From Chrysiogenia bacterium (lineage in GTDB: Bacteria > Acidobacteriota > Aminicenantia > UBA2199): a DNA stretch of 64,000 nucleotides. How positions within the stretch are numbered: the first letter of the stretch is position 1; every line of letters begins with the position of its first letter. The stretch covers positions 114,125-178,124 of the forward strand of contig JBDRQC010000008.1 in the NCBI GenBank assembly GCA_043826505.1, in the 5' to 3' direction. Of the stretch, positions 1 through 64,000 are shown one piece after another. The translations under genes and the position numbers were made by a program. The notes beneath the pieces were generated by a model. That model was not told the origin of the DNA. It was given only the letters and a program-made list of their open reading frames with translations, and searched no databases.

Positions 1-639
1 CTCGGAAAGGACTTCCTTAACCCCCTTGATGAGCATGATCTTTTCAATGAAATCGCGGTTTTTATTTTCAGAAGTACTAAAAATGATCTCAAATTCATAA
101 CCGCCTTCCCTGCGATTCAAACGGGCGCTTGAATAACGAATGTTCAGTTCGGTCAGCACCTGGCGGACATCGACCAGCAGGGACGCTTTTTCTTCGGTAC
201 TGATAAGGTAGATAAAATTTTGCTTTTGCTTTTCCATATAGGCCTGTAGAAATTTGAACACGGTCAGCACAATGACCACAAAAACCGTGACCAGAAGGGC
301 CACCAGATAAAAGCCGCTGCCCACGGCGATGCCGATGGCGGCCACGGTCCAGATGGTGGCCGCGGTGGTCAGGCCGTGAACGGCGAAACGGGCCTGGATG
401 ATGGCTCCGGCCCCCAGGAAACCTATGCCGGAAACTATCTGCGCCGTCAAACGTGCGGGATCTGCGGTCTTGCTCAAGGCGGCGATCTTGAAGGAGAGAA
501 TGGTGATCAGCGTACTGCCGATGGCGATCAGGATATTGGTGCGCAGACCGGCCTCCTTGTGCGACAGTTCCCTTTCCAGACCAATGATCCCTCCCAGCAT
601 GGCCGCCAGCAGGATCTTCAATATGAAATCTATTTCCAT
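1..639 (-). CDS. MgtC/SapB family membrane protein (3' end runs off the window)
   Basis: Not in the ORF track. Manual translation from ATG at 639: MEIDFILKILLAAMLGGIIGLERELSHKEAGLRTNILIAIGS...AQIVSGIGFLGAGAII...HGLTTAATIWTVAAIGIAVGSG, which are MgtC signature motifs. SD GAGGTG upstream. Confidence 0.9.
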   Translation of the reverse strand, partial: MEIDFILKILLAAMLGGIIGLERELSHKEAGLRTNILIAIGSTLITILSFKIAALSKTADPARLTAQIVSGIGFLGAGAIIQARFAVHGLTTAATIWTVAAIGIAVGSGFYLVALLVTVFVVIVLTVFKFLQAYMEKQKQNFIYLISTEEKASLLVDVRQVLTELNIRYSSARLNRREGGYEFEIIFSTSENKNRDFIEKIMLIKGVKEVLSE

Positions 640-643
640 GGCT

Positions 644-1555
644 TCACCTCAACCAAAAAGCGACTAAAAAAACAATCAGTAAAAATAAGGTGTAGAGTGC
701 AAAATAGGGATTTTTCAGCATTTTTTCGGGTTCCTCAGCCGCATCGCGGTCCTGGACTGATTTGTAAATGAAAAAAGCCAGGTAGAAAACAATGAAAGGC
801 AGGGCGAACAAAAATGTTTTCAAGTTCGATTGCAGCGAGAAAATGATGAACAGGGCCAGAAAAAGCAGGGCATTGACGACCATGAAGGATACCAAGCCGC
901 GGCTGCTGTAGCGGCTGAGCGACATGCGGTAAGCCGACGATTCCTCGACGGTCAGGAATTTTTTTTCGGCAACCCTTTTGCCGACCATCAGGAAATTGCC
1001 GAAAGCCCACCACGCCGCCAGCAGGCTCAGCGGCGGGAAACCGGCTGCCAGCACATACCAGCCTATCAGGAAACGGATCGGATTGTTCGCCGATTCCAGA
1101 GTGGAGTCGAGATAAGGGATATCTTTGCAGCGCAGCGGCGGCACATTGTACAGAATTCCAGCCAGCAGCAGGGCAGCCAGCGAGAAAACCAAAGGCAAGC
1201 TGAAAAAGAAATAGGCAAACCCCAGGGCGCCTGCCGTAAGCAAGGCCCAGCAAGTGAGCAGCAAGGGAACGCTGATCTCGTTGCCAACCAGCGGGCGGTG
1301 TTTTTTCCCCGGGTGATAGGCGTCAAACGGCGCGTCGGTGATCTCGTTGATGATGTAATTGGCCGTGGAAACCATCCAGGTCAAAACGAAAGCCAGAATG
1401 ATCTGCAGCGGCAGAAACGGGGACAGGGCGCTGCGCAGCCAGTCGGGATGGACCAAAAAAACGGCGGCGGAACCTATGATGATTGCCGTGCTGCGCGGCC
1501 AACGGTCCAGCCGCAGCGAAGCTATATACAGGCTACCTTTGTTTCTTTTTGGCAT
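644..1555 (-). CDS. UbiA prenyltransferase family protein (decaprenyl-phosphate phosphoribosyltransferase-like)
   Basis: Multi-TM protein with NYIINEITDAPFDAYHPGKKHRPL (UbiA NxxxDxxxD...HPxKxxRP motif) and a YNVPPLRCKDIPYLD second motif. Confidence 0.8.
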   Translation of the reverse strand: MPKRNKGSLYIASLRLDRWPRSTAIIIGSAAVFLVHPDWLRSALSPFLPLQIILAFVLTWMVSTANYIINEITDAPFDAYHPGKKHRPLVGNEISVPLLLTCWALLTAGALGFAYFFFSLPLVFSLAALLLAGILYNVPPLRCKDIPYLDSTLESANNPIRFLIGWYVLAAGFPPLSLLAAWWAFGNFLMVGKRVAEKKFLTVEESSAYRMSLSRYSSRGLVSFMVVNALLFLALFIIFSLQSNLKTFLFALPFIVFYLAFFIYKSVQDRDAAEEPEKMLKNPYFALYTLFLLIVFLVAFWLR

Positions 1556-2426
1556 AGATTTCCCAGGAATCCGCTAATTGCAGTTTCAAGTGTAGCTTTT
1601 TCAGCCACGTTTGTAAAGCCTTTCCTTTCAAGAAGGGCAGTAATCGGGTCACCAGGTAATAGGCGGAAAAATTCCAGGCGAACCGCTTGCGCAGGACGAT
1701 CTCAAAACCGTGTTTTTCCAAAAGCCAAGCCAAAGAACGGCTGTTAAAAAAATTGAGATGGGCGACACGGTAATGCCACCAGCGGCCGCCCATGATCCTG
1801 GCCGCCAGGCTGCCAATATCCGGAGTGACAATGACCAGCATTCCGCCCGGAGCCAGAAAACCGTTCAGATTCTTTAAAAAAGTGCCGGGATCAGTTACAT
1901 GTTCCAGCACGTCGAGCAAAGTGATAACCGCGAATTTTGCATTAGTGCAGAATTTTTCCGCAGTGCCGCAAAACAGTTTCAGACCGTATAGCCTCTCGGC
2001 GTCGGCGACAAGCGCCATGGATGGTTCAATGCCCTCAACCCTGTAGCCCGCTTCCCGGGCCAAGTTTAAAAAAATTCCGCTGGCCGCCCCGACATCCAGA
2101 AGCAGAGAACCCGGCGGCGCGTGCGGAAGCAGTCTCTGCAAAATAGCCGTAAAATTTCGGCCGCGGCCCGCGCTTTCCTGGCTATACTCTTCATCGGCCA
2201 AGTTCGCGTAAAATTCGGTGATGGTTTCCTGGGCCGGGCAAGGATTGGCAAAAACAAAACCGCAACTCGAACAGGAGAAAAATGTCCAGCGCAACCCATA
2301 GTGGCTGTCGGTGATCTTAAAATCAGTGCCGCTGAGCTTATCCGGAGCAACCGTTCCTTTTATAAAAAGCGAGATTTGCTTACTTTGGCAGAGTGGGCAA
2401 TTGTCAATGGACTGGAGCCGGATCAT
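1533..2426 (-). CDS. Class I SAM-dependent methyltransferase with N-terminal Cys motifs
   Basis: LLDVGAASG motif I and LLDVLEHV motif. N-terminal CPLC...CSSCG zinc-like cysteines. Confidence 0.8.
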   Translation of the reverse strand: MIRLQSIDNCPLCQSKQISLFIKGTVAPDKLSGTDFKITDSHYGLRWTFFSCSSCGFVFANPCPAQETITEFYANLADEEYSQESAGRGRNFTAILQRLLPHAPPGSLLLDVGAASGIFLNLAREAGYRVEGIEPSMALVADAERLYGLKLFCGTAEKFCTNAKFAVITLLDVLEHVTDPGTFLKNLNGFLAPGGMLVIVTPDIGSLAARIMGGRWWHYRVAHLNFFNSRSLAWLLEKHGFEIVLRKRFAWNFSAYYLVTRLLPFLKGKALQTWLKKLHLKLQLADSWEIYAKKKQR

Positions 2427-2431
2427 GATGT

Positions 2432-4615
2432 TTACGATTTATCGGGCTCAGTCTCCGCTGCCAGCAACGAGCTACGTTCGGGATAGAATTTCCTAATCCA
2501 GAATTCGAGGGCTGCTTTTCTGAATTCGTTCGCTTTAATACCGCGTACGCCGTGGCGCTCGCCCGGATAAACCATGAGTTCAGCTGTTTTCCCCAGGTCC
2601 AATATGCCGTCCAGTAATAGCAAGGTGTTCTGCATGTGGACGTTGTCATCCATACTGCCGTGGGTCAAGCGCAGACCGCCGCGGTAGGTCGACAGATGCG
2701 TAAGCACCGAAGCCTGGCGGTAACCTTCAGGATTCTCGGTTGGCAGGTCCATAAATCTTTCGGTGTAGACCGAATCGTACAGTGACCAATCGCTGACGGC
2801 AAAGTCGGCAATGCCGCAGGCGAACAAATCGGGAGCCGCGGCAAGGGCCAGGGCGGCGACATAGCCGCCGTAGCTACCGCCAGTAATGCCGATCTTTTTA
2901 CCATCGACAAAAGGCAGACCGCGCAGATATGCGACCGCACTGCTGTAATCGGCGATCTCCCATTTTCCCAAACAGCGGTGCATTGCTGCCATCGCCTGCT
3001 TGCCGAAATGGCCCGAACCGCGGTGATCAACTTTCAGCACGATGATCCCCTGCTGGGCCAGGAAATAATCATCCAAGCGGCGGGGGAAAGCATCCGTTGC
3101 CGAGCGGCTACCAGGGCCCCCGTACACGGACAATACGACAGGATATTTTTTTTCTGCACTGAAATCGGCAGGCAGATACCAGACGGCCGGCAATTGCAGG
3201 CCGTCGCCGGCCGGAATTTTGAATATCTCCACCTTGCCCAGGGCGACGCGTCGCAAAGCGGGAGTTGCGCTTTCACCCAAGCGGCGCCGAACGCCGCCAT
3301 CGCGGGAGCACAGTTGCAATATGGCTGGTTGCTGCAGTGATGAAAAGCGGTCAAGAAAATATGAACCCGCCTTGGAGAAAGTCACACTGTGAGTTCCGTA
3401 AAGACGGGTCAGGCGCCGTGGGGGGGCGCCATTGAAGGACACCCGATAAAGGTCGGTCCGGGCCGAACTTTCCTTATCGGCGCTGACAAATGCCAGCCCC
3501 TTTTTCTCATCCACGAATTCGATCCGGCTCACCGACCACTGGCCGCTGGTGATCATCTTCTCCATGCCATTGGCGGATACTCGGTACAAGTGATTCCAGC
3601 CGCTCTTGCTGCTCAGCAGCAGAAAACCTCCGTTCGTCAATGGTTGAAAATCCGCAGAATCAAGAAAATCCACCCAGGCCTTTTGCTTTTCGTGATAGAC
3701 CAGGCGCAATTTTTTTTCAGCCAGCGTGTATTCATAGACGCGAGATTCATCCTGCCCGCGGTTCAGCCACTGCAGATAAAATCCTTTTCCGTCAGGGGTC
3801 CAATCCAGAAATGTAAGGTAATGGTCTACTTGCACCGGAAAAGAGATCCATTCCGTATGTCGGCCGGCCAGGTCGATCACGCCTATTTTCACGTCCGGAT
3901 TGGGAAAGCCGGGCTTGGGATATCGTTGCATTTCCAGGCGGCCATAAGTCCCGGGAGCATCGAAGAGCGGGAACTGCGGTACCCGGCTCTGGTCAAAGCG
4001 CAGAAAAGCGATCCTGCTGCTGTCGGGGCTCCAATTGAAGGCCCGGTAGCGGCTGCCACGGCCCAGGATCTCCTCATAATAGACCCAGGAGGCGTAGCCG
4101 TTGAGGATCTCCTCGCTGCCGTCAAAGGTCAATTGTCCGGGAACGCCCGCGACTGTGTCGCAAACGAAGAGGTTGCCGCCTGCTGTATAGGCCAGGAAAC
4201 GGCCATCAGGAGAAAAGGTGGGATTTTCCTCAGCCGCCGCCGTAGACGTAACGCGACGGATGGTTCCCGATTTTTTTTGGAATAAATAAATATCGCCCGC
4301 GTCGAGAAATGCCATTTGGGAATAATCGGCAGTATGGTCGGCGGGCTTTAGAAAGTTCAGGTTTGCCGGATTCTTCATTTTGAGGGCCTGGGGGTCAAAC
4401 CGCAGCTGCGAACGGCCGCTTCGGGCATCGACCAGGAATATTTTCCCGTCGCGCGTTTCAAAAAAACTGGCGTCATCGAGCCAGCCGGATATGACCGGCA
4501 AGGTCCGCAGCAACACATCGCCCTTGCTGGGATAAACCTGCTCAAAAGTCAGTTTTTTCAATTCCCCGGCGTTCAGGCTGAAGCTTAAAACCAGCAGGAG
4601 AAAAAGTAATCTCAT
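2432..4615 (-). CDS. S9 family dipeptidyl peptidase IV-like protein, secreted
   Basis: Signal peptide, DPPIV_N propeller (NGYASWVYYEE), catalytic GGSYGG Ser, DDNVH Asp, RHG His. Confidence 0.9.
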   Translation of the reverse strand: MRLLFLLLVLSFSLNAGELKKLTFEQVYPSKGDVLLRTLPVISGWLDDASFFETRDGKIFLVDARSGRSQLRFDPQALKMKNPANLNFLKPADHTADYSQMAFLDAGDIYLFQKKSGTIRRVTSTAAAEENPTFSPDGRFLAYTAGGNLFVCDTVAGVPGQLTFDGSEEILNGYASWVYYEEILGRGSRYRAFNWSPDSSRIAFLRFDQSRVPQFPLFDAPGTYGRLEMQRYPKPGFPNPDVKIGVIDLAGRHTEWISFPVQVDHYLTFLDWTPDGKGFYLQWLNRGQDESRVYEYTLAEKKLRLVYHEKQKAWVDFLDSADFQPLTNGGFLLLSSKSGWNHLYRVSANGMEKMITSGQWSVSRIEFVDEKKGLAFVSADKESSARTDLYRVSFNGAPPRRLTRLYGTHSVTFSKAGSYFLDRFSSLQQPAILQLCSRDGGVRRRLGESATPALRRVALGKVEIFKIPAGDGLQLPAVWYLPADFSAEKKYPVVLSVYGGPGSRSATDAFPRRLDDYFLAQQGIIVLKVDHRGSGHFGKQAMAAMHRCLGKWEIADYSSAVAYLRGLPFVDGKKIGITGGSYGGYVAALALAAAPDLFACGIADFAVSDWSLYDSVYTERFMDLPTENPEGYRQASVLTHLSTYRGGLRLTHGSMDDNVHMQNTLLLLDGILDLGKTAELMVYPGERHGVRGIKANEFRKAALEFWIRKFYPERSSLLAAETEPDKS

Positions 4616-4686
4616 TATATGGCCTCCACTAAATATTTTTCAGTTCGAATATTCAGAAAACGCACCGTGGCAGCGGTCGCGGCCCA

Positions 4687-5958
4687 TCAGATGACAAAGC
4701 CATTGGGGATTTCCATGTCTTTGGGAATAACGGTGATGCCATCCACAATGTTATATCGCTCATGGGCGAAATTCATCAGACCTTTTTCGTTCAACATGCG
4801 CACCCCGTCGCCGATGCGCACATTCTTGTCCAATATGGCGTTGCGGATGATGCAATTCTGACCAATGCCGACATGACAGCGCCCGCGCTGGGCATTATCC
4901 GTTTTCTCTTCCAAACTCTCATAGAAATCCGCACCCATCATAACCACCCTTTCCAGGTATGTATTGGCGCGAATGAGCGAGCGGGTACCGATGATGGTAT
5001 TGCTCAATTTGCTGCCTTCAATGATCGAACCGTCGGAGATCAATGAGTAATGGACGTCGCAGTGTTCGATCTTACTGCCGGGTAAAAAACGTTTGCGGGT
5101 GAAGATCGGAGTGTTTTCATTGTAAAAATCGAAATGCGGGAAAGGGTTGGCGAAATCCAGGTTGGCTTCGAAAAAAGCCTTAATGGTTCCAATGTCTTCC
5201 CAGTAGTCGTTGAACACATAAGCGAACACCTGGCTTTCAGCGAGAGCGTCGGGAATGACCTCGCGCCCGAAGTCCTCCTTGACATTGTGTTCCAGAAGAT
5301 CGATCAATACATCCTTTTTAAATATGTAAATGCCCATGGAAGCTATATAATTAAGATTATTTTCCTTGATATCCAGATAGGTATTCGGCGTGAACAGTTC
5401 ATCGAGCAGGGCATTTGTCTTGGGTTTTTCCACAAATTTTACAATACGCAGAAGGTCGTTGATCTGCAAAATGCCGAAATCCCCGGCTTGTTCACGCAGA
5501 ACCGGCTTGACGGCAATGGTAATATCGGCTTTTTTTTCCTTATGATAATTCATGAAATCAAGCAAATTGATGCGGTACAACTGGTCTCCGGAGAGCACCA
5601 CGACGTGTTCGACTTTTTGGTGCTTGATGTAATGTATGTTTTTGCGTACGGCGTCGGCCGTTCCCTGATACCAGTTGGAATCCTCGATGGTCTGTTGGGC
5701 GGCGAGTATTTGCAAAAAACCATCCGAAAAGCCGTCGAAACGGTAGGATTGCGAAATGTGACGATGAAGGGAAGCGGTATTGAATTGGGTCAGAACCATT
5801 ATTTTTCTGATGTTCCAATGCAAACAATTGGATATGGGGATGTCGATTAGGCGAAATTTTCCACCGATTGGTACTGCCGGCTTGGCCCTGAACTTGGTCA
5901 AAGGATACAGCCGTGTGCCCCTTCCGCCTCCCAATATCACAGCCAGTACGTTTTTCAT
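4687..5958 (-). CDS. glgC: Glucose-1-phosphate adenylyltransferase
   Basis: ILGGGRGTRLYPLTKFRAKPAVPIGGKFRLIDIP, WYQGTADAV, FVEKP, YWEDIGT. True start most likely MKNVLAV at 5958 rather than the ORF-track 6102. Confidence 0.95.
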   Translation of the reverse strand: MKNVLAVILGGGRGTRLYPLTKFRAKPAVPIGGKFRLIDIPISNCLHWNIRKIMVLTQFNTASLHRHISQSYRFDGFSDGFLQILAAQQTIEDSNWYQGTADAVRKNIHYIKHQKVEHVVVLSGDQLYRINLLDFMNYHKEKKADITIAVKPVLREQAGDFGILQINDLLRIVKFVEKPKTNALLDELFTPNTYLDIKENNLNYIASMGIYIFKKDVLIDLLEHNVKEDFGREVIPDALAESQVFAYVFNDYWEDIGTIKAFFEANLDFANPFPHFDFYNENTPIFTRKRFLPGSKIEHCDVHYSLISDGSIIEGSKLSNTIIGTRSLIRANTYLERVVMMGADFYESLEEKTDNAQRGRCHVGIGQNCIIRNAILDKNVRIGDGVRMLNEKGLMNFAHERYNIVDGITVIPKDMEIPNGFVI

Positions 5959-5964
5959 GGTTCC

Positions 5965-5993
5965 ATAATAATTTTCAATCAAAAAATTGTCAA
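5965..5993 (-). promoter_or_regulatory. sigma70-type promoter of glgC, leaderless
   Basis: Minus strand TTGACA (5993-5988), 17 bp, TATTAT (5970-5965), then 6 nt to ATG at 5958. Confidence 0.75.
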
Positions 5994-6039
5994 TATAATA
6001 GTTAAATGGAATCAGGCAAGCCGGCAACTCAGCAGGAAA

Positions 6040-6201
6040 AGGTTCGAAGTTGAAGAAAATCGAAAAAGTTGAAGAGTTAAAGGGTTTGAGTAAAATGTTC
6101 AAATTATTTCAGTATTTTAACTCATTAACCCTTCAACCCTTTTGCCCTTAAACAAAGGCTTATTCTAAAACTTCGAACCTCGAACGTCGAACTTCGAACC
6201 T
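6040..6201. repeat. Intergenic inverted repeat with (N)TCGAAC heptamer arm
   Basis: AGGTTCGAAGTT (6040-6051) is complementary to AACTTCGAACCT (6169-6180 and 6190-6201). Right arm is four heptamer units. Inner arms are of the AAGGGTT/AACCCTT type. Confidence 0.7.
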
Positions 6202-6886
6202 ATGTGATCTCTTCCAGCTTGCCCCCGTGCAAAAGATATTTCCTGTCGGCCAATGCCGCCAGCTGCGGGTTGTGGGTGGCGATGACGGCACTGAGTCCAC
6301 GTTCACGGATCATGCGCTTGAGTACGGCAAATACACCTTCCCCGGTTTTCCAATCCAGACTGCCGGTGGGCTCGTCTGCCAGTAGCAGCCGCGGACCGTT
6401 GACCAGGCTGCGGGCGATGGCCGCGCGCTGCTTTTCTCCCCCGGACAATTGGTATGGCATGGCCTCAAGCTTGTCCTGCAGGCCGACCTCGCCAAGCAGA
6501 TCTTGAGCGGTGGAAAAAGCCAGTTCACGATTGAATTCCTGGATCAATCCCGGTGCAGCCACATTTTCACTGACTGTCAGTTCGGGCATCAGGTAATGGA
6601 ATTGAAAAACGAATCCGATGTCCCGGTTGCGATAAACGGCCAGCCGCTTGCGACTGAAGGCACCGATATCCTGTCCGGCGAAACACACCTGTCCGCGATC
6701 CGGAGAATCCAGAGATCCCAACAGGTGCAGCAGGGTGCTTTTCCCGGAACCGGAGGCACCGGTTATGGCCACTACGCTCCCCTTCTCTACACGCAGGTCG
6801 AGGCTCTGCAGAATGACCAGCCTTTTTTTGTCTGGTTGGGTGAAACTCTTCTCGATATCCAGTGCTTGCAGAATAATATCCGCCAT
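6200..6886 (-). CDS. ABC transporter ATP-binding protein, LolD/MacB-like
   Basis: GASGSGKS Walker A, LSGGEKQR signature, LLADEPTGSLD, IATHN. SD GGGAGG. Confidence 0.9.
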   Translation of the reverse strand: MADIILQALDIEKSFTQPDKKRLVILQSLDLRVEKGSVVAITGASGSGKSTLLHLLGSLDSPDRGQVCFAGQDIGAFSRKRLAVYRNRDIGFVFQFHYLMPELTVSENVAAPGLIQEFNRELAFSTAQDLLGEVGLQDKLEAMPYQLSGGEKQRAAIARSLVNGPRLLLADEPTGSLDWKTGEGVFAVLKRMIRERGLSAVIATHNPQLAALADRKYLLHGGKLEEIT

Positions 6887-6898
6887 GCTGCCTCCCGG

Positions 6899-7384
6899 TC
6901 AACGTCCGCTTGGCAAAACCGCCACCACGGCGTGTAAATGCGACCGCCAGTATTCGTTCAGAGTCTCAAATCTGACCCATCCTTCCGCATTGGGAGCGTG
7001 GACAAAGCGATTATTGCCAATATAGATTGCCGAATGCCAAATCTTTTTCAGCTTAAAAACCAAAATATCCCCGGGAGCGGCGAACTTAAACTTGACGGCG
7101 CCTTTGATCCGGGCCTGTTCGCGGGCACTGCGCGGCAAGCGTATGCCAAAACAATCATAAACGTAGAAGACCAGGCCGCTGCAGTCAAAGCCGTCGATAT
7201 CGCTGCCGCCGTACACATAGGGGATGCCTGCCAGGTTTTGAGCCAGACCGACAATCTGTCGGCGCAAGACATTCCGGGCCTGCGGTTCTGTCATTATCGC
7301 GCATGCTGAACAGGCCAGCAGCAAAATAAAGGAAAAATGAAACTGGCTTTTCACTTGTTTCCGGCACATCCGGATATGATTCAT
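6899..7384 (-). CDS. NlpC/P60 (C40) cell-wall peptidase, probable lipoprotein
   Basis: GIPYVYGG...GFDCSGLV, HSAIYIG...FVHA, LLLACSAC lipobox-like. Start uncertain. Confidence 0.85.
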   Translation of the reverse strand: MNHIRMCRKQVKSQFHFSFILLLACSACAIMTEPQARNVLRRQIVGLAQNLAGIPYVYGGSDIDGFDCSGLVFYVYDCFGIRLPRSAREQARIKGAVKFKFAAPGDILVFKLKKIWHSAIYIGNNRFVHAPNAEGWVRFETLNEYWRSHLHAVVAVLPSGR

Positions 7385-7421
7385 ATGGACATGTCCTTAA
7401 TTTCGGCCGGGATCATGAATT

Positions 7422-7503
7422 TGCGAAAGGGGGGACTCGAACCCCCAAGCCTCGCGGCACCAGATCCTAAGTCTGACGTGTCTGCCAATTCCACCACTTT
7501 CGC
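7422..7503 (-). tRNA. tRNA-Leu (anticodon TAG), CCA not encoded
   Basis: Minus strand GCGAAAGTGGTGGAATTGGCAGACACGTCAGACTTAGGATCTGGTGCCGCGAGGCTTGGGGGTTCGAGTCCCCCCTTTCGCA: acceptor stem, D arm, CT-TAG-GA loop, long variable arm, GTTCGAGT T loop. Confidence 0.95.
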
Positions 7504-7517
7504 GCCCGCTCAAAGCG

Positions 7518-7546
7518 AAAATATCATCATTCGCCGGGGTTGTCAA
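7518..7546 (-). promoter_or_regulatory. sigma70-type promoter of tRNA-Leu
   Basis: TTGACA (7546-7541), 17 bp, TATTTT (7523-7518), just upstream of the tRNA 5' end. Confidence 0.6.
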
Positions 7547-7597
7547 ATCACAGTCAAGCTTATTTTCCGGACCTGGAACGAGAAATATGCAGGCAAT

Positions 7598-7626
7598 TTG
7601 ACAAAGAAAAAGTCATTTGTTATGGT
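7598..7626 (+). promoter_or_regulatory. sigma70-type promoter of the solute-binding protein gene
   Basis: TTGACA (7598-7603), 17 bp, TATGGT (7621-7626) with TG extension. Confidence 0.6.
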
Positions 7627-7654
7627 TACTACAAGTCATGTTAGGGAGGTCAGA

Positions 7655-8497
7655 ATGTCAAAAACAATATTCGGGCTTAACAGGACCTTATTGGGAACCT
7701 TCCTGGTATTCTGCCTGCTCGGCTTCTTCTGGCAAGCGGGCTGCGGAATGCAGACCCAGGAGATCAGCAAGAAATCAGGCAAGCTGGAAAAGATCAAGGC
7801 TGCCGGCAAGATCGTGGTCGGCACCAGCAGCGACTATCCGCCCTACGAATTCCACCTGCTCCCCGAACTTGAAGACGATATGGTCGGCATCGATATCGAC
7901 ATTGCCGAAGCCATCGCCGCCAACTTGAATGTCACTCTGGAGATCAGGGATATTGTTTTCAGCCAGTTGTTCGATGAATTGATCGCCGAGCGCATCGACC
8001 TGGCCCTGGCAGGACTGAGTCCCACCGAAAGCCGCAAGCTGGTCGCCGATTTTTCTATCCCCTATTATCAGGCCATCCAGAATATGCTTATCCGGACCGA
8101 GGACAAGGACAGGATCAAACAGTTGGAAGACCTGCGCGGCAAGGTGGTGGGAACGCAGTCAGGGTCGATCCAGGAAGACATGGCCCGCAAATCGATCAGC
8201 GGTGCCACCTTTTTCTTTCACGAAAGCATCAGCGAGTTGATCAACGCCCTGCGCCTGAAGAAGCTCGACGCAGTCATTTTGGAAAAACCGGTGGCCGATG
8301 CCTATGCCTTCACCAATAAGGACATAATAAACATGGAATGCAGCACCGACGCCATGCCCCTGGGCTCGGCCATCGCGGTAAAAAAAAGCGACAAGGACCT
8401 TTTGGATCGGGTCAACCAGATACTGGCTGATCTGATCAGGGAAAACAAGATCACCGAATTCGTCCAGGACGCCAAGGTGCTCACCGACAAGATTTAG
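7655..8497 (+). CDS. Polar amino-acid ABC transporter substrate-binding protein (family 3)
   Basis: VGTSSDYPPYEF, GIDIDIAEAIA, TESRKLVADFSIPYY, VGTQSGSIQE. Start MSKTIF after SD GGGAGG. Confidence 0.9.
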   Translation: MSKTIFGLNRTLLGTFLVFCLLGFFWQAGCGMQTQEISKKSGKLEKIKAAGKIVVGTSSDYPPYEFHLLPELEDDMVGIDIDIAEAIAANLNVTLEIRDIVFSQLFDELIAERIDLALAGLSPTESRKLVADFSIPYYQAIQNMLIRTEDKDRIKQLEDLRGKVVGTQSGSIQEDMARKSISGATFFFHESISELINALRLKKLDAVILEKPVADAYAFTNKDIINMECSTDAMPLGSAIAVKKSDKDLLDRVNQILADLIRENKITEFVQDAKVLTDKI

Positions 8498-8601
8498 AAT
8501 TTTTTCGATCGGCGCCTGCCGCTGAAAATCGGGTCAGATTCAGAAAATGCTTTCAGTTGCAAGTCAACAAAAAGGGATTTCAATAAGGAGTGCACACCAG
8601 C

Positions 8602-10587
8602 ATGATCAGCCTGCAGAATATCGGCCTGACCTTCAACGACAAAATTATTTTCGCGAAAATTTCCTGGCTGATCACTGAAAGGAGCCGCATCGGCCTGGTC
8701 GGCAACAACGGCACCGGCAAAACCACGCTGTTCAGGGCCATCAAAGGAGGAACCTCCCTGGACGACGGAATGATCGAGATCGCCAAGAACAGAAGCATCG
8801 GCTACCTGCCCCAGGACCTGGTCGAGCTGGAGCCCCTGCCGGTCATGGAGTACCTGAAAAGGAAAACAGGCCATGAACTGCTGGAAAAGAACATCAGGAA
8901 TTACCAGGACAAGATCGCCGGCGGCGACCACCGCGAGGCCGGTTTTGCCGCTGATCTAAAAAAATACGATGCCGCGGCGGAAGCATTCCTGGTCCGGGAC
9001 GGCTACGGCTTTGAAGCCCGGGCCCGGCGCATCCTCAAAGGCCTGGGTTTCCATTCCGGCGCTGATGAAAAAAACTGCCGCGATTTTTCCGGCGGCTGGA
9101 AAATGAGGATATTCCTGGCCGTCATCCTGCTCGCCGAGCCGGATATCATGCTCCTGGACGAACCGACCAATCACCTGGACACAGAAAGCATGGAATGGCT
9201 TGAAAATTATCTTAGAAATTACAGCGGCACCCTGATGGCCATTTCCCATGACCACATGTTCCTGGACAAGATGGTCAATCAGATCGCTGAACTGGATCGG
9301 GGCAAGATCACCATTTACAAGGGGAATTATTCACATTACCTCAAGGAAAAAGAGAAAAGGACAATTGCCCTGCAAAAGCGGCGCGAGCTGCAAAAAGCCG
9401 AGATCAATCGCATCCAGGCTTATATAGACCGTTTTCGAGCCAAAGCCAGCAAGGCTTCCGAAGTTCAGAGCCGCATCAAGCAATTGGAAAAGTTTGACCT
9501 GGTCCCCGCAGGCGAAAAAACCAGAAAGGTTAATTTCCGCTTTCCGGAAGCAAAACGCAGCGGCAAAGAGGTTCTCAGCGTCAGGGAATTGGCTAAAAAT
9601 TATGGAAAACTATCCGTTTTTTCCAATATCAATTTCACGGTAAGCCGCGGCGAAAAGATCGCTCTTCTTGGTGTAAATGGAGCCGGAAAATCCACCCTGG
9701 CTCGTATTCTGGCCCAGAAGGAAAAGCCCAGCCATGGATCAGTGCAATGGGGCTTTCAGGTGAAGCCGGCCTTTTTTTCCCAGGAAAGCCAGCAGAATGT
9801 AACCTACGGACGCTCGATCTGGCAAGAGGTACGAGATTGCGAAAGCCAGGCCAGCGACCTGGAAATGAGGAACTTGCTGGGAGCCTTCCTTTTCTCCGGA
9901 GACGACATCCACAAACCTGTGGCCGTGCTTTCGGGCGGAGAAAAGAGCCGCCTGGCCCTGGTTAAGATCCTGCTGCGCGACAGCAACTGCCTGATCCTCG
10001 ACGAGCCGACCAATCACCTGGACGTCAAGACCAAAGACATTTTCCAAAACGCCCTGCTGCACTATTCCGGGACCATCATCATTGTTTCCCACGACCGCTA
10101 TTTTCTGGACCACCTGGTGCAGCGCGTTTTCGAGATCCGCAATGGAAGCTTGCATGAATATATGGGCAATTACTCTTATTTCATAGAGAAGCGAGACGCG
10201 GAAAGGGCTGTAGCCGCGCAATGCGTACTTGCGGAAACAGGTTGCGCTGAAGTAGCGGGAACTGAGTTGGGGTCACTCCCCCCCGGCCCAAAAAAAACTG
10301 ATAAGTCCCGGGAACTGCGCCGCCTGGAAGCCGAACAAAGGAACCAGCGTGGAAAGATCAAAAAGGACATCGCCCGTAAACTTCATAAACTTGAAACGGA
10401 GATATTGGAGTTGGAAACCATCAAAACCCGGAATCAGGAGCAGTTGTGCGATCCGGAGTTATTGCGGGATTCGGCCCGCATCAAGCCGCTGATGCAGGAG
10501 TTGAACCGCGCCAAACGCCGCCTTGAAGAACTATTGCCTTACTGGGAGGAGTTGATGCATCGCCTGGATGAACTCGAAAATAAATAA
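8602..10587 (+). CDS. ABC-F family ATP-binding protein with C-terminal coiled coil (Uup/YheS-like)
   Basis: Two NBDs (GNNGTGKT, GVNGAGKS; FSGGWK, LSGGEK; LDEPTNHLD twice), no TM segments, coiled-coil tail. Confidence 0.9.
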   Translation: MISLQNIGLTFNDKIIFAKISWLITERSRIGLVGNNGTGKTTLFRAIKGGTSLDDGMIEIAKNRSIGYLPQDLVELEPLPVMEYLKRKTGHELLEKNIRNYQDKIAGGDHREAGFAADLKKYDAAAEAFLVRDGYGFEARARRILKGLGFHSGADEKNCRDFSGGWKMRIFLAVILLAEPDIMLLDEPTNHLDTESMEWLENYLRNYSGTLMAISHDHMFLDKMVNQIAELDRGKITIYKGNYSHYLKEKEKRTIALQKRRELQKAEINRIQAYIDRFRAKASKASEVQSRIKQLEKFDLVPAGEKTRKVNFRFPEAKRSGKEVLSVRELAKNYGKLSVFSNINFTVSRGEKIALLGVNGAGKSTLARILAQKEKPSHGSVQWGFQVKPAFFSQESQQNVTYGRSIWQEVRDCESQASDLEMRNLLGAFLFSGDDIHKPVAVLSGGEKSRLALVKILLRDSNCLILDEPTNHLDVKTKDIFQNALLHYSGTIIIVSHDRYFLDHLVQRVFEIRNGSLHEYMGNYSYFIEKRDAERAVAAQCVLAETGCAEVAGTELGSLPPGPKKTDKSRELRRLEAEQRNQRGKIKKDIARKLHKLETEILELETIKTRNQEQLCDPELLRDSARIKPLMQELNRAKRRLEELLPYWEELMHRLDELENK

Positions 10588-10601
10588 AATATCGTTACTA
10601 C

Positions 10602-10657
10602 GTAGGGCAGGCCTCCGTGCCTGCCCTTTCACACGGAGGGCGGACATCCGCCCCTAC
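10602..10657. repeat. GTAG-family REP doublet (REPIN-like)
   Basis: GTAG-GGCAGG...CCTGCCCT hairpin, followed by GGGCGGA-CA-TCCGCCC-CTAC. Confidence 0.75.
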
Positions 10658-10721
10658 AGAAATTGGGCACAGGGAATTACATTAAGATCGCCCATTATGA
10701 TAGAATCTCACAGGAGGATAC

Positions 10722-11465
10722 ATGATTAAAAAAACATTAATGGTCCTGATGATTCTGGCATTACTTGGAACCCTAGCTCCGGCACAGACGCCGGAAGATC
10801 TTATCGCTGAAGGAGACGCCTTGTACGCCATGCGACAGGATCCGCTCCTGGCCGTCCAAGCGCTGGCCAAATACCAGGAAGCCCTGCGCCTGGCACCCGA
10901 TCATTATGAAGCGCTTTGGAAGAACGCAAAGATTATGTATTATGTCGGCGATAATTCCACCGACAAAAAGGAAAAACTGAAGATATTCAAGGAGGCCATG
11001 GATATCTGCAAAAAAGCAGTCGCGCTCAGGCCCAACGACGTCGCAGGCCACTATTGGCTGGGTGTGCATACCGGCATGTACGGAGAAACCCGGGGCGTAC
11101 TCAAGTCACTGTTCCTCAAGGGCGACATAATCTCTGCAATGAACAAGGCCATCGCCATCAATGGCAGCTACGAAAACGGCGGCGCTTACTGTGTTCTCGG
11201 TCGGCTGTATTTCAAAGTGCCCGGCCTTTTCGGCGGCAGCAACAAGAAGTCGCGCCTGAACCTGGAAAAGTGCCGGCAGATCGCCCCTAAAAATTCGGTT
11301 AATCTGCTGTTTCTGGCCGAGACCTACTGGGCACTGGACGAGGAAAAGCTGGCTGTCCAGACACTTCAGGAGCTTTTAAGCATGGAACCCGATCCGCAGT
11401 TGATCCCGGAAACCGAAAAAGACAAGGTCGAAGGGCAGAAATTGCTCAAAAAATATTCAAAATAG
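10722..11465 (+). CDS. Secreted tetratricopeptide-repeat protein (TatT/RMDN-like)
   Basis: Signal peptide, helical repeats (GHYWLGVHTG, GGAYCVLGRLYFKVPGLFGG). SD AGGAGG. Confidence 0.65.
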   Translation: MIKKTLMVLMILALLGTLAPAQTPEDLIAEGDALYAMRQDPLLAVQALAKYQEALRLAPDHYEALWKNAKIMYYVGDNSTDKKEKLKIFKEAMDICKKAVALRPNDVAGHYWLGVHTGMYGETRGVLKSLFLKGDIISAMNKAIAINGSYENGGAYCVLGRLYFKVPGLFGGSNKKSRLNLEKCRQIAPKNSVNLLFLAETYWALDEEKLAVQTLQELLSMEPDPQLIPETEKDKVEGQKLLKKYSK

Positions 11466-11511
11466 AGGATCCGCCCCTTGCAAAAAACTCGTTTTTGAGG
11501 TAAATTCGATA

Positions 11512-12600
11512 ATGGCAAACAAATATATCCTGGCAATCAATCCTGGATCAACTTCAACCAAGATCGCTATATTTCTTGGTGAAGAAAAAATTCTGGGCCA
11601 GAATATTTCGCACTCGACCGATGAATTGGCACCATTTCCCAGGATCATGGACCAGTACCATTTCCGGGAAAAAGTGATCCTCGATTTTTTAAAGGAGAAT
11701 ACTTTTGACATTAACCTGCTGGCGGCCGTGGTCGGCCGGGGCGGGTTGCTGACTCCCATGGCCTCCGGTACCTACCTGGTCAATGATGAAATGATCGATT
11801 ATTTAAAAAATAACAAAATGGAGCACGCTTCCAATCTGGGAGCATTGCTGGCCAGCGATATCGCCAGGATCGTCCCGGTCGACGCTTTCATTGTCGATCC
11901 GGTTGTGGTGGATGAAATGGCTGATATCGCCAGGATTACCGGTTTGCCGGAAATACGCCGCGTCAGCATTTTTCATGCCCTTAACCAGAAAGCGGCGGCC
12001 CGTGAGGCGGCTAAAAAAATCGGCAAATCCTACCAGAATTGCCGGCTGATCGTCGCCCATTTAGGAGGCGGCATTTCCATCGGCGCCCATCTCAACGGCC
12101 GGGTGATAGATGTAAATAACGCCCTGAACGGCGACGGGCCCTTCGCGCCCGAGCGCGCCGGTTCGCTGCCCAGCTGGAGCTTGATAGAAATGGCGCTTTC
12201 CGGAAAATACAACTGGGTCGCACTCAAGAAAAAAATCACCGGCCTGGGCGGCATTGTCGCCCATCTCAAAATAAACGACATGAGAAAAGTGGAAGAACTG
12301 GTCAAGGCCGGCGACCGCGACGCCTCTCTGATCTTTGAAGCCATGGCCTACAATGTGGCCAAGGAGATCGGCTCGCTGGCCCCGGTGCTGGATGGGAAAA
12401 TAGATGCCATCGTTCTGACCGGCGGCATCGCCTACGACCAGTATTTCGTCGAACTCATCCGCCACCGCGTCGAATTCCTGGCCCAACTGATAGTCCTGCC
12501 CGGAGAGGATGAATTGCCGGCATTGGCCCAGGGTGCACTGCGCGTTTTAAATGGAGAAGAAGCCCATAAACACTGGACATATTCAGGAGGAATGAAATGA
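11512..12600 (+). CDS. buk: Butyrate / branched-chain fatty-acid kinase
   Basis: ILAINPGSTSTKIA, VGRGG, HASNLG, FHALNQKA, AHLGGGISIG, LTGGIAY. Confidence 0.95.
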   Translation: MANKYILAINPGSTSTKIAIFLGEEKILGQNISHSTDELAPFPRIMDQYHFREKVILDFLKENTFDINLLAAVVGRGGLLTPMASGTYLVNDEMIDYLKNNKMEHASNLGALLASDIARIVPVDAFIVDPVVVDEMADIARITGLPEIRRVSIFHALNQKAAAREAAKKIGKSYQNCRLIVAHLGGGISIGAHLNGRVIDVNNALNGDGPFAPERAGSLPSWSLIEMALSGKYNWVALKKKITGLGGIVAHLKINDMRKVEELVKAGDRDASLIFEAMAYNVAKEIGSLAPVLDGKIDAIVLTGGIAYDQYFVELIRHRVEFLAQLIVLPGEDELPALAQGALRVLNGEEAHKHWTYSGGMK

Positions 12601-13502
12601 ACCCGATGCGCAAGTTGAGTGAAATTGAAAACCTGGTGAAAACAAAGAAAAATTACAAAATGGCCGTGGCCTTCGGCCAGGATGAAGACACAATCCTGGC
12701 AACCAGGCGCGCCGTGAGCGAAAAGATCGTCGACGCAATCCTGATCGGCGATGAAAAAGTCATTCGCGCTGTATGCGCCAAATTGAAGATTGATCCCGGC
12801 CTTTTTGAGATCGTGCATGAGCCCGATGAAAAAAAGAGCGGTGACAGGGCCGTGCGCATGATCATCGACGGTAAAGCCGACCTGCTGATGAAAGGCCTGA
12901 TCTCCACGCCATATTATTTGAAACCCATACTGAACAAGGAATACAACCTGGTGGCCAAGAACGGCGTCCTGTCGCATACGGCGATCCTGGAAATCCCCAC
13001 CTACGATAAGCTGCTGCTGGTCTCCGACGTGGCCATGATCCCCTATCCCGACCTGAACCAGAAAGTGCAGATGATCAATTATAACATCAAGATCGCAGCC
13101 AAGCTGGGCATCGAAAATCCCAAGGTGGCCATCCTTACGGCCAACGAAAAGGTCTCGGACAAGATGCCCTGCACCTTGGAAGCTGCGGTGATTGCCAAGA
13201 TGGCCGAGCGCAAGCAGATCAAAGGCGGCATCGTTGACGGCCCGCTGGCCCTGGACGTGGCTATTTCCAAGCATGCCCTGGAAATCAAGGGTTTGCAATC
13301 GCCGGTGGAAGGCTACGCCGATATACTGATCATGCCCACCATCGAAGCAGGCAACATTTTTTACAAGGCCACCACCCTGCTGGCCAAAGGCAAGCTGGCC
13401 GCCGTGGTCACAGGGGCTGCCTTCCCGGCCATTCTGACTTCCCGGGCCGACGATGACGATTCAAAGTACTATTCAATAGTGCTTGCAGCAGCCTTAGTCT
13501 GA
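12597..13502 (+). CDS. ptb: Phosphate butyryltransferase / branched-chain phosphotransacylase
   Basis: LMKGLIST, VDGPLALDVA, ADILIMPTIEAGNIFYK, LTSRAD. Overlaps the buk stop (ATGA). Confidence 0.9.
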   Translation: MNPMRKLSEIENLVKTKKNYKMAVAFGQDEDTILATRRAVSEKIVDAILIGDEKVIRAVCAKLKIDPGLFEIVHEPDEKKSGDRAVRMIIDGKADLLMKGLISTPYYLKPILNKEYNLVAKNGVLSHTAILEIPTYDKLLLVSDVAMIPYPDLNQKVQMINYNIKIAAKLGIENPKVAILTANEKVSDKMPCTLEAAVIAKMAERKQIKGGIVDGPLALDVAISKHALEIKGLQSPVEGYADILIMPTIEAGNIFYKATTLLAKGKLAAVVTGAAFPAILTSRADDDDSKYYSIVLAAALV

Positions 13503-13510
13503 ATAGTACT

Positions 13511-13666
13511 TGGTGGACGGTAGACGGTGTACGGCCTACGGTTAAAAACCAAAACGAAATAAAGACAGTATTTTTTGTTTTTATCTTCTACCATTAATCG
13601 TTTATGGTATACAAAGTTCGTTTTAGTGCCTTGCCGTCAACCGTATACCGTAAACCGTGTACCGAG
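13511..13666. repeat. ACGG-heptamer inverted-repeat element
   Basis: ACGG at 13517/13524/13531/13538; CCGT at 13634/13641/13648/13655 and CCGA at 13662. Lies between convergent genes. Confidence 0.85.
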
Positions 13667-13668
13667 AT

Positions 13669-14469
13669 CTATTCTTTCTCATCAGCGAACCCCAACGGCT
13701 TCTCTTCAAAGCCGGCCGGGATCTCAAAGAATGAAGCTGGGAAATTCTTGCTGCCCAGTGAGAGGACTTCCATGGTGGTGCGGCTCTTTTCCTTGGCCCG
13801 GCCCTTCTTGTCGATGGAAGTGTTCACCGTGATCATTTTTAAGGGAAACCCCAACTGGGCCTCGGCCTTCATCTGTGTTTCGATCAGGTTGTCCAGGTCT
13901 TCCATGCCGGTCTTGAAGTCGCGGAAGCGGAAAGCTTCAGCCACTTCGGCCATGCCTTTGAACTTGGGAGTGGACCAAACCTCTTTTTCGATCTTCTCGT
14001 GGCTTTTACTCTTGATGATGGCAATCTTCACTTCCATGTCGTATTCCACCAACAACTTGCTGTGCTGGCAGGGCAGGCCCAGGATCGTTTCCGTTCCCAG
14101 CTTTTCGCTGTTGAGCACCGGGTTCTTGATCTTGATCTTGACCAGCTTGCCAACCACGCCGGCCATTTGCATGATGGCATTCAAGGGCAGCCGGGAATAA
14201 GTCTTTTCGGCGGGGTTGACCAGGTAGAGGGTACTGTCAGCGGCCTTGAACAGCCAGTACGAGCCCTTTTGGAACATTTCGTTCTCGTAGGCCACGCTCT
14301 CGAACACCTGCTTGACATTGCCGCCGGCGGCATAAACCTGCATGACGATCGTATTGCTCTGCCCCTTGGCCTGGGCCTGGGTCAAGGTCCTGGCCCGCCA
14401 TTCCACTCCGGCGAAAACGGTCATAGCAAAAATGAAAATAAGAAAAATAACGAAAATCGTTTTTTTCAT
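13669..14469 (-). CDS. Secreted DUF4412-like protein
   Basis: Signal peptide MKKTIFVIF..., LYLVNPAEKTY, LGTETILGLPC, FFEIPAGFE tail typical of DUF4412. Start placed after SD GGAGG. Confidence 0.7.
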   Translation of the reverse strand: MKKTIFVIFLIFIFAMTVFAGVEWRARTLTQAQAKGQSNTIVMQVYAAGGNVKQVFESVAYENEMFQKGSYWLFKAADSTLYLVNPAEKTYSRLPLNAIMQMAGVVGKLVKIKIKNPVLNSEKLGTETILGLPCQHSKLLVEYDMEVKIAIIKSKSHEKIEKEVWSTPKFKGMAEVAEAFRFRDFKTGMEDLDNLIETQMKAEAQLGFPLKMITVNTSIDKKGRAKEKSRTTMEVLSLGSKNFPASFFEIPAGFEEKPLGFADEKE

Positions 14470-14525
14470 TGAAATCCCTCCTTGGCGCTTTGTAAATATT
14501 ATACCGCAAATGACAATAAAAATAC

Positions 14526-14676
14526 AGGGAAGAGAGAGTGAAAACAAAGGGCAAGCAGAGGGAAGAAAGAAAATAAAAACAATTTAGAAAGTACTTAATA
14601 AATTTTTTTATAGCTCGTAATACTCATGACTTTTTCTTCCCTTTCTCCTCCCTCATTTTTCCCTCTTTCTTCCCTT
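14526..14676. repeat. GGGAAGA purine/pyrimidine inverted-repeat element
   Basis: AGGGAAGAAAGA (14559-14570) is complementary to TCTTTCTTCCCT (14665-14676), with multiple GGGAAG/CTTCCC units. Confidence 0.7.
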
Positions 14677-16043
14677 TATGAGATCACTACGGTTTTAATG
14701 TTCACGAATTCCTTGATGCCATAAGCGGATAATTCCCTGCCGAAGCCCGACATTTTCACCCCACCGAAAGGCAGGCGCGGATCGGACCTGACCATGCCGT
14801 TGATAAAAACCATGCCGGCGTCGATTAGCGCCGCCATTTTTTCCCCCCTGGATTGATCCTGGGTCCAGACGGAAGCTCCCAGGCCGAAAGCAGTATCGTT
14901 GGCGATGCGCAAGGCGTCTTCGTCGTCACGGGCGCTGATCAGGGCGGCCACAGGTCCGAACAATTCTTCTTCATAAGCCGGCATTCCAGGCTCCACCCCT
15001 GCCAGGATCGTCGGTTGGAAATAGAAACCCGGTCCCGGCCCCAGGCGTCCGCCCCCGGTAAGGACACGGGCGCCGCGACTTACCGACTCGGCGACCTGGC
15101 GCTCAAGCTCAAGCAGCAGGTCTTCCCGGGCCAATGGTCCCAGGTCGTTGCTTTCATCAAGTGGATCACCTGTCTTGAGCTTGGTCACGGCGGCAACAAA
15201 GTCCTTCTGAAAACGGTCGAATATGGCGTCCACGACGATGAAGCGCTTGGCGGCTATGCAGCTCTGACCGTTGTTGATCATGCGCGAACTTACGGCCGCG
15301 GCCACGCAGGGTTTCAGTTGGGCGTCGGCCATGACGATGAATGGATCGCTGCCGCCCAGCTCCAGGACGATTTTTTTCAGGCTCCTGCCGGCGGCAACGG
15401 CCACTTCACTGCCGGCCCGCTCGCTGCCGGTCAAGGTCACGGCCCGCAGCAAGGGATGGGCGACCAGCGCCTCGACCTGAGCCGAGCCGATGCGCAGGGT
15501 GGTGAATACTTGCTCAGGAAAACCGGCGCGGCTGAAAATCTCTTCGATGGCAGCGGCACAGCCCTGTACGTTGGCGGCGTGCTTGAGCAGGCAGACGTTT
15601 CCGGCCATCAGGGCCGGGGCGGCAAAACGAAAAACCTGCCAGAAGGGGAAATTCCAGGGCATGACCGCCAGAACCGCTCCCAGCGGATCGAAACGGACAT
15701 AAGCGGCATGGGCGTCGGCCAATATATTTTCGGGAGCGAGCATTGCCGCGGCGTTCTCGGCGTAATACCCGCAGACCAGGGCGCATTTTTCGATTTCCGC
15801 CTGCGCCTGCAGGGTGGGCTTGCCCATCTCCCTGCTCATCAGATCGGCCAAAGCTCTCTTTTGCGAGCGCAACAGATCGGCCGCTCCCAGCAGCAGCCGG
15901 GTTCGCTCGGCGAATCCTGTCTGTCTCCAAGCGCCGAAGGCCCGGTCGGCCTTTTCTACGGATGCTCCTACCTGGTCAACGGTTTGTTCGACATAACTTT
16001 CCAGTAATTCTCCGCTGGCCGGATTGATCGATTGCAGTGCCAT
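14676..16043 (-). CDS. NAD(P)-dependent succinate-semialdehyde dehydrogenase (Sad/GabD1-like)
   Basis: VMPWNFPFWQVFRFAAP, LKHA, LTGSE, LELGGSDPF, NNGQSCIAAKRF, EELFGP, PFGGVKMSGFGRELS. Confidence 0.9.
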   Translation of the reverse strand: MALQSINPASGELLESYVEQTVDQVGASVEKADRAFGAWRQTGFAERTRLLLGAADLLRSQKRALADLMSREMGKPTLQAQAEIEKCALVCGYYAENAAAMLAPENILADAHAAYVRFDPLGAVLAVMPWNFPFWQVFRFAAPALMAGNVCLLKHAANVQGCAAAIEEIFSRAGFPEQVFTTLRIGSAQVEALVAHPLLRAVTLTGSERAGSEVAVAAGRSLKKIVLELGGSDPFIVMADAQLKPCVAAAVSSRMINNGQSCIAAKRFIVVDAIFDRFQKDFVAAVTKLKTGDPLDESNDLGPLAREDLLLELERQVAESVSRGARVLTGGGRLGPGPGFYFQPTILAGVEPGMPAYEEELFGPVAALISARDDEDALRIANDTAFGLGASVWTQDQSRGEKMAALIDAGMVFINGMVRSDPRLPFGGVKMSGFGRELSAYGIKEFVNIKTVVIS

Positions 16044-16175
16044 GGTGGTCTCCTTCTAACTCGGTTCATATTTTAAGTAAATGCTTCACAAATTACAAAT
16101 GCGTGACAGTGACAGCAATAAAAAATCAAAATCGATGATTGCATTGCTGACTCAAACATCTGCACTAACATTACT

Positions 16176-16204
16176 TTGACACAACCCCCTGGCTTTGATA
16201 TAAA
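16176..16204 (+). promoter_or_regulatory. sigma70-type promoter of purF
   Basis: TTGACA (16176-16181), 17 bp, TATAAA (16199-16204). Confidence 0.7.
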
Positions 16205-16253
16205 TATGTTTCAGGTTTGCAACGTCTTGCACACGATCAACCAGGAGCACTAT

Positions 16254-17654
16254 ATGGGCGGATTTTTCGGAGTGGTATCAAAGGACAATTGTATTGCCGA
16301 TCTTTTTTACGGCACCGACTATCATTCCCACCTGGGAACGAAACGCGGCGGCATGGCCACTATAGGCAGCGACGGCTTCACACGCGTCATACACAACATC
16401 GAAAGCAGCCAGTTCCGGTCGAAATTCGACCCCGATCTCGTTCGCATGGGAGGCAGCAGCGGCATAGGCGTCATCAGCGACACCGACGATCAGCCGCTGC
16501 TAATCCGTTCTCATCTCGGCGACTACGCGATCGCGACGGTCGGGGTGGTGCAGAACGCCGAAGCGCTGACCGGGGAAGCGTTTCGCAACCGGCGCATGCA
16601 CCTCAGCGAAATGGGAAGCGGCGGCATCAATCCCACAGAGTTGGTCGCTTCACTCATTAACATGGAGGATAGTTTCGAGGCGGGCATCAGCCGCGCCCTG
16701 GCCGATATCGAAGGTTCCTGTTCGCTGCTCGTCCTGACCAGGACCGGGATCTATGCGGCCCGCGACCGGCGCGGACGCACGCCGGTCATCATCGGCCGGA
16801 AAGACGGCGCCATGGCCGTGACTTTAGAAACCTGCGCCTTTCCCAACCTGGATTACGAAACCGATATGACTCTGGGCCCGGGCGAGATAGTTTTTATTAC
16901 CGCTGAGGGCTGCGAACGCCGTAAAGAACCGGAGAGCCACATGCAGATCTGCAGTTTTATGTGGGTCTATTACGGTTATCCGGCATCAAGTTACGAAGGG
17001 ATCAACGTCGAAGCCGTACGCAATCGCTGCGGAGCGCTCCTGGCCCGCCGCTTTCCGGCCGCCATCGACTTCGTGGCCGGCATCCCCGATTCCGGGATCG
17101 GTCACGGCCTGGGTTACGCGAACGAGGCCCGCATTCCATTCAAACGGCCGTTCGTCAAATACTCCCCGACCTGGGCAAGAAGCTTCATGCCCCAGCATCA
17201 GGACATCAGGGATCTTGTCGCCTGCATGAAGCTGATTCCGGTCAGGGAATTGATCGAAGGGAAACGCATCCTGTTCTGCGAGGATTCCATCGTGCGCGGC
17301 ACCCAACTCAAGGACACCATCCAGCGTCTTTTGGACGCCGGTGCCGACGAAATCCACATGCGTCCCGCCTGTCCGCCATTGGTATTCAGCTGCAAATTTC
17401 TCAATTTTTCACGCTCGCGTTCGGAAATGGACTTGGCCTCCCGCCAGGCCGTGCGCTCCCTGGCCGGCCCGGACGCAAGCGACTTTAGCGAATACACCTG
17501 CGCCGGGACGGATAAATACAAAGGCATGGAAGAGTGGATCAGGAAGCGCCTGGGCCTGACCACGCTGAAGTACCAGGTCATTGACGACTTGATCACTGCC
17601 ATCGGCCTGCCGAAAGAAAAGCTCTGCACATACTGTTGGGACGGAGCCGAATAA
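16254..17654 (+). CDS. purF: Amidophosphoribosyltransferase, Bacteroides-like variant starting MGGFFG
   Basis: PRPP-binding ILFCEDSIVRGT, GIPDSG, Fe-S-type cysteines (QICSF, PACPP, SCKF, KLCTYCW). Start after SD AGGAG. Confidence 0.85.
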   Translation: MGGFFGVVSKDNCIADLFYGTDYHSHLGTKRGGMATIGSDGFTRVIHNIESSQFRSKFDPDLVRMGGSSGIGVISDTDDQPLLIRSHLGDYAIATVGVVQNAEALTGEAFRNRRMHLSEMGSGGINPTELVASLINMEDSFEAGISRALADIEGSCSLLVLTRTGIYAARDRRGRTPVIIGRKDGAMAVTLETCAFPNLDYETDMTLGPGEIVFITAEGCERRKEPESHMQICSFMWVYYGYPASSYEGINVEAVRNRCGALLARRFPAAIDFVAGIPDSGIGHGLGYANEARIPFKRPFVKYSPTWARSFMPQHQDIRDLVACMKLIPVRELIEGKRILFCEDSIVRGTQLKDTIQRLLDAGADEIHMRPACPPLVFSCKFLNFSRSRSEMDLASRQAVRSLAGPDASDFSEYTCAGTDKYKGMEEWIRKRLGLTTLKYQVIDDLITAIGLPKEKLCTYCWDGAE

Positions 17655-17824
17655 CAACGGCCATTGCTATCATGAATTTTTGGAGCTATCGCTTTTTCAT
17701 TTAAGCGACAATGAATACGGATTATTAAATGACTTGGAGCAGCGAAGGAAAATTTGACTGCCTTCCGGAAACCGTGTAAATATAGTAAGTGATCCTCAAA
17801 AAAAATGGAAAAGGAGAAACGCGC

Positions 17825-19999
17825 TTGAAAAAAATCATTTTACTCGTTTTGCTGGCATTGTTTTTTACAGGGCTTTTCAACCTTCCTCTGCACGCCGAGG
17901 AAGGGATGTTCCCCTTGAGCGAGATCCACAAACTCGACCTCAAGTCCTGGGGATTCAGCATCGGATCCAGGGAGATGTACAACCCCAACGGTGTCAGTCT
18001 GATCGATGGCATTATCAACCTGGGCGGCTGCACCGCCAGTTTCGTTTCCGGGGACGGCCTGATCCTTACCAATTACCATTGCGCTTTCGGCGCCGTCCAG
18101 GCCGTCACCACTCCCGAGAACGATTATCTGAGCGACGGCTTTTTTGCTGCGGACCTCTCAGCCGAGATCCCGGCCAAGCGCTATACCGTGCGCCTGATCG
18201 AATCCTACCGGGACGTTTCGCGGCAGGTTCTGGCCGCGGTCAAAAAGAAAATGACCTACGCCCAGCGCAGCAAGGCCATAGAAGAAAAAATGAACCGCAT
18301 GGTCGTTGCTTTCGAGAAAAGCAATCCCGGCAAGCGGGCCGAGGTCGCCGAAATGTTCCGCGGCAAGACCTATGTTCTGTTCATATATAATTATATCAAG
18401 GATGTGCGCCTGGTTTACGCTCCGCCGCGCTCCATCGGCGAATTCGGCGGCGAGGAGGACAACTGGATGTGGCCCCGCCACACCGGTGATTTCGCCTTCA
18501 TGCGCGCCTACGTCGCCCCCGACGGTTCCAATGCCGAATTCGCGCCTCAGAATGTCCCTTTCCGTCCCAAAAAGTACCTCAAGGTCGCGGCCGAGGGAGT
18601 GAAAAACGGGGATTTCGCCTTTATCCTCGGCTACCCGGGAAGCACTCACCGCCACAAGTCATCCCACTTCATCGCCCATGAAGAGAATATCCGCATGCCT
18701 TTCACGGTCGACCTTTATCGCTGGATCATACAGCTGAAGGAAAAAATGAGCTCAGGCGACCGCGGCGTGGCCATCAAGCTTTCCTCATCCCTCAAGGGCC
18801 TGTGGAACACCGTCACCCGCAGTCTCGGCCAGCTCAAGGGCTTGAAAAACCTCCATTTGGTAGAAAAACGGGAAAAGGAGGAGGAATCCCTGCAGCAATT
18901 TATTGAAGCCGATCCGGACCGGCAAAAGAAATACGGATCACTGCTGGCTGACCTGGGAAAAATCTATGAGGAAATAAACAAAAAAGCTCCACGGAACCTG
19001 ACCCTGTCCAACCTGCTCAGCAACAGGATCTCCATCATGATGGGCAACGCCTTCCGGATCTGCGAAGCTTCCTATGAACGTGTCAAAGAGGACACAAAGC
19101 GGGAAGCCAGTTACATGGACCGTAATTTCGACCGCACCCAGAAGCAAATGACCATGGCGCTGAGAGATTACCATGAACCGACCGAAAAAGCCCTGCTCAA
19201 GGAAATGCTGCGCCGCGCCGCCGCCTGCAAAGGTGAACAGGCCATTGCAGGCTTGCGCGACATAATGGCCGGCGGCGACCAGGACAAGGCCATTGATGCA
19301 TTTCTGGAAGGGGCCTTTGCCGAAACAAAACTGAAAAATCCGGAAATCGTCAGCGACTGGCTCAAAAAAACCACTGCCCAATTGCAGGCCTTGAACGATC
19401 CTTTCCTCGACCTGGCTTTCGCCCTCTACCCCGACCACTGCGAAATGAAGGAGGACGAAAAAAACAAGAAGGGGATCCTTGACCAGCTTCTGGCGCAACT
19501 GGTGGATGTCAAGAAAGAATTCATGGGCCGGGAATTCATTCCCGACGCCAACGGCACGCTGCGCCTGACCTACGGCAGGATCAGGGGTTATTCTCCGGCC
19601 GATGCCGTGCGCATGCAGCCCTTCACGACCCTGGGCGGCATCGTTGAAAAGCACTACACTCATCCCGACCTGCCTTCATACCAGGCGCCGGGCAAACTGC
19701 TCAACCTGGCCAAAGCCAAGGATTACGGCCGCTTTGTTCACCCCGACCTGGGCGACGTCCCGGTGGCCATGCTCTACAACATGGACACCACCGGCGGCAA
19801 TTCCGGCAGCCCGGTGCTCAATGCCAGGGGCGAGTTGATCGGGCTGAACTTCGACCGGGTGTTCGAAGCCACCATCAACGATTATGCCTGGGATGAATCC
19901 TACAGCCGCTCCATCGGTGTCGATATCCGCTTCGTTCTCTGGTCGCTGGCCAAATTCAGCGGCGCCGACCGCCTTTTAATGGAGATGGGAGTCCAATAA
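17825..19999 (+). CDS. S46 family dipeptidyl peptidase (DPP11-like)
   Basis: AEEGMF mature N-terminus, LTNYHC His, NWMWPRHTGDF, DTTGGNSGSPV Ser, GLNFDR. TTG start after AAGGAG. Confidence 0.92.
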   Translation: MKKIILLVLLALFFTGLFNLPLHAEEGMFPLSEIHKLDLKSWGFSIGSREMYNPNGVSLIDGIINLGGCTASFVSGDGLILTNYHCAFGAVQAVTTPENDYLSDGFFAADLSAEIPAKRYTVRLIESYRDVSRQVLAAVKKKMTYAQRSKAIEEKMNRMVVAFEKSNPGKRAEVAEMFRGKTYVLFIYNYIKDVRLVYAPPRSIGEFGGEEDNWMWPRHTGDFAFMRAYVAPDGSNAEFAPQNVPFRPKKYLKVAAEGVKNGDFAFILGYPGSTHRHKSSHFIAHEENIRMPFTVDLYRWIIQLKEKMSSGDRGVAIKLSSSLKGLWNTVTRSLGQLKGLKNLHLVEKREKEEESLQQFIEADPDRQKKYGSLLADLGKIYEEINKKAPRNLTLSNLLSNRISIMMGNAFRICEASYERVKEDTKREASYMDRNFDRTQKQMTMALRDYHEPTEKALLKEMLRRAAACKGEQAIAGLRDIMAGGDQDKAIDAFLEGAFAETKLKNPEIVSDWLKKTTAQLQALNDPFLDLAFALYPDHCEMKEDEKNKKGILDQLLAQLVDVKKEFMGREFIPDANGTLRLTYGRIRGYSPADAVRMQPFTTLGGIVEKHYTHPDLPSYQAPGKLLNLAKAKDYGRFVHPDLGDVPVAMLYNMDTTGGNSGSPVLNARGELIGLNFDRVFEATINDYAWDESYSRSIGVDIRFVLWSLAKFSGADRLLMEMGVQ

Positions 20000-20014
20000 T
20001 TGAGCCGAGCTATT

Positions 20015-20139
20015 CGTGATACGTAATGCGTAATGTGTGATGAGAGGGAAACTTAACGAACTTGCGTGATGAGTAACTGGAAACAGCAATAATTCGAATT
20101 AATGCCCGCTTTTCTTGCTCATCACTTATCACTAATCAC
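20015..20139. repeat. GTGAT/ATCAC heptamer inverted-repeat element
   Basis: CGTGATA CGTAATG CGTAATG TGTGATG (20015-20042) versus CTCATCAC TTATCAC TAATCAC (20118-20139). Lies between convergent genes. Confidence 0.75.
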
Positions 20140-20141
20140 TT

Positions 20142-21179
20142 TTACTCCAGGATGATCTTGCCACTATTGCCCGAAAGTCCCACTGCAAATGCTTCCTTGA
20201 AATCTTCCATCTTGAAATGATGGGTGATCAGCGGTTTTAAATCGACCTTGCCCGAAACCAGCAGGGCATCCATCTGATACCAGGTTTCAAACATGCGCCG
20301 GCCGTTGATGCCCTGGACGGTCACGCCGGGGAAAATAATATCACTGGCCAGGTCAAGACTGAGCGGCTGGGCCGGGATGCCCAGCAGCGAATAGCGGCCG
20401 TTCTTGCGGATGGAGCGAAAACCCTGGGCGATGGCGGCCGGGTGGCCCGACATTTCCAGCACCACGTCCACTCCCTGTCCCGAGGTCATGGCTTTGGCGA
20501 TCTCTGACAGGGCTTCCCTGGCCGGATCGATCACGCGGTCGGCCCCCATTTTACGGGCCAGCTCCTGGCGGAAAGGCAGTACCTCGCTCAGCAGAACCAG
20601 CGACGCCCCGGCGGCCTTGCAGACCGGAACGGCGGCGATGCCGATGGGTCCGCCGCCCAGGATCAGAAAGGATTTGCCGACCGTAGGACCGGCCATGACC
20701 GTGTGCACGGCGTTGCCGAACGGGTCGTAGATGGCAGCCAGTTCGGGGTCAATATCCTTGGGCACACGCCACAGGTTGGACTCGGGCACGGCAATATAGT
20801 CGGCGAAACAGCCGTCGCCATCCACGCCCAGGATGACCACGTTCTCGCAGAGGTGGGCGTTGCCGGTGCGGCACTGGAAACACTGGCTGCAGACCACGTG
20901 CATCTCCGCGGTCACCAGGTCGCCGACCTTGTAATGGCGGACATCGGCGCCGATCTCCACAATGGCGCCATAGAATTCATGGCCCGTGGTCAGCGGCGGC
21001 TTCAGCCGGTTCTGCGACCACTCGTCCCAGTTATATATGTGCAGGTCGGTGCCGCAGATGGCCCGCTTGTGAACCTTGATCAGGACCTCATTGGTCTTGA
21101 TGGACGGGATGGGAACTTCCTGCATTTCCAGCCCGGGCCCGGGTTTGATTTTACGCAGTGCCTTCATATTTCCTTTCAT
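20142..21179 (-). CDS. tdh: L-threonine 3-dehydrogenase
   Basis: ICGTDLHIYNWDEWSQ, GHEF, CSQCFQCRTGNAHLC, DPFGNAVHT, GRRMFETWYQM. Confidence 0.93.
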   Translation of the reverse strand: MKGNMKALRKIKPGPGLEMQEVPIPSIKTNEVLIKVHKRAICGTDLHIYNWDEWSQNRLKPPLTTGHEFYGAIVEIGADVRHYKVGDLVTAEMHVVCSQCFQCRTGNAHLCENVVILGVDGDGCFADYIAVPESNLWRVPKDIDPELAAIYDPFGNAVHTVMAGPTVGKSFLILGGGPIGIAAVPVCKAAGASLVLLSEVLPFRQELARKMGADRVIDPAREALSEIAKAMTSGQGVDVVLEMSGHPAAIAQGFRSIRKNGRYSLLGIPAQPLSLDLASDIIFPGVTVQGINGRRMFETWYQMDALLVSGKVDLKPLITHHFKMEDFKEAFAVGLSGNSGKIILE

Positions 21180-21245
21180 GGGAGAACTCCTTGATCGGTA
21201 AACGCCATTTTAGTATTTCCGAGGCTCAAATGCAAGTACGAACTA

Positions 21246-21266
21246 CGTGACGCGTAACGCGTCACG
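21246..21266. promoter_or_regulatory. Perfect 10-1-10 palindrome between divergent genes
   Basis: CGTGACGCGT-A-ACGCGTCACG. Confidence 0.45.
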
Positions 21267-21287
21267 AATAGAAAGTTTTACCACTGG

Positions 21288-21315
21288 TTGCATTTTTCCG
21301 GAGCCTGGATATAAT
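21288..21315 (+). promoter_or_regulatory. sigma70-type promoter, leaderless
   Basis: TTGCAT (21288-21293), 16 bp, TATAAT (21310-21315), then 6 nt to ATG at 21322. Confidence 0.6.
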
Positions 21316-21321
21316 TGCTCC

Positions 21322-22170
21322 ATGCATAAAAAAACTCACCCGTGGCTCTGGCTCCTGGCTTTCGTGTTGACTTTGATCCTGGCCGTCTATCAGCGCCTGA
21401 GCGGACCGACCTACCCCATCCGCGGCTCGGAAACAATTTCCGGGATAACCATCCAGTACAAGTTTTCCCGCAGCTGGACCTCAGGCCGCGCATTGCCGGT
21501 GCGCGTCAGCGCTGCAAACCCGAGACTCGAACTGCGGCTCTATTATCGCCGCTACCCTTACCTCAGCGGCGAAAAATGGAACAATTCGGCCATGAAGAAA
21601 ATCGAGGCAGGATTTGAAGCGTCGGTCCCGGGCCAGCCGCCGGCCGGCAAAGTCGCCTACAAAGTGGAAGCGACGGCCAAAGGGAAAAGTATTTGGCTGA
21701 ACCGCGGCCAGCCGGCAGTGGCCCGCTTCAAGGGCGAAGTCCCCACCGCTTTGCTGATTTTACACGTCATATTCATGTTCGCTGCCATGCTGCTGGCCTT
21801 TCGTACCGGCCTGGAGGCGCTGCGCCGGGACGGATGCTGGCAGAAACTTGTGCCCTGGACATTGGCTGTGACTTCAGTCGGCGGCCTGATCCTGGGGCCG
21901 CTGGTGCAAAAATATGCCTTTGGGGCCCTTTGGACCGGTTTCCCGCTGGGTGGCGACCTGACCGACAGCAAAACCCTTTTTGCCGTTTTGTTCTGGCTGG
22001 CGGCCTTTTTCATGCGCAAAAAAAGCCGCTGGTGGCCATTGGCCGCGACCGTGCTGATGGTAACGGTCTACCTCATTCCCCATTCCATGCTCGGATCGGA
22101 GTTGAATTACCAAACCGGGAAAATAGAAACAGCAAAAGAAGTTCGAGGCTCGGGGCTGAAGATCAATTAA
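21322..22170 (+). CDS. Conserved hypothetical membrane protein (N-terminal TM, beta-rich soluble domain, about 4 C-terminal TMs)
   Basis: Long ORF with hydrophobic segments; motifs YQRLSGPTYP and WTGFPLGGDLTDSKT. Confidence 0.7.
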   Translation: MHKKTHPWLWLLAFVLTLILAVYQRLSGPTYPIRGSETISGITIQYKFSRSWTSGRALPVRVSAANPRLELRLYYRRYPYLSGEKWNNSAMKKIEAGFEASVPGQPPAGKVAYKVEATAKGKSIWLNRGQPAVARFKGEVPTALLILHVIFMFAAMLLAFRTGLEALRRDGCWQKLVPWTLAVTSVGGLILGPLVQKYAFGALWTGFPLGGDLTDSKTLFAVLFWLAAFFMRKKSRWWPLAATVLMVTVYLIPHSMLGSELNYQTGKIETAKEVRGSGLKIN

Positions 22171-22197
22171 AATTCCAAATGCCAGGCTCCAAATAAA
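22168..22197. repeat. Solo left arm of the CAAAT-heptamer element
   Basis: TAAAATTCCAAAT (22168-22180) is identical to 63159-63171. Confidence 0.45.
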
Positions 22198-22237
22198 ATA
22201 AGTAAACCGCTTTTTTTCTGAGTTCTCGTCTATCGTG

Positions 22238-23377
22238 TTAAAGAAGCTTGGCAATCGTTTGCAGCTGCATGAAGCTTGTACCTTCGTAGATCTTGCCGAT
22301 CTTGGCATCGCGATAATATTTCTCGGCCGGGTAGTCCTTGCTGAAGCCATAGCCGCCGAACAGTTCCAGACTTTCGCTGGCCACCCACTCGGCGACCTGA
22401 CTGGTGAAGTGCTTGGCCATGGCCGCTTCCTTGATGAAAGGCAAGCCCCGGTCCTTGAGGCGGGCGGCATTATAGGTCAGTAGACGGGCGGCCTCGATGC
22501 GGCTGGCCATCTCTGCCAGGAGGAACTGCACGGCCTGAAAATTGAAGATCGGCCGGCCGAACTGCTGACGTACTTTGCTGTAAGCCAGAGCTGCCGCCAT
22601 TGCCCCTTCGGCCAATCCCAGCATCTGGGCGGCGATGCCGATTCGACCTTCGTTGAGGGTTTCGATGGCAATTTTGTAACCCTTGCCGACATTGCCCAGA
22701 ACCTGGTCATTACCGAGCTTCACATCATCCAGACAAAGCTCGCAGGTTGAACTGGCACGAATGCCGAGCTTGTTCTCCTTCTTGCCGATGGAAAAACCGG
22801 AACTGTCTCGGTCGACCAAAAAAGCAGTGATGCCTTTGTGTCCGGCCTTCGGGTCGACGGTGGCAAAAACGATGAAGACCTCGGCCTGCTGGGCGTTGGT
22901 TATCCAGAGCTTGGCACCGTTGAGCACATAGCCGTCAGCCACGGGCCTGGCCCGGCATTTGAGCGCGAAAGCGTCTGAACCCGAATCGGCTTCAGAAAGG
23001 GCGTAGGAGCCAACTTTTTCACTGGCAAGCCAGGGCAGATACTTTGCCTTTTGCTCGGCGGTCCCATAGCGAATGATACAACTGTTGACCACTGTGTTCT
23101 GAACATCCACCAATACGCCCACAGCCGCATCGACTTTGCTGAGCTCCTCGATGACAATAATGGAATTGAAGAAGCTGGAACCGCTGCCGCCATACTCGGC
23201 AGGGATCTCGATACCCATCAGCCCCAGGGAAAATAGCTTTGGCAGCAAGGCGGGGTCCATGTGCTGTTCTTCATCCATGGTCATGCGCAGAGGCTCTATC
23301 TCGGCCTTGGCGAATTTTGCTACCAGTTCGCACAGAGCTTGTTCCTCGTCATTCAGGACAGTTAATGGATTGGACAT
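22238..23377 (-). CDS. Acyl-CoA dehydrogenase (short/branched-chain type)
   Basis: YALSEADSGSD, LNGAKLWITN, KLGIRASSTCE, LNEGRIGIAAQ, RDAKIGKIYEGTS. Confidence 0.92.
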   Translation of the reverse strand: MSNPLTVLNDEEQALCELVAKFAKAEIEPLRMTMDEEQHMDPALLPKLFSLGLMGIEIPAEYGGSGSSFFNSIIVIEELSKVDAAVGVLVDVQNTVVNSCIIRYGTAEQKAKYLPWLASEKVGSYALSEADSGSDAFALKCRARPVADGYVLNGAKLWITNAQQAEVFIVFATVDPKAGHKGITAFLVDRDSSGFSIGKKENKLGIRASSTCELCLDDVKLGNDQVLGNVGKGYKIAIETLNEGRIGIAAQMLGLAEGAMAAALAYSKVRQQFGRPIFNFQAVQFLLAEMASRIEAARLLTYNAARLKDRGLPFIKEAAMAKHFTSQVAEWVASESLELFGGYGFSKDYPAEKYYRDAKIGKIYEGTSFMQLQTIAKLL

Positions 23378-23513
23378 TTAGGGTTCCTCTCTATTAAGAA
23401 TTTCTATTGCCGTGTACCCGGGATATTCCTGATAATCATGGTACTCCACATGAAAGCGGCGCAACTCAAAGAAAAAGTCCGGTCGCCTGATGAAAATACT
23501 CACTTATCCCCTG

Positions 23514-24761
23514 TTACTGACCCTGGCGGTAGACAATGGCCACCAAGGTTTTATCGTTGCCCCCCATATTCACCGACAAGCCATAGGGGCGCTTTGACGC
23601 GACATCTATCTTCCAGTCTCCGGCTTTGCCGGTCAATTGTTCCCAGATGGTGATGGCCTGATGTACGCCGGTTGCGCCGGTTGGATGTCCCCATCCGATC
23701 AAGCCGCCGGAAGTATTAAAAGGAGTGCTTCCCTGGCGCGAAGTATTTCCTGCCAGGACAAAATCGGGGCCTTCACCCGGCTTGCAGAGCCCAATGGCTT
23801 CGAGCGACATGATGCCGGCTATGGTAAAGCAATCGTGGCATTCAACGGTCCCCAGGTCGGCACTGGTGATTCCGGCCATTTTCAGGGCCTGTTGCACCGC
23901 CCGCTCGGTTGTTTCGAGTCGGATTGCTTCTGTGACCGGCACGGTCAGGTCGGCCTGGACCTGCGCCCATCCCAGGACTTCAACAGCCTCTTTTTTACTG
24001 CAGCCAATGCGTTTCAGTCCGCTTTCGGACACAATGGCAATGGCCGCGGCACCATCCGAGACTTTCGAGCAATCATAGAAATTGAGATGCTCGACAAATG
24101 ACCGTGGATTGGGTTCGCTCATGGCCAGGGCTTCCAGATCGAGGCTTTTGTTGTGATACTCCTGGGCGCTGGGGCAGAGGCGGGCATTTTCAATGGCATT
24201 GCGGTACCAGCGGGCCAAGGCACGGCGCGTGCGCTCGCGGCCGAATTTCTCGAAATAGACTCCGGCGCGGTCACTGAACTTGGCCGGGAAAAAAAAAGCA
24301 TGCCCGGTTTTTCGTTCGCCCCGGTACCAGCCGGCAGCGGCCAGGATGTCGGCGCCATATACGGCTTTAACCGTGTTCTGCACCTCGACGCCGATGGTCA
24401 ATGCCACCTCGGCCGTCTCTGCCAGAACCGATTTGATGCCATTCAACAGTGCCAGCCCGCCTGAAGCGCAGGCCCCTTCGACCCGGGTGCACGATTTCCA
24501 GCGCAGCCCATCGTCGATAACGGGGATCATGGCCGCCAAATTACCCTGATGATTGAAGCGCGCAGCCATAAAATTGCCGATCACACCTTCATCTACAGCC
24601 TGGGCACCACCGATCATCTTCAAAGTCCCCCGTCCCGCTTCCTTGATATATTCTTCGAGCCCGGGACGGGGTTTCTTGGGATGAAATTCCTTTCGCCCCG
24701 TGCCCATGGAAATCGTATTGTAGCCAGCGGTCATGAATACTTTTCGGCGCATTTTCTTCAT
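23514..24761 (-). CDS. Thiolase, SCP2/type-2 family (3-ketoacyl-CoA thiolase)
   Basis: RVEGACASGG, ECHDCFTIA, NTSGGLIGWGHPTGATG. Confidence 0.85.
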   Translation of the reverse strand: MKKMRRKVFMTAGYNTISMGTGRKEFHPKKPRPGLEEYIKEAGRGTLKMIGGAQAVDEGVIGNFMAARFNHQGNLAAMIPVIDDGLRWKSCTRVEGACASGGLALLNGIKSVLAETAEVALTIGVEVQNTVKAVYGADILAAAGWYRGERKTGHAFFFPAKFSDRAGVYFEKFGRERTRRALARWYRNAIENARLCPSAQEYHNKSLDLEALAMSEPNPRSFVEHLNFYDCSKVSDGAAAIAIVSESGLKRIGCSKKEAVEVLGWAQVQADLTVPVTEAIRLETTERAVQQALKMAGITSADLGTVECHDCFTIAGIMSLEAIGLCKPGEGPDFVLAGNTSRQGSTPFNTSGGLIGWGHPTGATGVHQAITIWEQLTGKAGDWKIDVASKRPYGLSVNMGGNDKTLVAIVYRQGQ

Positions 24762-26104
24762 TTGCTCACCTCAGAGAAATAGTTGTTGATCGGACCATAG
24801 GCATGATAAAAACCGGTTGTCAGCACAGCGTTGACATCGTTCTCCTTTTCAGCAACCCCCTGGCTCAGCAACTGCAATCCTATCTCCCTGGAGCGCAGGC
24901 CATAGGCTTTTGCCAATTGCGCCCCGATGGTGTCCAGCGCCCGTAATTCACCGAAATAGCTCTGCAGGAATGTGTCCATGGCGGCAAGGGCGATAACGGC
25001 CTTCCAGGGCTGAAATACCGTGGGCAGGGGGCCCAGGCGGTCATCGCAGCGGGATTGCAGATCTGCCAATGACAGATAGCCCTTTTGCTTTGGATCATAA
25101 ATGGCACTGGGCCGGTTTTTTTCATATTTGAAAAAGCCGTTTTTTTGCGAGCCGTCAGGGAACTGGCCGCCGCGCACGCCCTGGGCGATCAACTCATCGA
25201 GTAGCGTACTGTGCAGGTTCTCGCCGGAAAAATACGGGCTCATGACACGCAGGATCAGCTGGCACACATCCAGCCCGACGTAATCGCAGAGCTGAAAGAT
25301 GCCCATCGGTCGCAGCAGAAAATCCTGGCTCACCCTGTTGATCATGTATACGGCTTCGGCGAAGCTTACTTCCGCTTGCAGGCGTTCGATTTCGCCCTGG
25401 GCATAGAGAAAATCGCGCATGAAGTGGCCATTGCCGATGAAGCCGGCAAAATCGTTGGCCGGGACTATTGTCTTGCGCAGGTTTTTGGCATAGCTGCCGG
25501 CGAAGTCAAGCAGCTCCGACTGAGTAGTTTTGGCAATGATCAATTCCACCAGCTTTTGCACGGCAGGCGGATTGTAGAAATGGAAACCGAGAATACGACC
25601 ACCAAGACCGGCTTTCTCATCGAGCTCGTGAATGGGGATGGCCGAGGTGTTGCTGAAGAACCATGGGGTATTGGGGTTGTTCGTGTTTATCTGCGATAGA
25701 ACTTTGGTTTTGACTGCAATATTCTCAACGATCGCTTCAAAAATCATGGTCGATTCATAAGCCGCTTCCAGGGCTGTGGTAGGCCGGATGATGTTCAACA
25801 CATCAGCGATATATTGGCTAATGATGTCGCTGTTTTCGATCAAGTCCTCACGCTCCTGATAGACCTGGCGCAGGCGGACGATATTCTTTTCGGCTACTTT
25901 TTGGATCTGTACACGCAGATAGGGCATCAACCCGGCCAGGGCGGCATGGGAGACGTCTATGGCCTGCAGGACGAATGGCTCGCGATTCTCCGCTTTCTGG
26001 CTCAGGTCACACATCTCCAGCGCCGTCAGCAGGACGATACCACTGCCCATTTTTCCGCCGGCACCCAATACGGATACATTTCTCAGTCTTTCAGTATAAG
26101 TCAT
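24758..26104 (-). CDS. 3-hydroxyacyl-CoA dehydrogenase
   Basis: VLGAGGKMGSGI, FEAIVEN, FSNTSAIPI, GFHFYNPP, GFIGN, DYVGLD. Confidence 0.88.
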   Translation of the reverse strand: MTYTERLRNVSVLGAGGKMGSGIVLLTALEMCDLSQKAENREPFVLQAIDVSHAALAGLMPYLRVQIQKVAEKNIVRLRQVYQEREDLIENSDIISQYIADVLNIIRPTTALEAAYESTMIFEAIVENIAVKTKVLSQINTNNPNTPWFFSNTSAIPIHELDEKAGLGGRILGFHFYNPPAVQKLVELIIAKTTQSELLDFAGSYAKNLRKTIVPANDFAGFIGNGHFMRDFLYAQGEIERLQAEVSFAEAVYMINRVSQDFLLRPMGIFQLCDYVGLDVCQLILRVMSPYFSGENLHSTLLDELIAQGVRGGQFPDGSQKNGFFKYEKNRPSAIYDPKQKGYLSLADLQSRCDDRLGPLPTVFQPWKAVIALAAMDTFLQSYFGELRALDTIGAQLAKAYGLRSREIGLQLLSQGVAEKENDVNAVLTTGFYHAYGPINNYFSEVSK

Positions 26105-26145
26105 CGCACTCTCCTATGTCATACGGAACAGTTGCCCGGCAGGCC

Positions 26146-26913
26146 TCACCATTTTGCCGGACGCTTCTCCAGGAAGGCACTCATTCCTTCCAGGCCTTCG
26201 TTGCCGAACAGAGAACTGAACTCGCTGGTTTCCAGAAGACAGCCAGCCTTGAAGTCGAGTTCCAATCCCTGGCGGCACACTTTTTTTACCAGGCGAACGG
26301 CGGCCGGACCCTTGGTTGTGATTTTTCGTGCCAGTTCCAGTGCTTCTGTCAATAATTGCTCCGGCGCCACCACTTTTTGCACCAGCCCCAAGCGCAAAGC
26401 CTCTTCAGCGCCGATCAATTCGCCGCTGATCAGCAGATAGAGGGCGTTGCCCAAGCCTATCAGCCGGGGCAGGCGCTGGGTCCCGGCGAACCCCGGGATC
26501 AGGCCGAGATTGACTTCCGGCTGGCCGAATTTGGCTTTGCTGCTGGCAATGCGGATGTCGCAGGCCAAGGCCAGCTCGCAGCCGCCGCCAAGGGCAAAGC
26601 CGTTCACCGCGGCGATTACCGGCATGTGAAGCTGTTCAAGGCGTGCGAAGGTCTGCTGCCCGATTTCGGAAATTTCCCTTCCCTGGGCCGGATCCATGTC
26701 CTTCAACTCGGCGATATCGGCCCCGGCCACAAAGGCATTGCCGGCTCCGGTGATGATCAGGACTTTGAGATCCCGGCGCTCAGCGAATTCGTTCAACCAG
26801 GAATTCATCTCGGCAAAGCACTGCCGGTTCAGGGCATTCATTGCCTTGGGACGGCTGATGGTCAGGGTCGCAATGCCTTCATTGATCTCAGTGGATAAGA
26901 TTTCATAATTCAA
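26146..26913 (-). CDS. crt: Enoyl-CoA hydratase (crotonase)
   Basis: FVAGADI, AVNGFALGGGCELALACDIR, FGQPEVNLGLIPGFAGTQRL. TTG start after AGGAGG. Confidence 0.88.
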   Translation of the reverse strand: MNYEILSTEINEGIATLTISRPKAMNALNRQCFAEMNSWLNEFAERRDLKVLIITGAGNAFVAGADIAELKDMDPAQGREISEIGQQTFARLEQLHMPVIAAVNGFALGGGCELALACDIRIASSKAKFGQPEVNLGLIPGFAGTQRLPRLIGLGNALYLLISGELIGAEEALRLGLVQKVVAPEQLLTEALELARKITTKGPAAVRLVKKVCRQGLELDFKAGCLLETSEFSSLFGNEGLEGMSAFLEKRPAKW

Positions 26914-27056
26914 TTTTTCACCTCCTGCCGGAAAAAAAGAATTTTTTAGGATGTTGCCGCCAGTGAAATTTCAGCCTTGAATAACTGATTCAATTTTTTC
27001 ACGATTATTAAATATAATAAAAAAATATTTTTTGCAATTTTTCTCTGCGCAAATCC

Positions 27057-27077
27057 AATTCAATACGGTATTGAATT
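27057..27077. promoter_or_regulatory. Candidate operator (perfect 10-1-10 palindrome) in the divergent crt / acyl-CoA dehydrogenase promoter region
   Basis: AATTCAATAC-G-GTATTGAATT; TTGACA at 27096-27101. Confidence 0.55.
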
Positions 27078-27152
27078 ATTAAGCATTGCGCCATGTTGAC
27101 AATAAAAATTTTTTATAGTTAGATAACAAAATATCATATCAAGGAGGCCTGC

Positions 27153-28292
27153 TTGGACTATTTATTGAGCGAAGAGCAAAAAATGGTCGGGACAATGGTG
27201 GAAAAATTTGCCAGGGAGGAAATTGCTCCCCAGGCCAGGGCGAACCAGGCGCAGGAGATTTTTCCTGCTGAAATCATCAAAAAAGCCGGCGCGCTTGGCT
27301 TGATGGGCATCGCTTATCCGGCAGAGTATGGCGGCAGCGGCATGGATTATGTATCCTACATGCTGGCCATCGAGCAGATCTCGCGTTATTGCGCATCGAC
27401 CGGAGTCATCATCTCGGCCCATTCGTCGCTTTGCATCGATCCGATCTATCGTTTCGGTAGCGAAGAACAGAAAAAAAAATACCTTCCTTCATTGTGCAAG
27501 GGGGAAAAGATCGGCTGTTTCGCTCTGACCGAGCCGGGTGCCGGTTCCGATGCCGGTTGTTTGAAAACAGTCGCTGTTCAGGACAATGAGCACTGGGTAT
27601 TGAATGGCGGCAAGCATTTTATTTCCAATGGTTGTGAAGCCGATGTGGCGGTGGTCATGGCTTTGACCGAGCCGGCGCAAAAGACGAGAGGCATCAGCGC
27701 CTTTATTGTCGAGAAAGGGACACCGGGTTTCAGTATTGGCAAGAAGGAACATAAATTGGGCATCGGCGCCTGTTCGACAGCCGAGCTCATCTTCGAAGAC
27801 TGCGCCATCCCCAAGGCTAATTTACTTGGTGAAATCAATAAAGGCTTCAAGATCGCCATGATTACCCTTGATGGCGGCAGGCTGGGTATCGCTTCACAAG
27901 CGCTCGGCATCGCCAGGGCTGCATTGGAGGATGCCTGTAAATACGCCAAGGAACGGGAGCAATTCAATCAACCTATCGCCAATTTCCAGGCAATTCAATG
28001 GATGATTGCCGATATGTGCACTGAATATGAAGCCGCCTGGCTGTTGACTTACCGGGCCTCGTTGCTGAAAGACAAGGGGGTCAATTATTCCAAGGAAGCG
28101 GCCATGGCCAAGTTGAAGGCCTCTGAAACCGCTTCCTTTTGTGCCAACAAAGCCATTCAAATACATGGCGGCTATGGCTATACCAAAGAATTCGACGTGG
28201 AACGATACCTGCGCGATGCCAAAATAACAGAAATCTATGAAGGCACGAGCGAGATCATGCGCGCAATAATTGCCGGGGCCTGCTTGAAATAA
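27153..28292 (+). CDS. Acyl-CoA dehydrogenase (butyryl-CoA dehydrogenase-like)
   Basis: FALTEPGAGSDA, LNGGKHFISN, KLGIGACST, LDGGRLGIASQ, RDAKITEIYEGTSE. TTG start after AGGAGG. Confidence 0.92.
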   Translation: MDYLLSEEQKMVGTMVEKFAREEIAPQARANQAQEIFPAEIIKKAGALGLMGIAYPAEYGGSGMDYVSYMLAIEQISRYCASTGVIISAHSSLCIDPIYRFGSEEQKKKYLPSLCKGEKIGCFALTEPGAGSDAGCLKTVAVQDNEHWVLNGGKHFISNGCEADVAVVMALTEPAQKTRGISAFIVEKGTPGFSIGKKEHKLGIGACSTAELIFEDCAIPKANLLGEINKGFKIAMITLDGGRLGIASQALGIARAALEDACKYAKEREQFNQPIANFQAIQWMIADMCTEYEAAWLLTYRASLLKDKGVNYSKEAAMAKLKASETASFCANKAIQIHGGYGYTKEFDVERYLRDAKITEIYEGTSEIMRAIIAGACLK

Positions 28293-28302
28293 AAGCGACC
28301 CC

Positions 28303-31300
28303 ATGAATCGTATCAGAGTCGTAACCGCGGCAGCCCTGTTCGATGGACATGATGTTTCCATTAATATCTTCAGAAAACTTCTGCAGAAAAAAGGGGTTGA
28401 AGTCATTCATCTCGGCCACAACCATGCAGTCAAGGAAATTGTCACAGTAGCGGTCCAGGAGGATGCCGATGCGATCCTGATCAGCTCCTATCAGGGCGGC
28501 CACAATGAATTCTTCCGTTATGCCGTTGACAGCTTCAAGCAGCTGGCCATCAGCAATATCCTCATCTTCGGGGGCGGCGGCGGCGTCATTCTCCCCGCCG
28601 AGATAAAGAAACTGGAAGCCTATGGGGTCGAAAAAATCTATCATGCCAGCGATGGTCAAAAAATGGGCATCAACGGCATTGTCGATGACATTATCGCCCG
28701 GATAAACAGAAAAAAAGAGGATAGCACGGACATTGGTCTGCAGGATATCGACGCTGCTCAAGTCGCCAGCTTGAATGTCTCAGCCCACCAGAGCATCGCC
28801 AAGCAGATCACCTTCATTGAAAACAACCTGCAAGTTGGTGATGTGTCGGCCGCCTATAAAAAATTATATGCCGCCCACGATCAAAAAAAATCTCTGGTCC
28901 TGGGCGTCACCGGAACCGGAGGCAGCGGCAAGAGTTCATTGATCGATGAATTGATCAACCGCTTCCTGAAAATCACCAGCGATTTTTATATCGGGGTGCT
29001 GACCATTGATCCAACCAGAAGGGTTTCCGGCGGAGCCCTGCTAGGTGACCGCATTCGCTTCAATAATATCAATGATCCCCGGGTCTACTACCGGAGTTTT
29101 GCCACCCGTGAAAGCAAATCGGAAATCACCCTGGCGCTGCAGGACGTCATCGCGGTTCTCAAGGCCAGCGGCTTTGATCTGATCATCGTTGAAACCAGTG
29201 GTATCGGCCAGGGAGACAGTCGCGTGATCGATTTTTGCGACCGTTCGGTCTATGTGATGACCTCGGAGTTCGGCGCCCCTTCACAACTCGACAAAATCGA
29301 CATGCTGGAAGCGGCTGAATACATCGTCATCAATAAATTTGAAAAAGCAGGTTCAGAAGATGCGTTTCGCGAGGTCGCCCGCAATTACCTGCATAACCAC
29401 GATATCAGGTTGTCCCCGACCCAATCACTGTTCGAACTCAATATCCCGGTTTATGGCACCAGCAGCAACCAATTCAATAACCATGGCCTGAACAAACTGT
29501 TCAGTGACCTGCTGCAACTGGTGATTAAAAAAAGCAATCACAAAATCGCCGTCAGGGAAAATCTGCTTGGGCTGATGCCTCTGGAGTGCAAATTCGATTT
29601 CGGTACCATTGCCAGGAACCGCACCCATTACCTTGCAGATATCGCCGCGGCAATTAATAAGTATCATCTTCAAGCCCGCGAGCAGGCGCAGATCGCCGGT
29701 CAGTGTGACAGCATCAAACAGAGTCTGGAACTGTTTGCCGAGGAAGAGACCAAGCTGCCCATGCAGCGCAAATATGATGAGCTGTGTGCGCAATTGAGCC
29801 TCGAGTCCAGGCAGATAATGGACCGCTGGGAGCAATTAAAGGCAAGTTACAGCCAGGATGTCCTGACCTACAAGGTTAAAAAGAAAGAGATGACCGTCGA
29901 TCTTCACAGCCAGACGATCTCCGGCCTGAAGATTCCCAAAGTGGTTCTGCCCGGCTATGGTCACTGGCATGACCGCCTGCTGTTTTTCTTCAAGGAGAAC
30001 CTGCCCGGCTATTTCCCATTCACCGCCGGTGTCTTTCCTTTCCGCCGCATCGATGAAGATCCCAAGCGCCAGTTTGCCGGCGAAGGCAGTGCCCGACGCA
30101 CCAATAGCCGTTTTCACTATCTTACCGCCAGTGAACCGGCGAAACGATTATCGGTGGCCTTTGACGGGATTACCCTTTATGGCGAAGATCCGGCTTCGGA
30201 ACCTGACATATATGGCAAGATCGGGGAAAGCGGGGTCAGTATCTGTACCATCGAAAACATGGCTGAGCTCTTTGCCGGCTTTGACCTGACCGATCCGCTC
30301 ACATCAGTTTCAATGACCATCAACGCTCCGGCGCCGATCATGGTGGCCATGTTTTTCATGGTTGCCTACCAGCAGCAATTGGAGAAGTTGGGGCCGGATG
30401 CCACTGCAGAGCAAGAAGCTGAACTGAAAGTGGCAACCTTCAGGCGCTTGCGCGGCACCATCCAGGCGGATATCCTGAAAGAGGACCAGGGACAGAACAC
30501 CTGTATTTTTTCCATCGACTTTGCCATGAAGCTGATCGGCGACGTACAAAAATACCTGTCAGAGAACAGGATCGAAAATTATTACTCTTTGAGCATCAGT
30601 GGTTATCATATCGCCGAAGCCGGGGCCAACCCTATCACCCAGCTTGCCTTCACGCTGGCCAATGGCTTTACTTATGTCGAGTATTTTCTCAACTGCGGCC
30701 TGAAAATCGATGAATTCGCTCCCAATCTTTCTTTCTTCTTCAGCAATGGCATGGAAATGGAGTATTCGGTCATCGGGCGCGTGGCCAGGAGGATTTGGGC
30801 CATAGCCATGCGGGACATTTATCACGGCAATGAAAGAAGCCAGAAACTGAAATACCATATCCAGACCTCGGGCCGTTCATTGCACGCCCAGGAAATCAAT
30901 TTCAACGATATCCGCACCACCCTGCAGGCCCTGCTGGCTTTCAATGATAATTGCAATTCACTGCACACCAATTCCTATGATGAAGCCATCACCACCCCGA
31001 CCGAAGAATCGGTCCGGCGTTCGATGGCCATTCAGATGATCCTTTCCAATGAATTCGGGCCGCTGAAAAATGAGAACCCTCTGCAAGGAGCGTTCATTAT
31101 TGAAGAATTGACCGATCTGGTGCAAGAAGCCGTCCTTGCTGAGTTCAACCGCCTGTCATCGCGCGGCGGCGTGCTGGGAGCAATGGAAACGCAATATCAG
31201 CGGTCGAAAATTCAGGAGGAATCACTGTATTATGAAGAACTGAAGCAGTCCGGCGCCTACCCTATCATCGGCGTCAACAAATTTGTCAGTGAAAAACAGG

Positions 31301-31551
31301 AAAATCCCCATGATATAATGAATATCACCCGCAGCTCGAAAGAGGAGAAGGAGCGGATACTCGGTGAACTGAAATGTTTCCAGGAAAAAAACCGGGAGCA
31401 GGCAGAACGGGCACTGGAAAAGCTGCGGGAAGTGGCTCTCGGCAGCGGCAATATTTTTGCCGAGCTGCTCGACACGGTGCAGTATGCTTCTCTGGGTCAG
31501 ATCACCCGGGTTCTCTATGAGGTCGGCGGCCAGTACCGTCGCGGAATTTAG
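28303..31551 (+). CDS. icmF: Fused isobutyryl-CoA mutase (B12-binding + MeaB GTPase + mutase)
   Basis: FDGHDVSINI B12 motif, GTGGSGKSS, ETSGIGQ, DPKRQFAGEG, KEDQGQNTC, ISGYHIAEAGA, LHTNSYDEA; 1082 aa. Confidence 0.95.
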   Translation: MNRIRVVTAAALFDGHDVSINIFRKLLQKKGVEVIHLGHNHAVKEIVTVAVQEDADAILISSYQGGHNEFFRYAVDSFKQLAISNILIFGGGGGVILPAEIKKLEAYGVEKIYHASDGQKMGINGIVDDIIARINRKKEDSTDIGLQDIDAAQVASLNVSAHQSIAKQITFIENNLQVGDVSAAYKKLYAAHDQKKSLVLGVTGTGGSGKSSLIDELINRFLKITSDFYIGVLTIDPTRRVSGGALLGDRIRFNNINDPRVYYRSFATRESKSEITLALQDVIAVLKASGFDLIIVETSGIGQGDSRVIDFCDRSVYVMTSEFGAPSQLDKIDMLEAAEYIVINKFEKAGSEDAFREVARNYLHNHDIRLSPTQSLFELNIPVYGTSSNQFNNHGLNKLFSDLLQLVIKKSNHKIAVRENLLGLMPLECKFDFGTIARNRTHYLADIAAAINKYHLQAREQAQIAGQCDSIKQSLELFAEEETKLPMQRKYDELCAQLSLESRQIMDRWEQLKASYSQDVLTYKVKKKEMTVDLHSQTISGLKIPKVVLPGYGHWHDRLLFFFKENLPGYFPFTAGVFPFRRIDEDPKRQFAGEGSARRTNSRFHYLTASEPAKRLSVAFDGITLYGEDPASEPDIYGKIGESGVSICTIENMAELFAGFDLTDPLTSVSMTINAPAPIMVAMFFMVAYQQQLEKLGPDATAEQEAELKVATFRRLRGTIQADILKEDQGQNTCIFSIDFAMKLIGDVQKYLSENRIENYYSLSISGYHIAEAGANPITQLAFTLANGFTYVEYFLNCGLKIDEFAPNLSFFFSNGMEMEYSVIGRVARRIWAIAMRDIYHGNERSQKLKYHIQTSGRSLHAQEINFNDIRTTLQALLAFNDNCNSLHTNSYDEAITTPTEESVRRSMAIQMILSNEFGPLKNENPLQGAFIIEELTDLVQEAVLAEFNRLSSRGGVLGAMETQYQRSKIQEESLYYEELKQSGAYPIIGVNKFVSEKQENPHDIMNITRSSKEEKERILGELKCFQEKNREQAERALEKLREVALGSGNIFAELLDTVQYASLGQITRVLYEVGGQYRRGI

Positions 31552-31562
31552 GGAGGTGAAAG

Positions 31563-32084
31563 ATGATGAAAGCTGACCGGATCGACCAACTATCCAGAGA
31601 AGAATTGCTCATACTGACACAAGTATATGCCAAAAACTGGCTTGCTCATGATGGTTCATGGTTCCTTTCCATTGAAGAGAAATACGGTTTGGCCAAGAGC
31701 ATCGAAATCGACATCGAGTCGTGGCGGAAATTCACCGTTATTGAAGCCGCACGCCTGATCGAGTTTCTGCAATTGGGGAAAAATTCAGGTATTTCAGGTT
31801 TGAAAAAAGCCCTGGCTTTTCGCCTCTATGCCTCGCTGAATGAGGACGAAATTGTCTCCATTGACGAAAACACATTTGAATACAGGGTCAAAACCTGTCG
31901 GGTGCAGCAGGCCAGACGACGTAAAAATCTGCCCGATTTTCCCTGCCAACCGGTGGGACTGGTGGAGTATGGCCTCTTTGCCAGTGCCATCGATGCCGCT
32001 TTTCACACCGAAGTCGTCAGTTGTCCGCCGAATATCACCCGCCCCGAGCATTATTGTATCTGGCGCTTCCGCCTCGGCGCTTAA
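31563..32084 (+). CDS. DUF6125-like uncharacterised protein
   Basis: NWLAHDGSWF, CRVQQARRRK, FPCQPVGLVEY, SCPP...YCIWRF pattern. Family assignment from memory. Confidence 0.6.
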   Translation: MMKADRIDQLSREELLILTQVYAKNWLAHDGSWFLSIEEKYGLAKSIEIDIESWRKFTVIEAARLIEFLQLGKNSGISGLKKALAFRLYASLNEDEIVSIDENTFEYRVKTCRVQQARRRKNLPDFPCQPVGLVEYGLFASAIDAAFHTEVVSCPPNITRPEHYCIWRFRLGA

Positions 32085-32137
32085 ACCCTATTTCAAAAGC
32101 AACCGGCCGCAGGTTTTCTTAAGGACATTCCTGCAGG

Positions 32138-32950
32138 TCAAATCTCCGGTACGCTTATTATGCTTTCGAGCACATCCCGGGAACGTTTATCGTCGGGGTT
32201 GGCTTCGATGGACTTGCGCAGCGTTTCTACCGCATCGTTGATCCTGCGCAGATTGTAATAGGACATGCCGAGATGGTACAGGGCTGCCTTGTCTTCGTGG
32301 CTGGCTGCAATGACCTTCAGGAAGTGGGGAATGGCTTTTTCGTGCTGGCCGAGGGCATTCAGATTGATACCCAGGTGATAGTTGGCAATGATCGAGTCCG
32401 GGTTCATTTCCAACAATTTCGTGAAAGCCGTGATGGCTTTCTGCTGACTCCCCTGGTGGTAGTAGGCAATGCCCAGCCAGTAGTAAGCGCCGATGAATCC
32501 AGAGTCGAGATCAAGGCACTTTTCAAAGCTGCCGACCGCTTCGCTGATCCGGCCGCTCCGATAATAACTGATGCCCAGGTTATAGTGATCCTTAGCCTGG
32601 CCGGGATTGGTTTCAATGGCTTTCCTGTAGCTGGCGATGGACTCGTTTATGGCCCCGGCCTGGTAAAACAGTTCACCCAGGATACTGTGAATGTAGGGAT
32701 TCTGCCGGTCCACCTCAAGCAGGTTCTTGGCTGCCTCGATGGCTTTCTTGATCTTGCCCTTGGCTTGCAGCAGGTTCAGCTGATATACCCAGTAAGAAAC
32801 GCTATTGTTTTTTTTTATGGGCTTTCCGCACAGCGGACAGAAGTTGTACTTGACTGCCAGTTCATCTCCGCACTGTTCGCATCTATTAGCCATTTCTTTC
32901 CCTGCCGCGGATTCCTTTTTCCCGCTTTCATCATCATGATCAGCTGTCAT
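32138..32950 (-). CDS. Zinc-ribbon + tetratricopeptide-repeat protein
   Basis: CEQCG...CPLCG followed by about six TPRs (YNLGISY, YWLGIAY, YHLGIN, YHLGMSY). SD GGAGG. Confidence 0.85.
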   Translation of the reverse strand: MTADHDDESGKKESAAGKEMANRCEQCGDELAVKYNFCPLCGKPIKKNNSVSYWVYQLNLLQAKGKIKKAIEAAKNLLEVDRQNPYIHSILGELFYQAGAINESIASYRKAIETNPGQAKDHYNLGISYYRSGRISEAVGSFEKCLDLDSGFIGAYYWLGIAYYHQGSQQKAITAFTKLLEMNPDSIIANYHLGINLNALGQHEKAIPHFLKVIAASHEDKAALYHLGMSYYNLRRINDAVETLRKSIEANPDDKRSRDVLESIISVPEI

Positions 32951-32979
32951 TTTAGCCTCCAGGCTTCATTTTCACAAGG

Positions 32980-33008
32980 ATTGTAAGCGCGAAAGCGGAA
33001 ATTGTCAA
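32980..33008 (-). promoter_or_regulatory. sigma70-type promoter of the TPR gene
   Basis: TTGACA (33008-33003), 17 bp, TACAAT (32985-32980). Confidence 0.7.
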
Positions 33009-33047
33009 TTCGTTTAAATACTCCAGATTTTTTATGCGTTACTTTGA

Positions 33048-33076
33048 TTTACTTTTTCATAAAAATAGTTTATATT
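33048..33076 (+). promoter_or_regulatory. sigma70-type promoter of the HMG-CoA synthase operon
   Basis: TTTACT (33048-33053), 17 bp, TATATT (33071-33076). Confidence 0.5.
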
Positions 33077-33136
33077 AAAGGGCCATTTAAATAATTTTTT
33101 CGTAAATGTGCAATCTCAAAAAAAATGGAGGATGCA

Positions 33137-34183
33137 ATGATTGGAATAGTTGGTTATGGCAGTCATATTCCGCGCTACAGGATCAAGGTCGAGGAAATCG
33201 CCAAAGTATGGGGCGCGGATGCTCCCGCCTACAAGAAAGGCCTGGGATTGAATGAGAAATCGGTGCCGGCACCGGATGAGGACTGCGCTACGCTTGCAGT
33301 GAACGCATCCCGCAACGCGCTGCGGCGAGCCAACATCGACGCCAAACAGATAGGGGCCGTATATGTGGGAAGCGAATCCCATCCATATGCAGTGAAGCCT
33401 ACTGGCACTATCGTGTCCGAAGCTTTGGGCGCCTGTCCCTTTGTCCATACCGCGGATCTCGAGTTCGCCTGCAAAGCCGGTACTGAAGGCATGTTTATCG
33501 CTCTGCACCTGGTCAAGTCAGGCGTTGTGCAATATGCTTTGGCTGTGGGCGCGGACACATCCCAGGGGGCGCCTGGCGACGCATTGGAATTTTCGGCAGC
33601 AGCTGGAGCTGCCGCTTTTATCATGGGTTCAAAAAACCTGGCGGCGGAATTACTGGACACTCATTGTTATATGACCGATACCCCGGACTTCTGGCGTCGT
33701 GAACACGCCTATTACCCGGAGCACGGCGGGCGTTTCACCGGCAAGCCCGCTTATGAGAAACATCTCTTTAACGCTACCAGCGGAATGCTGGAAAAAGCAA
33801 AACTGAAACCAGAAGATATCAGCTACGTGATTTTTCACCAACCAAACGGTAAATTCCCGGTCAACGCTGCGCAAAAACTGGGTTTCAAGGAACCGCAATA
33901 CAAATTAGGCCTGCTATGTCCGACATTAGGCAACACCTACTCCGGTTCATCGCCCATGGGCCTGGCGGCAACCCTTGACGCGGCTGAAGCCGATCGATTG
34001 ATTTTGCTGGTTTCCTACGGTTCCGGTGCCGGCAGCGATGCCTTTGTTTTCCGTACTACCAAAAAACTGCTTGAAATTCGCGATATGGCTCCAAAAACTC
34101 GCAAACAGCTGGATGAGCACAAACAGTACATCGAATACGGAACTTACGCAAAATTCAGGCGCAAGATCCTGCGGGCAGAGTAA
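33137..34183 (+). CDS. Hydroxymethylglutaryl-CoA synthase, archaeal type
   Basis: About 350 aa. [25 protein letters not shown] (Glu), [11 protein letters not shown] (Cys), FHQPNGKFP (His), [17 protein letters not shown]. Confidence 0.9.
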
Positions 34184-34194
34184 GGAGGAAATCA

Positions 34195-35349
34195 ATGAAT
34201 GAAGTAGCAATAATAGGAGTCGGGATGACGAAATGGGGAGAGCTGTGGGAAAAATCTCTCCGTGATATTTCAGTGGAAGCCGCCTTAAAATGCCTGGATG
34301 ACGCTGGCGTCGACAAAGTAGATTCTATAACCGTGGGCACCATGTCCGGCGGGTTGTTTAACGCCCAGGAGCATATAGGGAGCCTGGTGGCTGATTATCT
34401 CGGACAGCGTTTCGTCCCTGCCACCCGCGTGGAATCCGCTTGCGCTTCCGGTGGATTGGCCGTAAAATCAGCCTACATGGAAGTGGCTTCCGGCTTATCC
34501 CAATGCGCGCTGGCCGTGGGTGTGGAAAAAATGACCGACGTGGATGGAGGCGATGCGACATTTGCTTTAGCCACTGCATCCGACTATGATTATGAAGCTT
34601 TCCACGGGATCACCTTCCCCGGGCTTTACGCCCTGATGGCGGTCGCCCATATGAAAAAATACGGCACCAGCCTCGAACAATTGGCGCAGGTTACGGTAAA
34701 AAACCATCACAACGGCAGCCTGAATCCCCATGCGCAGTTTCCATTTGCCGTAACCCTGGACCAGGTCATGACCTCCACGATGGTAGCGGATCCAATGCGC
34801 CTGCTTCATTGTTCACCAATCACCGACGGCTCGGCCGCAGTGCTGCTGGTTCCAGTGGCCGTGGCCAAAAAAATGAACAAGCCATACGCCGTGATCACTG
34901 GGATCGGTCATGCTTCGGATACCATTGCTTTGTGCCAGAGGAAAGATTTTGCCAAGCTGGAGGTAGTGGAAGTCGCCGCTCAGCGGGCGCTCAAAATGGC
35001 CGGAAAAACCATACGCGACATCAACTTTGCCGAAGTCCATGACTGTTTTTCCATTGCCGAGATCATGGTAATGGAAGCCTTGGGAGTGGCAGAACCAGGT
35101 CAAGGCGGACCGGCAACCATGAATGGCTTGACCGCCCTGGCAGGTGGTTTTCCAATTAATCCCTCCGGCGGTTTAAAGTCCAAGGGCCATCCTGTAGGCG
35201 CCACGGGCGTGGCTCAGGTAGTCGAAGCGGTCATTCAACTGCGCGGACAGGCAGGACCGCGGCAGATCAAGAACGCCCGGACAGCTTTAACTCAAAATAT
35301 GGGCGGCTCAGGCGCCAGCAGCGTAATTCATATATTGGAGGCACGATAA
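34195..35349 (+). CDS. Acetoacetyl-CoA thiolase, archaeal type
   Basis: [45 protein letters not shown]. Confidence 0.88.
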
Positions 35350-35753
35350 TGGCAATGCATGTAGCTAGAAATTGGCGGGAAACTCCCGAACGTTACCGGA
35401 TGGAAGCGGCCAAATGTAAAAAATGCGCTGCCATTCACTTCCCGGCACGACTCATTTGCCCCGAATGCCAGGCAAGGGAATTCGCAACCTTCAGACTTTC
35501 AGGGAAAGGCGAACTGGCAACCTTCACCATTATCCGGGTCGCCCCGACCGGGTTCGGAGACTTGACTCCCTATGCCGTGGGCATTGTGAAATTGGATGAA
35601 GGCATCCACATCATGGCCCAGATCGTCGACTGCAACCCCGAAGAACTGAAAATTGGTGACCGTGTCGTGTCCCAATTCCGCCGCATCAACCAGGAAGGAA
35701 AAACCGGCATGATCATCTACGGCTACAAGTTCGTACCGGATCTGGGATTGTAA
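35349..35753 (+). CDS. DUF35 Zn-ribbon/OB-fold scaffold protein
   Basis: CKKC...FPARLICPEC, PYAVGIVKLDEG, YGYKF. Translationally coupled to the thiolase. Confidence 0.9.
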   Translation: MAMHVARNWRETPERYRMEAAKCKKCAAIHFPARLICPECQAREFATFRLSGKGELATFTIIRVAPTGFGDLTPYAVGIVKLDEGIHIMAQIVDCNPEELKIGDRVVSQFRRINQEGKTGMIIYGYKFVPDLGL

Positions 35754-35785
35754 AATCAAATTAATAGGATAGACACAACATATCC

Positions 35786-37135
35786 ATGTTCAAACGAATT
35801 CTAATAGCCAACCGGGGCGAAGTGGCCCTGCGCATCATCAAAGCCTGTAAAAAAATGGGCATAGAAACCGTTGCGGTTTATTCCACGGCGGACAAGGATT
35901 CTCCCCACCTCGCTCAAGCTGACAAAACCATATGCATCGGCCCGGGACCCAGCAGCCGCAGTTACCTGAACCGCGAAGCCATACTCCAGACAGGTATCGA
36001 TAGCGAATGCCAGGCGATCCATCCCGGTTTCGGTTTTCTGGCGGAAGACCAGTTGTTTTCCTATATGTGCCGGCAGCATAAATTGAATTTCATCGGGCCT
36101 ACTCCCATTTCCATCCAGGTCATGGGCAATAAATCCCAAGCCAAGCAAACCGTAAAGCAGGCCGGGCTGCCGACCATTCCAGGATCGCAGGGAAATCTGA
36201 AAAACATGGATGAGGCCATGGCCCTGGCCAATGAGCTGGGGTACCCGGTTCTATTAAAAGCAACAGCCGGAGGAGGCGGAAAAGGCATCCGCCCCTGCTA
36301 CCATAAAGAAGAATTTAAAGACCTTTGTCTCCAGGCCAGCATGGAAGCCGAAAAAGCCTTCGGCTGCGGCGATCTGTACATGGAAAAGCTGATCCTGAAA
36401 GGACGGCATATCGAATTTCAGGTACTGGCCGACGCTTTTCACAACGTGATTCACCTTGGTGAACGGGAATGCTCCATCCAGAGAAAGAACCAGAAACTCA
36501 TCGAAGAATCCCCATCCCCGGCCATGGACCCTGAAATCCGCGGTAAAGTTGGCGCTCAAGTTGCGGAAGCCATGAAAAAGATCGGTTACCTTAATGCCGG
36601 AACCATCGAATTCCTGATGGATGAACATAAAAAACTTTACTTCATGGAAATGAACACCCGGCTGCAGGTGGAGCATCCGGTGACCGAGATGATCACCGGG
36701 ATAGATATTGTGGAGGAGCAGATCAAAATCGCCGCCAACCATCCTTTGTCTTTCACTCAGGAAAATGTTTCTTTCAGCGGCCATGCCGTCGAGTGCCGTA
36801 TAAACGCTGAAGATCCGGACAACGATTTTGCCCCTTCTCCCGGTGTCATAACCGCTTTCAGCCCCCCACTGGGCGCAGGTCCAGGCAAAATTCGCCTGGA
36901 CACCCACGTGGCGGCAGGATATGAAATACCTTCTTTTTATGATTCCATGATTTGCAAAATCATCGCACACGGCGAAGATCGCGCCACTGCCATTCGAACC
37001 ATGGTGAATGCGCTGAGAGCTTTCGAGATCAAGGGTATTAAAACCACTATCCCCCTTCACCTTGAAATACTTGATTCGAAAATATTCAAAGCAGGAAATT
37101 ATCACACTAATTCTCTTGCGGAAATCATGGGGTAA
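35786..37135 (+). CDS. Biotin carboxylase (stand-alone AccC-like subunit)
   Basis: ILIANRGEVA, IHPGFGFLAE, KATAGGGGKG, RECSIQRKNQK, EMNTRLQVEHPVTE, FYDSMICK. No fused biotinyl domain. Confidence 0.92.
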   Translation: MFKRILIANRGEVALRIIKACKKMGIETVAVYSTADKDSPHLAQADKTICIGPGPSSRSYLNREAILQTGIDSECQAIHPGFGFLAEDQLFSYMCRQHKLNFIGPTPISIQVMGNKSQAKQTVKQAGLPTIPGSQGNLKNMDEAMALANELGYPVLLKATAGGGGKGIRPCYHKEEFKDLCLQASMEAEKAFGCGDLYMEKLILKGRHIEFQVLADAFHNVIHLGERECSIQRKNQKLIEESPSPAMDPEIRGKVGAQVAEAMKKIGYLNAGTIEFLMDEHKKLYFMEMNTRLQVEHPVTEMITGIDIVEEQIKIAANHPLSFTQENVSFSGHAVECRINAEDPDNDFAPSPGVITAFSPPLGAGPGKIRLDTHVAAGYEIPSFYDSMICKIIAHGEDRATAIRTMVNALRAFEIKGIKTTIPLHLEILDSKIFKAGNYHTNSLAEIMG

Positions 37136-37150
37136 GGGAGGGGTAATAAA

Positions 37151-38893
37151 ATGGCAAAAGTATTAATGGAACGTATCGGTTCGCCCATCGAGACGTTTAT
37201 GGATCCGGCCGACTTCAAAACAAACCAGGAGTACATGAAGCGATTGAACGAGAGTTACCAATCCAAACGCCAGGAGGTCAAGGCAGGCTGGGGCGAGCAA
37301 TATGCGGAACGGGCGCATAAAAAAGGGAAAATGACCACCTGGGAACGGATCGAATTTTTAAAGGATCCCGGCAGCAAGGTATTCCCCATCGGCACCTTTG
37401 TTAACTACGGATTGGAATTCGGTGAAGGCAGCAATAAACGCAAAGCGCCCGGGGCAGGAGTGGTTACCGCATTTGTCAAGATCGAGAACCGCCACGTGAT
37501 AGTAATCGCCAATGACAATACAGTGGCTTCGGGTTCCTGGTGGCCCCTTACGCCGGAAAAAATCGAACGGGCGCAGGAAATTGCGCTTCGACTGAGAATT
37601 CCCGTGGTATATATTATCGATTGCAGCGGTTTATTTTTGCCGGAGCAGTCCAAAACCTTTCCTGGAAAAACCGGGGCGGGATATATATTTAAAATGAATG
37701 CTCTATTAAGCGCCCAGCAGGTACCCCAGATAGCCGGTGTATTCGGCGACTGCATCGCCGGCGGAGGGTATATGCCCATCATCAGCGATATCGTCTACAT
37801 GACCGAGCAAGCATACATGGTCATTGCCGGCGCCGCATTGGTCAAAGGCGGCAAGGGCGAGCAAATCACTTCCCTTACCATCGGCGGACCTGACATCCAT
37901 GTCAATATCTCCAACTGTGCGGACTACAGGGTACCAAATGACAAAGCGCTCCTTTTGAACATCAAGAAAGAAATCGCCAAGCTCCCGTCCAGCGGTATCG
38001 AGTATTATTACTACGGCCAGGAGCCTGCGCCTCCCCTTTTCGACCCCGCTGAAATCGAAGGAATATTTCCCATGGATTACAGGGTCACCTATGATATCCG
38101 GCAAGTTATCGCCCGGATCGTGGATAACTCTCTTTTCTGGGAAATATTCCCCGACAGGGGCAAGGAAATTGTCTGCGGTGTCGGCAAGATCAATGGATTG
38201 TACGTGGGTATCGTTGCCAACAACCAGAATTTGACCGAACACCCTGTGCACAAAGGCAGTAAACGGCCAGGAGGCATCCTGTACAAGGATGGCATCGCTA
38301 AAATAACGACTTTCTCCAGGGCCTGTAATTGCGACGGTATTCCTATCATATGGTTGCATGATATCGCCGGGTTCGACATCGGCCCCGAAGCGGAAAAAAT
38401 GGGCTTATTGGGATGGGGTTCCAATTTGATTTACACCAATTCCACTAACTCCGTCCCGTCCATTACCGTGCTTTTGCGAAAAGCCTCCGGAGCCGGATAC
38501 TACGCCATGAATGGAAGGCCTTACGAACCCATCGTGCAATTGTCCACTCCCCTTGCACGGCTGGCGGTGATGGAAGGCAGGACACTGGCCATCGGCGCTT
38601 TCCGGACAAAACTGGATGAGAATTTCAATATTGTTTTTACAAGCCAGGAAGAGCACGACAAGGTAAAAAAAGGAATGGATGAGTTGGAACTCCGTATCAG
38701 CGAAGACATGAACCCGATCCTCAGCGCGCGCCAGCTGGATACTGATGAAATTGTCCTGTTAAGCGAATTGCGGTCTTACCTGGAAACTGTCACCGAAATG
38801 ACCTACCAGAGTATCGGCTACAGGCGCGTGAAAAACCCGCGCATATGGTCTTTGCATGATATCGATGCCTTATCCGGGGATACGGGAGATTGA
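37151..38893 (+). CDS. Acyl-CoA carboxyltransferase (3-methylcrotonyl-CoA carboxylase beta / glutaconyl-CoA decarboxylase alpha-like)
   Basis: [53 protein letters not shown]; 580 aa with two CT domains. Confidence 0.85.
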
Positions 38894-38894
38894 A

Positions 38895-39497
38895 ATGACG
38901 GACGAGAAATCAGGGTCATTGGCGGCTCTTGCGGAATTCAGGGATTCGCAGTACATCGTACTATCTCCCAGGGTGGGAAACTTTTCAGGCATGCCCCAAC
39001 CCGGAGCCTGCCTTCCCGGCGGTTCTTTTGTCGGCAGGCTTAAAATTTTGAATACTTTTTATGATCTCCGTTTGCCCGGCGATGTTTCCGGACTGGTGGT
39101 GACGGATAGCGGAAAAGATTTTGTTTTCCCCGTGGAATACGGGCAGGAATTGTTTCGCTTGGACCGGGAAAAGAGTTTCAGCGAATCGGAAAAGCCGATC
39201 GTCAACTTGATCTCAAAAACCGGGGAAGATGCGGAATCCGCAGAAGGTCATGTAATTACCGCCTTTACCACCGGTATTTTTTATGCCAAACCTGGTCCCG
39301 ATTCAGCGCCGTTCGTGACTGTAGGCCAGGAGATAAAAAAAGGAAAAACATTGGGATTGATCGAAGTAATGAAGACTTTTAATTACATCAGTTTCCCCGG
39401 AACCGATAAAGGGGAAGCCGGGATAATTAAAAAAATATACGTAAAGGACTCACAGGAAGTCAAATTAGGGCAACCGTTATTTCTTATAGATCAGTAA
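38895..39497 (+). CDS. Biotin carboxyl carrier protein with an extra N-terminal biotinyl-like domain
   Basis: C-terminal GIFYAKPGPDSAPFV...LIEVMKTFN...VKLGQPLFLI. N-terminal copy lacks the MK motif. Confidence 0.85.
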   Translation: MTDEKSGSLAALAEFRDSQYIVLSPRVGNFSGMPQPGACLPGGSFVGRLKILNTFYDLRLPGDVSGLVVTDSGKDFVFPVEYGQELFRLDREKSFSESEKPIVNLISKTGEDAESAEGHVITAFTTGIFYAKPGPDSAPFVTVGQEIKKGKTLGLIEVMKTFNYISFPGTDKGEAGIIKKIYVKDSQEVKLGQPLFLIDQ

Positions 39498-39643
39498 CTT
39501 AAAGCAATTAACTTGGTAAAAAAACAAGATAATTTGCTTTCTAAGGTACTTATCCCCCCTTGCGGGGACTTCGCAGTACAGCTGGGTTAGCCACAGCGGC
39601 ATGAAGTACGGGATGTAGTGAAAAAAATTAACGGAGGTTGAAG

Positions 39644-40807
39644 ATGTCCTTAAATTTTGATTTGCCCGAAGAAGCAATAATGATTCGCAACACCGTAAGG
39701 GAATTTGCCGAGGAAGTGATCAGGCCCAAAGCCCGGGAGCTTGATGAAAAAGAAGAGTTTTCCCCCGAATTATGCAAACAAATGGGAGATCTGGGACTTT
39801 TTGGTTTTGGCATTCCCGAAGCGTATGGTGGCAACGGCATCGGCTATATTCCTTATTTGACAGCCGTGGAGGAATTGGCGCGCGTGGATGGCTCTCAGGC
39901 CGTGACAGTAGCGGCACATAATTCATTGGGGATCGGGCCCATATACTTTTTCGGCAGCGAAGAACAGAAGAAAGAATACCTGCCCAGGTTATGCACCGGT
40001 GAAAAATTATGGGGATTCGGACTTACCGAACCCGACGCCGGTTCCGATGCAGGCGGCACGAAAACCAAAGCTGAAAAAATCGGCAGCGAATGGGTCATCA
40101 ATGGCTCGAAGACTTTTATTACCAATGCCGCCGGGGACGTATGCCTTGGCAGCACGATTCAAGCCATAAGCGGAGTGAGACCCGACGGGAAAAAGGAGTA
40201 TACGTGTTTCCTGGTGGACCAAGGATCCCCCGGGTACACGGCCAGGGCGCTTCATGACAAAATGTTATGGCGTTCATCCATAACCGCGGAACTCTTTTTG
40301 GATGATTGTCGCGTGCCTGATGAAAAAATATTGGGAAAGCGCGGTGAAGGATTTCATCAGATGCTCGATACCCTGGACAGGGGCAGGTTGTCTATTGCGG
40401 CCATGGGTTTAGGCTGCGCCCAGGGCGCTTATGAACTGGGTTTGAAGTACGCCAAGGACAGGAAGCAATTCGGCCAATCCATTTCGACGTTCCAGGCCTG
40501 CGCATTTAAACTGGCGGATATGGCAGTGGAGATCGAGGCCGCCAGGAATTTGCTTTATAAAGCCGCCTGGCTGTGTGAAAACCGCAAGGATTATAAAATG
40601 TACTCATCGATGGCCAAGCTTTATTGTTCGGAAGTCGCGCACCGCTGTGTTGACCAGTCTTTGCAGTTGCACGGCGGATATGGATTGATGAAGGAATACG
40701 ACATCGAACGTCTTTACCGGGATCAACGGGTGCTGGAAATCGGCGAAGGCACGTCCGAGATTCTCAGGCTTGTGATTGCCCGGCACATCGGATGTTTTAA
40801 TGTATAA
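39644..40807 (+). CDS. Acyl-CoA dehydrogenase (isovaleryl-CoA dehydrogenase-like by context)
   Basis: FGLTEPDAGSD, INGSKTFITN, LDRGRLSIAA, RDQRVLEIGEGTSE. Start MSLNF after GGAGG. Confidence 0.88.
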   Translation: MSLNFDLPEEAIMIRNTVREFAEEVIRPKARELDEKEEFSPELCKQMGDLGLFGFGIPEAYGGNGIGYIPYLTAVEELARVDGSQAVTVAAHNSLGIGPIYFFGSEEQKKEYLPRLCTGEKLWGFGLTEPDAGSDAGGTKTKAEKIGSEWVINGSKTFITNAAGDVCLGSTIQAISGVRPDGKKEYTCFLVDQGSPGYTARALHDKMLWRSSITAELFLDDCRVPDEKILGKRGEGFHQMLDTLDRGRLSIAAMGLGCAQGAYELGLKYAKDRKQFGQSISTFQACAFKLADMAVEIEAARNLLYKAAWLCENRKDYKMYSSMAKLYCSEVAHRCVDQSLQLHGGYGLMKEYDIERLYRDQRVLEIGEGTSEILRLVIARHIGCFNV

Positions 40808-40909
40808 AAAATCTCTTGCCGCAAATGCTCCAGGCCGCAAAGGATAGGCTATTTTATGCCTTCGTGACCCAGCGGCAATAAATATTTTGGAAAAACAGGA
40901 AGTGAGCAA

Positions 40910-41704
40910 ATGATGAACAAGACTTATGAGACGCTTAAATATGATGTCAAAAACCGGGTGATAACCATCTGGCTGAACCGGCCCCAGGTCCACAATGCGT
41001 TTAACCATACCATGCTGGCGGAGCTGGCGGATATTCTGGAAGTCGTGGATCGATCCGACGACATCCGGGTGATCATTTTTACAGGCGAAGGTAAATCATT
41101 TTCTGCCGGAGCGGATTTGAATTGGATGAAGAAAATGATCGATTACACCTATGAGGAAAATCTCAAAGATGCCCTGATGATTTCAGACGTTTTCCATAAA
41201 ATTTACACCCTTAGCAAGCCGGTAATTGCGGCTGTCAACGGGGCAACCATCGGCGGCGGGATGGGATTTGTCGGAGCGGCCGATATCGTAATTGCCTCGG
41301 AAAATGCGAGATTCAGTTTATCCGAGGTGAGAATCGGAGTTGTTCCCGCCTGTATTTCGCCTTACCTGGTGAAGCGGGTCGGGGAAGGGGTATTAAAAGA
41401 ATTATTTATAACCGGGATGCGGTTCGCTGCGGACAAAGCCCTGGACATCAAGTTGATCAATTACAAAGTAGGGCCTGAGCAGTTGTTGGAATTTGCCATG
41501 GAAAAAGCCGGGGAATTATGTTTGTGCGGCCCCATGGCCATAGCGGTATGCAAGCAGTTATTTGTAGAGGTTCCCGGAATGGACTTAATGACTGCCTACA
41601 ATCATACGGCTGATGTGATAGCCAAAATGAGAATATCGCCGGAAGCGCAGGAGGGGATGAAAGCGTTTCTTGAAAAACGCGCCCCGGCCTGGCAGGAAAA
41701 ATAA
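40910..41704 (+). CDS. Enoyl-CoA hydratase family protein, methylglutaconyl-CoA hydratase (LiuC)-like
   Basis: LNRPQVHNAFN, FSAGADLNWMK, VNGATIGGGMG, FSLSEVRIGVVPACISPY, EAQEGMKAFLEKRAP. Confidence 0.82.
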   Translation: MMNKTYETLKYDVKNRVITIWLNRPQVHNAFNHTMLAELADILEVVDRSDDIRVIIFTGEGKSFSAGADLNWMKKMIDYTYEENLKDALMISDVFHKIYTLSKPVIAAVNGATIGGGMGFVGAADIVIASENARFSLSEVRIGVVPACISPYLVKRVGEGVLKELFITGMRFAADKALDIKLINYKVGPEQLLEFAMEKAGELCLCGPMAIAVCKQLFVEVPGMDLMTAYNHTADVIAKMRISPEAQEGMKAFLEKRAPAWQEK

Positions 41705-41740
41705 GGCCCGTCCCCCACTCCCTTTTCCTGCAAATAGCCA

Positions 41741-42922
41741 TCAAACAATTTTTAGTGCTTGATCCAAATCCTCCATGATATCCTGGACAGCCTCGATGCC
41801 TACGGATAATCTGACCAGGTCATCAGTAATTCCGGCTTTTACTTTTTCTTCTTTGTTTACAGAAGCATGAGTCATTGAGGCCGGGTGTTGAATGAGAGTT
41901 TCCACCCCGCCCAATGATACGGCCAAGGTTGCCAAATGAACACTGTCCATCAGTTTTCGCCCGGCTTCCAGACCGCCTTTTACACCGAAACTGATCATCG
42001 AACCGGATCCGCTCATTTGCTTTTTTGCCAAAGCGAATTGGGGATGAGATTCGAGTCCGGGATAGCGAATCCAGGCGATCTTGGGATGACTTTCCAAAAA
42101 GTGAGCGACCTTGATAGCGTTTTCCTGGTTGCGTTCCACGCGCAGAACCAAGGTTTTTACTCCGCGCAGAACCAGATAGGCTTGATGCGGGTCCATATTG
42201 CAGCCCATGTAAACCATGGCATGGCGGATCTTTTCATATAAGTCCTTGCTTTTGGTTATGACAATTCCGCCAACGATATCAGCATGACCATTAATAAACT
42301 TTGTGACAGAATGCAGGACTACATCCGCACCCAGATCCAACGGCTTTTGCAAATACGGAGTGGCAAATGTATTGTCAACAACCAAAACCAAATTGTGTTT
42401 TTTTGCGATCCCGGCACAGGCTTTGATATCGGTAATATCTATTGTAGGATTTGCCGGCGTTTCAATATAAAGGACTTTTGTATTGCTCTTTATTGCTGAC
42501 AGGATGGCATTCAGGTCTGTGGTATTTACAAAATCAGCTTCAACACCAAAGCGTGAAAAATCCCTTTCCAGTACAACTCGTGCCGGACCATAAACAGAAG
42601 CCGTGCTTATTATATGGCTTCCGGCTGCCAATTGCGCCATGTAAACACTCGTTATCGCGGCCATCCCGGAGCTTGTGGCAATTCCATCATAACCATTTTC
42701 CAACTCAGCAATGTTATTTTCGAGTGCGCGGATCGTCGGATTGGCGATTCTCGTATAAATGTATCCAGCGCTTGCACCGGAAAAACAATCTGCACCGTGC
42801 TGGGCATTCTTGAATTTAAATGTAGAAGTTTGATAGATGGGAACAGTAGCGCTCCCGAATTGATCTTCAAATCCTCCACTGTGAATCAGTTTGGTGTTAA
42901 ATCCCATGTTCTTTGTTTTCAT
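41741..42922 (-). CDS. mgl: Methionine gamma-lyase / PLP-dependent transsulfuration enzyme
   Basis: VPIYQTSTF, YTRIANPT, YIETPANPT, VDNTFATP, HSVTKFINGH (PLP Lys), AVSLGGVETLIQHPASMTH. Confidence 0.8.
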   Translation of the reverse strand: MKTKNMGFNTKLIHSGGFEDQFGSATVPIYQTSTFKFKNAQHGADCFSGASAGYIYTRIANPTIRALENNIAELENGYDGIATSSGMAAITSVYMAQLAAGSHIISTASVYGPARVVLERDFSRFGVEADFVNTTDLNAILSAIKSNTKVLYIETPANPTIDITDIKACAGIAKKHNLVLVVDNTFATPYLQKPLDLGADVVLHSVTKFINGHADIVGGIVITKSKDLYEKIRHAMVYMGCNMDPHQAYLVLRGVKTLVLRVERNQENAIKVAHFLESHPKIAWIRYPGLESHPQFALAKKQMSGSGSMISFGVKGGLEAGRKLMDSVHLATLAVSLGGVETLIQHPASMTHASVNKEEKVKAGITDDLVRLSVGIEAVQDIMEDLDQALKIV

Positions 42923-42952
42923 GTTTCTTCCTTATTTATATAATATTTTTGG

Positions 42953-43960
42953 TCATAAACCCAGGTTGTTGAAGGTCGCTTCTGCATCGCGAACCAATGC
43001 GCATACTATCTCTCTGACCGGCTTGACATCACAGATCAGTCCCACGCTCTGGCCGGCCATCAATGAACCGTTTTCCACATCGCCTTCCTGAACGGCGCGG
43101 CGCAGGGCGCCGACCCAGTATTTTTCAACCTCGAACTGGGCCTGTACGCGATTGATCTCTTTGCGGCCCAGCTTTTGGATCAGTTCCAGCTGCAGCCGGC
43201 CAAATTCCTCGCTGCCCTTGTTTTTCAGGGCGCGCACGGCCACTACCGGCAATTCCGAGCTGTACTGCGGCGTGGCGAAAGCTTCCCGGGCCCGCGCTCT
43301 GCAGAACCTTTCCTTGAACTTGGGGTGGGCCGGGCTCTCCTCGGCCATGGCGAAAATTGTGCCCATCTGGACGCCGGCCGCTCCCATCAACAACAGGTGG
43401 GCTATCATCTTCCCTGTGGCAATGCCGCCGGCAACAAAAACCGGCAGCTGCGGGTAATTGAACAACACCTGCTGGATCAAAACAATAGTGGAAACATGGC
43501 CGATGTGACCGCCGGCTTCACTCCCTTCCAGGATCAAGGCGTCGGCTCCATAAGCGATCATGCGCTCGGCGATGGAATCGTTGGAAGCAAAGCACAGCAC
43601 TTTGGCTCCGCTTTCCTTGGCTGTCTTCACCTCTTCCTGGCGCGGAAAACTGCCGGCAAAAACGATGTATGGCACTCCAAGGTCGGCCAATTTTTTTAAA
43701 TGAGTCAGATAATTAGGAGCGATGGTGATCAGATTAACGGCGAAATGACAGCCTCCTTTTTGAAGAGCTTTCACTTCCTGTTCCAGAATATCGGCCGGCA
43801 TGTTGCCGGCGGCCAGCACTCCGAACGCTCCGGCCGCGCCCACGGCTTCGACCAGCTTTGCGCCGCTAATCCAGGTCATGGCGCCGGCGATCAGGGGATA
43901 TTCCACTTGCAGGAAATCCCGGCCGCGCCGCCAGTATTTTTCGTGTTTCTTGGCTATCAT
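42953..43960 (-). CDS. FabK / nitronate monooxygenase family flavoprotein
   Basis: PLIAGAMTWIS, EGSEAGGHIG, VAGGIATG, GVQMGT, GSLMAGQSVGLI. Confidence 0.85.
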   Translation of the reverse strand: MIAKKHEKYWRRGRDFLQVEYPLIAGAMTWISGAKLVEAVGAAGAFGVLAAGNMPADILEQEVKALQKGGCHFAVNLITIAPNYLTHLKKLADLGVPYIVFAGSFPRQEEVKTAKESGAKVLCFASNDSIAERMIAYGADALILEGSEAGGHIGHVSTIVLIQQVLFNYPQLPVFVAGGIATGKMIAHLLLMGAAGVQMGTIFAMAEESPAHPKFKERFCRARAREAFATPQYSSELPVVAVRALKNKGSEEFGRLQLELIQKLGRKEINRVQAQFEVEKYWVGALRRAVQEGDVENGSLMAGQSVGLICDVKPVREIVCALVRDAEATFNNLGL

Positions 43961-44124
43961 AGGAGCATTTTAGCATAGATGAGCCATGAAACCAAGGAAT
44001 ATGAACTCGGTTTACGGCATACGGTACACGGTTGACGGCAAGAATCAAATTCCAAATCCCAAGCAGCAAATACCAAATAAGCTCCAAACACCAATGACCA
44101 AAACGAAGAAAGGAATGAAGGCAG

Positions 44125-44150
44125 GTAGGGGTTTGATTAATCAAACCCCT
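44125..44150. repeat. GTAG-family REP
   Basis: GTAGGGGTTTGAT-TA-ATCAAACCCCT. Confidence 0.75.
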
Positions 44151-44290
44151 CCAGGATCTAGAATTTTAAAATCGCGTAGCGCCTTTATTTAACAGCGAAA
44201 TCTTGTGTCTTTCCTAACCCATCTACCCATTAACCCTTCTACCCATCTACTTTCTGGTTTTGGTTATTGGTGCTTGGATTTTAAAGAACC

Positions 44291-44315
44291 GGGAGGGTTT
44301 AAAACCCTCCCCTAC
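44291..44315. repeat. GTAG-family REP (reverse orientation)
   Basis: GGGAGGGTTT-A-AAACCCTCCC-CTAC. Confidence 0.75.
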
Positions 44316-44550
44316 GTTTGGTAATGGCGAGGGGCCTCTGTTTTCTGACATCTGTTTTCTTCCCTATACCATGAACCCTAAACCCTATCCCCTGTTTCCT
44401 GTACCCTGTTCCCTGTACCCTGTCCCCTATCCTCAGTACCCTCAACCCTCTACCCTGAACCCTATCCTGTGCCTTCCATTTTATCGCTCAGCGGCTCCTT
44501 GAATTTTGCTCAAGAATGGAATATAATCAAGTATCCTCATCAGGAGATTC

Positions 44551-45348
44551 ATGAAAATAATTGAATTCAACCCCGATGGCAAATCGACTGCATTTTCTCC
44601 AAGTGCAATTCCTGCCGAAGCATTCCAGAAAAACGAGATCTTTCGGGAGATACTCCCCCTGGTTTTCCATAAAATGAAAAACAAGCTGACCCCGGTCCTT
44701 GGTTATGCCCAGATCCTGCAATCCCGTTCGAGCGATGAGTTCATAATCGACCGGCTGCGCAGGATCGAAAAAAACACGGCCGAATTGACGGACGCATTCA
44801 ATATTTTGAAGGACTATTTCAAGGCCGCGCCCACGCCCAAGCAGCCGGGGAACATCAATCTCATTCTGCAAGCCATGGGCCCCAATTGGCAGGAAGTCGC
44901 CAATAATGGAAAGATCAGGATCGTGCTCGACCTGGACCCGAAGGCCCCTGTCCTGTGGCTCGACACCGCCCAATTGAAAATTCTGCTGCTGAACATGGTG
45001 GACAACGCCGCCCTGGCCCTGAAAATGAAAGAGCCCCAGGAAAAAGAGATCAGACTGACTACCCGCATGGAAGACAATGCCTTGAAGCTGGTCGTTCGCG
45101 ACAACGGCCCCGGCTTGAGCGAAGAGGAGATCAACGAAATCTGGACGCCTTTCTATGCGAAATTCCCGGAACACGCTGGTCTGGGACTGGTGATCTGTGA
45201 AAAGGTCATCGCCAATCACGCGGCTGCCTGCCGGGTCTCATCATCATTGGGGGAATTCTGCCAATTCGAGATCCGTTTTCCCCTGCCGGAAAACCCGATT
45301 GAAAAGAAGAAAAAGAGCGCCGGGAAAAATCCCTGCTCCAAAGTGTAA
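44551..45348 (+). CDS. Histidine kinase core (HisKA + HATPase) without a sensor domain
   Basis: FHKMKNKLTPVLGYAQ H-box, NMVDNA N-box, DNGPG, AGLGL. SD CAGGAG. Confidence 0.8.
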   Translation: MKIIEFNPDGKSTAFSPSAIPAEAFQKNEIFREILPLVFHKMKNKLTPVLGYAQILQSRSSDEFIIDRLRRIEKNTAELTDAFNILKDYFKAAPTPKQPGNINLILQAMGPNWQEVANNGKIRIVLDLDPKAPVLWLDTAQLKILLLNMVDNAALALKMKEPQEKEIRLTTRMEDNALKLVVRDNGPGLSEEEINEIWTPFYAKFPEHAGLGLVICEKVIANHAAACRVSSSLGEFCQFEIRFPLPENPIEKKKKSAGKNPCSKV

Positions 45349-45369
45349 AAAAGTATAAAGGAGGCAATC

Positions 45370-48258
45370 ATGAAAGAAAAATTCGTTTATTTTTTTTCCA
45401 AGAAATTGAGTGAAGGCAGCAAGGAGATGAAGAATCTCCTGGGTGGCAAGGGTTCGGGACTGGCTGAAATGGCCAGCATCGGCCTGCCGGTCCCGGCCGG
45501 TTTTACCATCACCACCAAAGTCTGCGAACTGTTTTATAAAAACAACCGGCAATATCCTGCCGGTTTGGCAAAGGAAGTCGATGAGAACATGCGCAAGCTG
45601 GAAAAGGAAGTGGGGAAAAAATTCGGCGACGCCGACGACCCCCTGCTGGTTTCGGTGCGCTCGGGAGCATCGCTCTCCATGCCCGGAATGATGGAGACCA
45701 TTCTCAATCTCGGCCTGAACGACCGCTCGCTGGACGGCCTGGCCAGGAAAACAGGCAACCGCCGCTTCGCTTTGGACGCCTACCGCCGCTTCATCATGAT
45801 GTACGGTTCCACGGCCAAGGGCATCGACCGCGAAAAGTTCAACCACGCCTTTGAAACCCTGAAAAACCAGCTGAGTAGAAAGCGCTTGAACCTGGCTGCC
45901 CACATCAAGGTCAACGATACCGATGTGAGTGAGGGCGAACTGGAAAAGCTGGTGAGTGAATTCAAGGTCATCTATAAAAATCACATCGGCAAGGATTTCC
46001 CCCAGGATCCCAAAGAACAGCTTTGGGGCTCTGTGGACGCTGTCTTCGGCTCCTGGATGGCAGAAAAAGCGGTCACCTACCGTCGCGTGGAAAAGATCAC
46101 GGGCGTGGGGGGCACGGCCGTCAATGTCCAGCAGATGGTGTTCGGCAACATGGGCTCCAATTCCGGCACCGGCGTCTGCTTCACCCGCGATCCCAACAAC
46201 GGCGAAAACATTTTTTACGGTGATTACCTGGTCAACGCCCAGGGCGAAGACGTGGTGGCCGGCATCCGCACCCCGATCAGGCTGGCGGATTTCGAAAAAG
46301 CCGATTCAAAGTCCTATAAGCAGCTGGTAGAAGTGCGCCGCATCCTGGAAGGGCACTTCAAGGACATGCAGGACCTGGAATTCACCGTGGAAGAGGGACG
46401 GCTGTACATGCTGCAGTGCCGCACCGGCAAAAGGTCGCCTGGCGCCGCTTTCAAGGTCGCCGTGGACATGGCCAACGAAAAGTTGATCAGCAAAGAAGAG
46501 GCCCTGCTGCGCATCAAGGACAAGGACATCGAAGGGATCTTCTACCCGATCATCGATCCCGATCAAAAAGATGAGATGAAGAAGAATTTTCTGGTTTCGG
46601 GCATTGACGCCGTGCCTGGCGCCGCTACCGGCAAGGTGGTTTTCAATGCCAGGGAAGCCGAAGCAGCTGCCGCCAAGGGCGAAAAAGTCATCCTGGTGCG
46701 CAAGGAGACCAGCCCCGAAGACGTTGGCGGCATGCATGCCGCCCAGGGCATCCTGACCGCCACCGGTGGCAAGACCTCACACGCGGCCGTGGTGGCCCGC
46801 GGTTGGGGCAAGTGCTGCATTGTCGGCTGCGAAAATCTGAACATCAACTATGAAAAAGAAGAATTGACGGTAGGCGACATGGTGGTCAAAAAGGGTGAGG
46901 AACTTACGCTCAACGGCTCCAGCGGCCAGGTCTACCGCGGCTCCCTGCGCCTTATCAAGCCTGAGCCCCCCGCCGCGTTCAAGACCCTGATGGGCTGGGT
47001 GGACAAGATCCGGGCCATCAAGGTGCGCACCAATGCCGATACCCCTTACGATGCCAGTAAGGCCGTCGCCCTGGGGGCCGAAGGCATCGGACTCTGCCGC
47101 ACCGAACACATGTTCTTCGACACAGAGGAGCGCCGCCTGGCCATCCAGGAAATGATCGTGGCCGATACACTGGACGGCCGCGTTGACGCCCTGAACAAGC
47201 TGCTCCCTTTTCAGAAAGAGGACTTCAAGGGGATTTTCAAAGCCATGGACGGCTTCCCGGTGACCATCCGCCTCGTCGATCCGCCGCTGCACGAATTTGT
47301 TCCCCATACCGAGGAGAAGCAGAGGCAACTGGCACAAGAGATCGGCGTTCCTTATGAAAAGATCCGCTACCGGATCGAACAGCTGCACGAATCCAACCCC
47401 ATGCTCGGGCACCGCGGCTGCCGCCTGGCCATCACCTACCCCGAGATCCTGGATATGCAGGTGCGGGCCATCATCGAAGCCGCTTGCGAATGCGCCGCCT
47501 CGGGGATAAAGGTCTATCCCGAGATCATGATCCCGCTGACCATCGATAAAAAAGAGCTGCAGATCCTGGAGATCCGCACCCGTCAGGTCGCCGACGAGAT
47601 CATAAAAACCAGGAGCGTAAAACTGAAATACCTTGTCGGCACCATGATCGAAGTGCCGCGGGCGGCGCTGCTTGCCGACCAGATGGCCGAAGTGGCCGAG
47701 TTTTTCTCTTTCGGCACCAACGACCTGACCCAGATGACAATGGGTATTTCCCGTGACGACGCCGGCAAGTTCCTGCCCGAGTACGTTGATGAAAAAAAAG
47801 CCGGCATCTTCAGCGACGATCCCTTTCAGTCGCTCGACCAGGCCGGAGTGGGCATGCTGGTCAAAATGGCCATTGAAAAAGGCCGGAAAACAAAACCCGT
47901 GCTCAAGATCGGCATTTGCGGCGAACATGGCGGCGACCCTAAATCGGTCGAATTCTGCTGCCGCGTGGGCATGGACTACGTCTCCTGCTCGCCTTTTCGC
48001 GTACCCATCGCCAGGCTGGCCGCGGCCCAAGCCGAGATCAGGAAAAACATGGTGACTGTGCCGGTCAAGGCGAAAAAAGCGGCTGTAAAAAAAGCCCAAG
48101 CGGCAAAAAAGCCGATTGCGGCAAAGAAGAAAGCCGCTGCCGTGCGCAAAGCCAAACCCCCGAAAAAGGTTGCCCGTAAAGCGCCCGTGAAGAAGATAAA
48201 AAGGGCCATCAGGAAGCAGGCTCCAGCCAAGCGCAAATTGATCAAGAAAAAGATATAA
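45370..48258 (+). CDS. ppdK: Pyruvate phosphate dikinase with a Lys/Ala-rich C-terminal tail
   Basis: LGGKGSGLAEM, LLVSVRSGA, GEDVVAGIRTP, GGKTSHAAVVARG (phospho-His), GIGLCRTEHMFF, FSFGTNDLTQ, GICGEHGGDP. Confidence 0.97.
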   Translation: MKEKFVYFFSKKLSEGSKEMKNLLGGKGSGLAEMASIGLPVPAGFTITTKVCELFYKNNRQYPAGLAKEVDENMRKLEKEVGKKFGDADDPLLVSVRSGASLSMPGMMETILNLGLNDRSLDGLARKTGNRRFALDAYRRFIMMYGSTAKGIDREKFNHAFETLKNQLSRKRLNLAAHIKVNDTDVSEGELEKLVSEFKVIYKNHIGKDFPQDPKEQLWGSVDAVFGSWMAEKAVTYRRVEKITGVGGTAVNVQQMVFGNMGSNSGTGVCFTRDPNNGENIFYGDYLVNAQGEDVVAGIRTPIRLADFEKADSKSYKQLVEVRRILEGHFKDMQDLEFTVEEGRLYMLQCRTGKRSPGAAFKVAVDMANEKLISKEEALLRIKDKDIEGIFYPIIDPDQKDEMKKNFLVSGIDAVPGAATGKVVFNAREAEAAAAKGEKVILVRKETSPEDVGGMHAAQGILTATGGKTSHAAVVARGWGKCCIVGCENLNINYEKEELTVGDMVVKKGEELTLNGSSGQVYRGSLRLIKPEPPAAFKTLMGWVDKIRAIKVRTNADTPYDASKAVALGAEGIGLCRTEHMFFDTEERRLAIQEMIVADTLDGRVDALNKLLPFQKEDFKGIFKAMDGFPVTIRLVDPPLHEFVPHTEEKQRQLAQEIGVPYEKIRYRIEQLHESNPMLGHRGCRLAITYPEILDMQVRAIIEAACECAASGIKVYPEIMIPLTIDKKELQILEIRTRQVADEIIKTRSVKLKYLVGTMIEVPRAALLADQMAEVAEFFSFGTNDLTQMTMGISRDDAGKFLPEYVDEKKAGIFSDDPFQSLDQAGVGMLVKMAIEKGRKTKPVLKIGICGEHGGDPKSVEFCCRVGMDYVSCSPFRVPIARLAAAQAEIRKNMVTVPVKAKKAAVKKAQAAKKPIAAKKKAAAVRKAKPPKKVARKAPVKKIKRAIRKQAPAKRKLIKKKI

Positions 48259-48386
48259 GTGTTTGTGATAGTGATAGTGTTAGTGTTAGCAGCATGCAAT
48301 TCAGCGAATTATTGTTTCGTTTGATTGCAACTTCTAACGCTAGCACTTATATTTGGTTCGCAGCAATTTTTGGTCAACACTAACAC
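48259..48386. repeat. Hexamer (GTGATA/GTGTTA) inverted-repeat element
   Basis: GTGTTT GTGATA GTGATA GTGTTA GTGTTA versus CTAACG CTAGCA C (48334-48346) and CAACAC TAACAC (48375-48386). Confidence 0.7.
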
Positions 48387-48407
48387 TGAGTTCTTCTCAC
48401 CCACATG

Positions 48408-48436
48408 TTGACATTTTTAAGCCCATTCTCTACAAT
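48408..48436 (+). promoter_or_regulatory. sigma70-type promoter of the ABC/pilD operon
   Basis: TTGACA (48408-48413), 17 bp, TACAAT (48431-48436). Confidence 0.75.
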
Positions 48437-48469
48437 GACAATCTAAATAATGGGCAAAATGGACAAACC

Positions 48470-49483
48470 ATGAAAGCACTGGAGATCAAAGGACTTGAAA
48501 AATCATTCCGCTCCAATTTCCTGCTAAAAAAATTCCATATCCTGAAAGGCATAAATCTCAGCGTGGAAAAGGGCGAGATCTACGGTTTCCTGGGACCGAA
48601 TGGCGCCGGGAAAACCACCACCATCAAGTGCGTCCTGGGCCTGCTCTTCGCCGACCAGGGTGAGATCCTGATCGACGGTCAGCCCGCTGCCTCCCCGGCT
48701 TCCCGGCGCAGGATCGGCTTTCTGCCTGAAAATCCCTTATTTTATGAGTACCTGAGCGCCCGCGAGCTGCTTTTCTTTTCCGCCTCGCTCTTCAACCTTC
48801 CGGCTGCCGAAGTGCGTGACAGGGTTGCCGCCCTGATCCACCAAGTGGGTCTGAGCGGCCACCAGGACCTGAAACTGCGCAAATTCTCCAAAGGCATGAT
48901 CCAGCGCCTGGGCCTGGCTCAGGCCCTGATCCACAATCCCGATTTCCTGATCCTCGACGAGCCCTTTTCCGGCCTCGATCCCATCGGCCGCAAGGATCTG
49001 CGCACTCTTATCCTCTCCCTGCGCGAACAGGGTAAAACCATCTTTTTTTCCTCCCATATCCTGCAGGACATGGAGATGATGGTCGACAGGGTCGGCATCA
49101 TTCTGAACGGAAGCATGCGCCGCGATGGCAAACTGTCGGAACTCATCTCGCGCAGCACCCAATATTACGAGATCATCTGTTCGCATATCGCCGAAAAGGA
49201 ATTGGCCAAGCTCCAGGCTGATTTCACCTGCCGTGACGGCCAATACTCGCTTACCCTGCCCAGCGACTCCGACATCAACCTGGTGGTGGAATCGATCATC
49301 CACAACAACGGCCGGATCGTTGCGGTCAATCCGGTAAAAATGACCCTGGAAGATATTTTTTTCAATGAAATGCGGCCGGACCGCCCCGCCACGCCGGGGC
49401 CGCACCGCCCCGCAACGACGGCTGGAGGGGCCAATAGGGCCCCGACGTCCCGGTCCGATGGGACCGGGGGGGACAGCAAATGA
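48470..49483 (+). CDS. ABC transporter ATP-binding protein (PilH-like)
   Basis: GPNGAGKTT, FSKGMIQR, LDEPFSGLDP, SSHIL. Start MKALEI. Confidence 0.9.
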   Translation: MKALEIKGLEKSFRSNFLLKKFHILKGINLSVEKGEIYGFLGPNGAGKTTTIKCVLGLLFADQGEILIDGQPAASPASRRRIGFLPENPLFYEYLSARELLFFSASLFNLPAAEVRDRVAALIHQVGLSGHQDLKLRKFSKGMIQRLGLAQALIHNPDFLILDEPFSGLDPIGRKDLRTLILSLREQGKTIFFSSHILQDMEMMVDRVGIILNGSMRRDGKLSELISRSTQYYEIICSHIAEKELAKLQADFTCRDGQYSLTLPSDSDINLVVESIIHNNGRIVAVNPVKMTLEDIFFNEMRPDRPATPGPHRPATTAGGANRAPTSRSDGTGGDSK

Positions 49484-50244
49484 AAATCAAAGCCATTGCC
49501 GTTAACACTTTCAAGGAATCGGCGCGCAACAAGATGTTTTACCTGCTGGTTTTTTTCGGCATCTTCTTCGCCCTCAGTTCCAAGCTGATCAGTTTCCTTA
49601 CCCTGGGCGACGCCATGAAAGTGCTTAAAGACACCGGCCTGGCGGCCATAAACTTCTTTTGCATTGTTATTGCCATCTTCACCGGCATCAACCTGATCTA
49701 CAAGGAGATCGAAAAAAAGACAGTGTTCAATATCCTGAGCAAGCCGGTATCGCGTGACCAATTCATCATCGGCAAGTTCCTGGGCCTGGCCCTGACCATG
49801 CTCACGGCACTGGCGGCCATGGCCGTGATTTTTTTCCTGCTGGTGCTGGCCAGCGGCGGCGGCTTCGACCTCATGATCATCCTCTACTTCTTCATGCTGT
49901 TCCTGGAGCTTCTTATCATCGTGGCCATTTCACTGTTCTTCTCCTCTTTCACAACGCCGATCCTCTCATTTATTTTCACGGTTTCACTCTACCTGATCGG
50001 TCACATCATGTGGACGTTCAATGAATTCAAGGTTATCCTGCGTGACCCGTTCTGGAAACATTTCACTCAAGGCCTCTACTACCTGCTGCCCAACCTGGAC
50101 AAGTTCAACATCAAGAACGAAGTGGTGCTGAACACGGCGCTCGACCCCTGGACAATTATCTTTTCCCTGCTTTACGCCCTGGCCTATATCCTGGCCCTGT
50201 TGGCCGTCACCATCCTGATCTTCCGCAAAAGGGATTTTCAATGA
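49480..50244 (+). CDS. ABC-2 type permease (PilI-like)
   Basis: Six TMs; NTFKESARNK, EIEKKTVFNILSKPVSR, LLPNL, FRKRDF. Confidence 0.85.
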   Translation: MKIKAIAVNTFKESARNKMFYLLVFFGIFFALSSKLISFLTLGDAMKVLKDTGLAAINFFCIVIAIFTGINLIYKEIEKKTVFNILSKPVSRDQFIIGKFLGLALTMLTALAAMAVIFFLLVLASGGGFDLMIILYFFMLFLELLIIVAISLFFSSFTTPILSFIFTVSLYLIGHIMWTFNEFKVILRDPFWKHFTQGLYYLLPNLDKFNIKNEVVLNTALDPWTIIFSLLYALAYILALLAVTILIFRKRDFQ

Positions 50245-51086
50245 TCCCAGGCCGGCTGCTGGCGGTCGTTTTCCTGGCCGGACTGTTGCTGGCGGCAGGA
50301 ATGCAGAACTGTTACGACAGCAACATCGATTACTTTGCCGACCGCGGCACCTTTGTTTCCCTGCCTTCAGGCAAGGCTCTGAAAGTCCTTTCCTTCGGAT
50401 ACTGCAACCTGGCCGCCGATTTGCTTTTCATATGGTCCATCCAGTTTTATTCCACCCCCTACCTGGCCAACCGCTTCGATTTTTTGGAAAGGGTATACGA
50501 CACCATCACCGATATCACGCCGCAGTACAAGGAGCCGTATATCATCGGATCGCTGATCATGGTCTACGAAGCCAGGGATATTCCCATGGCCCTGCGCCTC
50601 CTGGACAAGGGTTCGCGCCTCAATCCCGACGAATGGTTTTTTGATCACGATGCCGGATACTACTGCTATAAATTCTTGAAAGATTTCGCCAAGGCCGAAT
50701 TTTACTACAACCGGGCCGCGTCCAAACCGGATGCCCCGGCTTTCATCAAACGCTTGAACGCCCATATGGTCTACCTGGGCGACGATCCCAAAATGGCTTA
50801 CAGGATGTGGCTGGAAATTTACAATAATGCCCGCGACACCCTGGAAAAAGACGGGGCTTTCAACCACCTTTACCAGATCAAGGCCGAAAGCGATCTCGCT
50901 CTGCTCAAAGAGCGGATCGGGATGTTCCGCCGCCAATTCCGGCGCTGGCCGACGGCTTTGGACGAATTGCTGAGTTCAAGGTTGCTGGCGGCTCTGCCTG
51001 TGGATTTCGCCGGAAACGAATACATATACAACCCTAAACAGGGCACAATCACGGCCGCGAGGGTATTCAAATGGAAGCAGCGCTGA
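50241..51086 (+). CDS. Membrane-anchored TPR-like protein (PilG-like by context)
   Basis: N-terminal TM, ADLLFIWSIQF, ITDITPQY helical repeats. Translationally coupled within the operon. Confidence 0.6.
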   Translation: MIPGRLLAVVFLAGLLLAAGMQNCYDSNIDYFADRGTFVSLPSGKALKVLSFGYCNLAADLLFIWSIQFYSTPYLANRFDFLERVYDTITDITPQYKEPYIIGSLIMVYEARDIPMALRLLDKGSRLNPDEWFFDHDAGYYCYKFLKDFAKAEFYYNRAASKPDAPAFIKRLNAHMVYLGDDPKMAYRMWLEIYNNARDTLEKDGAFNHLYQIKAESDLALLKERIGMFRRQFRRWPTALDELLSSRLLAALPVDFAGNEYIYNPKQGTITAARVFKWKQR

Positions 51087-51838
51087 CCATCATTTTCGGC
51101 TTGATCATCGGCAGTTTTTTGAACGTGGTGATCCACCGCCTGCCCCTGGGAGAGAACGTGGTTTTCCCCCCATCCCATTGTCCGCGCTGCCGCGCCGACA
51201 TTCCTTTTTATCTCAACATCCCGCTGCTGAGTTACATTTTTTTATTGGGCAAATGCCGATCCTGTCGCGGCAAAATATCAGCTCAATACCCGTTGGTAGA
51301 GGGATTTTGCGCTTTCAGCTTCTGGCTGACGGTTCATAGCTACGGATTATCGCTGCAGGCCGCGGCCAGCGCCGTGTTCATCTGGCTGCTGATCGCCCTG
51401 GCGGCCATCGACATCAAGCACATGATCCTCCCCGACGAACTCACCTTGAGCGGCGCCGCGATTTTTTTCATTTATTCATTTTTCAATCCCGAGATCGGCC
51501 AGTTGGATGCCGTGCTTAGCGGCCTGGGCGGGGCGCTTTTTTTCGCCGGCCTTTATTTCTTTTACCTGAAAATCAGAAAGATCGAGGGTTTGGGTTTCGG
51601 CGACGTAAAAATGGCTCTGTTCATGGGCCTTTTTCTCGGCCTGCACCGGCTGACTGTTGCGATATTCCTGGCATCGTTATTCGGCCTGCTGGTGGGGATA
51701 TTCTTCATTGTGTTCAGGAAAAAGAATCTTAAGCTTGCCCTGCCCTTCGGCCCGTTCCTGAGCCTGGGCAGTTTCGTTTCCCTGTTCTGGGGCGACGCCA
51801 TCATGGCCTGGATCGGCTCGTTCTGGCGTCTGCTATGA
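51071..51838 (+). CDS. pilD: Prepilin peptidase / N-methyltransferase
   Basis: GSFLNVVIHRLP, SHCPRC...GKCRSC, IDIKHMILPD, GLGFGDVK, LPFGPFL. Confidence 0.95.
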   Translation: MEAALTIIFGLIIGSFLNVVIHRLPLGENVVFPPSHCPRCRADIPFYLNIPLLSYIFLLGKCRSCRGKISAQYPLVEGFCAFSFWLTVHSYGLSLQAAASAVFIWLLIALAAIDIKHMILPDELTLSGAAIFFIYSFFNPEIGQLDAVLSGLGGALFFAGLYFFYLKIRKIEGLGFGDVKMALFMGLFLGLHRLTVAIFLASLFGLLVGIFFIVFRKKNLKLALPFGPFLSLGSFVSLFWGDAIMAWIGSFWRLL

Positions 51839-53331
51839 AAAGAAGTTTTCTGATCATGGTCATTGTCGTCCAGATCCTGGGCCTTTTTGTCTTTGAGAAC
51901 ATGCGCGCCCTTTTCAAGAGCCTTGAAAAAAATGAGATCGCCGCCATCATCGCCCAAAGCGACCTGCAGGCCGAACTGTACGTCCAGAAGATTTTGCTGC
52001 ACCGGCCGCAGCCGGGCCGGGAAAAATATTTCGACCAGGTCCTGTCACTGCCTCGCGCCGGGAACAGCAAGCAGGTAACCCTGGCCGGCCAGGAAAGGCT
52101 GCTGCAGATCAGAAAACCCCTGGGCGATGGTTCGGGGCTGCTTTTCAAGAAAACCATCCGCTCGCCCCAGCTCGAGCAGTTCGCGGCGTTGAGAAAGATA
52201 CTTTCCGGTCTGATCTTCTTCCTGGGAATCTTCATTAGCGCGTCCGGCATCTACCTGGTGGTGCTGCTGCGTAAAAAGGGCCCGGAAAAGATTTTGGGTG
52301 CCGGTTCTCCCTTACAGGATTACCTGGTGGAAATGAAAAGCACCCAGCTGGAACTGCAGGACCTGGTCGCCGAGCAAAACCGCGCCAGCTCGCAAACAGA
52401 GGAATTGAACAAAAGCATCATCAATACCATCCATCTTGGCGTGATCTTCATCTCCGCCGAAGCCAAGATCGTGATATTCAACCCCGCCGCCCAGAAATTG
52501 TTCAAGCGAAGCTTTTCCAGCGCCAAGAATAATTCCCTGGCCACGGTTCTGCAGGAGCATCCCAAGCTCACCGCCTTCATTCAGGCCGCTGAAAAGAAAA
52601 TTTCTGCTGAGATCGAAAGCGGCTCATTTATCTTTTACGTCGACATAGTGCCGGTTTCCGACAGCGACCGCCTGGTGCTGGTCCGTGACGTCAGCGCCGA
52701 GAGAAAAAAGGAAAAGATCCAGCGTCAGAATGCCAACCTGATGATGCTCGGCGAAATGGCCGCGGCCCTGGCCCACGAGATACGCAATTCATTGGGAGTC
52801 ATCCTGGGCTACAGCAAGGCCATGCGTACCGAGCCGGAAAAAACGCGCAAGATCGTCCGCGAGATCAATTTCCTGAGCGAAATGATGGAAAGTTTCCTGC
52901 AGTTCGCCCGGCCGGTAAAAAAGATCTACCGCAAGAAAACCGATGTCAGAAAATTGATCGCCACTGCCGCCGCCGCGCAGGAAATGGCCGTCGACCTGCC
53001 GCATAACCCCCTGCTTTTAAAAAGCGATCCGCTGCTGCTGAACGTCATTTTTTCCAACCTGGTCCTCAACGCCAAACAGGCCGGGGCCGGGAGTTTGAAA
53101 GTGGAATTCTCAGACATCACGCCTGCCTCGCTGACATTGGCCGATGACGGACCAGGCATCGCCGCCGCCAACACTGAAAAGATATGGCTGCCGTTCTTCA
53201 GCAGCCGCGACAAGGGCACCGGCATGGGCCTGGCCACGGTCAAGAAATTGGTGAGCGCTTTGAACGGAGACATCCAGTTGATTGAGGATGGCAAACCTGG
53301 AGCCAAGTTCAGGATTGTTTTTTATAATTAA
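51835..53331 (+). CDS. Membrane sensor histidine kinase with PAS domain (PilS-like)
   Basis: Two TMs, PAS-like FNPAAQKLF, LAHEIRNSLG, NLVLNA, DDGPG, FFSSRDKGTGMGL. Confidence 0.88.
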   Translation: MKRSFLIMVIVVQILGLFVFENMRALFKSLEKNEIAAIIAQSDLQAELYVQKILLHRPQPGREKYFDQVLSLPRAGNSKQVTLAGQERLLQIRKPLGDGSGLLFKKTIRSPQLEQFAALRKILSGLIFFLGIFISASGIYLVVLLRKKGPEKILGAGSPLQDYLVEMKSTQLELQDLVAEQNRASSQTEELNKSIINTIHLGVIFISAEAKIVIFNPAAQKLFKRSFSSAKNNSLATVLQEHPKLTAFIQAAEKKISAEIESGSFIFYVDIVPVSDSDRLVLVRDVSAERKKEKIQRQNANLMMLGEMAAALAHEIRNSLGVILGYSKAMRTEPEKTRKIVREINFLSEMMESFLQFARPVKKIYRKKTDVRKLIATAAAAQEMAVDLPHNPLLLKSDPLLLNVIFSNLVLNAKQAGAGSLKVEFSDITPASLTLADDGPGIAAANTEKIWLPFFSSRDKGTGMGLATVKKLVSALNGDIQLIEDGKPGAKFRIVFYN

Positions 53332-53340
53332 CGAAATGGG

Positions 53341-53466
53341 TATACGGTACACGGTTTACAGTAGACGGTAAGAAACTACCTGATTAAGGTTCGCGATAGA
53401 AAGAACTCGCATTCTCCCGATTTAAGGATTTTCACCGTACACCGTCAACCGTACGCCGTCTACCGA
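53341..53466. repeat. ACGG-heptamer inverted-repeat element
   Basis: ACGG at 53344/53351/53365 (ACAG at 53358); CCGT at 53435/53442/53449/53456 and CCGA at 53463. Confidence 0.85.
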
Positions 53467-54152
53467 TTTCCTCCAAGGATCGCCTCGGCTACAGCCAGAT
53501 CCTGCGGGTAGGTAATCTTTATGTTGACCGGATCACCAGGCACCGTGACGACCGAAGCCAGGCCGTAGCGAACTACCAAAGAGCAATCGTCACCGGCATT
53601 GGTGAAGCCATTGATCCGGGCCCGTTCATGGGCCGGGCGGATGATCTCCAGCTTGAATCCCTGTGGCGTCTGCACATGGCGGAGTTTGGCGCGGTCGAGA
53701 ACAGCCGTAACCACATCCGCATCATCGACGCGGATGGTCGTATCGCTGACCGGAAGAACTGGCATGACCGCTTGTGAGCAGGCCAGCGCTTCCAGTACCC
53801 GGCTGATCACTGCCGGCGCCACCAGCGCCCTGACAGCATCGTGAATAAGGATGTTTTCGCTGGTATCCGGGGCGGCACAGACCCCGATCGCTGATGATTC
53901 CTGGCGGGAATTTCCGCCGGGGAGGATATTTGTCACCTTTGTGAAGCGGCCGGCGGCTACCGTTTTTTCAGCCAGGGACATCTGGGCTGCAGGGCAGACA
54001 AGGATGATGCCATCCAGGCCCGGATGGTCCTGGAAGGTATCCAGGCAAATTTCCAGCAGCGAGCGGCCGCCGATCAGACGGAATTGCTTGGGCAAAGGGC
54101 CCTGGAAACGCGTCCCCGCTCCGCCGGCCAGGATTATGGCTAAGTTCTTCAT
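53460..54152 (-). CDS. ispD: IspD/TarI family cytidylyltransferase
   Basis: ILAGGAGTRF...PKQF, GGNSRQESS, ILIHDAVR, VQTPQGF, DDCSLV, NIKITYPQDL. Start MKNLAI at 54152, not the ORF-track 54563. Confidence 0.85.
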   Translation of the reverse strand: MKNLAIILAGGAGTRFQGPLPKQFRLIGGRSLLEICLDTFQDHPGLDGIILVCPAAQMSLAEKTVAAGRFTKVTNILPGGNSRQESSAIGVCAAPDTSENILIHDAVRALVAPAVISRVLEALACSQAVMPVLPVSDTTIRVDDADVVTAVLDRAKLRHVQTPQGFKLEIIRPAHERARINGFTNAGDDCSLVVRYGLASVVTVPGDPVNIKITYPQDLAVAEAILGGNR

Positions 54153-54170
54153 AGGAACATTATAATTCAA

Positions 54171-54309
54171 AGGGAAGAGAGAGGGAAGAAGGAGGGAAGA
54201 GTCAGGGAAGAGGGAGTAAAAAAAAGCGATAATTCGTGCCTGCTGTCTTCTTTCCTTTTCTTCCCTCTGCCTTTCCCTCATTCTTCCCATTGTTTTCCCT
54301 CTCTTCCCT
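54171..54309. repeat. GGGAAGA purine/pyrimidine inverted-repeat element
   Basis: AGGGAAGA units at 54171-54216 and TCTTCCC/TTCCCT units at 54247-54309, between divergent ispD and the murG fusion. Confidence 0.75.
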
Positions 54310-54356
54310 ATTATTTTCAAAACGTTTGCGGTATAATTGGCCCTGGCAAACCCAAC

Positions 54357-57300
54357 ATGAAAAAGTACAAATTCCTTTTTACCGGCGGCGGCACCGGCGG
54401 CCACGTCTATCCCAATCTTGCTATCTTTGAAGCGCTGAAGGAAAAGTACCCCGATGCCGAGTTCCTTTATATTGGCACCAAAAAAGGCAGTGAATCTGCC
54501 ATTATCCGCGCCCTGCCCCAACCCATGGAATTTGTCCATGTCCCGTCCAGGGGGCTGCCGCAAAACGTCAGGAGTCTAAAAACTTTATTTTCCCTGACAG
54601 CCATTTTTTTTGGCGCGATCAAAAGCTTTTTCATTCTGCGCAAATTCAGGCCCGATATTATCATCGGCAGCGGCGGCTATGTGGCCGCCCCGGTATTGCT
54701 GGCCGCCGCCCTGCTCAAAATCAAGGTTTTTATCCATGAACAGAACGCGGTCCCCGGCCGGCTCAACCTTTTTGTGGCCCGCTTCGCCACCAGAATAGGC
54801 ATAGCTTTTCCTTCTACCGCATCTTTTTTTGAAAGCTCCAAAGTAACAGAGACCGGCTATCCGCTGCGCCGATCGATCCGTGGCCACGGCGAAGAAAACA
54901 ACCGGGAGAAATTCAATATTCCTTCAAGCTGCCGCGTGCTTTTCATTTTCAGCGGCAGCATGGGGGCGCGCACCATCAACCGCGCAGCCGCGGCGATCAT
55001 TCCGCGACTATTGTGCCTGCCCAACCTGTTCGTCATCATGTCCACCGGAAAGGCCTATGGCAAGGATTACAAAGCCTACGACGACACTGTGAAGATCCTG
55101 GAGCAGAAAGGGTATCCGCCAGAGATCGAAGGCCGGCTGCTGCTCAGGGAGTACTTCGACCACATCGACGAGATCTATGCCATGTCCGACCTGGTGGTCT
55201 CGCGGGCCGGGGCTGGCGCCATTCAGGAGATCACGACCATGGGCTTGCCGGCCCTTCTTGTCCCCAAGATAGACCTGCCGGCCGATCACCAGATCCTGAA
55301 CGCCCGCGAGATAGAAAAAATTGGCGGAGCCCGGATCCTTTACGAAGAGAGCGGCGGCGGCCGGAAAAAAAACGAGATCTTTCTTGCGCCCGATGCTTTT
55401 TACAATGCCATTGAGGAGATCATCGGCGCCCCTGAGCAACTGGGGTCGATGCGTAAAAACCTGCTTGCCGTGAACCGGCTGGACAGCACCGCGATCATCC
55501 TGAAAACCGTTGAAGAGATAATCGCCAAAAACCACAGCCATGAAAGGGAGATCCGCGTTTTTTACCTGCAGTCCCTGGAAGAAGAAAAAAACTTTGAACT
55601 GCCTTTCACCCGCACCAGCGTGGGCAACACTTTCCTTAGCGATGTCATGCTGGAAAACATCGGTTCAAGCGTGCGCTTCGAGATCAGTTTTCTGAAGGAT
55701 GAGGAACAGTCGGCCATGATCCGGCGCCGCAAGGGCCGCGTCCAGCTGAATGGTCGAGAAATCACCGGCTTGAGGCCCCTGAAGCCCGATGACCGCATCA
55801 GCGTCCACGGCCGTACTTATATTTATAAAAGTTTCCTTGAGAAAACCAGGGCCAACAGCCATGATGACATGGCCGCTTCCGGAAAAAGAGGCTCCGCTTC
55901 CTCGGCCATGGCATCCCTTCTGCTCGCTTTCGGCCGTGAGATCGCTGCCGCGGCCCTGTTCGGGGCCGGCAAAGCCATGGATATCTTCTCCATTGCCCGG
56001 ACCGTCGTTGGTTTCCTGTCGCGCCTGCTGGGCAGCAGCGCCATGAAAAAAGCCTTCATGCCGATCTTTTCACGCCTGTTCCAGCGCGGCCCCCGCAAAA
56101 AAGCCTGGGAAGCGGTAGCGCCCCTGATCACTTGCACTATGCTGCTTTCACTGCTGCTCACCACTGCCGGTATGCTCTTGGCTCCGGTCATCATCGCTTT
56201 CCTGTTCCCCGGCCTCGCCGCCCATGGTCTGAGCAATGAAGCCACACACATGATCCGCGTCCTGCTTCCCGGTCTGTTCCTGGGCACGCTGGCAGCCATC
56301 CTTGCTGGATATTTGCAGACTTTCCACAGATCCGCCAGCGTCGGGTTCGCGACCATGCTTTTTGCCGCCGGCACCATTCTCGGCATTTTCCTGTTCAGGC
56401 CGGGCAGCGGTTCATTTTCCCTGGCCTACGGAGTCCTGTTCGGCTATTTGCTGCAAATCCTTTTCCTCATGCCTTTGCTGCTTAAAACCATCAGCCGGCC
56501 GCTGCTGGAGTTCACCTTCCAGCCGTCCCTTAAAATCAACAGCAGCGTCGGACGCAAGTACGTTACCCAGCTCGCCCCGGTCGGGCTGGGCGGAGTTCTG
56601 ACCCGCGGCCCGGAGCTGGTTGACAAGTTCGTAGCATCATCCCTGCGCGTCGGTTCGCTCTCCTTCCTCTACTTTGCCATGGAGATATTCCGCCTGCCTT
56701 TTGTTTTGCTGGCCAAAACCATCAACCGCGCCATTTTAAGGGATTTTTCCGAATCCACCGCCCTGTTGGACAAAGACAAGACAAAAATATTCTTCATCGA
56801 CGCTATCCGCATCAACCTGTTCCTGCTGGCCCCCGCCTCCATCCTGATGGTCACCCTGGCCAAACCCATCGTGTCGCTGCTTTTGCAAAGGTTTAACTTC
56901 AGCGCCCATGCGGTGTCCAGCACGTCCCTGGCCCTGCAATTCTATGCCATCGGCCTGATCGGCTGGGGCATTCACAATCTGACCACGAGATTCTTCGCAG
57001 CGCGCCTGGAAAACCGGACCTCGATGTTCCTCGACTTTTTCCTCTTGGCTTTCCATCTGCCGCTGGTCATCCTGCTGGCAGGCACTTCTTTGCGATTTGC
57101 CGGCATCGCCCTGGCCACCTCCATTTCCTATCTCACTTTCGCGCTGATCCGCGTCGCGGTCGTCAGGCACAAGCTGAAGCGGGACGGTGTCAAGGTAGCA
57201 TACAGGGAGATACTCTCGGCTGCCGGCAAAACCCTTTGCGCCTGCCTGCTGATGGTCATCGCCATCAGCGAGGCCCAATTCGTCTTCAAGCGCATCCAGT

Positions 57301-58133
57301 TCAATTCTCCCACCTTAAAAAATATAATTCTTTGCCTGTCGCTGACCTTTATGGGCACGGCCATTTACTTTTTGTCTTCGCTGATCTTCAAAAACACCGG
57401 AATTCTGATCTTCAAAAGAAGAGGCGGCGGCAGCCGCCCGGGCGTTCCCATTTCCCTGCTTTCACCGTTCCGGTTCATGGAAACCGTGAGCGCCAATCCC
57501 GAATTCTACAAGACGGAATTCCGCTACAAGATCAACCTGTACCTCTCCAACCCCAGCTGGGAGATTAAAAATATCGGCATCAAGCTGATCGGCCTCTTCA
57601 AGGAAAAAAGCAAGAGCGCTTACCTGGTCGACATGCTGAGCGCAGGCCAGGGCAACGGCTTCATGCGCCGCAACGCCCTGGTTTCCCTGAAGGCGATCGG
57701 CCACTGGAACGACGAAACAAAAGAACTGCTGCTGCGCCTGCTCAAAGACGGTTATTTCGAAGTACGCGCGGCTGCCCTGGATTACCTGGGACAGCATATC
57801 AGCGAAAGCGAATACGGCGAATTGCAGAAGACCATCCAGCGCCGGCTTGCCCACGGCAGTATTGATGAAAAGATCGCCTGTTTGCGGCTCATGGCGCGCA
57901 AGGGGAATCTAAGCGACCTGCCGGGGCTGCAGCGTCTGTACCTGCACAACAACTCACTGCTCCGCGAAGAGGTCCTGGAGCTTCTGTATTCTTATTATCG
58001 CCGCAATCTGCTTAGCGGCTCGGACATCAAGGATCAGCTGCAGCAGGTGCTGATCACCTCCGACCATTTGTCACCTGAATTCAGGATCAAGGCCATTATC
58101 AAGCGTATTTACAAGGAGATCGATCACCCATGA
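54357..58133 (+). CDS. murG: Fusion protein: MurG + FHA-like + MurJ/MviN + HEAT repeats (1258 aa)
   Basis: MurG motifs TGGGTGGHVYP, GSGGYVAAP, HEQNAVPG, GSMGA, SRAGAG, DHQILNA (aa 1-391). MurJ-like GREIAAAALFGAG...MDIF with about 14 TMs (aa 510-1012). HEAT-like LLKDGYFEVRAAALDYLG. Single uninterrupted ORF. Confidence 0.9.
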   Translation: MKKYKFLFTGGGTGGHVYPNLAIFEALKEKYPDAEFLYIGTKKGSESAIIRALPQPMEFVHVPSRGLPQNVRSLKTLFSLTAIFFGAIKSFFILRKFRPDIIIGSGGYVAAPVLLAAALLKIKVFIHEQNAVPGRLNLFVARFATRIGIAFPSTASFFESSKVTETGYPLRRSIRGHGEENNREKFNIPSSCRVLFIFSGSMGARTINRAAAAIIPRLLCLPNLFVIMSTGKAYGKDYKAYDDTVKILEQKGYPPEIEGRLLLREYFDHIDEIYAMSDLVVSRAGAGAIQEITTMGLPALLVPKIDLPADHQILNAREIEKIGGARILYEESGGGRKKNEIFLAPDAFYNAIEEIIGAPEQLGSMRKNLLAVNRLDSTAIILKTVEEIIAKNHSHEREIRVFYLQSLEEEKNFELPFTRTSVGNTFLSDVMLENIGSSVRFEISFLKDEEQSAMIRRRKGRVQLNGREITGLRPLKPDDRISVHGRTYIYKSFLEKTRANSHDDMAASGKRGSASSAMASLLLAFGREIAAAALFGAGKAMDIFSIARTVVGFLSRLLGSSAMKKAFMPIFSRLFQRGPRKKAWEAVAPLITCTMLLSLLLTTAGMLLAPVIIAFLFPGLAAHGLSNEATHMIRVLLPGLFLGTLAAILAGYLQTFHRSASVGFATMLFAAGTILGIFLFRPGSGSFSLAYGVLFGYLLQILFLMPLLLKTISRPLLEFTFQPSLKINSSVGRKYVTQLAPVGLGGVLTRGPELVDKFVASSLRVGSLSFLYFAMEIFRLPFVLLAKTINRAILRDFSESTALLDKDKTKIFFIDAIRINLFLLAPASILMVTLAKPIVSLLLQRFNFSAHAVSSTSLALQFYAIGLIGWGIHNLTTRFFAARLENRTSMFLDFFLLAFHLPLVILLAGTSLRFAGIALATSISYLTFALIRVAVVRHKLKRDGVKVAYREILSAAGKTLCACLLMVIAISEAQFVFKRIQFNSPTLKNIILCLSLTFMGTAIYFLSSLIFKNTGILIFKRRGGGSRPGVPISLLSPFRFMETVSANPEFYKTEFRYKINLYLSNPSWEIKNIGIKLIGLFKEKSKSAYLVDMLSAGQGNGFMRRNALVSLKAIGHWNDETKELLLRLLKDGYFEVRAAALDYLGQHISESEYGELQKTIQRRLAHGSIDEKIACLRLMARKGNLSDLPGLQRLYLHNNSLLREEVLELLYSYYRRNLLSGSDIKDQLQQVLITSDHLSPEFRIKAIIKRIYKEIDHP

Positions 58134-59236
58134 TCATCTGGATCAGCGAATTCTTTGTCAACCTTCCCGGCCAGAGGCTGATGACCTACATTACCTTCAG
58201 GGCCCTGATGGCCGTGCTCACCTCTTTTGTCATCGGCATCCTGCTGGGGCGCCGAGTGATCCACGCCATCTACCAGCTGAACTTCCGCGATCGGGCCAGG
58301 GATTTCGGCGACATGTCGTCCCGCAACAAGGACGGCACTCCGACCATGGGCGGTTTGATCATCTTTTTTTCCCTGCTGATATCGGTGCTGCTCTGGGGCA
58401 GTTGGAAAAAGCCGAACGATTTTTTTCTGGGCACCATGATTTTTACCGCTTTCTGGTTCACGGCCCTGGGTTTTTTTGACGATTACCTGAAAAATATCCG
58501 CGGTTCAAGCGACCTGGGCATGAACCGCGGCCTGAAGCTTTTTCTGCAGGCCCTGTTCGGTCTGATCCTCGGCCTGCTGCTGCTGGCCTCGGAAGCCTCT
58601 CCCTTTGCTCCCGAGATAGCCGGCAAGCTGTTTGTCCCTTTCCTGAAAAACCCACTGCTCGACCTGGGTATCTTCTATTATCCATTTATTATCCTGGTCA
58701 TCATCGCCATCGCCAATTCCATTAATTTCGCCGACGGGCTCGACGGCCTGGCCACGGTTCCGGCCGGACTGCTGCTGGCGGTCTACGCAGTTTTCGCTTA
58801 CATCATCGGCAATTCCAAGGCAGCAAAATACCTGTGGTTCCCTTTCATCAACGGTTCGGGCGAATTGGTTGTAATCCTGGCCGCCCTTATAGGCGCCCTG
58901 GCCGCTTTCCTCTGGTTTAATGCCTACCCGGCTGAAATATTCATGGGCGACACCGGCTCGCTGCTGATCGGCGGCGTCATCGCCACCGCGGCGGTGCTGC
59001 TCAAGCATGAGTTGCTTTTCCTGATCGCCGGCGGTGTATTTGTCATCGAGTTTCTTTCTGTTTTTATACAGGACTACATCGGAATCAAACTGATCAAGCG
59101 CCGCATCTTTTACCGCGCCCCCATCCACCACACCTATCAGTTCCTGGGCATCGCCGAACCCAAGATCGTCATCCGCTTCTGGATCCTGGCGGTGATCTTC
59201 ACCCTGATCAGCCTGATCAGCATCAAGCTGCGCTGA
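58130..59236 (+). CDS. mraY: Phospho-N-acetylmuramoyl-pentapeptide transferase
   Basis: KDGTPTMGG, LGFFDDY, NSINFADGLDGL, WFNAYPAEIFMGDTGSL, RAPIHHTY. Overlaps the fusion stop (ATGA). Confidence 0.95.
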   Translation: MIIWISEFFVNLPGQRLMTYITFRALMAVLTSFVIGILLGRRVIHAIYQLNFRDRARDFGDMSSRNKDGTPTMGGLIIFFSLLISVLLWGSWKKPNDFFLGTMIFTAFWFTALGFFDDYLKNIRGSSDLGMNRGLKLFLQALFGLILGLLLLASEASPFAPEIAGKLFVPFLKNPLLDLGIFYYPFIILVIIAIANSINFADGLDGLATVPAGLLLAVYAVFAYIIGNSKAAKYLWFPFINGSGELVVILAALIGALAAFLWFNAYPAEIFMGDTGSLLIGGVIATAAVLLKHELLFLIAGGVFVIEFLSVFIQDYIGIKLIKRRIFYRAPIHHTYQFLGIAEPKIVIRFWILAVIFTLISLISIKLR

Positions 59237-59257
59237 AAAACAACCACGGAGTCCATC

Positions 59258-62128
59258 ATGTTCGCCAGAAAAACTATTGTAGCTAAAAAAAAGCAAAGCC
59301 GCCTGGACTGGCACTCGCTGAGCGCCGAGGACATTGCGCGCCAGCTGGCCACCCCCGTCGAAGCGGGGCTGGACAGCCGCGAAGCGGCCAGACGCCAGGC
59401 AATGTACGGACCCAACCAGATCGCGGCCTTGCCCCGTCCCACTTTCCTGCAGCTGCTGCTTGCCCAGTTCAACAACTTCATTGTCTTGCTCCTGATCGCG
59501 GCCGCGTCCATATCGGGGCTGCTGGGCGAATGGATCGAAGCGGTGGCCATCCTGGCCATCGTTGTCCTGAACGCCACCCTGGGGGTGATCCAGGACCGCC
59601 GCGCCGAGGAGGCGCTGGCCGCCCTGAAAAAACTGGCGGCCCCGGAAGCGCAGGTGCTGCGCGACGGCTCGCGCCGGGCCATTCCCAGCCCGGAGATCGT
59701 TCCCGGAGATATCGTTTTCATTGAGGCGGGAAACTTTGTCCCGGCCGACCTGCGCCTGGTGGAAGCGGTGAACCTGCGCCTGGAAGAAGCCGCCCTGACC
59801 GGCGAATCGGTGCCGGTGCAGAAAGACGCCAATATCCGCCTGGAAGCCAATGTGCCCCTTGGCGACCGCAGGAACACGGCTTTCATGGGCACCCTGGTCA
59901 ACTCGGGTCGCGGCCGTGGTATCGTGGTTTCCACGGGCATGCATACGCAAATAGGCCTGATCGCCGAGATGCTGCAAAACGTAAAGGAGGAGACCACGCC
60001 GCTGCAAAAGCGCCTGGATGGGTTGGGCAAGGTGCTGGGAGGCGCCGCCCTGGCGGTCTGCGCCCTGGTGTTTGCCATCGGCTGGATGCGCGGTCATGCG
60101 CCCCTGGAAATGTTCATGCTGGCCGTGGGCCTGGCCATCGCCGCCGTTCCCGAGGGCTTGCCGGCGGTGGTCACCATAAGCCTGGCGCTGGGCATGCGTG
60201 AAATGGTCAAGCGCCACGCCTTGATCCGCCGTTTGTCGTCAGTGGAAACCCTGGGCTCGACCACTGTCATCTGCTCGGACAAGACCGGCACCCTGACCCA
60301 GAACAAGATGACCGTAACCCGCATGTGGGCCGACGGCAAATTCCTTGATGTGAGCGGATCGGACCATGCCCTGAAGGGTGATTTCCTGGCCCAGGGCCAA
60401 CCCGTGCAGCTGACCGACTTTCAGGCTATCCTGACCGCCCTGTGGGTTGGCGCCCTGAACAACGATGCCCATCTTGAAGTCTCGGGCGAAAGCAGCGTCG
60501 CTGGTATGAGCTACCGCATGGTGGGCGACCCGACCGAGGGCGCCCTGCTGGTGGCGGCGGCCAAGGCCGGCGCCCTGCCCCGGCCGTTGAACCAGGCCTA
60601 TCCGCGCGTGGCCGAGATACCCTTTGACTCGACGCGCAAGAACATGGTGACGGTGCACCACATCCTGCATCCGCATCCCGAGGACATCTCCCCCTTCGAC
60701 GAGCAAAAGCTCTACAGCGGCTACGTGATCGCCGTCAAAGGCGCTCCCGACATGGTGTTGAACCTTTGCTCGCGCTACCAGTGTCATGACGACAGCAGCG
60801 CCTCCCTGGATGACGCCCGCCGCCGCCAGATACTGGAAGCCAACGAGACCATGACCCGCGGCGCCCTGCGCGTGCTCGGCCTGGCCTATCGGGTCGAACG
60901 CGAACTCCCCGACGTCAGCGATATTCGCAACATCGAAAAGGACCTGGTCTTTGTCGGCCTGACCGGCATGATCGATCCACCGCGCCCGGAAGCGGCGCCT
61001 GCCCTGGCCCAGGCCGGCCAAGCCGGCATCCGCACCATTATGATCACCGGCGACTTCCCCAACACGGCCCGGGCCATCGCAGACAGCATCGGGCTGCTAA
61101 GGGCCGGCCGCCAGGTGCTGACCGGAAAAGACATCGACGCCCTGAGCGACGCCGAACTGGAAGCGAGCGTGAATAACACCGATGTGTTCGCCCGCGTCTC
61201 CCCGGAAAACAAGCTGCGCATCGTCAACGCCCTGCGCGCCAACAGCGAGGTAGTGGCCATGACCGGAGACGGTGTCAACGACGCCCCCTCGATCAAGGCC
61301 GCCGACATCGGAGTGGCCATGGGCATCACCGGCACCGACGTGGCCAAGGAAAGCGCCGACATGGTGCTCACCGACGACAACTACGCCAGCATTGTTTCGG
61401 CCGTTGAGCAGGGGCGCATCATCTACGACAACATCCGCAAATTCGTATTCTACCTCCTCTCTTCGAACGTGGCCGAGATCATGATCATTTTCCTGGCCAT
61501 GCTGGCCGGCCTGCCCTCGCCGCTGACCGTCATCCAGCTGCTGTGGTTGAACCTGATCACCGACGGCGCCCCGGCCCTGGCCCTGGCCATGGAGAAAGGG
61601 GATCCCGACATCATGCGCCGCCAACCGCGGCCGCCGCGCGAACCGGTGATCAATGCCAATATGCGCCTGGGCATACTGATCCAGACCTTCACCCAGACCG
61701 GGGCCGTGCTGACGGCGTTCGCGCTGGGGCTGCTCTGGCACCTGCGCGCCGGCGACGTTATTCCGCCCGGGGCCAACCCCATGGCCTTCCTTCTGCGCTA
61801 CGACTGGCGCGGCCTGGACGTGCAGAACGCCGAGACCATGGCCTTCATGACCCTTTCCCTGTGCGAGCTTTTCCGCGCCTACACCGTGCGCTCGGAACGC
61901 ATCTCGCTTTTCAGGCTCGGGATCTTCTCCAACCGCTATATGCAGGCAGCGGTCGCACTTTCCTTTACCCTGCTCCTGCTGGTTGTCAGCGTGCCGTTCC
62001 TGCAGCCGGTATTCAACACCCATTTGCCCAGCCTCCGGGAGCTGTGGGTAGTGTTGGGGTTGGCGCTTGTGCCGGCTATGGCTGAGGAGTTGACGAAGTT
62101 GTATCTCCGGCACAGGGATCGGAAATAG
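59258..62128 (+). CDS. Cation-translocating P-type ATPase (P2A, Ca2+-type)
   Basis: [50 protein letters not shown]. Confidence 0.93.
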
Positions 62129-62130
62129 TA

Positions 62131-62294
62131 CTCGGCGTACGGCTGACGGCTGACGGTAAGAGAAAATAGCGATATTCCGAAATTCCAGAAGTTTATTCTA
62201 GGGTTCTTGCCGAAAAAACCATATGCGATGCTCCTTACATCGAGTCCCGGTTTACTTCCTACCGTAAACCGTACGCCGTCTACCGTACACCAAG
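62131..62294. repeat. ACGG-heptamer inverted-repeat element
   Basis: TCGG at 62132 and ACGG at 62139/62146/62153; CCGT at 62262/62269/62276/62283 and CCAA at 62290. Confidence 0.85.
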
Positions 62295-62304
62295 CTCTGC
62301 GCAC

Positions 62305-62333
62305 TTGATTAAAAGTCAATTCTGCGCTACAAT
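62305..62333 (+). promoter_or_regulatory. sigma70-type promoter of lepB (near-leaderless)
   Basis: TTGATT (62305-62310), 17 bp, TACAAT (62328-62333), then 8 nt to ATG; no SD. Confidence 0.6.
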
Positions 62334-62341
62334 CATCTCAT

Positions 62342-63115
62342 ATGAAAAACCCATTCAAGCGCAAGCCCAAAGTGAAAAAAGAGCGCACAGTCTCGGTCGG
62401 TCGCGAGTATTTCGAGCTCATAGTCGAGACCCTGATATACGTCTTTTTTGTCAACACCTTCCTGCTGCAATCGTTCGTCATCCCCACGGCCTCAATGGAA
62501 AAAACGCTGCTCATAGGCGACCACCTTTTGGTCAACAAGGTGGCCTATTCCAATTCGATCAGCCCGGTCGGCAGACTGCTGCTGCCCCAGGTCAAGATCC
62601 AGCGCGGCATGGTAGTCACCTTCAAGGCCCCGCCCGACATGGAAAAAGAATACGTCAAGCGCGTGATCGGCATGCCCGGCGACCGGCTGTGCATCAGCGA
62701 CAAAAAAGTCTTCGTCAATGGCCTGGAGCTGGCTGAAAGCTACACGGTTTTCAAGAACGAGGACTATGGCGCCTCATTCCCGCCGCGCAACCATTACGAC
62801 TGGTATTTCCAGTTTCCCTTCAACCTGCGCCAGACGCAGAAAAACCCGGACGGCAGCGTGGATTACATCGTTCCGGCGGGCCATTATTTCTGCATGGGCG
62901 ACAACCGCGACAATTCCTTCGATTCGCGTTTCTGGGGCCCGGTGCCGGCCAATTACATAGTGGGCAGACCCTGGCGCATATACTGGTCTTATGAATCCAA
63001 TTCCGATGAATACCTGACCCCAGGATTTATTTACAAGATCAAGGACCTGGCCCTGACCGTGGCGCGTTTTTTCACCCGTACCCGGTGGGAGAGGACCATC
63101 AAGGCTATAAAATAA
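62342..63115 (+). CDS. lepB: Signal peptidase I
   Basis: IPTASMEKTLLIGD (Ser), YVKRVIGMPGD (Lys), GDNRDNSFDSRFWG. Confidence 0.95.
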   Translation: MKNPFKRKPKVKKERTVSVGREYFELIVETLIYVFFVNTFLLQSFVIPTASMEKTLLIGDHLLVNKVAYSNSISPVGRLLLPQVKIQRGMVVTFKAPPDMEKEYVKRVIGMPGDRLCISDKKVFVNGLELAESYTVFKNEDYGASFPPRNHYDWYFQFPFNLRQTQKNPDGSVDYIVPAGHYFCMGDNRDNSFDSRFWGPVPANYIVGRPWRIYWSYESNSDEYLTPGFIYKIKDLALTVARFFTRTRWERTIKAIK

Positions 63116-63129
63116 GCTTAATAAGCTTG

Positions 63130-63349
63130 GTGACAAGTGACCAATGACATGAGAAGATTAAAATTCCAAATCACAAATCCCAAATTCCAAATAAATTACA
63201 AGTTCCAAATTCCAATGTCCAAAACGAAAGCCCTTGAAAACTCGTTTTCCTTGTTTTGGTCATTTGGTTATTGGTGCTTGGTGCTTGTTTGTGATTTGGT
63301 GCTTGTAATTTGGAATTTTAGTTTTCCACGTCACGCGTCACGCGTCACG
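63130..63349. repeat. Nested inverted-repeat element (GTGAC outer arms, CAAAT inner arms)
   Basis: TAAAATTCCAAAT (63159-63171) is complementary to ATTTGGAATTTTA (63308-63320). Outer GTGACAAGTGACCAATGAC versus GTCACGCGTCACGCGTCAC. Confidence 0.8.
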
Positions 63350-63359
63350 ACTTGATTTC

Positions 63360-64000
63360 ATGTTCAAGGGCAAGTGGCTGGTCCGCTACAAGCCAGGCGA
63401 ATTCTTCTATCCTGAGGTCCTGCCCCTGCTCAGCGATCTGCAGTCCCGGCTGGAACAGCAGCGGCTGAATTACAGATTCCTGAACGTCAATCTCAGCCGC
63501 AATATTCGCCGCAACCGTTTTTTCGTGGTGGCGGACAACCTCTTCATCCAGCACAACGGCGGCGAAGGGCCGCTGGCGGAGACCGATCCCGGGGCCTTTC
63601 CGGTGCGGACCCACCTGAAGGCCCTCAAAAAGCCCATCGCCTCGGTCGACCTGATTTTCCCGCGTTTGCCAAACGACCCGCGCTGGAAAACCATGGGTTT
63701 GCCCGCGGCCCAGCTTTTCCTGGCCGCCTCCCTGCAGGCCCACGGCTTCCGGGTCGCTCCCCTGGCCCTGGACCTGCCTGCTTCAGCGCCCGGGGCCGAA
63801 ACGGGCACAGCTGACATGCTGGGTTTTACCCTGTTCGAAGACTTGCTGGTGCCAATGCGCGATTATTTGACCGGGCTGCAGACCCATTACCCAGGCATCC
63901 TGGCCGCTGGCGGGCCGCTGCTCACCCTTATGCCCCTGGTCGCCCTGTATCACCTGCCGCAGATCAGCCTGGCGGTGCGCGGTGAAGCCGAAATCGCTTT
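63360..64000 (+). CDS. Probable B12-binding-domain radical SAM protein (N-terminal part, runs off the window)
   Basis: Not in the ORF track. Open frame from ATG at 63360: ...GLPAAQLFLAASLQAHGFRV...DMLGFTLFED...LAAGGPLLTLMP...LAVRGEAE, matching the B12-binding domain pattern (GGP...GEgE). The radical SAM motif itself is not within the window. Confidence 0.6.
   Translation, partial: MFKGKWLVRYKPGEFFYPEVLPLLSDLQSRLEQQRLNYRFLNVNLSRNIRRNRFFVVADNLFIQHNGGEGPLAETDPGAFPVRTHLKALKKPIASVDLIFPRLPNDPRWKTMGLPAAQLFLAASLQAHGFRVAPLALDLPASAPGAETGTADMLGFTLFEDLLVPMRDYLTGLQTHYPGILAAGGPLLTLMPLVALYHLPQISLAVRGEAEIA

Follow-up and report, generated by a model that had tools for sequence, protein, structure and literature searches.

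Eight genes on the forward strand of the window (the whole stretch of DNA that was analysed, 64,000 nucleotides) join the archaeal triad of HMG-CoA synthase (HMGCS), thiolase, and DUF35 protein to a three-part biotin carboxylase, an acyl-CoA dehydrogenase (ACAD), and a LiuC-like hydratase (positions 33125-41704). We regard it as about an even call that these genes form a module that oxidizes isovaleryl-CoA, from leucine or isovalerate, fully to acetyl-CoA, in which a reversed triad would take the place of HMG-CoA lyase. The first-pass annotation had described the triad as joined to a liu-like route in an operon without a lyase, and had called this an unusual pathway wiring. The gene identities bear out this description, the wiring still stands as unusual, and no paper describing such a combination of the triad with leucine catabolism was found. 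The features of the locus are as follows:

32951..33124, + strand: AT-rich intergenic leader 5' of HMGCS, likely promoter region and variable junction (sequence reading, congener comparison)
33125..34183, + strand: HMGCS, archaeal-type HMG-CoA synthase, 352 aa (alternative ATG at 33137)
34195..35349, + strand: archaeal/SCP2-type acetoacetyl-CoA thiolase, 384 aa (profile and PDB matches)
35349..35753, + strand: DUF35 scaffold protein, 134 aa, zinc ribbon and OB fold (PF01796, OB_ChsH2_C; PF12172, zf-ChsH2)
35786..37135, + strand: ATP-grasp biotin carboxylase subunit (BC), 449 aa, without fused BCCP (TIGR00514 accC, 630 bits; Biotin_carb_N, CPSase_L_D2, Biotin_carb_C)
37151..38893, + strand: acyl-CoA carboxyltransferase (CT), GcdA/MCC-beta-like (Carboxyl_trans, 339 bits)
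38856..39497, + strand: BCCP, 213 aa, or ~200 aa from 38895 (PF00364 Biotin_lipoyl; biotinyl motif IEVMKTF)
39638..40807, + strand: short/branched-chain ACAD, 389 aa, candidate isovaleryl-CoA dehydrogenase (every ACAD domain matched)
40910..41704, + strand: crotonase-family hydratase (ECH), 264 aa, LiuC-like candidate 3-methylglutaconyl-CoA hydratase (PRK05674/PRK07468)

The eight genes had been correctly identified in the first pass, as profile matches, strand, and coordinates confirmed. They are spaced by 11, -1, 32, 15, -38, 140, and 102 nt, in order, and the DUF35 start overlaps the thiolase stop. The leader contains a weak sigma-70-like match (33048-33076) that was not better than shuffled sequence, and terminator and promoter scans of the locus likewise returned no more sites than in shuffled sequence. 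Collinearity with one congener (G147) stops at 33023, where that genome carries a 12.6 kb defence island ahead of its own HMGCS start.

Judged by sequence, the triad is genuine, as each of the three proteins has its best or near-best solved relative in the corresponding chain of the archaeal complex 6ESQ. HMGCS scored 515 bits to the archaeal HMGCS model TIGR00748 (cut-off 353) and 519 bits to NF003274, and its top PDB match was 6ESQ_I, from the Methanothermococcus thermolithotrophicus complex (464 bits). The thiolase scored 511 bits to PRK06064/NF004720 (cut-off 420), matched 7YVY (366 bits) and 6ESQ_A (339 bits), and retains the active-site cysteine motif ACASGG, while the top PDB match of the DUF35 protein was 6ESQ_E, the DUF35 chain of the archaeal complex (129 bits). 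The Glu/Cys/His/Asn motifs of HMGCS are intact, with motif residues (21 letters, not shown) and GNTYSG retained. In this it differs from the repurposed MucA and PhlA homologs, whose catalytic motifs are not intact (PMC12960953).

The linkage of the triad to liu-like genes is not restricted to the window. A survey of synteny, as the first pass had proposed, showed that it recurs at 80 loci in more than 10 bacterial phyla, where MCC-beta, hydratase, BC, and BCCP usually come immediately after the triad. The unit HMGCS-THL-DUF35-CT-ECH-BC-BCCP was found in Aminicenantes, Zixibacteria, Acidobacteriota, Ignavibacteria, Elusimicrobiota, Eisenbacteria, and others, with gene order and orientation varying between carriers. 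As this synteny is conserved across phyla, the linkage is more than chance. The CT of the recurring canonical unit is a true MCC-beta (743 bits to 3U9R of Pseudomonas aeruginosa), and every cluster retains an ATP-grasp BC together with a BCCP, which fits carboxylation, the catabolic direction.

The window carries a variant of this unit with a GcdA-like CT, and this variant is linked to the triad in other places too: the CT family co-occurs with BC, BCCP, ACAD, ECH, and the triad on all three distant contigs. This CT belongs to a divergent family of 575-580 aa, is not an ortholog of canonical MCC-beta, and shares 33-38% identity with the canonical MCC-beta proteins encoded in sister clusters. 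Its PDB scores were nearly tied between GcdA (1PIX, 257 bits, near full length), MCC-beta (243-253 bits), and PCC-beta (~250 bits). Similarly, the nearest PDB entries to the ACAD were of the Bcd type (7SZV, 360 bits; 5OL2, 345 bits), with IVD behind at 249-259 bits. All triad-adjacent orthologs of this ACAD share the clade-specific motif EIGEGT, which reads EIYEGT in other ACADs. The top NCBIfam models of the hydratase were the LiuC/AtuE-like PRK05674 (233 bits) and PRK07468 (225 bits), both under cut-off, and its top PDB match was 3I47 (204 bits). Its identity to the hydratase encoded between MCC-beta and BC in canonical clusters is 44-56%. None of CT, ACAD, and ECH reached an equivalog cut-off, and the BCCP scored 75 bits to TIGR00531, under the cut-off of that model. 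As neither CT nor ACAD is a LiuB or LiuA ortholog, their probable substrates were assigned by synteny.

No HMG-CoA lyase or reductase is encoded within the window, as had been noted. A scan of the whole genome with PF00682 gave only two matches, both on contigs other than that of the window. One HMG-CoA-lyase-family gene was identified in the genome (G000:C4:731354-732271; NF004283, 276 bits, cut-off 246), adjoining a family III CoA-transferase gene. Thus, the operon is lyase-free as claimed, whereas the genome, strictly speaking, is not. The C4 gene is of a mid-scoring type that is poorly tied to MCC (14/49 genomes) and is also present in 4 of the 5 congeners; 3 of these 4 lack any acyl-CoA carboxyltransferase match and the other has a weak, non-MCC match, while 3 of the 4 have no HMGCS sequence.

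Genomes encoding MCC-beta hardly ever combine the triad with canonical HMG-CoA lyase. Of 124 genomes with canonical MCC-beta, 2 contained both, 32 the triad only, 61 the lyase only, and 29 neither (Fisher p=1.4e-10); counted by family, these numbers were 3, 15, 18, and 7 (p=5e-4), with phylogeny and aerobic versus anaerobic lifestyle not fully corrected for in either count. The 7 families with MCC-beta but neither triad nor canonical lyase indicate that other solutions exist. The two also swap position: HMGCS lies within ~3.5 kb of MCC-beta in 26/34 genomes, and the lyase within ~7 kb in ~50/63. Among triad genomes from other phyla, 44 of 50 had no lyase above cut-off, complete chromosomes included, and NF004283-family genes above cut-off were detected in the remaining 6 and in 8/34 triad genomes of the MCC-beta set.

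Because of this mutual exclusion and positional swap, a lyase-free breakdown through the triad, which had been considered thermodynamically less likely, fits the comparative data best. The data establish the gene identities, the intact motifs, the recurring linkage, and how the triad is distributed against reductase, lyase, and LeuA, whereas we infer the substrates, complex formation, flux direction, and energetic rationale of such a module. The dehydrogenase would form 3-methylcrotonyl-CoA, the ATP- and biotin-dependent carboxylase (BC, CT, and BCCP) would convert this to 3-methylglutaconyl-CoA, and the LiuC-like hydratase would yield HMG-CoA. The HMGCS/thiolase/DUF35 complex would then work opposite to its archaeal direction: HMGCS would convert HMG-CoA and CoA to acetoacetyl-CoA and acetyl-CoA, and the acetoacetyl-CoA would be channelled to the thiolase and cleaved into two acetyl-CoA (net: HMG-CoA + 2 CoA -> 3 acetyl-CoA + H2O). 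Reversal of the triad is suggested by the recurrence of the linkage in many anaerobic bacteria that have neither of the known consumers of HMG-CoA. The neighbouring genes in the window, encoding DPP-IV and S46 peptidases, a Ptb/Buk-like pair, a beta-oxidation set, IcmF, and methionine gamma-lyase, serve peptide and acyl-CoA catabolism, which also counts for a catabolic reading.

HMG-CoA synthase is generally regarded as irreversible, and to our knowledge, no reversal has been demonstrated so far. The HMGCS step releases energy similar in amount to the cost of thiolase condensation, which should place the triad reaction as a whole close to equilibrium, and the endergonic reversal of HMGCS would be pulled by exergonic thiolysis. 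The condensation costs +25.2 kJ/mol (PMC10562921). A likeness exists in the roTCA cycle, where reversed citrate synthase is pulled by low product levels. In Trypanosoma brucei, leucine-derived HMG-CoA is not returned to acetyl-CoA (PMC5993337), but its HMGCS is of a different type from the archaeal-type enzyme of the window. Counting against a triad route, Desulfococcus multivorans, a known anaerobic degrader of isovalerate, uses a lyase (PMC5109826). Compared with the lyase route, the proposed triad route would make no free acetoacetate and would conserve one thioester (~one ATP equivalent), a saving that would matter to energy-limited anaerobes living on peptides.

The reverse direction, which the first pass had put forward by analogy to the AIB pathway, is a live rival, although an unlikely one. 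Here, the triad would work in its archaeal direction, the only one demonstrated, and 3 acetyl-CoA would pass through HMG-CoA, 3-methylglutaconyl-CoA, and 3-methylcrotonyl-CoA to isovaleryl-CoA, as a primer for iso-fatty acids or a source of leucine via reductive carboxylation. The biotin enzyme would act as a decarboxylase, possibly conserving energy. Many carrier phyla make iso-branched lipids, and under standard conditions, biotin carboxylase reactions lie close to equilibrium. The Bcd-type relatives of the ACAD work reductively too, a 2-oxoacid:ferredoxin oxidoreductase encoded in one cluster (L094) could connect isovaleryl-CoA and ketoisocaproate either way, and absence of a lyase would avoid a futile cycle in the synthetic direction as well. 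However, the dedicated ATP-grasp BC of all clusters is unnecessary for decarboxylation, no cluster contains a membrane GcdB-type subunit, and reversal of BC against the cellular ATP/ADP ratio would need a large substrate/product ratio. MCC-beta and the hydratase are, moreover, close orthologs of catabolic Liu enzymes, and the surrounding genes are catabolic. LeuA was found in only 7/58 carrier genomes and 0/4 complete chromosomes, which would favor synthesis, but relatives from the same class and family that have no triad lack it to the same extent. This suggests that these lineages import leucine rather than making it by the cluster, and that the cluster does not track leucine auxotrophy.

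A standard Liu pathway closed by the C4 lyase-family gene, with the triad serving separately, for instance in acetoacetyl-CoA thiolysis or in ketone-body or PHB-type metabolism, seems quite improbable to us. The above-cut-off score of that gene, its CoA-transferase neighbor, and its relatives in other triad genomes speak for it. Yet most carriers encode no lyase at all, so that this reading cannot hold for them, and the gene is shared with congeners devoid of a canonical MCC-type CT and mostly of HMGCS. The intact HMGCS is left unexplained, and a synthase/lyase futile cycle would arise. We consider it still more doubtful that the carboxylase and dehydrogenase use other substrates, such as glutaryl-, glutaconyl-, or crotonyl-CoA via the GcdA-like CT, and adjoin the triad through a shared need for acetoacetyl-CoA thiolysis. 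This would agree with the CT being as near to the glutaconyl-CoA decarboxylase GcdA as to MCC-beta, with the sub-threshold match of the ACAD to non-decarboxylating glutaryl-CoA dehydrogenase (297 bits), and with the scores under equivalog cut-offs. Against it, the variant sits where canonical MCC sits in sister clusters, the orthologous hydratase and BC are retained, a glutaryl-CoA route has no role for HMGCS, and the IGEGT change in the ACAD pocket presumably resembles the widened pocket of IVD. Least credible of all is that acetyl-CoA and leucine routes meet at HMG-CoA to supply isoprenoids, the other option of the first pass. Mevalonate synthesis is the established role of the archaeal triad, and HMG-CoA reductase (HMGR) does occur in 9/85 genomes with archaeal-type HMGCS in the phylum sample and, as strong matches, in just 8/50 triad genomes from other phyla. 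It is missing from the other 76 of the 85, however, and the association is, if anything, negative (odds ratio 0.46). The whole-genome scan with PF00368 gave no match in this genome, which is only ~68% complete, nor was HMGR found in any of the 5 congeners or in 6 members of the family (92-97% complete), while IspH of the MEP route is present in the genome itself.

Eight open reading frames on the plus strand, running from 33125 to 41704, were assigned to gene families with Pfam and NCBIfam profiles.

Genes of the operon (coordinates, strand, product, and supporting match)
33125-34183, plus strand, archaeal-type HMG-CoA synthase (HMGCS; TIGR00748, 515 bits, cut-off 353)
34195-35349, plus strand, SCP2-type thiolase (PRK06064, 511 bits, cut-off 420)
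35349-35753, plus strand, DUF35 protein, zinc-ribbon/OB (OB_ChsH2_C plus zf-ChsH2)
35786-37135, plus strand, stand-alone biotin carboxylase (BC; accC, 630 bits)
37151-38893, plus strand, 580-aa carboxyltransferase (CT; Carboxyl_trans, 339 bits)
38856-39497, plus strand, biotin carrier protein (BCCP; motif IEVMKTF)
39638-40807, plus strand, acyl-CoA dehydrogenase (ACAD; all ACAD domains)
40910-41704, plus strand, crotonase (best models the LiuC/AtuE-like PRK05674 and PRK07468, below cut-off)

The first-pass annotation had described these eight genes and is therefore correct on this point; its remark that the window holds no HMG-CoA lyase also stands, as a profile search found none in the window or the cluster. 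Successive reading frames are separated by 11, -1, 32, 15, -38, 140, and 102 nt. The BCCP frame begins 38 nt before the CT stop, with an alternative start at 38895, and its product carries IEVMKTF in place of the common EAMKM, with GRLKILNTF in the N-terminal half. Between 31500 and 44600, consensus scans for terminators and promoters found as many sites as in shuffled sequence, with Bacteroidota-type promoters lying outside the models of the scan. The window is situated on contig C8 of a 2.0-Mb assembly of 9 contigs, rated 68% complete, and forms an island of peptide and acyl-CoA catabolism genes, including DPP-IV and S46 peptidases and a methionine gamma-lyase. At 11512-13502 and 22238-32084, a butyrate-kinase-like/phosphate-butyryltransferase (Ptb/Buk-like) pair, a minus-strand ECH-HADH-thiolase-ACAD set (ECH: crotonase/hydratase), and a plus-strand Bcd-like ACAD-IcmF-DUF6125 trio are encoded; together with the operon, these make up a branched-chain acyl-CoA catabolic island.

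The first three proteins of the operon (hereafter the triad) were compared with the matching Methanothermococcus 6ESQ chains, which they matched with 464 (HMGCS), 339 (thiolase), and 129 bits (DUF35). A 6ESQ chain is the best solved relative of both HMGCS and DUF35, while the thiolase is slightly closer to the archaeal-type 7YVY. Aligned to 6ESQ_I, the motifs of the catalytic Glu, Cys, His, and Asn of HMGCS (SESHPY, FACKAGT, FHQPNG, and GNTYSG) are identical to those of the archaeal enzyme, and the protein reaches 112 bits with the bacterial-type MvaS model TIGR01835 (cut-off 360). Judged from sequence, the triad is genuine. The archaeal channelling complex, as reportedly described by Vogeli et al. 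in 2018, is a physical 380-kDa assembly with a fused CoA-binding site; the window proteins resemble all three of its chains, and complex formation is predicted here. The Methanothermococcus thermolithotrophicus complex (PDB 6ESQ/6ET9) consists of the same three proteins in the same gene order, with the catalytic motifs intact in the window. Unlike the host of that complex, however, the present organism belongs to the Bacteria, relies on the MEP route, and lacks HMG-CoA reductase (HMGR), and its triad lies inside a putative leucine-catabolic operon, where the proposed direction is cleavage. Bacterial HMGS/ACAT/DUF35-type tripartite complexes outside the mevalonate pathway are likewise represented by the Friedel-Crafts acetylases PhlACB and MucABC, which have lost the HMGS Glu-Cys-His-Asn tetrad and are located in antibiotic gene clusters (PMC12960953). 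In the window HMGCS, by contrast, the tetrad is intact, and the match to PhlA reaches only about 200 bits, versus 464 to archaeal HMGCS.

A scan for HMGCS among species-representative genomes returned 80 loci, spanning Bacteroidota, Aminicenantes, Zixibacteria, Acidobacteriota, Ignavibacteria, Planctomycetota, Calditrichota, Eisenbacteria, Elusimicrobiota, and others, and originating mostly, judging by record titles, from anoxic sediments, springs, and deep lakes. Using tblastn and ORF clustering, we found the recurrent unit to be HMGCS-thiolase-DUF35-CT-ECH-BC-BCCP. The carboxylase genes are upstream or on the opposite strand in some triad clusters, and in Bacteroidales the ACAD gene follows DUF35. 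The synteny survey that had been proposed in the first-pass annotation thus shows the triad-carboxylase-hydratase linkage to recur across phyla, which confirms the wiring of the triad to liu-like genes and generalizes it beyond the source genome. The gene order of the window itself (BC-CT-BCCP-ACAD-ECH), along with its CT family, was found again at two loci (L003 and L004). This CT family is large, and three long, distant contigs (L092-L094) encode its members alongside the triad, BC, BCCP, ACAD, and ECH. On one of these (L094, 11903-14403), a two-subunit 2-oxoacid:ferredoxin oxidoreductase is encoded between the hydratase and BC-CT-BCCP, a candidate link between ketoisocaproate and isovaleryl-CoA; on another (L092, 5229-7261), a SucCD-like ADP-forming CoA ligase pair adjoins the triad. 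A full-text literature search found no paper linking the triad to 3-methylcrotonyl-CoA carboxylase (MCC) or to leucine catabolism.

The carboxyltransferase differs between clusters. In the sister clusters it is a true MCC-beta, with 743 bits to P. aeruginosa 3U9R, 449 to geranyl-CoA carboxylase, and about 230 to PCC-beta. The window CT occupies the same position without being an MCC-beta ortholog, and its scores to GcdA (1PIX, 257 bits, nearly full length), MCC-beta (243-253), and PCC-beta (about 250) are near-equal. It is similar in length to GcdA, the glutaconyl-CoA decarboxylase alpha subunit (580 versus 587 aa; PDB 1PIX, 3GF3), but differs from the GcdA system in being paired with an ATP-grasp BC, and in resembling MCC-beta and PCC-beta about equally. 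No membrane GcdB-type subunit was found in the cluster neighbourhoods of the window or of L092-L094; with its ATP-grasp BC and BCCP neighbours, the window CT does not correspond to a Na+-translocating glutaconyl-CoA decarboxylase. Both CTs, although not orthologous, are linked to the triad and to one and the same LiuC-like hydratase, which points to a single conserved pathway in which one component has been displaced. A mid-tier group of CTs with 45-49% identity to MCC-beta (e.g., family f30) was not adjacent to HMGCS in the sampled genomes and was excluded from the main statistics.

The window hydratase scored 233 bits to PRK05674 (cut-off 426) and 225 to PRK07468 (cut-off 350), and is 44-56% identical to hydratases inside canonical MCC clusters. 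The ACAD scored 345-360 bits to Bcd/SCAD versus 249-259 to isovaleryl-CoA dehydrogenase (IVD). The substrates of CT and ACAD in the window are predicted from synteny. In the ACAD and all orthologs adjacent to a triad, the motif reads EIGEGT; in other ACADs, two further ones of the window among them, it reads EIYEGT. The triad-adjacent clade, with EIGEGTSE versus the usual EIYEGTSE, also has a short insertion, RPDGKKE, kept in the orthologs at L003-L012 and L057. Loss of the tyrosine at this position is, we assume, the change that widens the IVD pocket, and the EIGEGTSE change may adapt the pocket to a branched substrate.

A sample of 401 genomes of the phylum was scored for HMG-CoA lyase (NF004283) and MCC-beta. 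Canonical MCC-beta was present in 124 genomes. Among the 34 of these with the triad, canonical lyase was present in 2 and absent in 32; among the 90 without it, lyase was present in 61 and absent in 29 (Fisher's test p=1.4e-10, odds ratio 0.03). When collapsed to 43 families, 15 had the triad only, 18 the lyase only, 3 both, and 7 neither (p=5e-4), these statistics being only crudely corrected for phylogeny and lifestyle. In 26 of the 34 genomes, the distance between HMGCS and MCC-beta was no more than about 3.5 kb; the lyase was encoded within about 7 kb of MCC-beta in about 50 of 63. Triad and lyase replace each other beside MCC. Lyase matches over the cut-off were lacking in 26 of the 34 MCC-positive triad genomes of the phylum sample, with the canonical high-scoring lyase missing in 32. 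Outside the phylum, 44 of the 50 genomes with the triad likewise had no lyase match over the cut-off. In 64 of the 85 HMGCS-positive genomes of the phylum sample, neither reductase nor lyase was found, and the neighbouring HMGCS is the only recognizable HMG-CoA-acting enzyme besides the hydratase. Seven families of the sample, including f44, f57, and f76, had canonical MCC-beta with neither triad nor canonical lyase. HMGR was present in all 5 sampled genomes of f57, suggesting that leucine is routed to mevalonate there; f44 had no lyase match in seven complete or near-complete genomes, and may therefore use a third solution.

The source genome does encode one member of the lyase family, on contig C4 (276 bits, cut-off 246), and it is conceivable that its product cleaves HMG-CoA in this organism. 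The gene belongs to a mid-scoring class, however, of which 14 of 49 genomes carry canonical MCC-beta, versus 63 of 87 for the high-scoring class. It is also kept in 4 of 5 congeners; three of those have no match to an acyl-CoA carboxyltransferase and the fourth a weak, non-MCC match. It is retained in congeners without a canonical MCC-type carboxyltransferase and without full-length HMGCS, and it probably has a role other than HMG-CoA cleavage. Its neighbours are an isocitrate/isopropylmalate-dehydrogenase-like gene on one side and, on the other, a CoA-transferase of family III (SUGCT/CaiB-like; L001, G000:C4:729863-733693, positions 291-3618), and the locus may be a dicarboxylate-CoA lyase module.

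A triad making HMG-CoA would be expected alongside the mevalonate pathway, and the first-pass annotation had proposed that acetyl-CoA and leucine routes converge on HMG-CoA for isoprenoids. We rejected this reading. HMGR (PF00368) had no match in the 68% complete source genome, in all 5 congeners, or in 6 family members (92-97% complete), while IspH, of the MEP route, is present in the source genome. HMGR is also rare among the triad carriers sampled: in our own-phylum sample of 401 genomes, archaeal-type HMGCS was found in 85, of which 9 had HMGR and 76 had none, and 65 HMGR-positive genomes lacked archaeal-type HMGCS. Outside the phylum, only 8 of 50 genomes with the triad gave strong HMGR matches; of the four complete chromosomes in that set, three gave none.

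The best-supported mechanism, which we consider about evenly poised between right and wrong, is a lyase-free catabolic route, unreported in the searchable literature, in which the triad runs in reverse. Isovaleryl-CoA would yield three acetyl-CoA by this route, compared to two acetyl-CoA and one acetate after CoA transfer by the lyase route, and by this bookkeeping the triad route would therefore gain about one ATP equivalent. The HMGCS step releases an amount of energy comparable to the cost of the thiolase condensation, so that the triad reaction as a whole should lie near equilibrium, its direction set by mass action. With this offset, the thermodynamic objection to lyase-free breakdown raised in the first-pass annotation is not compelling. 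The condensation costs +25.2 kJ/mol (PMC10562921). ATP-driven carboxylation would push the net triad reaction, and consumption of acetyl-CoA would pull it. To our knowledge, reversal of HMGCS has never been shown. In T. brucei there is no backflow of leucine-derived HMG-CoA to acetyl-CoA (PMC5993337), and a characterized anaerobic isovalerate degrader, Desulfococcus multivorans, uses the lyase (PMC5109826). The proposed chain, from isovaleryl-CoA through methylcrotonyl-CoA and, with ATP and biotin, methylglutaconyl-CoA to HMG-CoA, is shared with D. multivorans and with the Liu pathway (LiuA-E) of Pseudomonas. The clusters described here differ from both in lacking the LiuE/HmgL lyase, with the triad in its place; the window operon differs from them additionally in its GcdA-like non-orthologous CT, its separate BC and BCCP, and its Bcd-like ACAD with IGEGT.

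The direction of flux is where the main rival departs from this mechanism. Run in reverse, from acetyl-CoA to isovaleryl-CoA, the operon would resemble the myxobacterial AIB pathway, as the first-pass annotation had suggested. AIB comprises a bacterial-type MvaS, LiuC, a glutaconate-CoA-transferase-like decarboxylase (AibA/B), and the MDR reductase AibC, and runs anabolically (PMC5389471). It shares with the window operon a LiuC-type hydratase and the same intermediates between acetyl-CoA and isovaleryl-CoA; the window operon differs in its archaeal-type triad, ATP-dependent biotin carboxylase, and ACAD, and its direction is probably the opposite. No AibA/AibB or AibC domains were found among the eight operon genes. 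Biotin carboxylase and BCCP are needed for carboxylation, not for decarboxylation, and no cluster is without its ATP-grasp BC and BCCP; none has a membrane decarboxylase subunit. The MCC-beta and hydratase of the clusters are close orthologs of the catabolic Liu enzymes. Together with the catabolic setting of the window, these features favour the catabolic direction, and we retain the reverse direction as the main rival, albeit an improbable one. A variant, in which the biotin enzyme would work backwards and decarboxylation of 3-methylglutaconyl-CoA would yield ATP on the way to isovaleryl-CoA, is in our estimate a long shot; its driving force would be the reduction of methylcrotonyl-CoA, which is strongly exergonic. 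If true, energy would be conserved at the substrate level in a new kind of step, and anaerobes that lack LeuA would have a de novo route to isovalerate, iso-lipid primers, or leucine.

LeuA was indeed found in only 7 of 58 genomes with triad and MCC, and in 0 of 4 complete chromosomes. Genomes without the triad from the same class, family, and genus have it just as seldom, however, so that leucine auxotrophy is lineage-wide and does not track the cluster; replacement of the isopropylmalate route to leucine by the cluster was rejected as an anabolic argument on this ground. A search for bacterial-type 2-isopropylmalate synthase, in which 13 of 14 controls scored, found none in the source genome, all 5 congeners, or most of the class, and these lineages look like leucine auxotrophs.

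Returning to the catabolic reading, a comparable principle may, purely by analogy, be seen in the reversed citrate synthase, which operates in the roTCA cycle of Desulfurella and Thermosulfidibacter: there too, a Claisen-condensing, thioester-hydrolysing synthase is reversed by mass action, saving ATP compared to a lyase. The enzyme family and pathway are different, and the pull here would come from a physically coupled thiolase. If the reading holds, this would be the second natural case of an “irreversible” Claisen synthase in reverse, and the HMGCS/thiolase complex would be a widespread replacement of HMG-CoA lyase. It would give a function to the bacterial copies of the “archaeal” HMGCS, thiolase, and DUF35, which occur in 21% of the phylum-sample genomes, most without a mevalonate pathway, and would add a lyase-free, thioester-conserving last step to leucine and isovalerate catabolism. 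For anoxic sediments and digesters, the assumed ATP yields from breaking down amino acids and branched-chain fatty acids would change, and pathway calls such as “leucine degradation incomplete” or “mevalonate pathway partial” would be corrected. A reversible channelling module would also serve engineers in both directions. The wiring of triad and liu-like genes is widespread, and the proposed route is directly testable by acyl-CoA LC-MS on three or seven recombinant proteins.

Within the genus, the cluster is patchily represented, as no full HMGCS match was found in the other members. In one congener (G147), collinearity with the window extends from 16479 to 33023 (93% nucleotide identity); its contig then continues with a 12.6-kb defence island and breaks off 187 nt into HMGCS. 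The junction next to the cluster is thus variable, and at least one relative has the cluster under-assembled; this hotspot of variation, upstream of the operon, corresponds to 33023-33027 in the window. The island of the congener (L090, G147:C88, 290-12888) encodes GmrSD-like, AAA/DUF3696, Eco57I-type methylase, SNF2-PLD helicase, and Fic proteins.

Follow-up and report, generated by a model that had tools for sequence, protein, structure and literature searches.

The window (the whole 64,000-nucleotide stretch of DNA that was analysed), from an uncultured Aminicenantes bacterium, carries on its forward strand a gene for PPDK (EC 2.7.9.1), the enzyme that reversibly converts ATP, pyruvate and Pi into AMP, PEP and PPi. 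The ORF encodes a complete PPDK, predicted to be catalytically intact, and then continues into a long basic tail (Table 1). Its product matches TIGR01828, the PPDK equivalog model, with 1300.9 bits against a cut-off of 843.45; the match covers residues 4-890 and model positions 2-865 of 865, reaching the last position of the model. PF01326 (PPDK_N), PF00391 (PEP-utilizers, mobile) and PF02896 (PEP-utilizers_C) are all found far above their cut-offs, and the body comprises the nucleotide-binding, phospho-histidine swivel and PEP/pyruvate TIM-barrel domains. The catalytic phospho-histidine (TSH) motif, GGKTSHAAVVARG at residue 466, and the catalytic-cysteine motif, CGEHGG at residue 850 in the TIM-barrel domain, are both invariant in alignment A1.

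Table 1. Features of the PPDK locus (positions in the window)
Feature	Position	Strand	Remarks
Whole PPDK gene	45370..48258	+	962 codons plus TAA stop
Canonical PPDK body, residues 1-890	45370..48039	+	TIGR01828, three Pfam domains, motifs, solved structures, AlphaFold
Polycationic Lys/Ala/Pro tail, residues 891-962	48040..48255	+	net charge +31, no Asp or Glu; kept in relatives
Predicted intrinsically disordered part of the tail, residues 897-962	48058..48255	+	AlphaFold
18-bp (6-codon) tandem repeat within the tail, 2.4 copies	48088..48129	+	an independent strain lacks 18 nt here, in frame

The end of the canonical enzyme is well marked. Solved PPDKs (Clostridium symbiosum 1KBL/1DIK, maize 1VBG, Flaveria 5JVJ and T. 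brucei 2X0S) align end to end with residues 3-903 of the query at more than 1000 bits, and all 11 of the solved sequences stop within a few residues of query positions 888-903, near the last helix. The 72-residue polycationic, disordered tail is found in the window's PPDK and in none of the solved ones. In the AlphaFold model, whose mean pLDDT over the whole protein is 82, the body lies mostly at 80-97 per 10-residue block and its final helix spans residues 875-896, whereas the residues beyond it have a pLDDT of 28-32 and no secondary structure; the tail is thus predicted to be intrinsically disordered. The body has a net charge of 0, against +31 for the tail.

A sequence-only reading of this DNA had described a 69-residue string (48049-48255) with a composition like that of histone H1. 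Every letter of that string is correct, as is its content of 24 Lys, 5 Arg, 17 Ala, 7 Val, 6 Pro and no Asp or Glu, and it shows the composition regarded as H1-like (about 30-40% Lys, rich in Ala and Pro, with nearly no acidic or aromatic residues). Its placement directly after RLAAAQAEI needs correction: RKN lies between this point and MVTV, and the extension is therefore 72 residues long. A separate 69-residue H1-like protein starting at the internal ATG at 48049 was considered and rejected, the Met not being kept in relatives (EIKRLAQAQPKK, EIRKNLAKAT and others). Searched alone against Pfam and NCBIfam, including linker histone, Hc1 and HC2, the tail matches no family even at E-values up to 10. 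As judged by these searches, its likeness to the histone H1 C-terminal domain is compositional and not homologous.

Conservation and turnover of the tail

The same reading had proposed a survey of PPDK C-termini in relatives, with absence from close orthologues counting against a role for the tail. Most close orthologues have the tail, with the frame kept. At least 17 of the 25 genomes from the genus carry it, as do 49 of the 57 protein clusters of a clade with 100% support, and in that clade tailless members branch from within tail-bearing groups. The tail is gone from two species of the genus and from 8 of the 57 clusters with no obvious compensating change, and downstream of the stop codon in the tailless species G012 and G016 no remnant of it was found in any frame. 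The 49 clade tails range from 29 to 88 residues in length, with 37-54% Lys plus Arg and at most two acidic residues; their mean composition is 37% Lys, 23% Ala and 8% Pro, with 0.9% Leu, 0.3% Phe and no Trp. Relative to the nearest species, dN is 0.22 in the tail and 0.03 in the body, a ratio of about 7, while omega in the tail is 0.42 and hence below 1. In the sequences compared, then, the tail evolves fast while its composition is held, and its length shifts by in-frame repeat slippage.

That the tail is an artefact, created by an assembly frameshift or a missed stop and not part of the protein, has a probability next to nil, since the DNA evidence already refutes it. Runs rich in A are prone to error, and frameshifted tails do occur in some low-quality assemblies (G006/L028, P0067 and P0047), but frame and composition are the same in dozens of independent assemblies (JGI, ENA, NCBI and Logan). 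Moreover, in an independent lake-water metagenome the tail is in frame and differs only by substitutions and by an in-frame 18-nt deletion at the 18-bp repeat, which, together with the omega value, argues for a coding sequence. Over the PPDK gene, the two metatranscriptomes of the source study contained no contig from this organism; what matched there were fragments of conserved motifs from other organisms.

Within the genome such tails are rare. When all six frames of the 2.0-Mb genome were scanned, Lys-rich, acid-free stretches turned up in only about four credible proteins, one of which is the sigma-70 factor RpoD with a Lys-rich disordered region; given this rarity, the PPDK tail is more than a chance occurrence. 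Furthermore, none of 30 enolase and 30 PFK loci from the 25-plus genomes with tailed PPDKs carries a Lys-rich tail. The 5-mer RKQAP occurs only twice in the six frames of the genome, once within the tail of PPDK and once within the basic extension at the N-terminus of RpoD; as a candidate shared motif it was dismissed, since shuffling shows that composition alone leads one to expect a single shared 5-mer (p = 0.33). Also dismissed was a second tailed PEP-utilising enzyme. It had been suggested by paralogues in G005 and G007 whose alignment extends to query residue 948, but these proteins are PTS fusions (HPr-EI-EIIA), and the aligned stretch runs into EIIA, not into a Lys tail.

Outside this clade, basic C-terminal tails recur on the same enzyme, which has 7117 representatives at E below 1e-30. 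Among the best 80 PPDK loci from species-representative genomes, 36 carry one, and these belong to Acidobacteriota, Spirochaetota, Planctomycetota, one member of the Myxococcales and one of the Omnitrophota. The tails of Spirochaetota and Planctomycetota arose separately. The Treponema-type PPDKs (L046, L050 and L051) resemble the window's protein in being the same enzyme with a strongly basic, disordered tail at the same terminus, a likeness that is convergent. Their tails contain AT-hooks that score 22.9 bits with PF02178 (cut-off 17.4) and have RGRP cores, a motif for the DNA minor groove; in contrast, the window's tail is free of AT-hook-like motifs (RGRP, or GRP with Lys or Arg after it), as are the last 100 residues, tail included, of 48 clade proteins. 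Because AT-hooks are carried by independently evolved PPDK tails, they lend indirect support to nucleic acid as the target of the tail studied here.

Candidate roles and the pyrophosphate context

With moderate confidence, we lean towards reading the tail as a translated, disordered and polycationic extension that acts as a non-specific nucleic-acid tether. It would have originated once, near the base of this clade within the Aminicenantes, probably through expansion of a short Lys-rich C-terminus (…GKKK) that the subfamily already possessed. Selection would have maintained it for its charge and composition, not for its sequence, with its length drifting through in-frame repeat slippage. The two tails of the PPDK dimer would then most likely bind nucleic acid non-specifically by charge, whether the nucleoid or RNA and ribosomes. 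An enzyme that consumes PPi and AMP and forms ATP would thereby be held on polymers whose synthesis releases PPi, in a lineage that has no recognisable soluble pyrophosphatase. By sequence alone, charge-driven binding to DNA, to RNA or to acidic membranes is indistinguishable. The lack of an AT-hook and of any Pfam DNA-binding family in the window's tail weighs against this reading, as do the losses of the tail described above.

A nearly neutral origin, which we regard as distinctly unlikely, would make the tail a tolerated by-product with no specific role: a Lys-rich C-terminus that expands and contracts by slippage on A-rich Lys and Ala codons. Several observations fit this. Tailless members of the PPDK subfamily still end in two to five Lys, strains differ in copy number at the 18-bp repeat, sequence turnover is rapid with lengths as variable as described above, and the tail has been lost in a nested subclade. 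However, composition remains tight across 49 diverged tails, omega is below 1, and tails are retained across a clade with body divergences of 15-25%. Repeated gains on PPDK in several phyla, with none on the enolase or PFK of the same genomes, also speak against neutrality, as do the frameshifted copies (L028 and P0067), in which composition collapses once the frame is lost. Quite improbable, in our view, is a role within the enzyme itself, in which the tail would be a bristle for solubility and against aggregation, an electrostatic antenna for anionic substrates (PEP, PPi and AMP/ATP) or a modulator of the swivel cycle or of oligomerisation. Its exit from the PEP/pyruvate TIM-barrel domain right after the last helix is consistent with such a role, the substrates are all polyanions, and the specificity for PPDK fits it as well as it fits localisation. 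Yet the body is near neutral and no more acidic where a tail is present, with no obvious docking surface; indeed, the idea that the tail offsets an acidic body was rejected, since the net charge of the core lies at about 0 to -2 in either case, near -2 in tailed members and near -1 in tailless ones. AlphaFold, moreover, gives the tail no placement (pLDDT about 30), and the AT-hooks of the spirochaete tails point outward, to DNA.

The remaining alternatives turn on PPi and polyphosphate. Among 25 genomes, soluble pyrophosphatase of family I occurs in one and of family II in three, and neither family was found in any of 16 genomes from the genus. Of the 25, 24 encode H+-pyrophosphatase. Pyruvate kinase, which 10 of 25 genomes encode, among them the one that contains the window, does not track with the tail. 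Tethering of PPDK to the acidic inner membrane face, beside the H+-pyrophosphatase, would suit a genus of this kind, and polybasic tails can bind acidic lipids: the basic TubY C-terminus binds both membranes and DNA (PMC7762940). This possibility is nonetheless more improbable still, given that the clade tails have few large hydrophobic residues, are 8% Pro and contain no predicted amphipathic helix, and that tailless relatives have the same H+-pyrophosphatase. Binding to polyphosphate granules, which the sequence-only reading had listed among the targets, is disfavoured and very improbable, in spite of the precedents of AlgP (PMC9239181) and of the Lys-rich C-terminus of T. cruzi HAL (PMC8561398). 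PPK1 (PF02503) and PPK2 (PF03976) were each found in none of the 25 genomes of the class, 13 of which are of high quality, in a search whose control genomes were positive, and polyphosphate granules are therefore unlikely in this lineage. Across phyla, 17 of 25 other genomes whose PPDK is tailed have PPK1, against 13 of 25 without a tail, and PPK1 is thus not significantly commoner with tails.

Returning to the nucleic-acid tether, we also consider a broader proposal, albeit a rather doubtful one: that PPDK has repeatedly and independently been made a nucleic-acid-tethered enzyme in mostly anaerobic, PPi-using phyla (Aminicenantes, Spirochaetota and Planctomycetota). Polymerases and aminoacyl-tRNA synthetases release PPi and AMP; on the nucleoid or the translation machinery, the tethered enzyme would use these with PEP to form ATP directly and serve as a local sink that replaces the missing soluble pyrophosphatase and draws polymer synthesis onward. 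The abundant two-tailed dimer might also be a nucleoid-associated protein. The presence of a tail shows no association with the absence of soluble pyrophosphatase (7/25 versus 7/25, in 50 genomes from several phyla), and the PPi-scavenging rationale consequently has no comparative support beyond its plausibility.

If PPDK is indeed anchored to DNA or RNA by its tail, nature would here offer an example of metabolic recycling set beside polymer synthesis, and the anchoring would help to explain how PPi is disposed of in lineages without soluble pyrophosphatase. Taken together, conservation in the clade, specificity for PPDK and recurrent gain across phyla suggest an unrecognised spatial organisation of PPi/ATP metabolism in bacteria, for which the AT-hook PPDKs of Treponema-type spirochaetes may provide a culturable test system.

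Comparison with known basic tails

DNA-binding Lys/Ala/Pro tails are also known from mycobacterial HupB and chlamydial Hc1. In general, H1-like basic tails have been recognised on DNA-handling proteins and granule organisers; here one is found on a central carbon and energy enzyme, and our full-text searches found no paper on such a tail on PPDK.

The sequence-only reading had also cited Ku, TopA and Hc2 as precedents, and published work supports this for Ku of M. smegmatis, TopA of actinobacteria and Hc2 of chlamydiae (PMC3553676, PMC7398561, PMC2848022). The Lys/Ala/Pro tails of Ku and TopA bind DNA (PMC3553676, PMC7398561), and the tails of Ku (PAKKA repeats), TopA (lysine repeats) and Hc2 share with the PPDK tail its composition, its want of acidic residues, its low complexity and a length that varies by repeat copy number. 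They differ from it in that their carriers are DNA-handling proteins whereas PPDK is a glycolytic/gluconeogenic enzyme. In place of a regular pentamer array the PPDK tail has only one weak 18-bp repeat, and it shows no detectable homology to them.

AlgP and PhaF of Pseudomonas have H1-like tails of KPAA repeats that serve granule positioning; AlgP is found at polyphosphate granules, and its KPAA tail is needed for their even spacing (PMC9239181). In these two proteins a disordered Lys/Pro/Ala tail positions a non-chromosomal component with respect to the nucleoid or to polyphosphate or PHA granules, and they are thus precedents for the tail as a localisation device. Unlike PPDK, they are structural or regulatory granule proteins, and their tails are regular repeats of 150 residues. 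The histidine ammonia lyase (HAL) of T. cruzi resembles the tailed PPDK in being a metabolic enzyme with a Lys-rich C-terminus, which in HAL binds polyphosphate electrostatically (PMC8561398), so that charge binding of a polyanion governs its location and regulation. HAL, in contrast, is a eukaryotic protein that targets the polyphosphate of acidocalcisomes, and its basic region is much shorter than the PPDK tail.

The PPDK body and its C-terminal tail

By its sequence, the window protein, from what its relatives' names suggest is an uncultured Aminicenantes bacterium, is a member of the pyruvate phosphate dikinase (PPDK) family, as every defining feature open to testing was found. TIGR01828, the NCBIfam equivalog model for PPDK, matches residues 4-890 with 1300.9 bits (cut-off 843) and is covered to its last position; the Pfam domains PPDK_N, mobile PEP-utilizers and PEP-utilizers_C are present, and the phospho-histidine motif GGKTSHAAVVARG at 466 and CGEHGG at 850 are both intact. 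When aligned to this protein, eleven of eleven solved PPDK sequences end at query residues 888-903. In an AlphaFold2 model built on a 52-sequence alignment (mean pLDDT 82, pTM 0.77), the body is well modelled and the last PPDK helix spans residues 875-896.

The tail was largely captured by the sequence-only reading, whose 69-aa string is letter-exact (24 K, 5 R, 17 A and 6 P; D and E are absent), although its boundary left out the RKN ahead of MVTV. Net charge is 0 for the body and +31 for the tail, which raises the calculated pI from 7.2 to 9.3. Disorder is predicted for the tail, given that residues 897-962 have a pLDDT of ~30 and are without secondary structure. It matches none of the curated families, even at E up to 10. 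Taken together, this is a complete enzyme with a conserved, polycationic tail of predicted disorder. The ORF antisense to the tail is the mirror image of the tail's Lys/Ala codons and does not point to a gene.

Features in and around the PPDK gene (window positions)
Feature	Position (nt)	Strand	Remarks
PPDK ORF	45370-48258	+	962 residues, TAA stop
Antisense ORF (does not point to a gene)	47976-48299	-	107 aa, Phe/Ala-rich
Basic tail of PPDK	48040-48255	+	residues 891-962; 72 residues past the PPDK model
Tandem repeat within the tail	48088-48129		18-bp unit, 2.4 copies
GTGATA hexamer array	48258-48289		directly 3' of the PPDK stop; 4.2 copies (2.7 if read as a 12-mer)
Strong sigma-70-like promoter (predicted)	48408-48436		TTGACA-17-TACAAT; past the array, upstream of an ABC-transporter ATPase gene

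History and selection of the tail

A survey of relatives, proposed with the sequence-only reading, finds the tail kept in most close orthologues: in at least 17 of the 25 genomes of the genus and, in a 105-sequence tree of PPDK bodies, in 49 members of the 57-member clade (100% support) that holds the window protein. Two genomes of the genus (G012 and G016) have tailless PPDKs ending in KLKESK or KLKASK; in the others, the gene is cut by a contig end or absent. The other families of the class mostly have no tail, apart from one with basic tails of 23-35 aa (loci L020 and L021). Since the 8 tailless clade members are nested among tailed lineages, a single gain with one to three losses is the most parsimonious account. 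Mean body net charge in the clade is -2.4 with a tail and -1.2 without; because the body is near neutral in both groups, neutralisation of an acidic body by the tail is ruled out.

The 49 clade tails are 29-88 aa long and 37-54% K+R, none with more than two acidic residues; pooled, they contain 37% K, 23% A, 8% P, 7.5% V and 7% R. Their best-kept part is the extreme C-terminus, …[IV]V[RK]GKKxKK, and 30 of 48 tails terminate in GKK plus a few residues. PPDKs of the wider subfamily without a tail still have 2-5 Lys at the C-terminus, and the tail hence appears to have grown out of a short basic terminus that preceded it.

An identical tail is found in the Logan assembly of the source groundwater run, which, as the same sample, lends no independent support. 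An unrelated lake-water metagenome contig spans 47503-48236 with 28 substitutions and one in-frame 18-nt deletion at 48100. This deletion falls inside the 18-bp tandem repeat; tail length therefore shifts by whole-codon slippage. In comparison with G022, the nearest species, dN is 0.22, dS 0.53 and omega 0.42 for the tail, and dN is 0.03 and omega 0.09 for the last 600 body codons; the tail thus evolves fast yet stays under purifying selection. In a few low-quality assemblies (L028 of genome G006, P0067 and P0047) the tail is frameshifted, and its composition immediately gives way to a string of acidic and basic residues mixed. The comparison shows that the tail is genuine coding sequence, selected for its composition; that it is an artefact is scarcely credible, and that it is a neutral expansion driven by slippage is unlikely. 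The L028 PPDK (G006:C2:156351-159035, same genus) is also interrupted in frame by TGA at six codons, which reflects either errors of assembly or decay of this copy.

Specificity to PPDK and recurrence across phyla

All six frames of the 2.0-Mb genome (68% complete) were scanned for 40-aa windows rich in Lys and free of acidic residues. Besides HU and ribosomal protein L35, only four credible proteins emerged: PPDK and, encoded outside the window, RpoD, a 102-aa protein whose tail repeats KPKV, and a desulforedoxin-like protein of 77 aa. Across lineages, the scan that flags PPDK loci found no such window at 30 loci each of enolase and phosphofructokinase, taken almost entirely from genomes with a tailed PPDK, and each enolase whose signature was detected ends as far from it as the canonical enzyme does. 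The basic tail is specific to PPDK.

The sigma-70 factor RpoD (734-aa open frame, contig C7, reverse strand) has a basic N-terminal extension of ~115 aa, in which the unit …AKL[KR]K.A..PSAR[VG]KKQ… recurs imperfectly, three or four times in all. The 102-aa protein (MPTKRTVMRSSKGTKLYAVRDAKGRF…; contig C4, + strand near 588869) ends in a Lys-rich (KPKV)n-type tail, gives no Pfam match at E up to 10, and is a candidate lineage-specific H1-like nucleoid protein. The 77-aa Cys-rich protein (contig C7, reverse strand near 582869) has a Lys/Val/Pro-rich N-terminal stretch and a weak, below-cut-off match to desulforedoxin-like PF06397 (17.9 bits).

Basic C-terminal tails (25-175 aa) are present at 36 of the 80 best PPDK loci of species-representative genomes, a share that may be slightly inflated because one of the six search patterns was derived from the tail itself. 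These belong to Aminicenantes/Acidobacteriota, many Spirochaetota (Treponemataceae and Rectinemataceae included), many Planctomycetota (Planctomycetales and Phycisphaerae), one Myxococcales and one Omnitrophota. Only about 4-6 of 150 PPDK cluster representatives (50% identity) are tailed. Basic tails are rare among PPDKs overall but recurrent, and convergent across phyla; the body tree requires at least four changes of tail state.

AT-hooks are defined motifs that bind the DNA minor groove. Treponema-type tails (L046, L050 and L051) contain RGRP cores such as KKRGRPAK and KRPRGRPRGSK; Pfam AT_hook scores 22.9 bits in L046 (cut-off 17.4, two copies) and just under cut-off in the other two. Of the evidence from sequence, these motifs say most about what such PPDK tails may bind. 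The ~130-175-aa tails of L045 and L049 (Rectinema, Treponemataceae) repeat GKPGRKPAA or VGRPAKAAA units.

Possible targets and role

On balance, we favour the view that charge holds the tail to nucleic acid, which would localise the PPDK dimer. Polyphosphate, a target suggested by the sequence-only reading, has precedents in AlgP, whose H1-like tail can go to polyphosphate granules (PMC9239181), and in a trypanosome enzyme whose Lys-rich end binds it (PMC8561398). However, PPK1 and PPK2 are missing from all 25 class genomes searched (13 of high quality; control genomes positive), which makes this target very improbable here. Tethering to the membrane is a poor prospect too, as the clade tails are poor in large hydrophobic residues, contain 8% Pro and are predicted to form no helix; a role intrinsic to the enzyme itself is given only slightly more credence.

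The purpose of a localised PPDK is speculative: it might, though this is open to considerable doubt, turn PPi and AMP back into ATP locally, where polymers are synthesised, or moonlight at the nucleoid. Membrane H+-pyrophosphatase is present in 24 of the 25 class genomes, and soluble pyrophosphatase is nearly absent (family I in 1/25, family II in 3/25, none found in 16 genomes of the genus), leaving PPDK among the few cytoplasmic pyrophosphate consumers; pyruvate kinase occurs in only 10/25, the window's own included. Gene content of genus and class points to a pyrophosphate-centred energy economy. A comparison of 25 tailed with 25 tailless genomes from several phyla shows no association of the tail with loss of soluble pyrophosphatase (7 versus 7) or with PPK1 presence (17 versus 13); the pyrophosphate rationale is hence plausible, without comparative support.

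A full-text literature search found no paper describing a basic tail on PPDK. What is new is the unexpected carrier enzyme of a putative H1-like tether, and the recurrent, enzyme-specific gain of such tails adds to the interest of the finding. Unlike the tails of Treponema-type PPDKs, that of the window protein has no AT-hook; it would act as Lys/Ala/Pro tails of H1 type do in Ku, TopA, Hc2, AlgP and PhaF.

Follow-up and report, generated by a model that had tools for sequence, protein, structure and literature searches.

The 64,000-nucleotide stretch of DNA analysed here (hereafter the window), from an uncultured Aminicenantes bacterium, carries a gene that joins MurG, an FHA-like domain, MurJ and a HEAT domain into one protein of 1258 aa, which, in translational coupling with MraY, most probably performs both the housekeeping synthesis of lipid II (MurG) and its flipping (MurJ) in this lineage. 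Lipid I would first be made by MraY in the inner leaflet; MurG, kept at the membrane by being covalently joined to the 14-helix MurJ domain, would add GlcNAc to give lipid II, which the neighbouring MurJ domain would then flip outward. A covalent fusion guarantees a 1:1 stoichiometry and a nanometre proximity of synthesis and export, and may in addition allow a direct hand-off (channelling) of the substrate from MurG to MurJ. A literature search retrieved no paper describing a MurG-MurJ fusion, in agreement with the first-pass annotation, which knew of no characterised case.

The fusion gene and its coupling to mraY

The fusion gene is a single unbroken ORF (54357..58133, + strand), and the coordinates and domain limits first proposed for it are correct to about 10 residues. 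Its 194 homologues were collected from NCBI, JGI, ENA and Logan assemblies, those listed being about 1258 aa long with 45-94% identity; a search of 1.84 billion representatives gave about 23 clusters at 50% identity. The inter-domain linkers are kept in frame across homologues, and omega is 0.15-0.35 in each of the four domains relative to close relatives, which corresponds to purifying selection. As the source is a metagenome-assembled genome, a sequencing error may be suspected to have joined separate genes, during assembly or gene calling. However, homologues of the same length occur in many independent assemblies and sources, which excludes an assembly artefact and leaves such an error a negligible probability. 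The listed homologues are full-length, and in none of the domains does omega reach 1. The fusion is confirmed as a real and conserved arrangement, and its product would be one uncleaved polypeptide.

The mraY gene (58130..59236, + strand, 368 aa) begins within the end of the fusion gene, the TGA stop of the latter overlapping the ATG of the former as ATGA (58130-58133). Its product reaches 289 bits on TIGR00445, over the cut-off of 192, and shows the FDDY (DD), GDTGS and PIHH motifs; omega for mraY is 0.04 against one relative. This overlap, together with the position of mraY downstream of the fusion in relatives, upholds the earlier proposal of a coupled two-gene unit. On the other side, a divergent intergenic region (54153..54356) separates the fusion gene from ispD (minus strand), with TATAAT-like boxes at either end; its GGGAAG-rich and CTTCCC-rich tracts are inverted with respect to each other, forming inverted repeats whose 32-nt arms are 78% complementary. 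A sigma-70 consensus scan flagged no promoter upstream of the fusion, and revealed no convincing internal terminator. The neighbouring ispD, histidine kinase, prepilin peptidase and P-type ATPase genes are syntenic in close relatives only, and thus lie outside the conserved unit.

Domains of the fused protein

The four-part architecture initially read from the ORF is recovered by Pfam, NCBIfam, profile comparison and AF2/Foldseek: Glyco_transf_28, Glyco_tran_28_C, MurJ and HEAT_2 are all matched in an HMM scan, and the FHA domain needed a profile and a model. The MurG (GT28) domain (aa 1-392; 54357..55532, + strand) matches Glyco_transf_28 (PF03033) at aa 6-148 (E 7e-33, 114 bits), Glyco_tran_28_C (PF04101) at aa 194-330 (E 8e-20, 72 bits), and the PDB MurG structures 7D1I, 3S2U and 1F0K (E 5e-32). 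The TIGR01133 murG model spans aa 3-382 with 219.4 bits, under an equivalog cut-off (250.25) that the stand-alone MurG proteins of sister families pass. The motifs GGTGGH, SGGY, HEQN, GS.GAR, E291 and HQ..NA are invariant in 15 diverse fusions, and their residues (G10-H16, S105-G107, H127-N130, G200/S201/G203/R205, E291, H311/Q312/N315/A316) align to 1F0K, E291 being the Glu equivalent to MurG E269. The domain is an intact MurG of the two-domain GT-B type, with its catalytic and UDP-GlcNAc-binding motifs kept.

The middle domain (aa 396-498; 55542..55850, + strand) taken alone gave no significant Pfam match, the best being Yop-YscD_cpl (E 0.19), to which 3 of 24 homologues also show a weak match, so that its assignment rests on a profile and a fold model. 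The profile built from 24 homologues ranks the FHA domains of EmbR (E 0.002), KIF13B and Ki-67 first among PDB entries, the AF2 model (pLDDT 85.5) is an 11-strand beta-sandwich with the FHA fold, and the best 50 Foldseek matches are all FHA or FHA-like domains (prob 1.0, TM 0.6-0.78). The phosphothreonine-binding Arg is lost, GR being replaced by GN in 106 of the 120 homologues; only NG is kept, and the SxxH of FHA domains is absent from the homologues, the position being variable and without His. The first-pass annotation had seen the FHA and HEAT domains as regulatory or scaffold modules: the FHA fold stands, and its regulatory role is weakened since the phosphothreonine-binding residues are missing. 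The domain is therefore proposed to be a spacer or a protein-interaction module, and is probably not a phosphothreonine reader. It is followed by a variable linker (aa 499-513; 55851..55895, + strand), which differs in sequence between homologues and has a pLDDT below 50 in both AF2 models.

In Mycobacterium tuberculosis, too, an FHA fold is physically associated with a flippase of the MurJ family at the cytoplasmic face of the membrane: the MurJ homologue MviN (Rv3910) is regulated via the FHA-domain protein FhaA (PDB 3OUN), and 3OUN is among the fold matches. There, according to what Gee et al. are said to have reported in 2012, the FHA domain belongs to a separate protein that binds the phosphorylated pseudokinase domain of MviN, while in the window protein it stands in cis, lacks the pThr-binding Arg/Ser/His, and is not accompanied by a pseudokinase domain. 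The FHA-like domains of the T3SS protein YscD (PDB 4A0E, 4D9V) and of the T7SS protein EssC, which do not bind phosphopeptides, offer another parallel as beta-sandwich cytoplasmic modules of a membrane machine, although the machine is different and no sequence relationship is detectable past the fold.

The MurJ domain, of the MOP flippase type (aa 514-1019; 55896..57413, + strand; about 14 transmembrane helices), matches MurJ (PF03023) at aa 532-971 (E 3e-60, 204.5 bits), and is spanned at aa 516-1012 by TIGR01695 murJ_mviN (204 bits, under the equivalog cut-off of 235.55). It also matches PDB MurJ by sequence, and the hydropathy profile agrees. Modelled by AF2, aa 385-1258 (pLDDT 85.5) form a beta-sandwich (396-498), transmembrane helices (514-1010) and a solenoid (1037-1256); the best 15 PDB matches of this model in Foldseek are all MurJ, with a TM score of 0.88 over the whole 7WAW chain, and the 14-helix MurJ fold is present, including TM13-14. 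MATE and WzxE come only after MurJ, with E-values poorer by 4-6 orders of magnitude. E. coli MurJ has both its N- and C-terminus in the cytoplasm, and the MurJ part of the fusion covers the full solved MurJ chain, which is consistent with the cytoplasmic side first proposed for all the soluble domains. The murG and murJ equivalog scores, both under their trusted cut-offs, speak against the reading of the protein as housekeeping lipid II synthase and flippase.

Copy number, dcw content and MurJ function

Copies were counted in 41 relatives with a completeness of at least 90%, among which the families labelled f1, f2 and f6 carry fusions. Single-copy status rests on these relatives, since the genome to which the window belongs has a completeness of only 67.6% and lacks an assembled dcw cluster. 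One MurG match per genome was found in 40 of the 41; in f1, f2 and f6 it is always the fusion, the MurG match sharing a long open frame with the MurJ match, and a single mraY match above the model cut-off lies about 0.9 kb downstream. Within the family of the window, the fusion is the sole MurG in 24/24 near-complete genomes, one assembly gap aside, and mraY is always next to it. One genome (G008) is without murG, murJ and mraY together, as expected if a single shared locus fell in an assembly gap. In the near-complete genomes of f1, f2 and f6 no separate murG was found; the fusion is the sole MurJ in most near-complete relatives that carry it, and some family members add a stand-alone MurJ-like gene. 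The location outside dcw, as first proposed, is corroborated by a congener (G005) whose contiguous cluster reads rsmH-ftsI-murE-murF-murD-ftsW-murC-(ftsQ?)-ftsA-ftsZ, intact minus exactly mraY and murG; the same gene spacing recurs in 5 further fusion-carrying genomes, and outside these lineages in genomes with MurG-HEAT.

A cassette that lies outside dcw, scores under the equivalog cut-offs and carries accessory FHA and HEAT domains might alternatively build and export another undecaprenyl-linked glycan, and not housekeeping peptidoglycan. However, it provides the sole MurG and the sole above-cut-off mraY in at least 30 near-complete genomes, the dcw cluster of these same genomes, which retains murC-F, ftsW, ftsI and ftsZ, lacks exactly mraY and murG, and mraY passes its equivalog cut-off. 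Such a second, non-peptidoglycan pathway is rejected on copy number and dcw content, being largely refuted and very improbable.

Does the MurJ domain still act as a flippase, or has it lost this activity and become mainly an anchor that holds MurG at the membrane, or a scaffold for it, lipid II being flipped by another protein, for example of the SEDS type, a divergent paralogue of the MOP family or a transporter that has escaped recognition? E. coli MurJ requires the cavity arginines R18, R52 and R270, as known from published mutagenesis. In the alignment, the central-cavity residues needed in E. coli, R18, R24, D39, R52 and R270, correspond here to L521, R527, D542, S555 and E776, so that three of four cavity arginines important in E. 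coli are changed (L521, S555, E776), which speaks for an anchor. The lower MurJ scores of the fusions (about 200-280 bits, versus about 400 for the stand-alone MurJ of sister families), a MurJ omega somewhat above that of MurG and mraY, and the extra MOP paralogues of some relatives point in the same direction. In contrast, R24 and D39 are kept in 115 and 113 of 120 fusions (100 for R18, 106 for R52), and at the site of R270, conserved in 5, an Arg occurs three residues further on in 81 of the 120 (R779 in the window protein, three residues past E776), which suggests that the charge has been relocated and not lost. The full 14-helix fold is modelled at high confidence, the MurJ domain is under purifying selection, and in most near-complete genomes of the genus the fusion gives the only MurJ match; no homologue of the alternative flippase Amj was found in 25 genomes. 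Marked degradation of the domain (122-125 bits, long branch) is confined to one genome (G017), where the fusion is accompanied by a stand-alone MurJ (266 bits), in keeping with a fused domain that normally does the flipping. A mere anchor seems rather unlikely in the face of these data, and flippase activity is inferred for the MurJ domain, in line with the reading of the fused protein as both lipid II synthase and flippase.

The HEAT domain and related arrangements

The C-terminal part of the protein is a HEAT-type alpha-solenoid (aa 1037-1258; 57465..58130, + strand), with a conserved SLLSPF motif just before it. HEAT_2 is matched at aa 1062-1144 with 29.2 bits (gathering score 27.7) and reaches 85 bits in relatives, AF2 predicts a solenoid of about 13 helices (pLDDT about 92), and the domain is homologous to the tail of MurG-HEAT proteins in other phyla. 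Three architectures were encountered, each ending in HEAT and followed by mraY: MurG-FHA-MurJ-HEAT, and, in sister families, MurG-MurJ-HEAT without FHA (with a form of 1071 aa), or the permuted MurJ-MurG-HEAT. In quick trees bearing on the origin of the two domain orders, type C stands apart from types A and B by MurG and is sister to them by MurJ, and a tree in which all the fused MurG domains group together was not rejected by an AU test (p 0.24).

In other Acidobacteriota, Calditrichota and further groups, murG::HEAT, mraY and murJ are adjacent genes, which provide the only MurG of these genomes. These cassettes, for which no publication was found and which are known from database sequences, share with the window lineage a HEAT-linked MurG clade (100% support), a dcw cluster without mraY and murG, and a HEAT domain encoded directly 5' of an overlapping mraY. 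In contrast, their murJ stands on its own after mraY, whereas MurJ lies between MurG and HEAT in the window lineage. The element that stays constant through the wider family is therefore the HEAT domain, encoded directly upstream of mraY in all the architectures and phyla examined, and not the MurJ fusion. The solenoid most likely serves to dock MraY or cytoplasmic Mur enzymes, and both the HEAT and FHA domains would have binding partners. A more far-reaching and tentative reading, possible though less than even in probability, is that the solenoid is an unrecognised adaptor assembling MraY, MurG and MurJ into a lipid II synthesis-and-export complex in several phyla, of which the Aminicenantes fusions, with their two orders, would be the Rosetta-stone record. 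If so, MurJ, receiving its substrate directly from MurG, would depend less on its substrate-capturing arginines, which would explain their loss in the lineage.

As compared with the separate MraY, MurG (1F0K, 3S2U) and MurJ (6CC4, 7WAG, 5T77) of E. coli and other model bacteria, the enzyme families, folds and MurG catalytic motifs are the same, as is the expected order from lipid I to lipid II to flipping. By contrast, MurG and MurJ are here on one chain with FHA and HEAT domains, mraY and murG have moved out of dcw, and R18, R52 and R270 of E. coli MurJ are not conserved in the window protein. Natural Mur chimeras have been surveyed (MurE-MurF, MurG-MurC, MurC-MurB, MurC-Ddl, MurD-FtsW and MraY-MurG; PMC10214165), and likewise are lineage-specific, in-frame fusions of peptidoglycan-precursor enzymes, taken to indicate that the partners form a physical complex. 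MurG-MurJ is absent from the types given there, and differs from them in that it ties a peripheral enzyme to an integral-membrane flippase, whose gene normally lies outside dcw, and exists in two domain orders.

The identity of the lipid II flippase, and the route by which new lipid II gets to it, are matters of long debate; papers retrieved still discuss MurJ versus SEDS proteins, and whether B. subtilis can dispense with MurJ and Amj. A MurG-MurJ fusion that occurs in two orders, is always coupled to mraY, and constitutes the sole MurG and mostly the sole MurJ of its genomes, provides independent genomic evidence that MurJ acts in the step right after MurG. The fusion also makes it possible to approach the hand-off structurally and biochemically on a single chain, and the conserved HEAT domain becomes a candidate organiser of the membrane steps, in a multi-phylum group in which the otherwise very stable dcw cluster has lost exactly mraY and murG.

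A four-domain reading frame overlapping mraY

The uninterrupted open reading frame at 54357..58133 (+) encodes a protein of 1258 aa, in which Pfam places the N- and C-terminal GT28 domains at aa 6-148 and 194-330, MurJ at aa 532-971 (E 3e-60) and HEAT_2 at aa 1062-1144, the last with a score barely over the gathering score. Matches to the NCBIfam models murG (aa 3-382, 219 bits) and murJ_mviN (aa 516-1012, 204 bits) are both highly significant, and lie under the equivalog cut-offs of 250 and 235, respectively. The N-terminal part matches the MurG structures 7D1I, 3S2U and 1F0K in the PDB, sequence matches to the membrane part are to MurJ structures only, and the MurG motifs for catalysis and for the nucleotide sugar show no variation among 15 diverse fusions. 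The next gene, mraY (58130..59236, +; TIGR00445, 289 bits vs a cut-off of 192), encodes a product with MraY motifs, and its ATG shares the ATGA at 58130-58133 with the TGA of the fusion gene. The first-pass annotation had described a single frame with MurG, FHA-like, MurJ and HEAT domains whose stop overlaps the mraY start; this overlap is confirmed, and the domain order is borne out by Pfam, NCBIfam, profile search and AlphaFold2.

Queried alone in Pfam, the 100-residue middle domain gave no significant match, and 3 of 24 homologues touched Yop-YscD_cpl. A profile built from 24 homologues retrieved from the PDB the FHA domain of EmbR (E 0.002), then KIF13B and Ki-67. With an AlphaFold2 model of the domain (pLDDT 85.5, 88 homologues used), the best 50 Foldseek matches in the PDB were all FHA or FHA-like (probability 1.0, TM up to 0.78), including FhaA bound to Rv3910, the mycobacterial MurJ homologue. 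As modelled, the middle domain has an FHA fold. It is probably no phospho-reader, since conservation does not extend to the phosphothreonine-binding residues: Asn takes the place of the GR motif's Arg in 106 of 120 homologues, and no SxxH motif is present.

An assembly or gene-calling artefact can be rejected, given 194 homologues in a search of 5.8 billion proteins, their independent assemblies, and omega below 1 in every domain. Among the matches listed, homologues are ~1258 aa long, the same length as the fusion; at 45-94% identity, they were drawn from assemblies of NCBI, JGI, ENA and Logan, and mostly bear the label Candidatus Aminicenantes, with automatic names only. MurG and MurJ occur in one chain in ~23 clusters among 1.84 billion 50%-identity representatives. 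Computed against two close relatives, omega is 0.15 for MurG, 0.18-0.28 for FHA, 0.19-0.29 for MurJ, 0.15-0.35 for HEAT and 0.04 for mraY; all four fusion domains are under purifying selection. The fusion is real and conserved.

The unit is flanked by ispD (53460-54152, -), divergent from the fusion gene and encoding the MEP-pathway cytidylyltransferase, en route to the isoprenoid carrier lipid; this adjacency is kept in close relatives only. The listed 367-aa TTG ispD frame overlaps the fusion start, and its IspD domain starts at M138, which points to a real product of ~230 aa. Between both genes, GGGAAG-rich and CTTCCC-rich inverted tracts (54164-54319; 32-nt arms, 78% complementary), with a TATAAT-like box at each end, may be a divergent promoter, a regulatory structure, or a repeat element like others in the window. 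Directly after mraY lies a P-type cation ATPase gene (59258-62128; 956 aa), with a GC content of ~64% vs ~55% for its surroundings, and synteny restricted to genus-level relatives.

Flippase or membrane anchor

In the AlphaFold2 model of aa 385-1258 (pLDDT 85.5, pTM 0.67), a beta-sandwich (396-498) is followed by a disordered linker, transmembrane helices (514-1010), a short low-confidence linker and ~13 solenoid helices (1037-1256). The best 15 PDB matches are all MurJ, with a TM of 0.88 across the entire inward-closed 7WAW chain, and MATE and WzxE matches have E-values 4-6 orders of magnitude weaker, which speaks against a non-MurJ MOP exporter and upholds the initial assignment of this region. 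Both termini of E. coli MurJ are cytoplasmic. Because the MurJ part of the fusion covers the complete solved chain, the MurG, FHA and HEAT domains should all be cytoplasmic, as first proposed.

The domain could instead serve mainly as an anchor: numbered by alignment against E. coli-type MurJ, the window's fusion has L521, S555 and E776 in place of R18, R52 and R270. R24 and D39 are kept (R527, D542), and an Arg (R779) lies three residues beyond E776. Across 120 fusions, Arg is found at R18 in 100, at R24 in 115 and at R52 in 106, and Asp at D39 in 113; the R18 and R52 losses are recent and limited to the closest relatives of the window. Arg occupies the R270 position in just 5 of the 120 vs 81 for the +3 position, which makes the shifted Arg a trait of the fusion family. 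That the fused domain acts as a flippase is supported by a natural control: G017, a genome of the window's family, has a good stand-alone MurJ of 266 bits (locus L014, G017:C18, 1531-3078), and the MurJ domain of its fusion (locus L015, G017:C1, 3969-7715) is strikingly degraded, with 122-125 bits and the longest branch in the MurJ tree. The pattern looks like constraint relaxed by the presence of a second flippase gene. A role mainly as anchor is judged improbable for the window's MurJ domain.

Copy number, the dcw cluster and related architectures

The window's genome is 67.6% complete, and the separate murG and murJ genes looked for there did not appear: its one MurG and one MurJ match both lie within the fusion. 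Its dcw cluster is unassembled, the genome showing just one SEDS gene and a pair of Mur-ligase-like genes that do not belong to dcw; copy number was therefore assessed in 40 relatives, each at least 90% complete. In all 24 genomes of the window's family (16 genera), the single MurG match shares a ~1265-1290-aa open frame with a MurJ match, and the sole mraY match above the model's cut-off sits ~0.9 kb downstream. In one 93%-complete congener (G008), MurG, MurJ and above-cut-off mraY are missing all together, most likely a single locus lost in an assembly gap. A second MurJ is lacking from most genomes of the genus, and Amj, sought as an alternative flippase, was not found in 25 genomes. The fusion is most likely the housekeeping MurG/MurJ copy. 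Another congener (G005) has a contiguous dcw cluster (rsmH, ftsI, murE, murF, murD, ftsW, murC, a 267-aa ORF that may be ftsQ, ftsA, ftsZ) with no room for mraY in the murF/murD gap, nor for murG in the ftsW/murC gap, and five more fusion-bearing genomes show the same spacing. Thus, mraY and murG have been removed from an otherwise intact cluster, and the fusion-mraY unit lies outside dcw, as had been suggested.

Sister families of the same class encode MurG-MurJ-HEAT without FHA (~1071 aa; type B, the window's architecture being type A) or a permuted MurJ-MurG-HEAT (1154-1164 aa), whose tail shares homology with the HEAT domain of the window's fusion (blastp 2e-14); an overlapping mraY comes next after both. 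In five other families of the class the arrangement is classical: murG stands alone ~3 kb from mraY, and murJ is separate. Outside Aminicenantia, in lineages that include Acidobacteriota (with a complete 6.9-Mb chromosome and a Thermoanaerobaculia MAG), Calditrichota and Candidatus Hatepunaea, a 680-780-aa MurG-HEAT, the sole MurG of these genomes, comes before an overlapping mraY, with murJ as a separate gene after it, whereas in the window's lineage MurJ lies within the MurG-HEAT chain. The dcw clusters of three checked MurG-HEAT genomes have the same spacing, with no room for mraY or murG. What stays constant throughout the group is that a HEAT domain is encoded immediately before mraY.

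In the MurG tree, every HEAT-linked MurG domain falls in one clade (100% support), to which canonical MurG, that of the class's classical families included, does not belong. In the MurJ tree, fused domains of types A and B group together (98), sister to the permuted type. As an AU test did not reject a single clade of all MurJ-fused MurG domains (p 0.24), MurJ may have been fused either once or twice. An unclassified MAG (L030; DAIMDW010000009.1, 2962-6936) encodes a 1324-aa MurG-(~140 aa)-MurJ-HEAT, then mraY; this protein is only 30% identical to the window's fusion, and its MurG groups weakly with the permuted type, its MurJ with types A and B. Three more proteins of the representative library (P0237, P0148, P0180) comprise a 985-aa pentapeptide-repeat-MurG-HEAT protein and two apparent MurJ-HEAT proteins without MurG (729 and 771 aa), the latter two perhaps truncated gene calls.

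A putative lipid II synthase-flippase

What the evidence supports best is a bifunctional lipid II synthase-flippase, co-translated with MraY. The tether would impose a 1:1 MurG:MurJ stoichiometry and keep MurG beside the flippase; substrate might be channelled, and the HEAT and FHA domains may have partners of their own. The initial statement that no characterised MurG-MurJ fusion was known agrees with full-text searches on MurG/MurJ fusions and Aminicenantes peptidoglycan, in which no description of the architecture was found; it also goes unmentioned in a study of dcw evolution. Natural Mur chimeras surveyed comprise MurE-MurF, MurG-MurC, MurC-MurB, MurC-Ddl, MurD-FtsW and MraY-MurG (PMC10214165), and MurG-MurJ is not among them. 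The architecture seems to be unpublished, and it arranges the domains of known enzymes in a new way without being a new kind of system. It provides genomic evidence for MurG-to-MurJ coupling, singles out the HEAT domain as a candidate organiser, and offers a tractable single-chain object for experiments.
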